DNA of 32,000 bases, taken from positions 1,121,836 through 1,153,835 of the forward strand of contig NC_014537.1 of assembly GCF_000148385.1 (NCBI RefSeq), in the 5' to 3' direction. Below, in pieces: positions 1 through 32,000 of the stretch. How positions within the stretch are numbered: position 1 is the stretch's first letter; every line of letters begins with the position of its first letter. The stretch comes from Vulcanisaeta distributa DSM 14429. GTDB lineage: Archaea; Thermoproteota; Thermoprotei; Thermoproteales; Thermocladiaceae. The notes under the pieces are model-generated. The model was not told the origin of the DNA, did not search any database, and saw only the letters and a program-made list of their open reading frames with translations. Position numbers and translations under genes: made by a program.

Positions 1-2319
1 GCCAGGTTTAGGCTTGATAAGGATGGATTAAGCCGGGTCAATAATGAGTTGATTAGATTAGGCTTGGCGCCAATTGAGGGTGACCTGAGGGATGTCTCGA
101 TTAGTTATGGTTCGTATTACACCGCCTATGAGGGCGAGCCAACGATTTACGTGATCCTCCCAGGCATTGCTAAGGTTTCATCCTCAGTGAGTATAACTAG
201 GGCATATCAGGTATCGCCTAGGTTACATAGGATATTGGTTTTTGGTAAGGAGCCTGAGGAGGTCATTAGGGCTAAGGAGGAGGTTAGCAAGGCAATTAGC
301 ATTGTTAATGCCTTTCGTGAGGATTTAGCGACAGAAATTGTTCGGGCTGCACTTGGTTCGCAAGTAACACTTTACCCATTATCAAGCGCCTGGGTTGGTA
401 TTGTGGAGAATCCCCTTGATGTTAGGATTGGAATCATAGTGAGCACTGACGGCGACCCCAACCATCTCACCAAGTTATTGAGTAAGGTCATTAATGAGGG
501 TGCAATTACCATAGACGGCCAGGAGAGGTTCATCGACTCTCTACTTGTTATTATAATGTCAAGGACATTACTTACGAGCGACATCATGAAGAGTGTTGTA
601 GAGTCAATTAGTAAATTACCCTGGAAGCTGGTACTTGGCCCTGCGACTGATTTCGTGTACTTCTCAGTATTTGGTTCTGATAAGATCGATGAGCTTAGGT
701 CAATAGTGATTGGTTCTAGGCTTGAGAGGTTGGATAGGGTGCCGAGGGAGTACTCGGTATTTCTCGAGAGGCTTAATGACTATAGGGATGAGGTACTCGC
801 GTTCAGGGATAGGGTTAGGCAGAGGGCTCTTCAGTATACGATGGCAATTAGGCGTGGTGCTAAGGAGTCGAAGGATGCCGTGATTAGGAGGATTGTTGAG
901 GCTTGGGTTAAGGGTGAAGGCCTTGAGGATCAACCTGAGGTCTTTAGGGATGAGAGTGGTAAGGCCAGGGTTAGTGCTGTTGAGTTGAGTTTCATAGATT
1001 ACCTCAGGTCATTGGGTAAGCAGAGCTTCACTGAGAAGGAGCTTGAGTACTTGATAAGGAGGTTATACCCAACGCACCTGTGGAGAGAGTTTAAGGAGGT
1101 TGATTTGATAAAGTTGCTTAGTCTCAGGGGTTTGCTCCTACCCGTTAATAATAACCTAACCGAGTACGCGCCATACACGCCGGAGCTCGTGCCCAAGGTA
1201 CTCACAATACTTAATGAGTACATGAATAGGCTTAATGAGACCCTCCATAAGCCATTATCAATAAGTATTGATGAGTTGAAGGTGAGTATTGAGGTTCAAC
1301 CTGGGATTAATGTGCAGGGTAATGATTGCGAGAAGGCGTTCACGCTATTAAAGGCAGTACCTGAAACATCAAGCGAATTTCTAAGGAGGTATTCATTATT
1401 CATGTTATGCATCGACAAGCTGGAGGACGAGGTTGATCAGAAGCTTGAGGAATTGAATAACGAATTATCATCACTATCATCTTCATTAAACAACACAATT
1501 AAAGACCTGTTAAATAAGTTGAGTAGCGCCAGGAGAAGTATTGACGAGTACCTGCCAGGACTTTCCAGCGAGCTTGATTCAAGAGTTAATGGCCTAATTG
1601 AAAGGGTTAAGTCGTACATCCTGAGACTTAACGGGCTTGAGCTGGAGAATATTAAGGAAAGCCTTCCAACAATACTTGAGACAATCAATTCTGAGGTTAA
1701 TGGAGCAATTGAATTAATGAATACACTAAAGGGTATTGAGGATAGGGTAAAGGAGTACGTGGAACTAACGAGCATTTTAAAGAACGCCTCAGTCATAATC
1801 GGTAAGGACATCGCTGGAATGAGTATTAACGACTTTGTAGACGACTTATTACCATTGATAAGGCATGGCTCACCGAATGTGCTAAGCAATTACTTAAATG
1901 AGTTGGTGCACGTTATTGAGTTAAGGCGTAAAGAGCTTAGCGATGTGTTAGGTAATGTTAATGCTTTAATTGATAAGTATGTTAAGATAACGGCATGGCT
2001 TAAGAAGAGGATTAATAATAAGTTGGTAAATAAGTTGCTGAGTGGTGCCATCCCTGAGATTCCAAATCCATCACCAACGTTTGATAATGCTAAGTACATA
2101 AGCGATGCCATTAGGAATGTAGATGAGGTCATTAACGGGATAAGTAGGGAACTTAATATACCCAGGGACTTACTCATCAAGATTGCATCGCTAGGTCCCA
2201 ATGTGGGTATTGACGAGGGGTCCCTGGCAAAGGAGCTCAATATGGATATTTCCACGGTAAATAAGTACCTGGAAAGTATGTGGAAGGCAGGTTTGATTGA
2301 TAGGAGGTATGTGACATGA
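1..2319 (+). CDS. Large protein of unknown function (at least 756 aa, probably 5'-truncated by the window edge). It has a long alpha-helical/coiled-coil central region and a C-terminal winged-helix DNA-binding-like domain.
   Basis: The listed ORF (49..2319) starts at a TTG, but the same frame is open back to base 1 (gcc agg ttt agg ...). The first 48 nt look coding rather than AT-rich promoter, so the gene probably starts upstream of the window. The heptad-like helical stretch runs 'DKLEDEVDQKLEELNNELSSLSSSLNNTIKDLLNKL...RVKEYVELTSILK'. The C-terminus 'LAKELNMDISTVNKYLESMWKAGLIDRRY' resembles MarR/TrmB-type wHTH recognition helices. No Walker A motif is present in the visible part. Confidence 0.7.
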   Translation, partial: ARFRLDKDGLSRVNNELIRLGLAPIEGDLRDVSISYGSYYTAYEGEPTIYVILPGIAKVSSSVSITRAYQVSPRLHRILVFGKEPEEVIRAKEEVSKAISIVNAFREDLATEIVRAALGSQVTLYPLSSAWVGIVENPLDVRIGIIVSTDGDPNHLTKLLSKVINEGAITIDGQERFIDSLLVIIMSRTLLTSDIMKSVVESISKLPWKLVLGPATDFVYFSVFGSDKIDELRSIVIGSRLERLDRVPREYSVFLERLNDYRDEVLAFRDRVRQRALQYTMAIRRGAKESKDAVIRRIVEAWVKGEGLEDQPEVFRDESGKARVSAVELSFIDYLRSLGKQSFTEKELEYLIRRLYPTHLWREFKEVDLIKLLSLRGLLLPVNNNLTEYAPYTPELVPKVLTILNEYMNRLNETLHKPLSISIDELKVSIEVQPGINVQGNDCEKAFTLLKAVPETSSEFLRRYSLFMLCIDKLEDEVDQKLEELNNELSSLSSSLNNTIKDLLNKLSSARRSIDEYLPGLSSELDSRVNGLIERVKSYILRLNGLELENIKESLPTILETINSEVNGAIELMNTLKGIEDRVKEYVELTSILKNASVIIGKDIAGMSINDFVDDLLPLIRHGSPNVLSNYLNELVHVIELRRKELSDVLGNVNALIDKYVKITAWLKKRINNKLVNKLLSGAIPEIPNPSPTFDNAKYISDAIRNVDEVINGISRELNIPRDLLIKIASLGPNVGIDEGSLAKELNMDISTVNKYLESMWKAGLIDRRYVT

Positions 2320-2325
2320 GGTGAT
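2318..2325 (+). promoter_or_regulatory. Shine-Dalgarno site for the internal operon gene, overlapping the upstream stop codon.
   Basis: 'GAGGTGAT' is complementary to the archaeal 16S 3' end (AUCACCUCC). The ATG follows at 2330. Confidence 0.6.
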
Positions 2326-2329
2326 AATA

Positions 2330-2983
2330 ATGAAGGTGGCAGTTCTTGGATTGGGGAGGAATTGCGTGGATAATGAGGTATTTAGTTGCGGTGATGTCAG
2401 TGATGCATCAGTGATTATTGACTTAAATGGTAGTCTTAAGTCATTGGATGTTAAAGCCCAGTTAATAGTGTTAACAAGCCCTGAGTCCCTTGTGACTATT
2501 AAGAGGTATGTAGTTGATGAGATCGCCATCGGTAATTCCGTATTAAGGACTTTAATAGGTCTTGGAGAGCTTGAGGGTGATGCCGTCATTAAGGGTGTTA
2601 GGGGTGAGGTATTTGGTGTTTCACTGGGTGGTAAGGTCATACTCTTCGCAAGGCCGTTGCTCATCTACTTAGTCCATGACCCTGAACCACTCATCAACGA
2701 GTTGAAGCTCCTGCTTAGTAATGCCCCACCAGGTATCAGCGTTGAGGATGTGGTTAGGGAGTTAACGTCCTTAATAATATCTGAGAGGCGTAGTAAGAAG
2801 GTTTCACGTACATTGGCCTACCTGGAGGAGTTTCTCCAGGATAACGATGTTAGTAAGTTACCACCCTACATACTCGACTTACTAACCAGTGTTGGCGCTG
2901 TGCAGGGTGATAGGGTTAATAGGGAATTGATTGAGAGAATAATTAATGAGGTGAAGGCTAGGATATACCCGAGGAGGAGTTAG
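2330..2983 (+). CDS. Hypothetical protein (217 aa), the middle gene of the NurA-containing operon.
   Basis: The ORF is 2321..2983. I prefer the ATG at 2330 because a strong SD 'GAGGTGAT' (2318-2325) overlaps the upstream stop codon (TGA 2317-2319). I recognise no family motif. Confidence 0.65.
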   Translation: MKVAVLGLGRNCVDNEVFSCGDVSDASVIIDLNGSLKSLDVKAQLIVLTSPESLVTIKRYVVDEIAIGNSVLRTLIGLGELEGDAVIKGVRGEVFGVSLGGKVILFARPLLIYLVHDPEPLINELKLLLSNAPPGISVEDVVRELTSLIISERRSKKVSRTLAYLEEFLQDNDVSKLPPYILDLLTSVGAVQGDRVNRELIERIINEVKARIYPRRS

Positions 2984-2984
2984 G

Positions 2985-3908
2985 ATGTTTAATGACGTAA
3001 TAGTAAACATGCTTGAGCTCATCGAGACCAGGATTGCCCAGATGAGAGATAGGGCCCTAGAACTACTTAACAGTGCCAGTAATTTCATGAGCTACGTAAT
3101 CGAGGTTGCGCCTAGCCGTGAGTTCACGAGGTTCATAGCCGTTGACTCCGGGTTCACTGAGATAACGTATCTAGGCTTTAGAATAGCCGTCATTAACGTA
3201 GCCTTACTAATGAATGTTGATGGTAAAGGACACGTAATAAATAGGTTCGATGCGCTACTTGGAATTTCCAGTGAGGAATTAGAGAGAATAGCCCTGGACA
3301 TGGAGGCCCAATACGCACTGGAATACTCAAGGTCCTTCCCCGTAGATATTGTGTTACTTGATGGGGCATTGATGGGGAGGAACTACGTGAATAGGTTCAG
3401 CACTCCACTGCTTGCCCATGTTAAGGATGTCAAGGGTGATAGGTATTCGCAGGGGATAGCTGATGATGAGTTTAGGAATTACGTCAATAGGGCGTTGCAG
3501 ATAATGGAGGAGCCATTAGTGATGCATATGATTATGGAGACCTACAGAGCAAGGAATAGGTCAATTAATGCCCTGGTTACTAAGCCCTACGTTGTTGGTA
3601 GGGTTGGTGATAAGGAGGTTTATGGATTCTACGTTCAATACCTACCAGAGACCTTGCCGATATATACCGAGTACGTTGGTGATCCAGGCGTGATTAGGCA
3701 GGTAGTATCACGTATAGCTCCATTATCCACGATGCCGAGACTCGGGTACCCAGCCCCATTATACATCGTCGATAGGATTGCCAAGGTGAATGCGGACTTT
3801 AAGGGGATGGTCAGGTTAATAATGGAGAAGTTAGGTGGCGAGGTTTTAAGTGAGTTGAGGGGTATGTACCTAAAGATAGGGCTTAATGAGTACGTGAAAA
3901 GTAAGTAG
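2985..3908 (+). CDS. nurA: NurA-family 5'-3' nuclease homolog (307 aa).
   Basis: Motif-by-motif resemblance to Sulfolobus NurA as I recall it: 'FIAVDSGF' vs 'FVAIDGGS' (catalytic Asp), 'ERIALDMEAQYALEYS' vs 'ERISLLMEALELSLA' (catalytic Glu region), 'DIVLLDGAL' vs 'DYILMDGSL' (second Asp), and C-terminal 'GYPAPLYIVDRIAKV' vs 'GYPFPLLKAHMDV'. SD 'GAGGAGGAG' lies at 2971-2979. The ATG is 1 nt after the upstream TAG. Confidence 0.75.
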   Translation: MFNDVIVNMLELIETRIAQMRDRALELLNSASNFMSYVIEVAPSREFTRFIAVDSGFTEITYLGFRIAVINVALLMNVDGKGHVINRFDALLGISSEELERIALDMEAQYALEYSRSFPVDIVLLDGALMGRNYVNRFSTPLLAHVKDVKGDRYSQGIADDEFRNYVNRALQIMEEPLVMHMIMETYRARNRSINALVTKPYVVGRVGDKEVYGFYVQYLPETLPIYTEYVGDPGVIRQVVSRIAPLSTMPRLGYPAPLYIVDRIAKVNADFKGMVRLIMEKLGGEVLSELRGMYLKIGLNEYVKSK

Positions 3909-4087
3909 TGATGAGGTAATAGGCGTTACGGTGAGGATTGGTCATCCCGGGTTCATCTCATCAAAGCAAGTGCTCAGCAGCGTCCTCGACCTAATCATCG
4001 AATGTAATGTGTTTTCCCAGTAATTTAACTCTTTATTTCCATAATGACCATTAAGCAAATAAAGTGCTAAAGGCTTTGTTTTGTTGG

Positions 4088-4453
4088 ATGCTGATATACA
4101 TTGTGCGTGCAATGAACGAGCTTAGGAGGTGCCTTGCCCTTTATGATGAGTTTGAGTGCTCGGCATACCTCAATAGGACCTATGGTACCTGGATGGTTAG
4201 GCTCAGTAATGATGAGGCTAATGTGATCCTTAATGAGGCATCCAAGTCATGCACGCAGGTTGAGAGTAGCTTCCTTTATTGTGTGTTCTGTGTTGGTTCG
4301 CAGTGTAGTATGGAGCCTTCAGAATCCGTGAGTAGGTACATTATTGATTGTCTCGATAAACTCAATATTAGGCAGGGTGTAAAGGATGCTTTGAGGAGTA
4401 TTCTTAATAAGGCCGTGGAGATTAATTCTGAAGTGGCGTGTACCGGTGAGTGA
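4088..4453 (+). CDS. Small Cys-rich hypothetical protein (about 113-129 aa depending on start).
   Basis: The ORF is 4064..4453 with a GTG at 4064; in-frame ATGs lie at 4088 and 4112. An A/T-rich box 'aagcaaataaag' (about 4053-4064) sits about 25 nt upstream of the ATG at 4088, which fits a leaderless start. The protein has nine Cys, including 'YCVFCVGSQC'. I recognise no family. Confidence 0.5.
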   Translation: MLIYIVRAMNELRRCLALYDEFECSAYLNRTYGTWMVRLSNDEANVILNEASKSCTQVESSFLYCVFCVGSQCSMEPSESVSRYIIDCLDKLNIRQGVKDALRSILNKAVEINSEVACTGE

Positions 4454-4456
4454 TTT

Positions 4457-5515
4457 ATGCTTAGGCAGGTGATCTTTGGAGGCGTCTTCGATAAATTACC
4501 GCAGGGCATTTACAGGAGGTGGTTTGTTTATCAAATGAGGGTTTCCCAGGCGTTAATAATTCTCTCCATGGCATCGTTCATAATCGGTTCGGCTGTTTTG
4601 GCACTGAGGTATGGACGACTACATGGGGATTTGATGCTCGGTGGCTTAATACTATTCTACGTCGGCATAATGTTCAGCCAACACCCTGGCTTCACGAGGG
4701 TTATGCCAAGCCCATTCGCGTCAGTGTTGATTGGCTTATTAACCATTGCGTGGTTCGTGACCTACACATTAGGTGTGTGGTTTAGCTGGATTATGGGTAT
4801 TATCTTAGCACTATACTATGCATTGCTATTGATTATCAGGGGTGGTCTTGGCAGAAAACCACTTTACTGGCCCAACACATTCTTCCTGAGTGGCTTGATT
4901 AGTCTCATGATCGCCTTATACCTAGGTGGTTTTAGGCTAGTGGTATTCCCTGTGGCATCCATTGTTAGTCTCATTAGGCGTGTTGAGAGTAGGCAAAGGC
5001 CCATTTACGCCATTGATATTCCATACGCAGTCCTACTCCCAGTAATGACGTACTACCTTAATAACTCAATAGACCTAGCGGTTTTCTCATTATTCACGTT
5101 AATAGCCATTGGGGTACCCAGGAGGTTTGGGCCTGCATTCAAGACCACATATTCGAGGACGTACCCCATTGGTTCATCACTCGGTAGGGCTATGTTAATA
5201 ATCACCGCTATCCTGGCATTAATTGGGGTTCCACTGGGCGACGTCATTCACGCGCTTTTCATAGGCTTCATAGCCGTGATAATGTCCTCACTCTGCATAC
5301 CAATGCTCAACCCAGGGATACTCTGGTTCTCAATGAGGCGCTATGGCATTGTGGGCTTCGAAATACCAACGCTCCTCTTCATATCAGCCATACTAAGGGC
5401 GGTTTATTACCTAGTCGGTCCCCAATTAATCGCTGCGTCCTTAATCCTCGTATTAATAGCGTATATCGAGGTTGCCGCGTCTTACCTGAGTGGTGAGAGG
5501 GTTAAGGTGCTCTAA
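4457..5515 (+). CDS. Polytopic integral membrane protein (352 aa, roughly 9-10 predicted TM helices), function unknown.
   Basis: Hydrophobic segments occur throughout, for example 'ALIILSMASFIIGSAVLAL', 'GIILALYYALLLII', 'FFLSGLISLMIALYLGGF' and 'IHALFIGFIAVIMSSLCIPML'. The ATG is 3 nt after the stop of the upstream Cys-rich ORF and is preceded by 'GGTGAGTGA'. Confidence 0.7.
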   Translation: MLRQVIFGGVFDKLPQGIYRRWFVYQMRVSQALIILSMASFIIGSAVLALRYGRLHGDLMLGGLILFYVGIMFSQHPGFTRVMPSPFASVLIGLLTIAWFVTYTLGVWFSWIMGIILALYYALLLIIRGGLGRKPLYWPNTFFLSGLISLMIALYLGGFRLVVFPVASIVSLIRRVESRQRPIYAIDIPYAVLLPVMTYYLNNSIDLAVFSLFTLIAIGVPRRFGPAFKTTYSRTYPIGSSLGRAMLIITAILALIGVPLGDVIHALFIGFIAVIMSSLCIPMLNPGILWFSMRRYGIVGFEIPTLLFISAILRAVYYLVGPQLIAASLILVLIAYIEVAASYLSGERVKVL

Positions 5516-6110
5516 CGTAGTTAAGTAGCGCATTCGCTATTAACCTTGCCACCCTAATTGGCTCAGGCCTCTTACCCTCCCTAACAAACTTCCTGATTAT
5601 CGTCCTAGCAGTCCTATAATCAATTCCTGCAAACCTCACATAAATCCTCAAACCACCAGGTAACAACATCTCCCTAGGCTTACCCAACTTCTCATAAAGC
5701 CTCACCCTCACGTCCGAATCACTTGGAAACAACTTCCTCAGCGCATTTACGACATCACCCTCAGGCTCCTCGAAGGTCAGGCACATTATTGGCAAGCCCA
5801 GCTCATTCGACAGCCTCTCCAGGTCGATTATGTTGTACCAGGATATTATACACCCATCAATCATTATCAACTGAATGTCATTCCTACTAAACGACCTGTA
5901 CAGACTTATTACAGCATCCGTAGCATCTAAACCACCAACGGTAGTTCTACCCAACGACACACCATCAATAACACCATCACTCCTCATGACAACACCAACC
6001 AGTATTGAATACCTAAGATCCAGCCTAAAGCTCTCGGCAATACCAAGGGCCCTTACGCCAGGCTTACTAACAAGCGCGTCAATACCCATACTATCCCAAT
6101 CACGTAGCAC
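5502..6110 (-). CDS. DUF99/UPF0215 family protein (archaeal endonuclease-V-like fold).
   Basis: 'RALGIAESF...ILVGVVMRSDGVIDGV...TVGGLDATDAV...IQLIMIDGCIISWYNIIDL' matches the conserved UPF0215 pattern (GIDDSF-like N-terminal motif, 'DG' core). The ORF starts with a GTG at 6110. The ATG at 6089 ('MGIDALV...') is a plausible true start, given the TATA-like 'ttataa' around 6124-6133. Confidence 0.65.
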   Translation of the reverse strand: MLRDWDSMGIDALVSKPGVRALGIAESFRLDLRYSILVGVVMRSDGVIDGVSLGRTTVGGLDATDAVISLYRSFSRNDIQLIMIDGCIISWYNIIDLERLSNELGLPIMCLTFEEPEGDVVNALRKLFPSDSDVRVRLYEKLGKPREMLLPGGLRIYVRFAGIDYRTARTIIRKFVREGKRPEPIRVARLIANALLNYVRAP

Positions 6111-6210
6111 TCTATGCCTGTTATAATACTTAACGCAAATGCGCAGTCAATCATTACGGGTATTGATCCCTGGAATTTACAGTAATGATTCTCATAGGTG
6201 ACCTCAATCA

Positions 6211-7875
6211 TTAAGTAATTTGAATAACTTTACCGTATTTACATGCATATGTCTGCGGGCTCCCATAGTAATTGGTTGCATTAAGTATAAAGCCGAATGT
6301 GGGTAAACCATAGACCTGAGACGCATCAACTACCGAGACGTATAGATTTGTACCAACACCAATATTGAAGAGCTCAACCCACGTGCTCTGTGTTGTTGAT
6401 GAAGTTGATGGAGGCAACAGCATACCCGCAATGCTAAATATGGCACTACCCATGCTTAATAAGATTTCGAGAGGCTCAGAATTAGGTATTAAAGCGGCTA
6501 ATCCAAGGGCTATGCCCGTGAGCCCAGTGCCGAGCTGTGGCGCACTTAAGCCGTATGCAGTGTTAATACCGCCGAGCTGTATTTGGTATTGCCCACTGAC
6601 TATGTTTACGGGCCCATTACATTCATAGAGATATTCAGAGCCTGTGGTCGTGTATTCAAAACTGGCATAATCAATCACGGACGACGCATTTAAGGCGGAG
6701 TAACCAAAGTACCTCTCGGCTAATGGTACGGCACCGTAATACAGCAAACTTATTGTGCCGTTACCATAGTCAAGAGCGTAACCATAAGCGTCGTATTCAG
6801 GTACGTAGAGCACTTCGGAAACGGTAGTTGAGCCCAAGTACTGTGTGTATCCAGTCGTTGGATCAACGTACCAAGCATCATACTGAACAATGGCCCAAGT
6901 GGCATCTTCATAGTAGTAATATATGGAGCCTGGCACATTCACCTGTGAACCAAGCACGTACTCTGCGGTATTACCAACCCAATTCTCCTGGGTACTATAG
7001 GATGTACCTATATCTCCGTAGCCCACGGCCATGGCATTCCAATTGATTGTGCCCGAGAAGTAAATAGCCAATGTGATCCCGAGCCCCTTATCATAACTTA
7101 ACACGCCATTACTCCACGTGATCCAAGCCAGTGGTAGTGAGCCATTTATGCCCAGGCATGTTGATTCCGGTATAAATTCGTAGGGTAGCGGCATGTAAAT
7201 ACTCGGCTGAGGACCACTCACGGAACAATTATAAAGCACGTAACCGCTATACGATCCAAAGACCTGAGGATCAGTCATGTTGGGTATATGGTTCATAGCT
7301 ATGATCCTAAATGGCTTAATTGAGCTTACGTTTATGTATACCGTGGCCAATATGTACATGGGCGTAATGCCAGCCGCTAGGCTAGGCCTTTGTGCTGCCA
7401 GGGCCCAGCCTACATTGTATGGTACTACCATGGGTATTATCCAGGACTCATTATCGTGGATGTACGTCACAAACACTAGTAATGAAGTGTCATAACCATT
7501 CACCGGCATTTTAGTCTCGAGCCACTTATTCACGGCATATGCCCAGTCAGTATTGTTAAATGGTACGGTGACCGAACTACCGTAGGCATACATCACCGGC
7601 ATTATGCCGTTTGGTAGGTTCACGTAAACACTGATGAAGGCATTTACGGGTGTTATTGAGGATCCGTTAATGAGGTACGTCCTAATCACCACGCCGGGCA
7701 GCATGCCCCTTATTGGTGGTGAGCTGTAATACGTTATCGTGCCCGTACTAACCCTAATCACCTGCGCAGGGCTTGGCTGAAGCGTTACTACATCCAGTGT
7801 AGAAAGTAGTATTGAGACTGTAGTGATTATTAGTATGGCCATTGTTATGAATGCTAACCTATGCCTCGTGATCAT
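6211..7875 (-). CDS. Predicted secreted or membrane-anchored surface (glyco)protein, Tyr/Gly/Asn/Ser-rich (554 aa). Paralog of the downstream-adjacent gene.
   Basis: An N-terminal signal-anchor 'LAFITMAILIITTVSILLSTL' is present. There are about ten N-X-S/T sequons. A C-proximal pair of hydrophobic segments reads 'GLTGIALGLAALIP...GSAIFSIAGMLLPP', followed by an S/T-rich linker and a beta-like tail. The gene has its own AT-rich promoter, with 'atatatat' about 22-28 nt upstream of the ATG at 7875. Confidence 0.7.
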   Translation of the reverse strand: MITRHRLAFITMAILIITTVSILLSTLDVVTLQPSPAQVIRVSTGTITYYSSPPIRGMLPGVVIRTYLINGSSITPVNAFISVYVNLPNGIMPVMYAYGSSVTVPFNNTDWAYAVNKWLETKMPVNGYDTSLLVFVTYIHDNESWIIPMVVPYNVGWALAAQRPSLAAGITPMYILATVYINVSSIKPFRIIAMNHIPNMTDPQVFGSYSGYVLYNCSVSGPQPSIYMPLPYEFIPESTCLGINGSLPLAWITWSNGVLSYDKGLGITLAIYFSGTINWNAMAVGYGDIGTSYSTQENWVGNTAEYVLGSQVNVPGSIYYYYEDATWAIVQYDAWYVDPTTGYTQYLGSTTVSEVLYVPEYDAYGYALDYGNGTISLLYYGAVPLAERYFGYSALNASSVIDYASFEYTTTGSEYLYECNGPVNIVSGQYQIQLGGINTAYGLSAPQLGTGLTGIALGLAALIPNSEPLEILLSMGSAIFSIAGMLLPPSTSSTTQSTWVELFNIGVGTNLYVSVVDASQVYGLPTFGFILNATNYYGSPQTYACKYGKVIQIT

Positions 7876-7900
7876 TGTTATTGAGTTATTTTATCTAATA

Positions 7901-7920
7901 TATATTAATTTATATTAATT
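7901..7920. repeat. Exact tandem duplication of the 10-bp unit 'tatattaatt' in the promoter region of the 554-aa surface-protein gene.
   Basis: Bases 7901-7910 and 7911-7920 are identical. The duplication overlaps or abuts the predicted TATA region for the minus-strand ATG at 7875. Confidence 0.8.
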
Positions 7921-7975
7921 TAATGTATTATTTTATTTGATGCATATCGCCGAAGCCGAGGAATACGTGTCTTCC

Positions 7976-9769
7976 CTACTTATTGCAGTAGATGCCTCCT
8001 AGATAGGGCTGTGTCGAATTTATGATTATGCCCACGGGGAATGTCTCACTACTCACTGAGCCATAGCTATACTTTATGGGTGTTCCGTAAAACGCCACGT
8101 AGTATGCTGAGCCATAATTAGCGACCAGGTTAATTACGGTATTGAAGTAGAAGAATGACGAGGAGCCCGGTGGCGGAACCATGAGACCAGCTATGCCAAG
8201 GGCCACGGATGTTGCCAGACCAGCCAGGAATTGGTTACCGCCAAATATCGTGGCTATGCTTGAACCAACACTTGGATAGGCAAGGATTAAACCGGCTATG
8301 AATAAACCTGCCTCTGCGGCTACTCCATATGGGTTGGGATTGAATGTTGATGCCGCCACACTCAGTGAGAAGTAGCAGCCTGATGACGTACATGTTATAC
8401 TGGGGCTTGATGTACATAAACCACTGTAGTGGTAATTGCCGTTACTATCCCTTGAAATGAAGACGTAGTCATAAACATAGTTTGGGCTAATTAAACCGAA
8501 TCTAGGCGCTACCTGGCTCATCATGAAGTTCATAATGCCATTACCGAGGTCAATGCCCGGCCATACCCACAGCACATTATTACGTATGGCGCCTGGTAGT
8601 AGGTTAATAACAGCCGTGGCGTTGGCATACTCATTAAGTGGATAGGTATAGCCGTTCTGATCGACGTAATAGCCCTCGAACTGTATTAAGGCCAGGGTAC
8701 CATTAATGCCTAAGTAAAGGAAGCCCGGTCCCCTATTGACGTAGTAATAAAGGTTCGGGTATGAGTACGATAACGAGGAGCTTGACGAAAATGCGAAGTA
8801 CACATAGACATTATCGACATAGTTATAGCCACTATAGCCTCCATAAATAGGCAGGTTACTTGAGAATTGCAGCGTTGGGCCAACAACCTCAAGTCCAGAA
8901 CCTGGAACATTGACAGCCCCATAGAGACCGGAGCCTTTTTGGGCATAACCACCTATACTCAGCACTATCCCGCCACCAATATTGTTGCTCCATGCATCCT
9001 TGCCCCAGGCAATCCACAGTATGGGTATTGAACCATTAAATCCAGCACAGGCACGTGGTTCCCAATAAACAATCCCTGTACCGGCGTAGATTGATGGTGG
9101 AGCGGCATTCAGGACATTACTACTTCCGAGGCAATTGTACGGTCCTACGAAGCCGTAGGGATCCACGGAGGGGCTCGCCATCAGTGATGAGGCATTTATT
9201 GCATTATGATTATAAATTATTCTTACCGGCGCTACCCTAGAGAAGTCTACGGTTAAGCTTATGACTATTGATGCGTTATTTATTATCCAGGTTGGGTTAT
9301 AGGGGATCGCCACCGCCACGGTCCTTGTCTCGTTCGTGGATTTGTCGAAGTACGTGATAAATGCAAGTATGGATGGCCACACAGCATCCGGCGGGTTTCT
9401 ATTGGAGGTCATGATTCTTATCGTCTCCTTAGCTATGTTAATTATTGGTTTTATAATTAAACTTACGTTTACCGAGCCGAATCCGTAGTAATAACCAACC
9501 GTGTAGATATGCCCTTCGCCAAGTGCAAATAGGCTGATGGTTAATGGGACTGGGTTATTATTTAGGTAGCCGTGAATAATGAGTATTGGCTTCCTTATGC
9601 CTGTTACATTATAATAATTGACCTGGTATGTATCAGTACTGATTATTATGATAGGTTTGGGGTTTACTGATTGGGCAAATGTATTGATTGCTATGAGCAT
9701 GGTCACGGTAATTATGGAAATAGCCAGTGCGATCATAGCTATGCCCTGTCTATGAATACCTATGGTCAT
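7976..9769 (-). CDS. Predicted secreted or membrane-anchored surface (glyco)protein (about 597 aa). Paralog of 6211..7875.
   Basis: It has the same architecture as its neighbour. The signal-anchor is 'IAMIALAISIITVTMLIAINTF'. Shared blocks include 'PSIY', 'C.G.NGS.P..WI.W', 'VNVPGS' and 'YVD..GYT', and the C-proximal segment is 'ALGIAGLMVPPPGSSS'. The ORF begins with a TTG at 9772 and the adjacent ATG at 9769 is preferred. Confidence 0.7.
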   Translation of the reverse strand: MTIGIHRQGIAMIALAISIITVTMLIAINTFAQSVNPKPIIIISTDTYQVNYYNVTGIRKPILIIHGYLNNNPVPLTISLFALGEGHIYTVGYYYGFGSVNVSLIIKPIINIAKETIRIMTSNRNPPDAVWPSILAFITYFDKSTNETRTVAVAIPYNPTWIINNASIVISLTVDFSRVAPVRIIYNHNAINASSLMASPSVDPYGFVGPYNCLGSSNVLNAAPPSIYAGTGIVYWEPRACAGFNGSIPILWIAWGKDAWSNNIGGGIVLSIGGYAQKGSGLYGAVNVPGSGLEVVGPTLQFSSNLPIYGGYSGYNYVDNVYVYFAFSSSSSLSYSYPNLYYYVNRGPGFLYLGINGTLALIQFEGYYVDQNGYTYPLNEYANATAVINLLPGAIRNNVLWVWPGIDLGNGIMNFMMSQVAPRFGLISPNYVYDYVFISRDSNGNYHYSGLCTSSPSITCTSSGCYFSLSVAASTFNPNPYGVAAEAGLFIAGLILAYPSVGSSIATIFGGNQFLAGLATSVALGIAGLMVPPPGSSSFFYFNTVINLVANYGSAYYVAFYGTPIKYSYGSVSSETFPVGIIINSTQPYLGGIYCNK

Positions 9770-9876
9770 CAATATAATTCCTTAATAAGGGGCCTTTTAC
9801 TTTACTTTTTTACCTTTACTTCGGTTATTCATAAAATTTGAGTCGAATTAAATTAAATAGAATTTAAGTAACTACG

Positions 9877-10764
9877 TTAGACCCTCGGCTTTAAACCCAG
9901 CCTTATTAATCCATCCCTGAGTTTCTGCACCTCGGCCTCACTTAACGGCCTTAGGTATGGCTCCTTAACAGTTCCAAAATCATAACGGAGTAAGTGGACT
10001 AGCCTGTAGTAACCATCAACGCCTGGGTAATCCCTAATTAGCTCCCTAACCTTGGCTATAAGGTCCTGCTTCTCCATGGCGGACTGCAACCTACCGGCCC
10101 TGAAGTCATTGAACATCTCCCTCATGACCTCCGGAAGTACATTAGCCATCGCCGATATGCAGCCCTTTGCCCCAACCATGAGCGCAGGCAGTATTGTGGA
10201 GTCTGCACCATTAAGTACCGTTATACCTAGCCTAACGTGGCCCATTATCTGCGTTATGTCGCCAGTACTATCTTTAACACCCGCTATTTTAACGCCGTCA
10301 CTGAGCAGCCTCGCTATTAGGTCTGGCGTTACATTAAAGCCCGTGTTCTGCGGTATGTTGTAAATAAATATTGGTAACTTCGTTAATTGAGACAGCTTCT
10401 CGTAATACCTCCTCAGTGTTTCATAATCCGGCCTATAGTAGGTTGGCGGTATTGATGAGATGGCCACAGCGCCATACTTCTCGGCGAGCCTCACGGTCTC
10501 CACCACGTCCTGCCAATTAAATGAGAAGACGTGGACCATCAACTGCCTATTCGTATTCCTGGAAATGACCTCCAGGGCTTCCCTCCTCTCCTCAAGTGTT
10601 AGGTATGGTCCCTGGCTGGTTGTGCCAAATGGGTAGAAGCCGTCAACGCCTGCCTTCGTTAATGAGTCAACGTGCCTTGCGAGGGATTCCTCGTCTAATT
10701 TACCGTTTTTAAAGGGTATTGCCAGTGCTACGAATATGCCCTCCATCGTAGGTATTCGGCACAA
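9877..10764 (-). CDS. DapA/NAL-family class I aldolase, most likely a 2-keto-3-deoxy-(6-phospho)gluconate aldolase-like enzyme.
   Basis: 'GVDGFYPFGTTSQG' corresponds to the GTTGE/GTTGLG motif. 'IFIYNIP' is present, and 'IAGVKDSTGD' carries the Schiff-base Lys. The length is about 290 aa. The ORF starts with a TTG at 10764. The ATG at 10746 ('MEGIFVALAIPF') sits about 25-30 nt downstream of TATA-like 'ttttattaag' on the minus strand and is the likelier start. Confidence 0.7.
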   Translation of the reverse strand: MCRIPTMEGIFVALAIPFKNGKLDEESLARHVDSLTKAGVDGFYPFGTTSQGPYLTLEERREALEVISRNTNRQLMVHVFSFNWQDVVETVRLAEKYGAVAISSIPPTYYRPDYETLRRYYEKLSQLTKLPIFIYNIPQNTGFNVTPDLIARLLSDGVKIAGVKDSTGDITQIMGHVRLGITVLNGADSTILPALMVGAKGCISAMANVLPEVMREMFNDFRAGRLQSAMEKQDLIAKVRELIRDYPGVDGYYRLVHLLRYDFGTVKEPYLRPLSEAEVQKLRDGLIRLGLKPRV

Positions 10765-10799
10765 GGCCCTTAATAAAACTATTTACTTACATATCATAA

Positions 10800-13295
10800 T
10801 TAATCGGTTCCCTGAATAATCCTCCTCTCATTACCCTCCTTAATAAGCCTGATAACACTATACTTAACATTAGTCTCCTCAGCCGCCTTCACAATATCAT
10901 TAACCAAATCCTCCGACTGTGTCGTGATTATTACCTGCCCAACCAAGCCCTCGCTAACGAACCTGGTTAATAATGCCGCAAAGGCCCTCCTAATGTTCAC
11001 GTCAACGTAAGGTATTGGTTCATCCATTAGCAGGAAGTCGACATTATGATTAGTGGCCCTATAAACACTCAATAGGAATGAGAGGGTTATTGTCAGCCTC
11101 TGCCCATCACTCAACCTGGATATTGTAACCTTCCTACCGCCAGGTCTGATGGCGTAGAGCGTATATTCACTGACCACCCCAACAACGCCCCTATCCCTAA
11201 CCGTAACCTCAATGCCCGCCCCCTCAAGGTCATTGTATGGGTATAGCAGCTTGAAAATTGCGCCAACGTTATCCCTAACAATCTTAATCATCTCATCCCT
11301 AACCCTTGCCTGAACCTCCCTAATACCAGCCCTAATCCTAACCAGCCTGTTATAGAAGTCCTCAAGGAAGTCAAGTCTCCTCCTGAGTACTGATGGGTCC
11401 TCCTTATCGAAGCCAAGGCTCGACAGTGCAAGCTCAAGCCTACTTAACTCCGCTGAGTCATCACCTAATTTGGCCCTAACCTGGGTTAACCTCTCATCGA
11501 GATACCTAATCTGGTCTTCAATGCTTGTTACGGTCTTCGTGTCAATACCGAGATTACTGAGTTGCTGCCTAAGCTCCTCCTCCTGCTGCTTCAGGGAATT
11601 AAGCTCCCTATACTTTCTTAGGTATGAAATTGCCCTATCAATATCGTCAATTTCAGCCCTAAACTCATCAACAAACCTCGTAAGCGCCTGAATCCTCCTA
11701 TCAATATCCCTAATGGACCTCTCAATTGTCTCAAGCTTTGAGACCACAGCCTCAAACCTGGACCTGACATCCCGCGCACGTTCAACGGTGGCCTCATAAT
11801 CATTAACGATAGGTAACAGGGTCTCCATGTTTGTCAATACCTTCTCCAGCTCATTCAGTTTATTCCTTATTTCCTCAATTTCGTCGTTACGACCTTTCGA
11901 TAACTCCTCAATCCTCCTCTTAATGTTCTCATAATCCTCCTCACTTAACGGCCTATTGCAGACAGGGCACCTCTCCTCATGATTACTCAGTATGTACTGT
12001 AAGACATTTAGTAACGATATCCTAAAGCTCTCCTCGGAACTAAGCTTCTCAAGCCTACTCCTCAACTCCTCAATGTCCTTCCTAACCTTAATCGGCTCGC
12101 CATACTTACTAACCAATGCTCTATACTCCCTAACCCTGGACTCCTCCTGTGAAAGCCTCGCTTCAAGCTCCCTAAGTGATGCCTTCAATGACTCGGACTG
12201 GATCTCGAGATCATTACGAACATTACTAAGGTACTCCCTATCCTCAACCAGTTTATCCTTAAGTTTGGCGAGCTCCTCAAAGGCCTTGTATATATTCTCG
12301 GCGGCCTCGGCTAGGTTATCGTTAGTTATCACTAATTTACTAACCTCATCAGCCTCCTTAACAAGTGCGTACTCCTCAAGCTTCTCAATTAACGAATCCC
12401 TAAGTCTCTCAAGCCTAAGCCTAATGCTCGTCTCATTAACCTCCTTAACGCCCACCCTCTCAAGCTCCTGCTCAAGGTTCTCCCTCCTAATCCTAATAGC
12501 GATATAATTACTATATACCTCCTCAACACCCTTAAAGTTCTTCAGTATTTCCTCCCTCCTTTTTAGTAAGTCATTGTATGTATTGCTGAGTTCCTCCTCC
12601 TCCTTCCTCAACTTATCAATTTCCTCCCTCAACTCCCTAACCTTTTCCCGCGCCTTCTCAATGGAGCCGTACTTAACTATTATTTCAGGGAGCTCCTTAA
12701 CACTGGCGAGTCTCTGCCTAAGTCTATTAATCAATTCCTCAAGCTGAGACATGGGTAATGACTTATTTAAATTATCGAGAATCTCAAGCCCAAATAACTT
12801 ATCAATGAATATGCTCCTCTTCGTGATACTACCATAGACTAACGCCTCAAGGGTCCTATGTGTGACTAGCACGAACCTCTCAAAGTCATCATCATCAACG
12901 CCCAGGAACTCTATGATCTTGGGATTGACATCATCACCCTTATACCTAGTGCCGTTAATCATGGCGATGGGGCTTTCCCTCGCCGTTTCACCAGACCTCT
13001 TAAGCTCCCTAACTATCTCAACACCATTCGTAAGTACAAGCTTAACGAGTGAAGAATTCGAGTCCTCATTTATTAAGTCAGCCAGCTTTGAAACCCTCTC
13101 CTTAACCTCCAATTGAGTTCCATAGAGTGCATACTCAATTGCCTGAACAATACTTGTTTTGCCGGAGCCAACGGGTCCATGGATTATGTTAATACCGTCA
13201 TTAAAGACAACCCTATGCTCGCCCCTAAACCCCCTGAAGTCCCTAATGGTTAATTCACTAATCCTAACCTTCACCCTCACCCACCTCAACGCCAA
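10800..13295 (-). CDS. Rad50/SMC-like coiled-coil ABC ATPase. By position it is arcadin-4 of the crenactin (arcade) cluster.
   Basis: Motifs present: Walker A 'GPVGSGKTS', a very long coiled coil, a central 'CPVC' hook-like motif, the ABC signature 'LSDGQRLTITLSF' and Walker B 'FLLMDEPIPYVD'. It is the last gene of the arcadin-1/crenactin/arcadin-2/-3 co-directional series. The start is uncertain: TTG at 13295, or GTG at 13280 or 13274. The GTG at 13274 would give 'MKVRISELTIRDF', a typical Rad50-like N-terminus. Confidence 0.75.
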   Translation of the reverse strand: MALRWVRVKVRISELTIRDFRGFRGEHRVVFNDGINIIHGPVGSGKTSIVQAIEYALYGTQLEVKERVSKLADLINEDSNSSLVKLVLTNGVEIVRELKRSGETARESPIAMINGTRYKGDDVNPKIIEFLGVDDDDFERFVLVTHRTLEALVYGSITKRSIFIDKLFGLEILDNLNKSLPMSQLEELINRLRQRLASVKELPEIIVKYGSIEKAREKVRELREEIDKLRKEEEELSNTYNDLLKRREEILKNFKGVEEVYSNYIAIRIRRENLEQELERVGVKEVNETSIRLRLERLRDSLIEKLEEYALVKEADEVSKLVITNDNLAEAAENIYKAFEELAKLKDKLVEDREYLSNVRNDLEIQSESLKASLRELEARLSQEESRVREYRALVSKYGEPIKVRKDIEELRSRLEKLSSEESFRISLLNVLQYILSNHEERCPVCNRPLSEEDYENIKRRIEELSKGRNDEIEEIRNKLNELEKVLTNMETLLPIVNDYEATVERARDVRSRFEAVVSKLETIERSIRDIDRRIQALTRFVDEFRAEIDDIDRAISYLRKYRELNSLKQQEEELRQQLSNLGIDTKTVTSIEDQIRYLDERLTQVRAKLGDDSAELSRLELALSSLGFDKEDPSVLRRRLDFLEDFYNRLVRIRAGIREVQARVRDEMIKIVRDNVGAIFKLLYPYNDLEGAGIEVTVRDRGVVGVVSEYTLYAIRPGGRKVTISRLSDGQRLTITLSFLLSVYRATNHNVDFLLMDEPIPYVDVNIRRAFAALLTRFVSEGLVGQVIITTQSEDLVNDIVKAAEETNVKYSVIRLIKEGNERRIIQGTD

Positions 13296-13449
13296 CCTTA
13301 CTCAACTCCTCATTAATCGCCTTAATAATGCCCCTTCTACCACCCTCCTTATAAGCCATGTAAAGCTTAATGGCTAATTCAGCGTCCTGCCCAAGCCTAT
13401 CCCTCAGGAACTTAATTATTAATTCATCAAGCTCACCCATTACCACCAC
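13264..13449 (-). CDS. Small protein (58-61 aa). By position it is arcadin-3.
   Basis: A short ORF is wedged between the arcadin-2-like and arcadin-4-like genes and overlaps both. The ATG at 13440 overlaps the upstream TGA (13433-13435) as 'ATGGGTGA'. The sequence is helical: 'ELDELIIKFLRDRLGQDAELAIKLYMAYKEGG'. The call rests on the gene order published for Pyrobaculum, not on sequence recall. Confidence 0.5.
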   Translation of the reverse strand: MVVMGELDELIIKFLRDRLGQDAELAIKLYMAYKEGGRRGIIKAINEELSKVGVEVGEGEG

Positions 13450-14119
13450 CCCTCCTTCTTAATACCTCAATCCACGGATTATTACTAAGGAAGTCAGGTA
13501 ACTCATTGTTAATTGTCGAGCCCCCCTGCGCCGTAGTATTTGTTAACCCTGTGGCTTGTAACCCAATTCTCTCGAGCTTATTAACACGCTCAATTAACTC
13601 ATTAATTATCTGCTCAATCCTCATCACCCTATCCCTCAACTCATTAATGTCCTTGGTTAGTGGTTGAATGTTAATGCCCGATAGGGAATTCCTCACATCA
13701 TTAATTGCCTTCTCAAGGTCATCAATCCTCTTCTTAATGCTATCATCAATACCCTGTTGTAGCTGTATTGGTATGCTTGGTATTAACTCCTCCACAGCCC
13801 TTTCGGGATCAGTTGATGACAAGTCATAAATGTAAACACCAACCCTATTGCTTCTGAATAATTTACCGTTTATCAAACCCCTGGCGCTCTGTGGAAATGC
13901 TATGTACGCCTTATTGTAGTTAAATCTATTCCTCATGACATTACTAAGCTCATCAATTATGTAGGACTCCGTTGGGAACTCCTCTGTGGATATCCTGAGG
14001 TAAACCGTGTTATTACCCTCCATGAGCACGATCTCCTTCTCGCTCAGTTTATCCACTATCCTAAAACCCCTCTGTAGCAACCACTCCTCAATAAGCTTCC
14101 TCGCAATTTCAATACTCAT
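13433..14119 (-). CDS. Coiled-coil protein (228 aa). By position it is arcadin-2, the crenactin regulator.
   Basis: It lies immediately downstream of crenactin. The protein has an N-terminal globular part, then a central coiled coil 'IKKRIDDLEKAINDVRN...LRDRVMRIEQIINELIERVNKLE', then a flexible C-terminal tail 'NNELPDFLSNNPWIEVLRRRGGGNG'. The assignment rests on synteny with the published arcade cluster. Confidence 0.6.
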   Translation of the reverse strand: MSIEIARKLIEEWLLQRGFRIVDKLSEKEIVLMEGNNTVYLRISTEEFPTESYIIDELSNVMRNRFNYNKAYIAFPQSARGLINGKLFRSNRVGVYIYDLSSTDPERAVEELIPSIPIQLQQGIDDSIKKRIDDLEKAINDVRNSLSGINIQPLTKDINELRDRVMRIEQIINELIERVNKLERIGLQATGLTNTTAQGGSTINNELPDFLSNNPWIEVLRRRGGGNG

Positions 14120-14190
14120 TACACCTACACATTACTAACTAACAACTCGCTTTTTAACCTAATTGAATCATAAGACTAGAATGAAAGGAC

Positions 14191-15507
<1,317 letters not shown>

Positions 15508-15840
15508 TCACCAGGTCGCCTTTATTGCGATGAACTCATTATTAAACATTATTACGTACGTATCATCAAATGACTTAACCCTGGGCTTCAAATAATCCCT
15601 TAATTTATCTGGTAATGAATTAATTGACCCATTAATGCAATTAAGCACTTGATCAAGGATCTCCTTTAAATGCTCGCTTGTGGTCTCTACGTAATACATT
15701 GCTTGATACTTAACTCCATTATCTATGGCTAAGAACTTAAGATTAAGGCTACTTAGTATGCATGATATGAATTTGCGTCCCTCCTTAATAACGTCATCCT
15801 CATCCTTCACCTCACCAACCTTACACTCCTGACAACTCAC
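15508..15840 (-). CDS. Small protein (110 aa). By position it is arcadin-1.
   Basis: It is the first gene of the cluster and ends 6 nt before the crenactin ATG. The start is a GTG at 15840, about 21 nt downstream of the TATA-like 'tttataa' (15863-15869). The assignment is by synteny only. Confidence 0.5.
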   Translation of the reverse strand: MSCQECKVGEVKDEDDVIKEGRKFISCILSSLNLKFLAIDNGVKYQAMYYVETTSEHLKEILDQVLNCINGSINSLPDKLRDYLKPRVKSFDDTYVIMFNNEFIAIKATW

Positions 15841-15860
15841 GTAAGTTTATTAGCAATAAG

Positions 15861-15871
15861 GTTTATAAGGA
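15861..15871. promoter_or_regulatory. Near-palindromic TATA element in the 60-bp divergent region between the arcade cluster and the cyclophilin-like gene.
   Basis: The element is 'ggTTTATAAgg'. It is about 21 nt from the arcadin-1 GTG (15840, minus strand) and 30-42 nt from the plus-strand starts (15901/15913). A second box 'gaTTATAAgg' lies at 15891-15900. Confidence 0.4.
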
Positions 15872-15900
15872 GATTGCGCCTCTTGTGACGAGATTATAAG

Positions 15901-16272
15901 GTGCATAGTATTATGGAGAGTGAGTTAATCCTTGAGGTTAAGGATCTTGGAAACATAGTGATTAAGTTGGAGCCAGCTCTGTCACCACTGACCTACGCCA
16001 GATTAGGTAAGTCATTACCAATCAGGGCGAATGCAATTAAATATAGCCAAGTCATATTGATACCCCTGGATTTAGGCCTAGTGAGTGAGGGTAAAAGAAC
16101 TAGTTTAAAGCCGTATGAGGTTGGTTACTGGGTTAAGAAGAGAAGCCTAGTAATCGCCCTAGGTAATGTTGATCTTGGTGAGCAGGTGAATGTGTTAGGT
16201 TACGTAATTAACGGTGCCGAACTTCTTGGTAAATTGAATGGTGGTTATTCCATAAGGATCTCGATTAGGTAA
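15901..16272 (+). CDS. Cyclophilin-like superfamily protein (TM1367-like).
   Basis: 'YEVGYWVKKRSLVIALG...VNVLGYVINGAELLGKLNGGYSIRI' parallels the TM1367 pattern 'GDVGYWPPGKALCLFFG...[23 protein letters not shown]'. The start is either the GTG at 15901 or the ATG at 15913 ('MESELILEV'). Confidence 0.6.
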   Translation: MHSIMESELILEVKDLGNIVIKLEPALSPLTYARLGKSLPIRANAIKYSQVILIPLDLGLVSEGKRTSLKPYEVGYWVKKRSLVIALGNVDLGEQVNVLGYVINGAELLGKLNGGYSIRISIR

Positions 16273-16325
16273 CTAGGATTAAGCTTTTAAAGGGTTAGGG
16301 AAGTACCGAATACGGCGAAAGAAGT

Positions 16326-16613
16326 ATGAGCACACCACAGCAGGAAACCACAATACTAGTGGGTAAAAAACCAACTACAAGCTATGTGATAGCTACGGTA
16401 ATGAGTTTCAATGCGGGGGCTAAGAAGGTAATACTGAAGGCTAGAGGCGGTGCGATAGCCAGGGCAGTATCAACGGCGGTAATGATAAGGGATAGGTTCC
16501 TACCAAACCAGGTAAGGATAGCCGACATAAAGCTACTAACCGACAAGGTAACTGGGCAGGGAGGCAAAGAGAGATCCGTAGCAGCCATCGAAATAGTGCT
16601 TGAGAGGGTATAA
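16326..16613 (+). CDS. albA: Chromatin/RNA-binding protein Alba (Sso10b family).
   Basis: 'ILVGKKPTTSYVIATVMSFNAGAKKVILKARGGAIARAVSTAVMIRDRF' is the classic Alba core. The protein is 95 aa. A TATA 'ttttaaa' lies at 16285-16291. Confidence 0.9.
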   Translation: MSTPQQETTILVGKKPTTSYVIATVMSFNAGAKKVILKARGGAIARAVSTAVMIRDRFLPNQVRIADIKLLTDKVTGQGGKERSVAAIEIVLERV

Positions 16614-16694
16614 GCGAAATAAGTACCATGAGCTGCTTCAAAAATCAAGTAAAATAATTACACAATCAATTCAATTATTTCATTTTCACCTTAC

Positions 16695-17249
16695 TTAGTC
16701 ATTTTTAGTCATTTCAAGGAGATAACTCCTAATCTCCTCAAGTAATGTAACGAGAACGAATAATGCACTCCTCCTGTTGGTAGCTATTAATGGCATGACC
16801 TTAACCTCATAGGGAACCTTCAATATACTCTTAATGGTAAGTATGTCCACGGCAGTGGGTACATCCTGCTTATTCGCAGCAATCACATGAGGCGTTGATG
16901 GAAAGTTTTCCCTGAAGAAATTATACATTCCCAACGCCTCCTTAACCTTCTCCTCGCTTGAACTATCAACGATGAATAGGTAGCCATGCATACCCCTGGC
17001 AATTATCTTCCACATGAAGCTAAACCTCTCCTGACCAGGTACGCCAAATAGATGCACGACTAGGTCCTCCCTAACCTTCATTCGACCATAATCAAAAGCT
17101 ACCGTAGTACTTTTCTTACCATCATTTGAACTCTTCGTTATTGGAACATCAGTCTCGATAGGCAACACCTCACTTAGTGTTTTAACGAATGTGGTTTTAC
17201 CAGCACCATACGGGCCAGCAATCACGATCTTTATTGTCTTTATTGGCAT
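16695..17249 (-). CDS. Small Ras-superfamily GTPase of the MglA-like / COG2229 type.
   Basis: G1 is 'GPYGAGKTT'. G3 is 'FGVPGQERF', which lacks the canonical Asp, as in the MglA 'TVPGQ' motif. G4 is 'NKQD'. The ORF starts with a GTG at 17258, but the ATG at 17249 is preceded by SD 'GAGGTG' overlapping the upstream stop, so I prefer it. Confidence 0.8.
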   Translation of the reverse strand: MPIKTIKIVIAGPYGAGKTTFVKTLSEVLPIETDVPITKSSNDGKKSTTVAFDYGRMKVREDLVVHLFGVPGQERFSFMWKIIARGMHGYLFIVDSSSEEKVKEALGMYNFFRENFPSTPHVIAANKQDVPTAVDILTIKSILKVPYEVKVMPLIATNRRSALFVLVTLLEEIRSYLLEMTKND

Positions 17250-17259
17250 AATGCCCACC

Positions 17260-17757
17260 TCATATAACGGCTTTACTCTTTATGAAATTGATCACATCCT
17301 CAATATCCTTTGGCGTAATTTCTACATTGATTACCTCTATTATCTCCTCCTCACTAACGCTGAGAAGTTTCCTTAATAGGTCGTATAACTTATCGGTGTA
17401 TTTCTCGAGTATTATCCTGATAAGGCCTATTGACGCCTCAGAATTAATTATAACCATGATGTAACCCGCATCTCTAATATTCATTAATTGAATAATACCA
17501 TCAACGCCCTGCATCAATACGTAATTAACATTACCAATGGGTAACGCAGATACTAATCCCTTTAATGATGATATAAACCTTGGGGCTGCAAAGAATGTAT
17601 TACCAGCGTTAATTAGGATGGTATTAGTGACATAGGTTATTACAGTACCCTCCCTATCCATTATATAAACAGCCCTTATCTGATCAGGGCTTTCCGAAAT
17701 AATCTCCTCAGCCGATGACCTAACCTCATTTATGATTCTTTGAATATCACTATTCAC
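17260..17757 (-). CDS. Roadblock/LC7 (MglB-like, longin-related) domain protein.
   Basis: 'IRAVYIMDREGTVITYV' and 'YVLMQGVDGIIQLMNIRDAGYIMVIINSEASIGLIRIILEKY' fit the Roadblock/LC7 alpha-beta pattern. The gene lies directly upstream of, and is coupled to, the small GTPase, which is the typical pairing. The GTG start at 17757 is about 20 nt downstream of a TATA-like run (17770-17787). Confidence 0.65.
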   Translation of the reverse strand: MNSDIQRIINEVRSSAEEIISESPDQIRAVYIMDREGTVITYVTNTILINAGNTFFAAPRFISSLKGLVSALPIGNVNYVLMQGVDGIIQLMNIRDAGYIMVIINSEASIGLIRIILEKYTDKLYDLLRKLLSVSEEEIIEVINVEITPKDIEDVINFIKSKAVI

Positions 17758-17896
17758 AATCCTTTCTATTTATTATAATTTTTAAATCTTTCGATTTTTC
17801 TTATTACAGACAAAGGTAATCGTATTTTCAACTCCATTAGCAACACCCACTATATGCATAATAAGTTTTTTAAATGCATGGTGCGGGTTAATACGG

Positions 17897-18241
17897 ATGA
17901 TAACAATAAAGGGTTACGTAGTAAGTAAGACATTGGTTAATGACCCAACAGGCGGCAAGATGATAGCAATACAAATTGTTGAGGAGAGGGAGACGCCTGG
18001 CCCGGTCATTACTGGTACTGATGAGACGTCGCAAATGATGAGGGATGTGATGCCCCTCGTTCAGCAGTTACTTAGGTCTATGCCTATGGTTGGTCCATTA
18101 ATGAGCGGTAAGGTTCCAATACCAAGGCTCCTAATTTGGCTTAATGAGGATGAGGCTGAGGCATTAGGCCCTAGGTTGGATGTGGGTGATGCGGTGGAGA
18201 TTAGGATAGATAACGGGAAGTTGGAATTAGTTAAGGTTTAA
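17897..18241 (+). CDS. Hypothetical protein (114 aa) with a Met/Pro-rich central segment.
   Basis: The ATG at 17897 is 23 nt downstream of TATA 'tttttaaat' (17866-17874). I recognise no family. The central segment reads 'SQMMRDVMPLVQQLLRSMPMVGPLMSG'. Confidence 0.55.
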   Translation: MITIKGYVVSKTLVNDPTGGKMIAIQIVEERETPGPVITGTDETSQMMRDVMPLVQQLLRSMPMVGPLMSGKVPIPRLLIWLNEDEAEALGPRLDVGDAVEIRIDNGKLELVKV

Positions 18242-18245
18242 TTTA

Positions 18246-18599
18246 TTATATCTTTACATCAAACTCCCTGCTTAAATTAAGTAAGTCCTTAAGTTTAATC
18301 CTTACATGCTTTCCATTCGGCAATGTCCTAACTATGATAAATGGAAGTAATCCCCTACGAACCTCCTCCATCGCTATGTCTATTGGATCGAACGTACCCA
18401 GCTCCTGTGGATTAATGAGTGGTTGAGCTCCCATGGCTAATTGCTTTGCCCTTGCCGCCACTATCCTGGCAAGTTCATACTTAGTTATCCTGGGTGGATA
18501 TGTTAGCTTACCCTTAATTAAGTCACTAATTGTGTTTAAAATGCTCGCTAATGTATCCTCCTTAAGGATTGAGTTCGAGGCTTGATTTGATGATGACAT
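18246..18599 (-). CDS. rpoK: DNA-directed RNA polymerase subunit Rpo6 (RpoK/omega/RPB6 homolog).
   Basis: 'ITKYELARIVAARAKQLAMGAQPLI' and 'IAMEEVRRGLLPFIIVRTLPNGK' are the conserved RPB6/RpoK motifs. A TATA-like 'gatttttaaac' on the minus strand sits about 27 nt upstream. Confidence 0.88.
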   Translation of the reverse strand: MSSSNQASNSILKEDTLASILNTISDLIKGKLTYPPRITKYELARIVAARAKQLAMGAQPLINPQELGTFDPIDIAMEEVRRGLLPFIIVRTLPNGKHVRIKLKDLLNLSREFDVKI

Positions 18600-18656
18600 T
18601 GGAGAATACGGAAATAAAATCGTTTAAAAATCTAACTTTATGAATGCCAAATTTTA

Positions 18657-20321
18657 TTATTCAGACGATTTCGACTCGCTTTCCTCTCCGCCGCTCTCGG
18701 TCTTTGACTTGCCGGTACCACCTGTCTTTGTTTGGGCTGCGGCTACAATATCGTCAATCCTAAGTATCATTATTGCTGCCTCAGCGGCACTCCTAATTAC
18801 GTGCGTCTTAACTAGGAGTGGGTCAACGACATTTATCTTAGCCATATTCGCGACCTTACCGCTTAACACATCAACGCCAGCATCAACCTCACCAGCATCA
18901 TGCCTCCTCCTTAACTCAGCAATTGCATCCACTGGGTCTAAACCGGCGGTTAGGGCTAGTATTGTTGGTATGTGCTCAAGGGCCTCGGCAAACTTAAGCA
19001 CGGCTAACTGCTCCTTGCCAGGTAACTTCCTACCCCACTCCCTAAGTCTTCTCGCAATCTCCATCTCAAAGGCTCCACCACCAGGTACGATCTTAGGCTC
19101 CCTGTATAGGTCCCTAATTACATGAAGCGCATCCTGCATTGATCTCTCGGCCTCATCAAGGATCCTATCCGCTGCACCCCTAAGTAGTATCGTGACTGCC
19201 CTCGGGTTCGGACACTGCTCGACAAACACCATCTTCTCCTCACCAACCTTCCTCTCCTCAACAAGCCCAGCAGTGCCAAGGTCCTCGGGCCTTATATCCT
19301 TAATACTGGTAACTATCTTAGCTCCAGTGGCCTTAGCAAGCTTCTCAATGTCGCTCCTCTTAACCCTCCTAACAGCCATAATACCCTTCTTAGCCAGGTA
19401 GTGCTGGGCAACCTCGTCAATTCCCTTCTGCGTTATAACTACATTAGCGCCGATCTCGGCGAGCTTATCAACGTAGGACTTCAGTATGTTGGACTCCTCC
19501 TCAAGGAATGCCTTTATCTGCTGTGGCGATGAGACTGATATCTTCGTAGTCCACTCAGGTTTCTCAATCTCAAGCGGCGCATCTAGGACTGCGATCTTAG
19601 CGTTAACAACCCTCTTGGGCATCCCTGGGTGAACAACCTCCTTATCAAGCACAATACCCTGTATTAGCTGGGTCTCAAAGAGTGACTGGCCCTTCTTCTT
19701 CTCGATCTTAATCCAGTCTAGGTCGAGGTTATACTTATCGCCGATTTTCTCCACGGCTATGGCGGATGCATCAACGGCAATTTTCGCTAGGTAGTCCCTG
19801 GCCTCGGCAACGATCTTACTACTTAATGAGTTCATTGCGACTAGGGCCAGTTGGTTCTTGTCCTCAACATTTATTGGCTGTGCAATCTCATTGGCGACTT
19901 GTATTGCGTAATCCATGGCCTTCTTATAACCATCAATGATTATTGTCGGGTGAATACCCTCGTCAAGGAGCTCCTCCGCAAGTTCCAGCAACCTGCCTGC
20001 CAGCACAACCGCCGTTGTTGTTCCATCACCAACCTCCGCGTCCTGGGCCTTGGCAACCTCAATTAGTAGCTTAGCAGCTGGGTGTTGAACCTCCATCTCC
20101 TTTAGTATTGCGGCTCCATCGCCCGTTATTGTTACGTCACCAAAGGCATCAATGAGCATCTTATCCATACCCCTAGGGCCTAGGCTTGTCGATAGTATTT
20201 CGGCAATTACCTTGGCAGCCATTATGTTGCTTCTCCTTGCATCTGCGCCGGTTGTTCTTTGTGAACCCTCCTTAAGAACCATCACTGGTACTCCTCCCCT
20301 CTGCTGTGTACCGCTGCTCAT
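18657..20321 (-). CDS. thsA: Thermosome subunit (group II chaperonin).
   Basis: '[10 protein letters not shown]', '[13 protein letters not shown]', '[12 protein letters not shown]', '[12 protein letters not shown]' and 'NVVDPLLVK' are present. The protein is 554 aa. The TATA 'ttttatag' (complement of 20343-20350) is 22 nt from the ATG. Which paralog (alpha/beta/gamma) this is cannot be decided here. Confidence 0.95.
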
Positions 20322-20342
20322 CGGCGACTCCGTAAAGCACTT

Positions 20343-20350
20343 CTATAAAA
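20343..20350 (-). promoter_or_regulatory. TATA box of the thermosome promoter.
   Basis: The minus strand reads 'aggTTTTTATAGaag', 22 nt upstream of the ATG at 20321. Confidence 0.6.
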
Positions 20351-20410
20351 ACCTTTCTTCAAATAAAGCGAGTAAAAAATAAGTAGTGCTGCGGTGACTC
20401 CGCTGATTTA

Positions 20411-20845
20411 ATGGACATAGGGCATATATTAACTATACTCATATTAACATCGCTATTTGTAATACCGTGGGCAGTCGTTAGTTCGTATTCAATGGAACCA
20501 ACGCTTGAGGTTGGGGATTTAGTCGTAATGATACCACCAAGTCAACCCTGTAGCTCGTTAGTAGGTCATGTGGCGATCTACTACTCACCTGAATTTAATG
20601 ATTACATAGTGCATAGGGTAATTGCCATCAATAACGCGCAGAAATGCACATACGTCTTTAAGGGTGATGCGAACCCAGTGCCTGACCCATATTCAGTACC
20701 TTACGGTAATATTGTCGGTGTTGTTGTCCTTGTAATACCACAGTTAGGTCTCCTAAGTCTTTCGTACAGGACATTTACGGCTGCACTGTACATACTAGGT
20801 CTCATTATCCTGGTAATTATTCCTGCATACCTGCTTGATAAGTAA
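20411..20845 (+). CDS. Signal peptidase I, archaeal/ER Sec11 type (S26B).
   Basis: An N-terminal TM helix is followed by the nucleophile box 'SYSMEPTLEVGDLVV', the His box 'IVHRVI', 'FKGDAN' and a C-terminal TM helix. Confidence 0.85.
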   Translation: MDIGHILTILILTSLFVIPWAVVSSYSMEPTLEVGDLVVMIPPSQPCSSLVGHVAIYYSPEFNDYIVHRVIAINNAQKCTYVFKGDANPVPDPYSVPYGNIVGVVVLVIPQLGLLSLSYRTFTAALYILGLIILVIIPAYLLDK

Positions 20846-20895
20846 TTACTTTCCATGAGGAAAAATGTATTAAGTCTCACGAGTCAGGTCTTTTA

Positions 20896-21450
20896 ATGGG
20901 AGAGGAGGTTCGGGATATAACGACTAAGTTGAGTGGTCGTGAGTACATAAGGGGTAAGGACGGTAGGGTGTTTGTGCTTAGGGAGTTTGAGATAACGGAC
21001 TTGAATACGGTAGTAATGATAAACAGGAGGGTGCTACCCGAGAATTACCCTGAGTTCTTCTTCGTGGAGCATTATAGAAGCTTTCCCAAGGCCTTCATAG
21101 TGGCTGAGCTTAACGGTAATGTGGTTGGTTATATGATGAATAGGGTTGAGTTTGGCTGGAGCTATATCTGGAGGGGTAAACCAACCAGGAAGGGTCATGT
21201 GATATCCATTGGCGTACTACCTGAAGCGAGGAGGTTAGGCATTGCGTATAACATGATGATTAGGGGTATGAGGGCTATGAAACACTTCTACGGTGCAGAG
21301 GAGGTCTACCTGGAGGTTAGGGTTTCTAACACGCCCGCCATTAATCTCTACAAGAAATTGAACTATAAAATAGTCGACTTAATAAAGGGTTATTACCACG
21401 ATGGTGAGGACGCATACATAATGGCTAGGTCACTCGAGGATTTTGAGTAG
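20896..21450 (+). CDS. GNAT N-acetyltransferase, Ard1/RimI-like (protein N-terminal acetyltransferase).
   Basis: 'VISIGVLPEARRLGIAYNMM' is the acetyl-CoA binding motif A (R-x-x-G-x-A). 'YLEVRVSNTPAINLYKKLNY' is motif B. The length of 184 aa is typical of archaeal Ard1. Confidence 0.8.
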   Translation: MGEEVRDITTKLSGREYIRGKDGRVFVLREFEITDLNTVVMINRRVLPENYPEFFFVEHYRSFPKAFIVAELNGNVVGYMMNRVEFGWSYIWRGKPTRKGHVISIGVLPEARRLGIAYNMMIRGMRAMKHFYGAEEVYLEVRVSNTPAINLYKKLNYKIVDLIKGYYHDGEDAYIMARSLEDFE

Positions 21451-21455
21451 TACCA

Positions 21456-22700
21456 TTACTCACCAAACTTCTCGAGAGTACCTAGGTAATTAGCTATTAT
21501 GTTCATAACGTCAATACCCCTAATCCTACTCCAAAAGCCCTTGGCACAAGCTCTCTCACTGAACTGAGTAACGTCATCTCTCATGACATCAGGTCCCCAC
21601 GCCATAAATGGCACGGGATCACCCGTATGTTCCCTAACAGTTATTGGCGTTGCATGGTCGCAGGTTATGAACACATATGTGTCGCTGGGTGCCTCCTCAA
21701 GGAACCTCCTAATACCTGCATCAACTCTCTCAATAATCATTGCCTTACCTCTGGCATCACCATCATGAGACATGGAGTCTGTGGGCTTTACATGGACAAA
21801 TACGAAATCGTAATTATTCAAGGCCCTAGCAGCTGCCTGAAACGCGGCTATGAAGTCGTCATCCTTAGAACCAATGTAATTATCAACATTTATCGCATCC
21901 ATACCCAATGCCCTACCAATACCCCTAATCAATGCAACGCCAGCTATTATCGCTGGCTTAATCCTATATCTTAGGCTCAGTGGTTCGAAGTTCCTTAAAG
22001 AACCTGCACCCCTAAGGAGGACCATGTTTATTGGGCCCTTACCCTCCCTCCTCCTCTTCTCATTAAACTCCGCCTTGCTTAACTTTTCATAGACGAGCTT
22101 TGTAAATTCATTAATGTAATTAGCTGTGACCTTAGCATCATCACTTAAGGCCTTAGCCTCTGAAACCCTAACACCAGTTACGTGAGGATCAGTATCAGTA
22201 ATGTGTGGTGATACATTACCTCTAAGGACGAGGACGCCCCTATGCTCTACGGTTTGTTTATAAACCGCATCAATGCCATACTTACTCCTCAGTATTGGCA
22301 ATACCTCATTATTAATTATGTTCTCTATTTCCTTAACCTCAGCAGGGTCTATGTACCTACCACCTCTTCTATCGACAACGACTAAATCACTATTAACCGT
22401 GGCCACGTTAGTCCTAAATGCAACATCTCCAGGGTTAAGCGTTAATCCCGCACCCAATGCCTCAAACGGCCCCCTACCGGGGTAGTACTTGTATGGGTCA
22501 TAACCAAAGATGGCAAGGTGAGCCGTGTCACTACCTGGTCTAATACCTGGTGATATGACGTCCATGAGACCGCATGATCCCTCAGCAACCAACCTATCAA
22601 TAGTGGGTTTAACGGCAAACTCTAACGGGGTCTTTCCACCAAGTTCCTTAACCGGTCTATCGGCACAGCCGTCTAGGACCACCAGTAATGCCCTAGGCAT
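21456..22700 (-). CDS. apgM: 2,3-bisphosphoglycerate-independent phosphoglycerate mutase, archaeal type.
   Basis: 'LLVVLDGCADRP', 'RPGSDTAHLAIFGYDP', 'TDSMSHDGD' and 'ITCDHATP' are present, and the protein is about 414 aa. The ORF starts with a GTG at 22712. I prefer the ATG at 22700 ('MPRALLVVLDG'). Confidence 0.9.
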   Translation of the reverse strand: MPRALLVVLDGCADRPVKELGGKTPLEFAVKPTIDRLVAEGSCGLMDVISPGIRPGSDTAHLAIFGYDPYKYYPGRGPFEALGAGLTLNPGDVAFRTNVATVNSDLVVVDRRGGRYIDPAEVKEIENIINNEVLPILRSKYGIDAVYKQTVEHRGVLVLRGNVSPHITDTDPHVTGVRVSEAKALSDDAKVTANYINEFTKLVYEKLSKAEFNEKRRREGKGPINMVLLRGAGSLRNFEPLSLRYRIKPAIIAGVALIRGIGRALGMDAINVDNYIGSKDDDFIAAFQAAARALNNYDFVFVHVKPTDSMSHDGDARGKAMIIERVDAGIRRFLEEAPSDTYVFITCDHATPITVREHTGDPVPFMAWGPDVMRDDVTQFSERACAKGFWSRIRGIDVMNIIANYLGTLEKFGE

Positions 22701-22747
22701 ACGTAACACCACACTAAGCTTATTAAAAGCATTTACTTTAAATGAGC

Positions 22748-23077
22748 CTATTCTCGCCTTAATGCCTCATCAATCCACCTTAAGTATCCATCAAAACCGC
22801 CAATTATCGGCAGTGCAATAATCTCAGGGACCTTATACGGATGTCTCTCCCTAATGAATATCACTAAATCATTAAGCTTATCCTTCCTTGACTTAATAAT
22901 GAGCAATGCCTCATTGTCTTCCTCGACCCTTCCCTCCCAATAATAAATACTCCTTAACCCATCAATTACGTTAACGCACGCAGCTAATTTATTATTAACG
23001 AGAGATTTAGCAATTTCAACACCCACATCCCTATTAGGCACTGTGACGAAGACAACTACATACTCATACTCACTCAT
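22748..23077 (-). CDS. cutA: Divalent-cation tolerance protein CutA.
   Basis: 'VFVTVPN...IAKSLVNNKLAACVNV...SIYYWEGRVEEDNEALLIIKS...HPYKVPEIIALPI' is the canonical CutA1 pattern. The protein is 109 aa. Confidence 0.9.
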   Translation of the reverse strand: MSEYEYVVVFVTVPNRDVGVEIAKSLVNNKLAACVNVIDGLRSIYYWEGRVEEDNEALLIIKSRKDKLNDLVIFIRERHPYKVPEIIALPIIGGFDGYLRWIDEALRRE

Positions 23078-23194
23078 AATTCCCCACCACCTACATTAAT
23101 CAACATACTAAAGCATTATCTTTTCATGGACTGAGATAAATGGATAATGAACATCATAATAATGTTTAAATGTGAAATAACTAATGCCACCCTG

Positions 23195-24142
23195 ATGGAG
23201 TACATAAATCTTGGTAAGACTAGCTTGAAAATATCGAGGATTGGACTTGGCGCCTGGCAATTCGGTGGTGATGCCTGGGGCCCCTATGAATATGGCATTG
23301 CCAAGGAAGTTATTGGTAAGGCTGTGGAACTTGGTATAAACTTCATAGATACTGCGGCTGTTTATGGGCGTGGCCGTAGTGAGGAGTTTGTGGGCAGGGC
23401 AATTAGGGAGTTGGGTATTAGGGAGCACGTGGTCATCGCCACTAAAATACCGGGTGATTGGCATAGATATGATGATGTCCTTAAGGCAGCGAGGCGGAGT
23501 AGGGAGAGGCTTGGTGTGGACGTTATTGATCTCCTTCAGCTTCATTGGCCTGCCTGTTGGCATAATGTACCAATTTGCGAGACGATGAAGGCGATGGAGA
23601 AGCTGGTTGAGGATGGCGTGATTAGGTTCATTGGTGTTAGTAATTATCCATTACAACTCCTTGAGGCTGCGCGTTCATGTCTTAAGAGGAGTGAAATAGT
23701 GAGTTCCCAGAACAGGTATAACTTAATTGAAAGAGATATCGAGAAGGAACTCCTACCCTACCTTCAACGTGAGGGAATTACGCTTATTGCCTGGAGCCCA
23801 TTGGCGAAGGGTGCAGTAACTGGTAAGTACAGCCCTGAGAATAGGCCTAAGGGCGATCTAAGGGAGAATGAGCCTGTTTTCTATCCCGATAATCTTAGGG
23901 AAATAACCACGAAGTTAATACCCGTGATTAAGGAGTTGGCGAGTAAATACGGTAAGACCCCTGCTCAGATCGCGCTTAATTGGCTCGTAATGCATGATAA
24001 CGTGGTGCCAATACCTGGAGCTAAGAATGCCGCGCAAGTCGTGGAAAACGCCGGTGCGGTTGGTTGGAGACTGAGTGAGGATGACTTTAGGAGGCTCACG
24101 GCTGCAAGTAATTCCTTAGTTATAACGTATGTCACCTGGTAA
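23195..24142 (+). CDS. Aldo/keto reductase family oxidoreductase.
   Basis: 'ISRIGLGAWQFGG', 'FIDTAAVYGRGRSEE', 'IDLLQLHWP', 'IGVSNY' and 'IPGAKN' are present. The ATG at 23195 is 24 nt downstream of TATA 'tttaaat' (23165-23171). The upstream part of the listed ORF (from 23147) is probably not translated. Confidence 0.88.
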   Translation: MEYINLGKTSLKISRIGLGAWQFGGDAWGPYEYGIAKEVIGKAVELGINFIDTAAVYGRGRSEEFVGRAIRELGIREHVVIATKIPGDWHRYDDVLKAARRSRERLGVDVIDLLQLHWPACWHNVPICETMKAMEKLVEDGVIRFIGVSNYPLQLLEAARSCLKRSEIVSSQNRYNLIERDIEKELLPYLQREGITLIAWSPLAKGAVTGKYSPENRPKGDLRENEPVFYPDNLREITTKLIPVIKELASKYGKTPAQIALNWLVMHDNVVPIPGAKNAAQVVENAGAVGWRLSEDDFRRLTAASNSLVITYVTW

Positions 24143-24207
24143 TTCTTGAAATCTATGTGAATAATGAATTTAGTTTTATTTAGGACTTAAAATTGGTAAG
24201 TCATTGT

Positions 24208-24825
24208 ATGAAGCTTCCCAAAGGAATTTACGGTATAACGGATACCAGTTATACTATAAAGAATCACGTTGAGGCAGCCAGGGCATTCCTCGAGGGTGGG
24301 GTTAGGATTGTTCAGTATAGGCGTAAGGAGGGCAGTATTAGGGTCATGCTTGAGGAGGCTAGGGCCATTAGGAGGCTTTGTAATGAGTATGGAGCTGTAT
24401 TTATCGTTGATGATAGGGTTGACATAGCAATACTAAGCGATGCGGATGGAGTCCACGTGGGTCTTGATGATGCGCCTGTGGATGAGATTAGGAGGAGATT
24501 CGGCGGTTTAATAATTGGTGCAAGTGCCAGTACTGTTGATGAGGCATTGCAGGGTGAGAGGGCGGGCGCCAATTATATAGGCGCCGGCTCAGTGTTTCCG
24601 AGCCCGACAAGGCCCGATTACAGAATAACTGGGCTGGATGGATTGAGGAGCATCGTTAGGTCGGTCAATATACCGGTCTACGCCATAGGCGGTATAACGC
24701 TTGAGAGTATACCAGCGATTAAGGCAACGGGTGCCTGGGGCGCCGCGGTTATCTCGGGAATACTTGCCGCCAAGGACCCAGTTAAGATGGCTAGGGCATT
24801 CGTCGAGGCTTGGGAGAATGCGTAG
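24208..24825 (+). CDS. thiE: Thiamine-phosphate synthase.
   Basis: 'GIYGITD', 'VQYRRKE', 'FIVDDRVDIA', 'DGVHVGLDD', 'YIGAGSVFPSPTR' and 'VYAIGGI' are present. The ATG at 24208 is about 27 nt downstream of 'ttttattta' (24173-24181). Confidence 0.88.
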   Translation: MKLPKGIYGITDTSYTIKNHVEAARAFLEGGVRIVQYRRKEGSIRVMLEEARAIRRLCNEYGAVFIVDDRVDIAILSDADGVHVGLDDAPVDEIRRRFGGLIIGASASTVDEALQGERAGANYIGAGSVFPSPTRPDYRITGLDGLRSIVRSVNIPVYAIGGITLESIPAIKATGAWGAAVISGILAAKDPVKMARAFVEAWENA

Positions 24826-24925
24826 TTCTTTCTATTGGGGTAGTTCTATACTTAATACATAATGGTTTACACCGAGATATATATTGGATAATGCTTATTA
24901 ATAATTGATATTTAGCAAATAAAAC

Positions 24926-25579
24926 GTGGCAACTACTACACCTCAAATGAGCAGGGGGGAGGGGGAGGTTGCCAGGCACTACGTAAATGCCATAGTTAAG
25001 CTTGTGATATATATAATCGTATACGTGGTGGTAGCCGCCATAGTTCACTGGATAATAACGTCCTTATTACCGATGTTTGGCATAAATGTTAAGCCGTATG
25101 AGGGTTACGTAAATGTACTGCTTGCGCTTGCCTTTGGCTACCTAATCGTGTCAGCCTTTGCTGACGTCATTTATTGGGCTATGAGGTTTAGGTATGACCA
25201 CCCAACTGCTAGGGCTATGAGGAATGTATTTCTGCTAATAGGTATTGGCGCATTGGTTGCTGGCATTGCGGGTGCTATTGGCGGTGGAGTTGCAGGCGTG
25301 GCTGTGGGCGGCTTTCTCGGCATTGTAATTGGTTTCGCAGTCCAACAGGTCCTTGGGCAAGCAGTGGCTGGCTTATTCCTGCTATTGGCTAGGCCATTTA
25401 AGATAAGTGATCACGTTAATTTACTTGGTGAGGATGGTATCGTTAATGACGTCGCAATATTATTCACTGAGGTTATTAAGAGTGATGGTACTAAAGTCCT
25501 GATACCTAATAATTCAATAATTGGTAATAAGATATACCTACTGCCTAAGCAGCAGCCTCAGCAGCAACAGCAGAAGTAA
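24926..25579 (+). CDS. Small MscS-family mechanosensitive channel-like protein with a Gln-rich C-terminal tail.
   Basis: TM helices are followed by 'GFAVQQVLGQAVAGLFLLLARPFKISDHV...GIVNDVAILFTEVIKSDGTKVLIPNNSI', the MscS pore-helix/beta-domain signature. The start is the GTG at 24926 or the ATG at 24947. Confidence 0.75.
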   Translation: MATTTPQMSRGEGEVARHYVNAIVKLVIYIIVYVVVAAIVHWIITSLLPMFGINVKPYEGYVNVLLALAFGYLIVSAFADVIYWAMRFRYDHPTARAMRNVFLLIGIGALVAGIAGAIGGGVAGVAVGGFLGIVIGFAVQQVLGQAVAGLFLLLARPFKISDHVNLLGEDGIVNDVAILFTEVIKSDGTKVLIPNNSIIGNKIYLLPKQQPQQQQQK

Positions 25580-25638
25580 TCGTTTGGTTAAAAAATACAA
25601 TATTAAATTTATTAATTGGTATCATTTCCTTACTTCCC

Positions 25639-26856
25639 GTGCCTTTACAAAGCCATGTTCAAATAGGTATCGTAGGTAAGCCTAACGTTGGCAAGTCCAC
25701 ATTCTTTGCTGCGGCAACGATGATCGACGTTAAGATTGCACCGTACCCATTCACAACGATAGAGCCTAATGTGGGTATTGGGTATGTTAGGATACCCTGC
25801 GTGTGCAGGGACCTTGGCGTTAAGGATAACCCCAGGAACTCCATATGCATCGAGGGTAATAGGTTCATACCCGTGGAATTAATAGACGTCGCCGGCCTAG
25901 TCCCCGGGGCTTGGCAGGGCAGGGGACTTGGTAATCAGTTTCTTGATCATTTAAGGAGAGCCCCTGTGCTTATTCATGTAGTTGACATGGCGGGCGCAAC
26001 GGATGAGGAGGGTAGGTTAGTTAAGCCTGGCTCTCATGATCCATTGGTTGATATTGAGTTTCTTAGTAATGAGGTTACCATGTGGATGGTCCAAATGCTC
26101 AGTAAGGATTGGGATAAGCTTGTCAGGCTTGTGGATTACGCGAAGAAGCCACTACTCGATGTATTATATGATAGGTTCAGTGGGCTTGGTATAACCCAGG
26201 CGCAAATAAGCGATGCCCTAACTAAGTTAGGTCTCGATAAGAAGCCACCCAGTAAGTGGGGTGATGATGATATTAAGGGCTTCGTATCAATGCTTAGAGA
26301 GTTAAGTAAGCCAATGGTAATCGCGGCTAATAAGATGGATATTCCCGAGGCCGAGGACAACTATAAAAGGGTTGTTAAGGAGGTCGGTAATAGGTATAGG
26401 ATTATCCCAGTAAGTGCGGATTACGAACTTGCATTGAGAAGGGCTGCCAAGGCTAACCTAATTAAGTACATACCTGGTGATGATGACTTCGAGATCATAT
26501 CAACCAATCTAACTAAGCCTCAAAAGGATGCCCTGGAGAGGATTAGGGACTTCATGCATAAGTGGGGTGGTACCGGCGTTATCAAGGCGTTAAATACTGC
26601 CGTGTTTGACGTACTCGGCATGATCGCAGTCTACCCAGTGGCTGATGAGAAAAAGTTTACGGATACTGAAGGTAACGTATTACCTGACGTATTATTACTA
26701 CCCAGAGACGCCACCGTCCTTGATCTAGCTAAGGCAATTCATAGCGAAATTGCTGAGAAGGCAGTTACGGGTGTTGACGCGATTACGGGTAGGAGACTTG
26801 GTGTTAACTCGAAGCTTTGGCATAGGGCCGTCGTGAGAATTTACGTATCAAAGTAA
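25639..26856 (+). CDS. ychF: YchF/OLA1-type Obg-family GTPase/ATPase with a C-terminal TGS domain.
   Basis: G1 is 'GIVGKPNVGKSTFF'. 'YPFTTIEPNVG' is present. G3 is 'DVAGLVPGA' and G4 is 'NKMD'. The C-terminal TGS-like segment is 'VLLLPRDATVLDLAKAIHSEI'. The GTG start at 25639 is about 27 nt downstream of an AT-rich TATA region. Confidence 0.85.
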   Translation: MPLQSHVQIGIVGKPNVGKSTFFAAATMIDVKIAPYPFTTIEPNVGIGYVRIPCVCRDLGVKDNPRNSICIEGNRFIPVELIDVAGLVPGAWQGRGLGNQFLDHLRRAPVLIHVVDMAGATDEEGRLVKPGSHDPLVDIEFLSNEVTMWMVQMLSKDWDKLVRLVDYAKKPLLDVLYDRFSGLGITQAQISDALTKLGLDKKPPSKWGDDDIKGFVSMLRELSKPMVIAANKMDIPEAEDNYKRVVKEVGNRYRIIPVSADYELALRRAAKANLIKYIPGDDDFEIISTNLTKPQKDALERIRDFMHKWGGTGVIKALNTAVFDVLGMIAVYPVADEKKFTDTEGNVLPDVLLLPRDATVLDLAKAIHSEIAEKAVTGVDAITGRRLGVNSKLWHRAVVRIYVSK

Positions 26857-26866
26857 TGCGGTTCCT

Positions 26867-28798
26867 TTACATTCTCCTTAACCTGGGTATTCCAAGTATG
26901 TCCATAGCATTACCAAGCACTGTCCTCACGGCATTCACAAGGTTTATCCTAAACTCCCTAATACCAGGCTCGGCATTTAGCACAGGGTACTTTTCATAAT
27001 AACTATTAAATACGAGGGACAGCTTATTCACATACTCAATTATGTTCTCAAGTCTTAACTCCTGAGCAGCCTTGGCAATCACTTCAGGATATTCGCCAAG
27101 TAATAATGTTAATTCCTTTTCCTCGCTGGCGATATTATTGGGTATTTGTGTAAGCTTAGGGACTTCGCCGGCCTTCTCAAGAATTCCGTTTGTCCTTACG
27201 TATGTGTATTGAACGAATGGCCCACTATTCTGCCTTAAATTCAGCACCTTATCCCATGAGAACGTCAATGGTTTATTTGGGCTCACAGAGAGGAATGAAT
27301 ACCTAATTGCACCAACGGCAACTGCCTCGGCGACTTTATCGGCCTCGTCAGGTGGGAATCTACCCTTCACAATCTCCATAACCCTATCCTTTGCCTCGTT
27401 AAGTAATTCATCAAGAGATACGTAAATTCCCTTCCTACCACTCATCTTCATTCCGGCTAGATTAACCATCTCATAGGAATAATGAATCAATTTCCTGGCC
27501 AATTCGTGATACCCCATTGCATGTAGTGCTAACCTAAGTTGAGCCTGAGGATGGGCTTGCTCAGAGCCTATGACCCTTATTAGCTTATCGAACTTGAAGT
27601 TATCCCAGAACCATAAGGCGTAGGCAATATCCCTCGTTAAGTATAGGCTTGTTCCATCGCTCCTAAGTAGTGTTGCCTTCGGTATATACCTAGGTAGTTT
27701 AAGTTCATCCCAAAGATTAAGGTCCTGGGCATACTTATCGGCCCTAAATACCAATGCCCCATTATCCCTCTCCATGTATTGCGGAGCCCTCCTAAGTAAT
27801 TCATTAATCACCCTGGATACACCGCCATTATCCACGGCAACCTCACTCTCAAAATCCCACGAATCAAAGACAACACCAAGCCTATCCAGAGTTATCCTAA
27901 AGCCAGTAAGCACTACATCCACAGCCTCCCTAATGACCTTCCTAACGAATTCATCACCCTCCTCATAAGCCCTCGACCACTGCTTAACCATTAATGGGAG
28001 ATCCTCGAACTTACCCAACCCCTTAAGTAAAGCCTCAGTAAGTTCCTTATCCTTTTCTATGAAGTTGTTAATTACAGAAACCCACTCATCCCTCTCACCG
28101 ATCAGCTTATTCGCATCATCATACTTACCCTCATTCTTAAGCTGTTCAATCTGTTTACTCAATCTCTTAATCTCGCTTACCGCATATGTCACTGAGTAAA
28201 TGATGCCCATTACCTCGTCAGGCTTCCAACCACCATTAATCCTACTGAGTACTAAGTCCTTAGCCACATAATAGCCAATACCAACATAGGGCATTTGATC
28301 ACCACAATCATTAACGTAAAAATGAACCTTAACAGAAGCGCCACAAAACCTGAGCAACCTAGCCAATGAATCGCCAAGTACGGCATTCCTGCCATGACCA
28401 ATGTGCATGGGTTTTGCGGGATTTGCACTCGTATGCTCTATTATGTAACTACCCGTTGGGCACTTATCGCTAAGTCCATATTTATCGCCTAAATTACTGA
28501 TTGATAATAATACTATGTTTGCGTAATCATTTATATTAATATCAATGTTCAGATACCCATTAACTAATACGACCTTATTTATTAATTTTAATTGAGGTAT
28601 TATTTTTTGATTTATTATTTCATCAATATTCCCATGCTCCCTTACAATACTATGCATTGGGATTGCTAGATAGCCATACTGTGGCGGTGCCCTTATCACC
28701 TCATTAACGTACTTGGTCACGTCAGTTCCAATCTCTGTGCTTAAAAGTTTTAGGAGCCTCTGGACATCCTCAATCACTTGATTATACGGATTGCTCAT
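26867..28798 (-). CDS. argS: Arginine--tRNA ligase.
   Basis: 'SANPAKPMHIGHGRNAVLGD' carries the HIGH motif. 'MKMSGRKG' is the degenerate KMSKS motif. The C-terminal anticodon-binding (DALR) region ends '...LGIPRLRRM', the typical ArgRS C-terminal Met. The protein is 643 aa. Confidence 0.93.
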   Translation of the reverse strand: MSNPYNQVIEDVQRLLKLLSTEIGTDVTKYVNEVIRAPPQYGYLAIPMHSIVREHGNIDEIINQKIIPQLKLINKVVLVNGYLNIDININDYANIVLLSISNLGDKYGLSDKCPTGSYIIEHTSANPAKPMHIGHGRNAVLGDSLARLLRFCGASVKVHFYVNDCGDQMPYVGIGYYVAKDLVLSRINGGWKPDEVMGIIYSVTYAVSEIKRLSKQIEQLKNEGKYDDANKLIGERDEWVSVINNFIEKDKELTEALLKGLGKFEDLPLMVKQWSRAYEEGDEFVRKVIREAVDVVLTGFRITLDRLGVVFDSWDFESEVAVDNGGVSRVINELLRRAPQYMERDNGALVFRADKYAQDLNLWDELKLPRYIPKATLLRSDGTSLYLTRDIAYALWFWDNFKFDKLIRVIGSEQAHPQAQLRLALHAMGYHELARKLIHYSYEMVNLAGMKMSGRKGIYVSLDELLNEAKDRVMEIVKGRFPPDEADKVAEAVAVGAIRYSFLSVSPNKPLTFSWDKVLNLRQNSGPFVQYTYVRTNGILEKAGEVPKLTQIPNNIASEEKELTLLLGEYPEVIAKAAQELRLENIIEYVNKLSLVFNSYYEKYPVLNAEPGIREFRINLVNAVRTVLGNAMDILGIPRLRRM

Positions 28799-28865
28799 TC
28801 AATATTTGCTCTAACCCCTAATTATTAAATGTTTTAATGCTGCTGTTTAGATCTCGGTGTAAGGC

Positions 28866-28872
28866 TTATATA
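28866..28872 (+). promoter_or_regulatory. TATA box of the rpoH (RNAP operon) promoter; leaderless configuration.
   Basis: 'aaggcTTATATAgcc' has a purine-rich, BRE-like 5' flank. It lies 23 nt upstream of the GTG start at 28895. Confidence 0.6.
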
Positions 28873-28894
28873 GCCTTATGATGAGCCTACTGCC

Positions 28895-29167
28895 GTGAGT
28901 TCGGGAGGCAGGAGGAGGAAGACTGAGGAGCGCTTTAGGAGGATTCTTGAGCATGAGTACATGCCTAAGGCTGAGATTGTGCCCAAGGAGGAGGTTAAGG
29001 AGATACTAAGGCAGTTAAATGCCAAGGTTTTTCAGCTTCCATGGATTAGGGCAAGTGATCCGTTGGCGAGGGCCATAGGTGCTAAACCTGGTAACGTAAT
29101 TAGGATAATTAGGAAGTCTGATACGGCTGGCGAGTTTGTCACGTACAGATTCGTGGTTCCAGGCTAA
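28895..29167 (+). CDS. rpoH: DNA-directed RNA polymerase subunit Rpo5 (RpoH).
   Basis: '[22 protein letters not shown]...[42 protein letters not shown]' is the RPB5 C-terminal-domain/RpoH signature. The GTG start is 23 nt downstream of TATA 'ttatata' (28866-28872). Confidence 0.9.
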
Positions 29168-29287
29168 TATACAAAGCAATTTAAATAGGCCCCTTTATAA
29201 GAGGGTAAGAACCATGGTTATTCAATCTATGGATAAACATCCTGGAAAAAAGAGTTTAAATATTGATTTTGCATGGGGTGATTAATC

Positions 29288-32000
29288 ATGCCGATAAATA
29301 ATCCTAACATTGAGCATGGTAAGATGCTGGATTCAGTACCAATACCAATACTGAGGTCTAAGAGGGCTTACACGGCGTTTCCATCGTCAGACGATAGGTG
29401 GGAGTTAGTAAGGGCATTTATTAGGGAGGGCGGTCTCGTTAGGCATCAAATCGATTCATTTAATGATTTCGTGGAGAAGAAGCTGCAGGAGATAGTTAAT
29501 GAAAATAACATAATCGAGACTGAGGTCAAGGGTCTCTACATAAAGCTTGAGAGGATAGAGGTTGGGAAGCCAAGGGTTAGGGAGGCTGACGCCAGCGAGC
29601 ACATTCTCTACCCAATGGAGGCCAGGCTCAGGAACCTAACCTACGCAGCGCCACTCTACTTAACAATGGTGCTCTATGTAAATGATGAGGAGGTCGATAG
29701 GCAGAAGGTCTATATCGGTGATTTACCGATAATGGTCAGGTCTAAGTTCTGCAACCTATACGGGCTTAAACGGCAGGAGTTAATTAGTAAGCTTGAGGAC
29801 CCGGATGACCCAGGTGGTTACTTCATCATTAATGGTAGCGAGAGAGTCATAGTTTCCCAAGAGGATTTAGCACCAAATAAGCCATTCTATGACAAGGGTG
29901 ATAAGGCCAGCATAACTCATGTAGCCAAGGTAATATCAATTGGCGCCGGGTACAAGACCACAGTCACGGTCGAGAGACATAGGGATGGCATTATATACGT
30001 AACATTCCCAGCAATAGCCACTAGGATACCATTCCCAATAATAATGAGGGCGCTGGGCTTAGAGACCGACGAGGACATCGTACTCGCCGTCAGTGACGAC
30101 CCTGACATCCAAAATGAGCTATTACCATCACTTCAATTCTCAGTTCAAATAGCAAGTACCGTTGATGATGCTCTAGACTTCATAGGCAGTAAGGTGGCCA
30201 TTGGCCAGCCGAGAGAGGTTAGGATTGAGAGGGCTAAGCAGGTGCTCGATAGGTACTTCCTGCCGCACCTGGGCACTACTGAGGATGCTAGGATAAAGAA
30301 GGCTCTAATGGTTGGTCAAATGGTTAAGGGCGTTATTGAGATGTACCTTGGGCGTAGGCAGCCTGATGATAAGGACCACATTGCCAACAAGAGGGTTAGA
30401 CTGGTTGGCGATTTAATGGCTCAATTATTTAGGGCTGTCTTTAGGCAGGTACTTCAGGACATTAGGCAGCAGTTAGAGAGGCATTATTCAAGGGGTAAGA
30501 TACCGAGCCTAGTCACTCTTGTAAGGGCAGACATAATAACTGAGAGGGTTAGGCACGCAATAGCTACGGGTAATTGGATAGGCGGTAGGACAGGCGTATC
30601 ACAAATGCTTGATAGGACTAATATCATGTCGACATTAAGCCATTTGAGGAGAGTCGTATCCAACCTAAGCAGGACACAGCCTCATTTCGAGGCTAGGGAC
30701 CTACACCCAACCCAATGGGGTAGACTCTGCGCCATTGAGACCCCCGAGGGTCAGAACTGCGGTTTAGTGAAGAACCTTGCATTACTGTCCACAATAACTG
30801 TTGGCGTTGATGAGAATGAGGTCGAGAAGCTGCTTTACGATCTCGGCGTAGTGCCAATACTAAGGGCTAGGAAGGAGGGTGTTAAGGGTACTGAGGTTTA
30901 CCTGAATGGCAGGTTGATAGGCGTTCATACGGAGCCGGATAAGTTGGTGAGTACGATCCGGGAGATGAGGAGGAGGGGACAGATTAATCATGAAATTAAT
31001 GTTGCCAGGATAAGGAATGAATACCTTGATGAGGTGAGGGTTAATTGTGATGGCGGTAGGCTCAGGAGGCCGTTAATTATTATTGAGAATGGAAAGCCAA
31101 AGCTAAGGCCTGAACACGTTGAGAAGTTAAGGAAGGGTGAGTGGACTTGGAGCGACTTGATTAGTAATGGCATTATTGAGTACCTTGACGGTGATGAGGA
31201 AGAGAATGCATTGGTTGCCATTAACCCTGAGGAGGACATGAGCAAGTACACGCACATGGAGGTTATACCATCGGTCATGATCGGCGCAGTGGCATCAATA
31301 ATACCGTACGCGGAACACAACCAGTCACCTAGGAACATCTATGAAGCCGCAATGGCAAAGCAAAGCCTCGGATTCCCAGCCGCCAATTACAGGTTTAGGA
31401 TGGATAGTAGGGGTCACTTACTCATTTACCCTGAGAGACCATTGGTAATAACGAGGGGTATAGAGCTTAATGGCTATTTAGAGAGACCCGCAGGGCAAAA
31501 CGCTGTAGTCGCGTTATTAACATATACGGGCTACAACATGGAAGACGCCGTAATACTAAATAAGTCAGCCATTGAGAGAGGCATGTATAGGAGCGTATTC
31601 TTTAGAACATACGAGACGGAACAAATGAGGTACCCAGGCGGTGAGGAGGATAGGATAGAGATACCATCCGCAGAGGTTAGGGGTTACAAGGGACCGGAGG
31701 CTTATGCGCACTTAGACGAGGATGGTATTGTATCGCCAGAGGTATTCGTATCTGGTGGTGAGGTGTTGATAGGCAAGACGTCACCACCAAGGTTCTATGG
31801 AGTATACACCGAAACAGTTGTGTCCAGTGCCAGGAGGGATTCATCAATAACGGTTAGACGTGGTGAGAAGGGTATTGTTGATAGTGTCGTGGTTACGGAG
31901 ACAAATGAGGGTTATAAGCTCGTTAAGGTTAAGGTCAGGGAATTAAGGATTCCAGAGCTTGGTGATAAGTTCGCCAGTAGGCATGGGCAGAAGGGTGTGA
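29288..32000 (+). CDS. rpoB: DNA-directed RNA polymerase subunit Rpo2 (RpoB). It is 3'-truncated by the window end and is not in the supplied ORF track because no stop codon is reached.
   Basis: My own translation from the ATG at 29288 gives 'MPINNPNIEHGKMLDSVPIPILRSKRAYTAFPSSDDRWELVRAFIREGGLVRHQIDSFNDFV', a typical archaeal/eukaryotic RPB2 N-terminus. The same frame at 31961-31999 reads 'GDKFASRHGQKGV', the universally conserved RpoB motif. I spot-checked the two ends rather than translating the whole length; both are in the same frame, so I infer about 904 continuous codons and an unsplit gene. The minus-strand ORFs at 29917..30108 and 30988..31338 are antisense artefacts. Confidence 0.93.
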   Translation, partial: MPINNPNIEHGKMLDSVPIPILRSKRAYTAFPSSDDRWELVRAFIREGGLVRHQIDSFNDFVEKKLQEIVNENNIIETEVKGLYIKLERIEVGKPRVREADASEHILYPMEARLRNLTYAAPLYLTMVLYVNDEEVDRQKVYIGDLPIMVRSKFCNLYGLKRQELISKLEDPDDPGGYFIINGSERVIVSQEDLAPNKPFYDKGDKASITHVAKVISIGAGYKTTVTVERHRDGIIYVTFPAIATRIPFPIIMRALGLETDEDIVLAVSDDPDIQNELLPSLQFSVQIASTVDDALDFIGSKVAIGQPREVRIERAKQVLDRYFLPHLGTTEDARIKKALMVGQMVKGVIEMYLGRRQPDDKDHIANKRVRLVGDLMAQLFRAVFRQVLQDIRQQLERHYSRGKIPSLVTLVRADIITERVRHAIATGNWIGGRTGVSQMLDRTNIMSTLSHLRRVVSNLSRTQPHFEARDLHPTQWGRLCAIETPEGQNCGLVKNLALLSTITVGVDENEVEKLLYDLGVVPILRARKEGVKGTEVYLNGRLIGVHTEPDKLVSTIREMRRRGQINHEINVARIRNEYLDEVRVNCDGGRLRRPLIIIENGKPKLRPEHVEKLRKGEWTWSDLISNGIIEYLDGDEEENALVAINPEEDMSKYTHMEVIPSVMIGAVASIIPYAEHNQSPRNIYEAAMAKQSLGFPAANYRFRMDSRGHLLIYPERPLVITRGIELNGYLERPAGQNAVVALLTYTGYNMEDAVILNKSAIERGMYRSVFFRTYETEQMRYPGGEEDRIEIPSAEVRGYKGPEAYAHLDEDGIVSPEVFVSGGEVLIGKTSPPRFYGVYTETVVSSARRDSSITVRRGEKGIVDSVVVTETNEGYKLVKVKVRELRIPELGDKFASRHGQKGV

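Follow-up and report, generated by a model that had tools for sequence, protein, structure and literature searches.

A NurA-family nuclease encoded with an ORC/Cdc6-type AAA+ ATPase and an orphan protein in Thermoproteaceae

Canonical NurA nucleases need HerA to feed them DNA. In Vulcanisaeta distributa, a NurA gene is coupled to the genes of an ORC/Cdc6-like AAA+ ATPase and an orphan protein rather than to the usual HerA motor. We know of no ORC/Cdc6-type AAA+ protein shown to drive a NurA nuclease. Literature searches turned up no description of a trio of NurA, AAA+ ATPase and orphan, in keeping with a preliminary description of the locus, which had put the system forward as a candidate for an undescribed one. 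The stretch analysed, hereafter the window, comprises 32,000 nt, and its base 1 corresponds to L001:7017 on the extended contig.

The 307-aa open reading frame (ORF) at 2985–3908 (+ strand) encodes a NurA-family nuclease with an intact active site, as established by its fold, the conserved residues D54, E107, D126 and D263, and a profile match to Sulfolobus NurA. The best Foldseek matches of its AF2 model (pLDDT 85.7) are the NurA structures 2ygk, 9x1n and 3tal, and the family profile of the trio nuclease matches SsoNurA with an E value of 6.2e-8, with the catalytic motifs aligned. The Pfam NurA match spans the full model length at 20.5 bits (cutoff 21), orthologues carry an unmarked precomputed Pfam NurA match (E ≤ 1e-5), and NCBI names the protein 'DNA double-strand break repair nuclease NurA'. 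All four strings earlier singled out as NurA blocks ('FIAVDSGF', 'ERIALDMEAQYALE', 'DIVLLDGAL' and 'GYPAPL') occur in the translation. The catalytic codons lie at 3144–3146 (D54), 3303–3305 (E107), 3360–3362 (D126) and 3771–3773 (D263). Alignment of the orthologues confirmed their conservation: the D/E/D plus D-or-H set is invariant, with Pyrobaculum and Thermoproteus carrying His in place of D263, like canonical NurA. The trio nuclease has the same fold, D-E-D-(H/D) active site and GYPxPL motif as the nuclease of HerA–NurA systems, but is shorter (249–307 aa versus 339–443 aa for solved NurA chains) and very divergent, with 10–14% identity in structural alignments.

The first gene enters the window as a frame open from base 1 to a TGA at 2317–2319, comprising 772 codons, with 756 aa from the longest internal start. 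Consistent with the earlier estimate of at least 756 aa, contig extension placed the start at L001:5910, 1107 nt upstream of the window, giving a protein of 1141 aa of which residues 370–1141 are encoded at 1–2319 (+ strand). The absence of a Walker A motif that had been remarked on holds for the window; Walker A (GQYGWGKSE) and Walker B (LLLLIDEADE) of the same polypeptide sit 1.1 kb upstream of it. The suggestion of an ATPase domain upstream was therefore correct, as the protein begins with a P-loop ATPase. An ORC/Cdc6-type AAA+ domain occupies residues ~30–290 and a first winged helix-turn-helix (wHTH) residues ~322–373, both outside the window. Among 21–26 homologues, G59, G61 and K62 of Walker A, D114 and E115 of Walker B, T178, R200 and R270 are invariant; in the model, the Walker motifs, sensor-1 T178, R200 before strand 5 and lid R270 all lie at the positions expected of an AAA+ core.

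Pfam profile matches and the best Foldseek matches place this ATPase with ORC/Cdc6 and not with FtsK/HerA-like translocases. Of 21 members, 15 match AAA_16 and 7 give partial BrxC_BrxD matches (best E 3.4e-8). The closest structures are the archaeal Orc1/Cdc6 proteins 2qby_A and 2v1u_A; the alignment takes in the AAA+ core, the lid and the winged helix after it and runs to ~400 columns, and the match is modest (Foldseek E ~2e-5, 14–15% identity). The large protein is three times the length of Orc1/Cdc6, has a helical insertion of ~50 residues separating strands 3 and 4, and shares an operon with a nuclease. HerA, by contrast, is an FtsK-like hexameric translocase with a HAS barrel and lacks the additional ~850 residues.

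Secondary structure from the AF2 model (pLDDT 86.9) resolves these residues into further modules, all on the + strand. An alpha+beta domain (residues ~376–610; 19–723) contains the motifs DLRDLSIEYGSYYT, ENxLDARLG and FGSDxIDELR and the invariant residues S402, Y408, R511, D548 and W577. It is followed at 745–1299 by a long connector helix, a wHTH-like module (~618–760) and a small beta-hairpin insert (788–802); the wHTH-like module carries a conserved KELEYLIRRLxPTHLWREF...LRGLL, and E697, E716, L717, P726, W730, D737, R745 and G746 are invariant in the region. A helical/coiled-coil bundle then spans residues ~810–1049 (1321–2040; helices 827–880, 890–910, 917–969 and 978–1038), and its matches to coiled-coil families (apolipoprotein, and LmuB and ZorA in their coiled-coil regions) are compositional only. 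Residues ~1066–1141 (2089–2316) form a C-terminal wHTH, which matches HTH_24 at 22.0 bits (cutoff 21.9) and, more weakly, TrmB, MarR and Lrs14-type profiles; in the P. islandicum orthologue it matches HTH_Cmi2_C at 28.8 bits. The long bundle helices cover ~240 of 1141 residues, so the depiction of the protein as mostly coiled coil was overstated. What had been called a giant coiled-coil/wHTH protein does contain wHTH modules but is a multidomain DNA-binding ATPase, in the order AAA+, wHTH, alpha+beta domain, more wHTH, helical bundle and terminal wHTH. It is best read as a catalytically competent ATPase whose other ~850 residues serve as DNA-binding and assembly modules. Between genera, its identity is 28–34%.

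The middle ORF (217 aa, 2330–2983, + strand) is separated from its neighbours by 10 nt (large/middle) and 1 nt (middle/NurA), each with a Shine–Dalgarno (SD)-like motif on the + strand. GAGGTGAT at 2318–2325 overlaps the large gene's TGA and stops 4 nt short of the middle-gene ATG (2330); GAGGAGGAG at 2971–2979 ends 5 nt before the NurA ATG (2985), which follows the middle-gene TAG (2981–2983) at a distance of 1 nt. By themselves these strings are weak evidence for coupling: the window contains two copies of GAGGTGAT, where 0.93 would be expected, and seven of GAGGAGGAG, the latter mostly within coding sequence. The argument rests instead on SD position together with overlaps or abutments conserved at both junctions in orthologous loci. 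In Caldivirga, Thermocladium, Pyrobaculum and Thermoproteus, the large and middle genes instead share 11 nt, and the orthologous middle/NurA junctions vary between a 14-nt overlap and a 7-nt gap. On the extended contig the large gene is the first of the unit, preceded by a 130-nt AT-rich gap and then unrelated genes. The three genes form a translationally coupled operon, and every junction feature of the preliminary description was recovered. Genes coupled in this way typically encode subunits produced in a constant ratio. As in HerA–NurA systems, the nuclease gene is coupled to that of a P-loop ATPase, and an ATP-controlled nuclease is therefore expected.

Synteny, too, was found in related genomes. 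The contiguous order large gene–middle gene–NurA, overlapping or abutting, is kept in 31 of 35 informative loci, which cover Vulcanisaeta, Caldivirga, Thermocladium, Pyrobaculum and Thermoproteus (all five genera of Thermoproteaceae) and metagenome-assembled genomes. The large gene stands alone in two loci (L018 and L020) and has no adjacent NurA in a third (L039), showing that the ATPase–NurA partnership is not obligatory. Pyrobaculum and Thermoproteus loci have 11–17 flanking genes in common, and identity of the trio (41–52%) is within the range of the flanking genes (42–73%). In V. distributa, the upstream genes encode a secreted/membrane protein, a nucleotidyltransferase, a hydantoinase, a PD-(D/E)XK protein and a transporter; across the loci inspected, the surrounding genes have metabolic or housekeeping functions, and none of them belongs to a restriction–modification, CRISPR or toxin–antitoxin system. 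No relatives of the trio were found in viral contigs. These features are best explained by an ancestral, vertically inherited, chromosomal and non-mobile feature of this archaeal family.

Near the trio we found no herA, mre11 or rad50, and no PglZ or methyltransferase gene; CRISPR arrays and herA were likewise absent from the window and from the Pfam-annotated gene tables of L001, L042 and L043. The claim that the ATPase stands in place of HerA–Mre11–Rad50 applies to this locus only. Elsewhere, V. distributa encodes three further NurA paralogues as well as HerA genes, among them the putative recombination orthologue pair (Bernick et al. 2012, PMC3396285, Table A2), and canonical HerA–NurA paralogues are also present in Pyrobaculum (PMC3396285). 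The module thus supplements the canonical HerA–NurA pairs, an option that the preliminary description had allowed for HerA, and does not replace them. The nurA–csm6–herA cluster and other nurA–herA pairs of Thermoproteales (Bernick et al. 2012) occur in the same organisms and show that NurA has been duplicated there and recruited to new partners; these NurA paralogues are paired with HerA-family ATPases, one of them beside CRISPR arrays. By genome position, the P. oguniense trio NurA (~185 kb) is none of the genes in that list.

We propose that the three proteins form one ATP-regulated DNA-processing complex with a cellular role, ancestral in Thermoproteaceae, a reading in which we place about even confidence. 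The large ATPase would bind DNA and oligomerise on it in an ATP-dependent manner, acting as a sensor, loader or switch like initiator-type AAA+ proteins or BrxC and not as a HerA-style pumping translocase. Through the 217-aa protein as adaptor, it may recruit or license the nuclease, the putative catalytic effector, to nick or resect the bound DNA. Owing to the stable housekeeping neighbourhoods and the coexisting canonical HerA–NurA paralogues, the complex would most likely act on certain DNA ends or structures, processing them during repair, recombination or chromosome maintenance, and we regard repair or chromosome maintenance as more likely than defence. BrxC-like domain order, lineage restriction, the orphan subunit and low inter-genus identity would also fit immunity.

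An innate immune system against viruses or plasmids is accordingly possible, if unlikely in our judgement. A BrxC-like AAA+ protein would use its variable modules (alpha+beta, wHTH and helical) to scan or sense foreign DNA and would then activate NurA as effector. The system would be either a BREX-like sensor lacking PglZ and methyltransferase or an analogue of the Lamassu and Wadjet ATPase-plus-nuclease systems. The succession of AAA+ with an arginine before strand 5, wHTH, ~200-aa alpha+beta domain, wHTH and C-terminal helical/coiled-coil region is the published architecture of BrxC (PglY), the BREX ATPase to which the DUF499 ATPases of BREX-related systems are related, at a similar size (1141 versus 1200–1300 aa), although the trio's helical region is shorter and its terminal wHTH is extra. 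This likeness is one of architecture: the BrxC_BrxD matches span only ~75 N-terminal residues, and homology to E. coli BrxC is not detectable by hhalign (1.3% probability). NurA paralogues are already tied to CRISPR loci as nurA–csm6–herA (PMC3396285), and one orthologue matches the PADLOC model 'NurA, type III coevolved', while PADLOC matches of the large protein are confined to the coiled coil, a wHTH or the P-loop. A lineage-restricted orphan, the loss of NurA or of the whole downstream pair in some lineages, and trio identity at the low end of its neighbours' range would suit defence. Vertical inheritance at a position common to Pyrobaculum and Thermoproteus, neither patchy nor island-borne, and absence from viral contigs argue against it, as does the lack of a self/non-self modification component. 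PglZ, PglX or other methyltransferases, BrxA/B, helicases and other defence genes are also missing from all neighbourhoods inspected. A 2026 survey of BREX/BR effectors names no NurA or RNase H-fold partner.

Mere co-transcription is quite improbable. On this view the large protein would be an ATPase associated with chromatin or transcription, as the resemblance of its terminal wHTH to MarR, TrmB and Lrs14-type regulators and its occurrence without NurA might suggest, and NurA would use a HerA encoded elsewhere. Candidates are the unpaired herA genes reported in Thermoproteales, in V. distributa including Vdis_0944 alongside non-adjacent nurA/herA pairs (Bernick et al., PMC3396285). Tight coupling with overlapping stop and start codons, kept in five genera over long evolutionary distances, and the gene order held in 31 of 35 loci speak against this. 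The notion that the trio is the tail of a canonical herA–mre11–rad50–nurA operon, prompted by the NCBI name and by a gene running past the window start, deserves next to no credence. It is refuted by the extended contig, where the genes preceding the large gene are not herA, mre11 or rad50, and by the P. islandicum and Caldivirga loci, which have none of these upstream either; moreover, the ATPase is of another type. The trio also differs from HerA–NurA systems in the orphan gene between ATPase and nuclease.

The proposed complex has a logic in common with Rad50–Mre11/SbcCD, Lamassu LmuB–LmuA and Wadjet, namely a DNA-binding ATPase with helical arms, a small accessory subunit and a nuclease. 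Their ATPases are of ABC/SMC type instead of AAA+, and their nucleases belong to families other than NurA. The PADLOC match of the large protein to LmuB is compositional and restricted to the coiled-coil region.

The middle protein, aligned over all genera, is a lineage-restricted orphan. Searches of Pfam, NCBIfam, PADLOC and PDB gave no match, and its profile found 22 matches among 1.84 billion representative proteins. With no recognisable fold or family, its role as an adaptor is a guess. The family has a conserved ERRxxxxSxTL motif (E152, R153 and S159) and a conserved C-terminal Y213, and its gene lies directly 3′ of the large gene in 32 of the 35 informative loci. The company that it keeps in two exceptional loci was counted as a hint of an adaptor role: in L027 it stays with NurA, the pair lying apart from the large gene, and in L039, where NurA is absent, it stays with the large gene.

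Both the ORF list and the translation place three consecutive plus-strand reading frames where the preliminary description had located them. The first is the 3′ part of a large gene, open from base 1 to a TGA at 2317–2319 in frame 1; it is followed by a middle gene of 217 aa (2330–2983) and a NurA gene of 307 aa (2985–3908). The junctions are also as described. A Shine–Dalgarno (SD)-like string, GAGGTGAT, at 2318–2325 (+) overlaps the stop of the large gene and leaves 4 nt to the ATG at 2330, while a second, GAGGAGGAG, at 2971–2979 (+) lies upstream of the NurA ATG at 2985, which is separated from the middle-gene TAG by 1 nt. By count alone these strings are statistically unremarkable: GAGGTGAT occurs twice in the window against 0.93 expected, and GAGGAGGAG seven times, mostly within purine-rich coding sequence. 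The argument for coupling is based on their position and on conserved coupling in orthologous loci. Across loci, the large and middle genes overlap typically by 11 nt, and the middle/NurA junction ranges from a 14-nt overlap to a 7-nt gap.

The large gene was completed on L001, a public contig with the same genes that reaches 7 kb further upstream; base 1 of the window corresponds to L001:7017, codon 370 of the gene. At its full length of 1141 aa, the large protein carries a Walker A (GQYGWGKSE) and a Walker B motif (LLLLIDEADE) in its N-terminal part, bearing out the earlier suggestion that an ATPase domain might lie upstream of the window. The gene is preceded by a 130-nt AT-rich gap with a TATA-like sequence, TTTTCTTAATTAAT, ~30 nt before the ATG, probably the promoter of a first gene that is leaderless or has a short leader. 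The genes on the far side of this gap are unrelated, encoding a secreted or membrane protein, a minimal nucleotidyltransferase, hydantoinase B, a PD-(D/E)XK protein and an MFS transporter. We had considered that the trio might be the tail of a canonical herA–mre11–rad50–nurA operon, which this upstream content refutes. Downstream, ~180 nt of non-coding DNA follow the NurA stop codon.

The 307-aa protein is a divergent, compact member of the NurA family. It is identical to the V. distributa protein named NurA by NCBI and contains all four NurA-like strings listed in the preliminary description, and the identity proposed there is upheld by fold, profile and catalytic residues alike. The Pfam NurA model (PF09376) matches the window protein marginally over its full length (20.5 bits, gathering score 21, E 3.6e-4); the orthologues of P. 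islandicum and Caldivirga have unmarked precomputed Pfam NurA matches (E ≤ 1e-5), as do several Vulcanisaeta homologues. A HMMER profile of 19 orthologues from all genera aligned with SsoNurA (E 6.2e-8) with the catalytic motifs in register, pairing VDSG with IDGG, E with E, LLDG with LMDG and GYPlPL..aD with GYPFPLLKAH. The AlphaFold2 model, built with 14 homologues as input (pLDDT 85.7, pTM 0.80), gave as best Foldseek matches in the PDB S. solfataricus NurA (2ygk, E 4.4e-13), T. kodakarensis HerA–NurA (9x1n) and P. furiosus NurA (3tal), followed by endonuclease V and Argonaute PIWI folds. As the catalytic set we took the Asp of the DxG motif, the Glu, the Asp of the LxDG motif and the His or Asp after GYPxPL. 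The profile alignment shows D54, E107 and D126 to be invariant in the 19 orthologues. At position 263, Vulcanisaeta and Caldivirga carry Asp, whereas Pyrobaculum and Thermoproteus have His, as in canonical NurA. NurA proteins are further characterised by a dimeric ring and by metal-dependent 5′–3′ exo/endonuclease activity; judged from its conserved residues and predicted fold, the trio NurA is probably active as a nuclease.

Homologues of the large protein form a family of about 950–1250 aa. Pfam AAA_16 is matched by 15 of 21 members, and BrxC_BrxD by 7 of 21 (best E 3.4e-8), in the latter case over model positions ~15–92 of 414 only; the V. distributa protein itself reaches E 0.1 against BrxC_BrxD. 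Invariant in the family are G59, G61 and K62 (Walker A), D114 and E115 (Walker B), T178, R200 and R270. We placed these residues on a structure model of an 85%-identical orthologue of equal length (pLDDT 86.9), where they fall in the P-loop, at the ends of strands 3 and 4, immediately ahead of strand 5 and in the lid. These are the positions expected of an AAA+ core, and the large protein is therefore likely to be an active AAA+ ATPase that oligomerises. The best Foldseek matches in the PDB were archaeal Orc1/Cdc6 proteins (2qby_A, 2v1u_A), aligned over AAA+ core, lid and winged helix, followed by other AAA+ proteins. The helix insert after strand 2 that has been described for the ORC/Cdc6 clade is not evident in the model, which has a ~50-residue helical insertion after strand 3. 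Beyond the core, the model shows a wHTH (residues ~322–373), an alpha+beta domain of ~230 residues (~376–610), a connector helix with a wHTH-like module (~618–760), a bundle of ~50-residue helices (~810–1049) and a terminal wHTH (~1066–1141) that matches HTH_24 and TrmB/MarR-type models. The partner had been described as a giant coiled-coil/wHTH protein; the terminal wHTH stands, but the coiled coil was overstated, the helical bundle making up about one fifth of the protein. At the C-terminus of the P. islandicum orthologue (P0052, L042:10001–12859), Pfam HTH_Cmi2_C (PF24270) matches with 28.8 bits (cutoff 27); the origin of the name 'Cmi2' could not be traced in the searchable literature.

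For the large protein, a sequence-profile search of the PDB was swamped by coiled-coil matches, and the PADLOC models LmuB, ZorA, Leo, Csa3 and SngB were rejected as its family, their matches being confined to coiled coil, wHTH or P-loop. Lamassu was rejected on the same grounds: the LmuB match (E 7e-6) covers residues 841–1116 only, the helical bundle, and LmuB combines an ABC/SMC-type head with a long antiparallel coiled coil, whereas the large protein is an AAA+ ATPase. The published layout of BrxC of BREX comes closest. As recently described, BrxC consists of AAA+, wHTH, a ~200-aa alpha+beta domain, one or more wHTH and an extended coiled coil, and the large protein, in the structure model, appears to follow a similar order; the two share an AAA+ domain of the ORC/Cdc6 clade with Walker A and B motifs and an arginine finger before strand 5. 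Comparison of the family alignment with E. coli HS BrxC gave an hhalign probability of 1.3%, with the low power of a single-sequence template. Because no similarity was detected there, we treat BrxC as the closest architectural analogue of the large protein and not as its family. BREX and BREX-related systems also combine PglZ with a DNA-modifying enzyme (PglX, another methyltransferase or phosphorothioation genes), which do not appear at the annotated trio loci: precomputed Pfam tables of L001 and of the P. islandicum (L042) and Caldivirga (L043) loci contain no PglZ, methyltransferase or helicase family.

Orthologues of the middle protein occur wherever the cassette occurs, at 18–34% identity to the window copy outside Vulcanisaeta, with an ERRxxxxSxTL motif and a C-terminal Tyr invariant in the alignment. 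Neither the window protein nor 19 orthologues have a Pfam, NCBIfam or PADLOC match; a PDB profile search returned only CtsR (E 0.013) and eS25 (E 0.14), which is noise level, and hhalign found no similarity to E. coli BrxB. An exhaustive HMMER profile search of 1.84 billion representative proteins recovered only 22 sequences, all of them family members, and no relative outside the family. By these searches, the middle protein is a lineage-restricted orphan family.

To survey the cassette, we scanned one genome per species, obtaining 39 loci, in which arrangements were counted with iterated HMMs for the three proteins. Where the organism is named, the locus comes from a genus of Thermoproteaceae; the remainder come from MAGs with the labels Thermoproteales, Thermoproteaceae, Thermoprotei or Thermoproteota. 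The trio had been proposed to be syntenic in related genomes, and the large, middle and NurA genes are indeed contiguous and in this order in 31 of the 35 loci with enough downstream sequence, spanning all five named genera (Vulcanisaeta, Caldivirga, Thermocladium, Pyrobaculum and Thermoproteus). Other arrangements comprise the large gene alone in uncultured Thermoproteaceae and Thermoproteota lineages (L018, L020), large and middle genes with no NurA beside them (L039) and a middle–NurA pair 4 kb away on the opposite strand (L027). Loci of one lineage share flanking genes. The Pyrobaculum and Thermoproteus loci have 11–17 of 14–19 flanking genes in common, which shows that the cassette has not moved on the chromosome in these genera. 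Between the two, the trio proteins are 41–52% identical and flanking genes 42–73%; by this measure the trio diverges at the faster end of the flanking range without being an outlier. Its neighbours are metabolic and housekeeping genes. In the V. distributa, P. islandicum and Caldivirga loci there are no restriction-modification, CRISPR or toxin–antitoxin genes near the trio, and a scan of viral contigs found no relatives of the large protein. In JCM drafts of Vulcanisaeta and Thermocladium (L007–L010, L040), several frameshifts split trio genes that are intact in assemblies of close relatives; these have the appearance of errors in sequencing or assembly and not of pseudogenes.

The preliminary description had the NurA gene coupled to its two partners instead of HerA–Mre11–Rad50. 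At the locus itself this is accurate: the extended contig carries no herA, mre11 or rad50 directly upstream, the gene tables of L001, L042 and L043 contain no HerA/FtsK or DUF87 match, and neither mre11 nor rad50 occurs within 6–10 kb up- or downstream in V. distributa, P. islandicum and Caldivirga. The sole ATPase of the operon is of the ORC/Cdc6 AAA+ type, whereas canonical HerA is an FtsK/HerA-type hexameric translocase with a HAS barrel. The SMC_N protein 7 kb downstream belongs to a crenactin/arcadin cluster. For the genome as a whole the claim fails. For Pyrobaculum and V. distributa, Bernick et al. 2012 (PMC3396285, Table A2) report three nurA families: a CRISPR-associated nurA–csm6–herA cluster (Vdis_1157/1158), a second pair formed by Vdis_1272 and Vdis_1306, and a putative recombination orthologue (Vdis_0977 with herA Vdis_0630); unpaired herA genes are listed as well. 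From the CRISPR and locus-tag positions given there, the P. oguniense cassette NurA (~185 kb) appears to be none of these genes, which would make the cassette NurA a further paralogue beside canonical HerA–NurA. The much weaker Pfam score of the V. distributa window protein suggests that it, too, falls outside the three families. The cassette thus supplements HerA and is no genome-wide replacement.

The genes of the trio form a coupled operon and have long been inherited together; the active site of NurA and the AAA+ site, with its arginine finger, are both intact, and the large protein bears multiple wHTH modules. Unlike pumps, initiator-type AAA+ proteins bind DNA and work as ATP-dependent switches or loaders. 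The most economical model has the large protein as a DNA-bound licenser of NurA. The three proteins would form one complex, in which the large protein would bind and assemble on DNA with ATP and, via the orphan subunit, position or license NurA to cut or resect DNA. The middle protein might bridge its two partners: its gene accompanies NurA in L027 and the large gene in L039. Alternatively, the trio NurA could serve a HerA encoded elsewhere, the trio being only loosely associated; given the conserved coupling of the three genes, we regard this as improbable.

As to what licensed cutting would serve, we give a cellular DNA-maintenance function an even chance; it is favoured by stable vertical inheritance, housekeeping neighbourhoods and absence from mobile elements. 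The same features speak against an immune function, which would fit the BrxC-like domain layout of the large protein, the orphan subunit, the restriction to one lineage and the occasional loss of trio genes; we consider it possible but doubtful. With low confidence, we propose that the trio represents an unrecognised class of ATP-dependent nuclease machine in which an initiator-type (ORC/Cdc6/BrxC-like) AAA+ protein, and not HerA, recognises DNA and controls NurA through a dedicated adaptor. It would be either a minimal, modification-independent relative of BREX defending Thermoproteaceae against viruses or a lineage-specific surveillance of DNA ends or structures.

The trio had been put forward as an undescribed system, and the literature searched on NurA with BrxC, HerA/Pyrobaculum and STAND/wHTH/Thermoproteales has no account of this arrangement, nor did a targeted reading of a 2026 survey of BREX and BREX-related systems reveal one; no PADLOC model covers it. 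Nuclease modules that couple NurA to an ATPase are known; new are the different ATPase class and the new protein family as third subunit. To our knowledge, NurA has been studied almost solely as a partner of HerA. A conserved NurA paralogue wired to another kind of ATPase would show that an AAA+ switch that is no translocase can drive or gate the nuclease, and would extend what is known of how archaea process DNA ends. How BrxC works in BREX is still unclear, and the trio, with three genes and an obvious nuclease effector, may be a simpler model of how BrxC-like ATPases read DNA. Thermoproteaceae have an unusual chromosome and cell biology, with crenactin present, and are, as far as we know, generally described as without FtsZ and Cdv division; the trio adds a family-wide, uncharacterised candidate DNA-acting machine whose orphan subunit defines a new protein family.

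Several other features of the window lie near the trio. About 180 nt after it come genes for a 121-aa protein without a Pfam match (4088–4453, +) and a 352-aa polytopic membrane protein (4457–5515, +); they are kept after the trio in Vulcanisaeta only and so are probably not part of the module. The opposite strand carries, 1.6 kb downstream of NurA, the gene of a 202-aa Endo_dU protein (PF01949/DUF99; 5502–6110, −), likewise of an endonuclease V-like fold, which also accompanies the trio in L006, the sole other Vulcanisaeta locus compared. Two paralogous proteins of 554 aa (6211–7875, −) and 598 aa (7976–9772, −) share 24% identity (E 1e-15–1e-16); both are Tyr/Asn/Gly-rich with hydrophobic stretches near both ends and have no Pfam match where tested. 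A 385-aa protein upstream of the trio (L001:4622–5779) resembles them in composition, without BLAST similarity to either, and all three may be lineage-specific surface proteins.

A crenactin/arcadin ('arcade') cytoskeleton cluster occupies 10800–18599 on both strands, starting ~7 kb downstream of the trio. Its members are an arcadin-4-like SMC_N coiled-coil protein of 831 aa (10800–13295, −), the actin homologue crenactin (436 aa; 14191–15501, −), a small Arf/Roc-like GTPase (16695–17258, −), Arcadin_1 (17897–18241, +), RNA polymerase Rpb6 (18246–18599, −) and an Alba protein within the same interval. The P. islandicum and Caldivirga gene tables show no actin or arcadin family near the trio; the cluster and the trio are thus probably close by chance. 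The window was found to contain no tandem repeats, Rfam families or tRNAs, and a direct-repeat scan of 28.7–32 kb found no CRISPR-like array. The stretch at 26867–32000 is ordinary housekeeping sequence, with an arginyl-tRNA synthetase-like protein of 643 aa (26867–28798, −) and an RNA polymerase subunit H-like protein of 90 aa (28895–29167, +), both recognised by eye from the translation. From ~29.2 kb to the window end, the ORF list holds no further plus-strand ORF of at least 50 aa, as would fit a single long ORF, probably rpoB, that extends past the window end.

Follow-up and report, generated by a model that had tools for sequence, protein, structure and literature searches.

Within the Thermoproteales, Vulcanisaeta distributa included, a family of colossal S-layer proteins has been described (bioRxiv 10.64898/2026.08.21.746120). 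These PySLP proteins comprise about 2,500-2,700 aa, with tandem Ig-like domains, a C-terminal transmembrane (TM) helix and, after it, a basic tail whose last residue is Lys, and in Pyrobaculum a space about 37 nm wide lies beneath the S-layer canopy (bioRxiv 10.64898/2026.08.21.746120). The envelope of this order is only now being resolved, the colossal S-layer protein having been described in 2026. We compare here with such proteins the products of two genes, A and B, located in a window of 32,000 nucleotides of the genome of V. distributa DSM 14429, an archaeon of hot acid springs (NC_014537.1, positions 1,121,836 to 1,153,835, forward strand), to which the coordinates below refer:

6211..7875, minus strand: gene A (P0001), 554 aa, clade I of the family
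7876..7975, minus strand: upstream and promoter region of A, AT-rich with TATA-like runs
7976..9772, minus strand: gene B (P0002), 598 aa from a TTG start, clade II of the family
9773..9876, minus strand: upstream region of B, AT-rich with TATA-like runs

The two adjacent ORFs are co-directional and have separate AT-rich upstream regions, as the initial annotation had reported, and each gene would have its own promoter. Gene B can start at the TTG at 9772 or at an ATG one codon further on (9769), which gives 598 or 597 aa.

PySLP proteins occur in the same organisms and presumably the same compartment as A and B, and share with them a low-charge, sequon-rich, Cys-containing and beta-rich make-up; exposed PySLP surfaces also diverge between relatives. 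However, they exceed 2,000 residues and are built of tandem Ig-like domains, which A (554 aa) and B (598 aa) are not, and their C-terminal TM helix and Lys-ending basic tail are absent from A and B. These two elements are present in a 2,538-aa ORF of V. distributa of low charge (7.5%), to which A and B have no detectable sequence similarity (family HMM, E up to 1). Judged by these features, the main S-layer protein would be the product of this separate gene, which matches the colossal S-layer family, and such a main role is therefore unlikely for A and B.

The S-layer anchor proteins of the Sulfolobales (SlaB, Saci_1846) offer a second comparison, as these envelope proteins of acidophilic crenarchaea are likewise medium-sized, Sec-exported, N-glycosylated and beta-rich, with a membrane-anchoring element. 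In SlaB, a stalk formed by a coiled coil is combined with one TM helix at the C-terminus. In contrast, A and B lack a coiled coil, and their hydrophobic element, which is variable and Gly-rich, lies inside the chain, ahead of a conserved domain of 60 residues; searches by sequence and by fold gave no match.

Our preferred reading, to which we give a probability slightly above one half (about 0.55), is that A and B are anciently diverged members of a dispersed family of non-enzymatic, exported, N-glycosylated and disulfide-stabilised beta-rich envelope proteins with a structural or recognition role. Their probable place would be the cell envelope in both Vulcanisaeta and Caldivirga, beneath or inside the canopy of the separate colossal S-layer protein.

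Paralogues, neighbourhood and distribution of the family

Proteins A and B are collinear over their full length (24% identity, 575 columns, BLASTP E 9e-17), which bears out the paralogy and shared architecture noticed earlier; to judge from this alignment, they are true but very distant paralogues. The V. distributa genome contains eight dispersed copies of the family, the nearest paralogues being C (55%) and D (37%) for A, and E (34%) and F (32%) for B. In the tree, A and B belong to the two deepest clades of the family, each with 100/100 support. The pair had been interpreted as a tandem duplication followed by substantial divergence. The divergence stands, but with eight dispersed paralogues, and with A and B on opposite sides of the deepest split, a recent tandem duplication is unsupported; if one gave rise to the pair, it would date to the root of the family. 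The family HMM run against all ORFs of the genome (E up to 1) retrieved only the eight paralogues and one fragment, and a word search with a profile from the paralogue alignment gave no additional members. A 554-aa low-charge neighbour of paralogue F was considered as a hidden member and rejected (hhalign probability 0.2).

The neighbours at all eight loci are unrelated housekeeping genes, and the flanking ORFs have no meaningful genes in common, so a conserved operon partner was discarded. The B-A adjacency is kept across Vulcanisaeta and synteny within the genus is stable. The genes bordering the pair are presumably DapA-like and UPF0215-like, from reading the sequence alone.

Among 1.84 billion representative proteins, 58 clusters belong to the family, which was present in 11/12 Vulcanisaeta genomes, 3/6 Caldivirga genomes and 2/9 genomes of one further genus, and in none of 18 genomes putatively assigned to Pyrobaculum. 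The number of matched stretches per genome ranged from 1 to 11, fragments included, and copies were lost or fragmented in some assemblies. The lineage specificity proposed by the initial annotation was thus confirmed, the family being almost confined to Vulcanisaeta and Caldivirga.

This distribution bears on the idea that A and B would serve the S-layer as accessory subunits, whether anchors, plugs or partners binding the stalk, and assemble with the colossal protein, which we consider improbable. Their composition is like that of the S-layer candidate, their size fits the sub-canopy space of Pyrobaculum (bioRxiv 10.64898/2026.08.21.746120) and the family is kept in most Vulcanisaeta genomes; however, it is missing from putative Pyrobaculum and from most other Thermoproteales having the colossal protein, its copies vary in number and are sometimes lost or broken, and the S-layer gene is unlinked to all eight of them.

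No family match for A or B was found in Pfam or NCBIfam, and searches of the PDB with single sequences and family profiles gave nothing below E 0.7. No enzyme or transporter match came up in Pfam, NCBIfam or PDB even at E up to 1-10, and no paper naming VMUT_2033, VMUT_2034 or Cmaq_0117 was found in the literature. PHROGs gave no match except one of unknown function (E 0.15), and no relatives were recovered from 2.9 million viral contigs, phage records and PHROGs. These null results weigh against a viral or mobile-element origin of A and B, in which they would have been, for instance, envelope proteins of an integrated element; this reading appears hardly credible to us. Such an origin would agree with multiple, dispersed and strain-variable copies and with local exchange between species, but every copy is surrounded by housekeeping genes, no integrase or repeat signature was noted, and synteny within the genus is stable.

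Conserved positions, predicted export and glycosylation

The main regions and residues of the two proteins are the following:

7777..7875, minus strand: A residues 1-33, basic N-terminus and then a hydrophobic helix of about 20 residues
6400..6555, minus strand: A residues 441-492, Gly/Ala-rich hydrophobic region with two segments, ending in 'IAGMLLPPSTS'
6214..6399, minus strand: A residues 493-554, C-terminal tail, beta-rich in the model
A residues 217, 240, 419 and 545: conserved Cys; 10 sequons in the protein
9233..9655, minus strand: B residues 40-180, beta-sandwich domain modelled at the N-terminus, including one long helix (residues 108-123)
8150..8359, minus strand: B residues 472-541, Gly/Ala-rich double hydrophobic region
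7979..8149, minus strand: B residues 542-598, modelled C-terminal beta tail with invariant sequon N585 and conserved C596
B residues 214, 242, 453, 461, 466 and 596: Cys; 9 sequons in the protein

Several blocks had been described as shared by A and B. Those with the motifs 'F.TY ... PYN..W', 'C.G.NG..P..W', 'YVD..GYT' and 'IAG....PP..S', as well as the Cys near the C-terminus, are homologous and family-wide. The block 'RII..NH..N' is indeed common to A and B but is not kept across the family, and the two 'VNVPGS' copies do not line up with each other under either BLASTP or MAFFT, so that this match is probably a coincidence. Family-invariant residues include, in B numbering, T140, Y141, P157, Y158, P182, C242, G247, P250, Y353, D408, G410, G412 and N585; besides this one Asp, Gly, Pro, Cys, Trp, Tyr and Asn are found at invariant positions, and no catalytic-type constellation was recognized among them. 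That A and B would be secreted enzymes, such as glycoside hydrolases or proteases acting on extracellular polymers, is accordingly very unlikely in our opinion. They are probably exported, of suitable size, and the invariant Asp lies in a 'D.GNG' motif; nevertheless, the invariant residues are nearly all structural, the permissive database searches returned nothing, and the eight divergent paralogues lack linkage to metabolic genes.

Residues 1-33 of A are a predicted Sec-type signal peptide or signal anchor. The N-terminal hydrophobic helix reaches a 19-residue Kyte-Doolittle maximum of 2.45 in A, where the AF2 model shows a helix at residues 2-26, and of 2.74 in B, in agreement with the signal-anchor proposed earlier; a small-residue site (S-P-A before Q) follows the helix of A. 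A class III signal peptide motif as in archaeal type IV pilin-like proteins, [KR]-[GA] directly before the helix, was not found, as no Gly/Ala is conserved there in nine aligned paralogues, among which only B has 'RQG' at this place. Similarly, no tripartite archaeosortase/PGF-CTERM signal was detected at the C-terminus: there was no NCBIfam match, and the hydrophobic region is internal, with a conserved domain of about 60 residues after it.

A has 7.9% charged residues and B 6.8%, whereas the genome median is 23.4%; by this measure, both rank within the lowest 1-3% of the 1,026 long ORFs. The Tyr/Gly/Asn-rich, sequon-dense composition pointed out initially is real, but it is not peculiar to the pair, since about 25 other predicted exoproteins of V. 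distributa have the same low-charge, sequon-rich make-up with abundant Tyr, Gly, Asn, Ser and Thr. The high sequon counts of A and B agree with the annotation and extend to the whole family, whose members carry on average 11.5 sequons for 6.2 expected by composition, a 1.9-fold enrichment. Positions are conserved as well, on either side of the hydrophobic region, with an occupancy of 93% for N70, 98% for N142, 98% for N244 and 100% for N532.

The presence of sequons is no proof of glycosylation, and crenarchaeal cytoplasmic proteins can carry disulfides too. Taken together, the N-terminal helix, the low charge, the position-conserved sequons and the four conserved Cys favour the view of exported N-glycosylated surface proteins, and the family, lineage-restricted and unclassified, is very probably exported and N-glycosylated.

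Structure models and the Gly-rich hydrophobic region

The AF2 models of A (61 sequences, pLDDT 52) and B (108 sequences, pLDDT 62.7, pTM 0.65) are both beta-rich. In B, a beta-sandwich at the N-terminus is followed by a larger beta domain with long strands, and the only confidently modelled part is the N-domain (pLDDT 75-93), which carries the 'F.TY' and 'PYN' motifs. Foldseek returned only generic beta-sandwich noise with the model of A, and no match at E <= 1e-3 in PDB or BFVD with that of B (pLDDT 62.7). The earlier statement that the proteins match no known family therefore holds, with weak models (pLDDT 52 and 63), and fold and domain borders are provisional because these models are of low to moderate confidence and have no structural relative.

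In the architecture that we propose for A and B, the chain starts with a signal or anchor helix of Sec type and continues into an N-domain folded as a beta-sandwich and then a larger beta domain, whose strands are long. Next come the Gly-rich hydrophobic loop, which varies in length, and at the C-terminus a beta tail of about 60 residues that is highly conserved and would be glycosylated; a disulfide (C419-C545 in A) probably ties this tail back to the rest of the protein. In both proteins, the last 55-65 residues form a low-charge tail, modelled as beta, with a sequon. The best-conserved block of A lies there (residues 521-540), together with the invariant sequon N532 and the conserved C545.

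The double hydrophobic segment preceding this tail had been presented as an unusual feature. Both segments of B have TM-like hydropathy (1.72 and 1.88), and so has the second one of A (1.89), its first being weaker and Gly-rich; nevertheless, this is not a family trait. No other part of the protein varies as much or contains as many gaps across the family: the region measures 29-30 residues in 29/61 members, and 56 residues, 8 of them acidic, in 14/61. Also, five short-form members have a near-zero hydropathy in this region, which was modelled with a pLDDT of 26-34 in A (residues 441-492) and as short helices with a pLDDT below 35 in B (residues 472-541). Thus, a transmembrane hairpin is not supported as a defining feature, and the double segment is, as judged from the alignments, an indel-prone Gly-rich loop.

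It is possible, though rather doubtful, that A and B themselves are anchored by a true two-pass C-proximal hairpin, with both ectodomain and tail outside. Besides the TM-like values, the orthologues of A, B and C retain long, uncharged double segments, and a tail with an invariant sequon and without a basic cluster would require an even number of membrane passes; the acidic residues of other members could also be protonated at acidic external pH. On the other hand, two crossings are impossible for the 29/61 members whose region has 29-30 residues and just one weakly hydrophobic stretch, the near-zero hydropathy and the acidic residues of other members point in the same direction, and the region combines the lowest conservation with the lowest AF2 confidence. 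With the preferred reading, the loop of A and B would be long enough for a helical hairpin dipping into or spanning the membrane, spanning being no requirement for the family.

The family, otherwise an uncharacterised one of an ordinary kind known from sequence and models, provides, at the genus level, a defined set of candidate envelope glycoproteins without known fold relative. The conserved tail sequon and the variable hydrophobic loop are concrete targets for glycoproteomics and cryo-ET.

Exchange with V. souniana

6090..9978, no strand: recombination tract of about 3.9 kb covering A and B, about 99% identical in nucleotides to V. souniana

In this tract 43 positions differ from V. souniana, among which 20 are clustered at 6964-7159 and 11 correspond to a single 11-nt indel (~7911-7921), a tandem repeat copy in the promoter region of A that is missing from the otherwise near-identical V. 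souniana tract. The flanks are only 65-85% identical. Measured against V. souniana, dS amounts to 0.05 in A and 0.003 in B, while the flanking genes reach 0.56 and 1.9. Such a contrast points to recent inter-species recombination and indicates that the tract with A and B was recently exchanged between V. distributa and V. souniana. Recently exchanged tracts contain four of the five family genes common to both species (loci A-B, C and E), whereas the share among the genes sampled over 400 kb is about 10%; these counts are small and were made post hoc. The sharp borders of the nearly identical A-B tract suggest that these candidate surface genes spread through homologous recombination, which one would expect of molecules facing viruses, symbionts or neighbouring cells.

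Variable copy number, replaced alleles and recent inter-species exchange fit the role that we consider most likely, a structural or recognition one at the cell surface, for instance in adhesion or as a receptor-type interface. In this respect, the family recalls the variable multigene surface families of bacteria and archaea (repertoires of adhesins or receptors), with dispersed paralogues, fragments, copy-number variation, allele replacement at fixed loci and exchange between species. Unlike these, it has no repeats, phase-variation machinery or silent cassettes, and the likeness is one of analogy only. The gene-wide dN/dS of A and B is about 0.1, equal to that of their neighbours, so that the diversifying selection envisaged initially is rejected at the gene-wide level and gives no direct signal behind a recognition role. 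In the comparison with V. souniana, B gives 1.25, a value that stems from only about four differences.

Viral and cellular class II fusogens, including the archaeal fusexins, also present a Gly-rich hydrophobic loop on a disulfide-stabilised beta-rich ectodomain, which has three domains and bears the fusion loop at the tip of domain II. By analogy, the loop of A and B could be a fusion-loop-like membrane inserter in a disulfide-closed beta domain, and the family would mediate cell-cell contact or fusion, a proposal that we regard as highly improbable. It is just as improbable that such proteins would promote DNA exchange between co-occurring Vulcanisaeta species, which would account for A-B, C and E ranking among the latest tracts to be exchanged between V. 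distributa and V. souniana. The loop has a hydrophobic, Gly/Ala-rich composition with conserved Cys on both sides, the central domain is modelled with long beta strands, and the excess of family genes in exchanged tracts would agree with this proposal. However, the resemblance is one of principle only: Foldseek revealed nothing resembling class I, II or III fusogens or fusexins (for class II fusogens and fusexins, no match at E <= 1e-3 in PDB or BFVD), although models of pLDDT 52-63 are too weak for this to be decisive, and loop hydrophobicity is not conserved, several members having a loop that is not hydrophobic. High-identity tracts are also common genome-wide (12% of windows), against which the small, post hoc family counts have to be read.

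Two further observations concern gene exchange in general. Low-charge exoprotein genes taken as a whole are not significantly enriched in high-identity tracts (3/14 vs 18/200, Fisher P 0.15). Also, a transfer between genera, considered for a Caldivirga protein 86% identical to one of 'V. thermophila', was rejected, the downstream flank being likewise 81-85% identical.

The gene pair and its family

The two genes studied, A and B, are adjacent on the host chromosome, which is complete (2,374,137 bp):

6211-7875, minus strand: gene A, an ORF of 554 aa
7976-9772, minus strand: gene B, an ORF of 598 aa from a TTG, or of 597 aa from an ATG one codon downstream

The initial annotation of this region was largely correct. 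It had described two co-directional ORFs, each with its own AT-rich upstream region and an N-terminal hydrophobic helix resembling a signal or anchor, and all of this was borne out: both ORFs are on the minus strand, TATA-like runs were seen separately before A and before B, and the 19-residue hydropathy maximum reached 2.45 in A and 2.74 in B. As A and B align end to end by BLASTP at only 24% identity (575 columns, E 9e-17), their paralogy is, judging from this comparison, real but ancient. Most of the sequence blocks reported as shared by the two proteins were truly homologous and found across the family ('F.TY...PYN..W', 'C.G.NG..P..W', 'YVD..GYT', 'IAG..PP..S' and a Cys close to the C-terminus). 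The exception was 'VNVPGS', which occupies non-equivalent positions in A and B in both the BLASTP and the MAFFT alignments, and is probably common to them by coincidence.

A and B are members of a multi-copy, genus-level, uncharacterised family of probable exported glycoproteins. This family is marked by a fold that has not been recognised, a variable hydrophobic loop and a conserved, probably glycosylated tail, and it shows signs of allele exchange between species. The broad kind, an archaeal envelope glycoprotein family, is already known.

The proteins had been proposed to be lineage-specific and without match to a known family, and database searches agreed on both points. Only 58 clusters were recovered when a profile was run against 1.84 billion representative proteins. 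Among 120 genomes of the class, matches were confined to three genera: that of the window (in 11 of its 12 genomes), another member of the same family which hit names indicate to be Caldivirga (3/6), and one genus in a neighbouring family (2/9), with 1 to 11 matched stretches per genome, fragments included. These proteins are annotated as hypothetical in every source, and the orthologues of V. moutnovskia and C. maquilingensis are named in no searchable paper. Pfam and NCBIfam gave no match, the PDB none by sequence or by profile, and viral collections no relatives; the sole PHROGs match was one family of unknown function (E 0.15). Also, three metagenome contigs (L037, L038, L040) carry ORFs of 193-199 aa matching the N-terminal domain only (profile positions 3-175), which may represent truncated genes or proteins consisting of the N-domain by itself.

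AlphaFold2 models reached a pLDDT of 52 for A (61 sequences) and of 62.7, with a pTM of 0.65, for B (alignment of 108 sequences covering both clades of the family). In the B model, residues 40-180 form a confident beta-sandwich that includes one long helix (the N-terminal domain, pLDDT 75-93). The rest is made up of a larger beta domain, whose strands extend to ~20 residues, a hydrophobic region modelled as short helices at very low confidence, and a beta tail. Foldseek searches with these two models gave no match in PDB or BFVD at E <= 1e-3, and the fold may be either new or modelled too poorly to be recognised.

Signs of export and the hydrophobic region

Several independent sequence features point to a location of A and B outside the cell. 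With charged residues at 7.9% in A and 6.8% in B (median of 1,026 long ORFs, 23.4%), both proteins rank among the lowest 1-3% of these ORFs, an extreme shared with polytopic membrane proteins, an S-layer candidate and ~25 moderately hydrophobic, sequon-rich ORFs. A contains 10 sequons and B 9, and family members have on average 11.5, versus 6.2 expected from composition. Some of them are fixed in position (N70 93%, N142 98%, N244 98% and N532 100%, in A numbering), including downstream of the hydrophobic region, and four Cys are conserved (A 217, 240, 419 and 545), which are predicted to pair as C419-C545 and C217-C240 disulfides. With this low charge, the fixed sequons, the conserved Cys and the N-terminal helix, the earlier reading as lineage-specific envelope glycoproteins is reasonable, and A and B would be exported and glycosylated, and may be cleaved at the signal. 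Invariant residues of the family are nearly all Gly, Pro, Cys, Trp, Tyr or Asn, with one Asp, a pattern which argues for a structural rather than a catalytic protein.

The C-proximal Gly/Ala-rich region (A 441-492; B 472-541) had been presented as a double hydrophobic segment typical of these proteins. The comparison of 61 aligned family members did not support this, as no other part of the protein varied as much or contained as many gaps. In 29 of the 61 members it is reduced to 29-30 residues with a single weak Gly-rich hydrophobic stretch (hydropathy near zero in 5 of these), and in 14 others it comprises 56 residues, eight of them acidic. Since the region is short, weakly hydrophobic or acidic in so many members, a two-pass membrane hairpin cannot define the family. 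For A and B themselves a true hairpin seems rather unlikely given this variability, although both segments of B and the second segment of A (1.89), but not the first, have TM-like hydropathy, and membrane insertion is possible in A, B and paralogue C because the region is long and uncharged enough there. The region is more aptly viewed as a Gly-rich loop or helical insert prone to indels, which would join the body of the protein to a conserved external tail. This tail holds the best-conserved block of the protein (A 521-540, entropy 0.33) and an invariant sequon, and shows no basic cluster.

The protein that builds the S-layer of Pyrobaculum (292 kDa) consists of tandem Ig-like domains and ends in a TM helix and a basic tail with a final Lys; a V. 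distributa homologue has been named (bioRxiv 10.64898/2026.08.21.746120). One ORF of the V. distributa genome (G000, contig C1) fits this colossal Thermoproteales S-layer protein:

G000:C1:821880-829493, plus strand: S-layer candidate ORF of 2,538 aa, outside the window

It has 7.5% charged residues and 62 sequons; unlike A and B, it carries a TM helix at its C-terminus with a basic tail whose final residue is Lys, and it was not matched by the family HMM. Given this separate S-layer-type ORF, A and B would be accessory envelope components at most. Also, the family was found in none of the 18 genomes of a genus taken to be Pyrobaculum, which argues against an obligatory S-layer partner. The 5' part and upstream region of the 2,538-aa ORF lie in a stretch that shares 93-99% identity with V. 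souniana.

Paralogues and their neighbourhoods

The V. distributa genome contains eight paralogues (A to H) and a few fragments, at dispersed loci among unrelated housekeeping genes (ribosomal protein S17, TatD nuclease, aconitase-type subunits, aminotransferases and an MscS-type channel, among others). The nearest paralogues of A are C (55%) and D (37%), and those of B are E (34%) and F (32%). Maximum-likelihood analysis of 43 full-length members placed A and B in the two clades that part at the deepest split of the tree, each with a support of 100/100. Thus, the proposed origin of the pair by tandem duplication and later divergence finds no support among these eight dispersed copies, and would stand only if the duplication occurred at the family root. 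The B-A adjacency is kept across Vulcanisaeta, between a DapA-like and a UPF0215-like gene (names from reading the sequences themselves), and Caldivirga has A-type genes at other sites without a B neighbour. The DapA-like gene beside B appears as two overlapping matched segments, broken at ~residue 200, in four Vulcanisaeta assemblies (L023, L024, L025, L031), which could reflect either a frameshift common to all four or a recurring sequencing error.

Other loci of this genome were as follows:

G000:C1:682141-683730, plus strand: paralogue D, between aconitase-family large- and small-subunit genes and beside a LeuA-like synthase gene
G000:C1:1070594-1072395, plus strand: paralogue G, broken into overlapping ORFs of 240 aa and 456 aa
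G000:C1:1191750-1192174, 2084935-2085159 and 2248395-2248616: short family fragments
G000:C1:991011-992672, minus strand: ORF of 554 aa adjoining paralogue F, low in charge and Ser/Thr/Tyr-rich

Paralogue D was apparently inserted into an amino-acid biosynthesis cluster. The split paralogue G, at whose locus V. souniana is ~3 kb shorter, and the short fragments are probable pseudogenes. In the neighbour of F, a TM helix is present at the N-terminus and a Cys close to the C-terminus; this protein has no Pfam match and no kinship with the family by hhalign.

Exchange with V. souniana

Window positions ~6,090-9,978, which cover A and B with their promoters as well as the ends of two neighbouring genes, are ~99% identical to the V. 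souniana genome (2,432,148 bp), versus 65-85% in the flanks. At 0.05 (A) and 0.003 (B), dS was far below that of the two A-side flanking genes (0.56 and 1.9; the UPF0215-like gene, then a membrane-protein gene beyond), which indicates that the near-identity results from recent recombination rather than protein-level constraint. Gene-wide dN/dS was ~0.1 for A and B, like their neighbours. Gene-sized islands of identity were also observed for paralogues C (93-97%) and E (91-99%), but not for H (74.6%).

The two genomes are mosaic, with a median nucleotide identity of ~81%. Of the 300-nt windows sampled systematically over 400 kb, 12% were at least 93% identical and 5% at least 97%, often in multi-kb tracts, and 21 of 214 ORFs were at least 93% identical. 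Three of the four shared family loci lie in high-identity tracts, versus ~10% of genes in a 16% sample (binomial P ~0.004, post hoc and on small numbers), which is suggestive of over-representation of the family in exchanged tracts. A general enrichment of exoprotein genes in such tracts was rejected (P 0.15).

In Vulcanisaeta sp. JCM 14467, protein identity was 82-92% for flanking genes and 84% for B, but only 56-62% for the gene at the A position, which indicates allele replacement there. A is missing or split in some draft assemblies, for which frameshift errors may account.

The V. souniana tract differs at 43 positions, 20 of them clustered at 6964-7159 and 11 forming a single copy of an 11-nt promoter repeat. 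This extra copy of a TATA-like repeat lies in the promoter of A (window 7901-7921); as it is missing from the near-identical V. souniana tract, the duplication is very recent.
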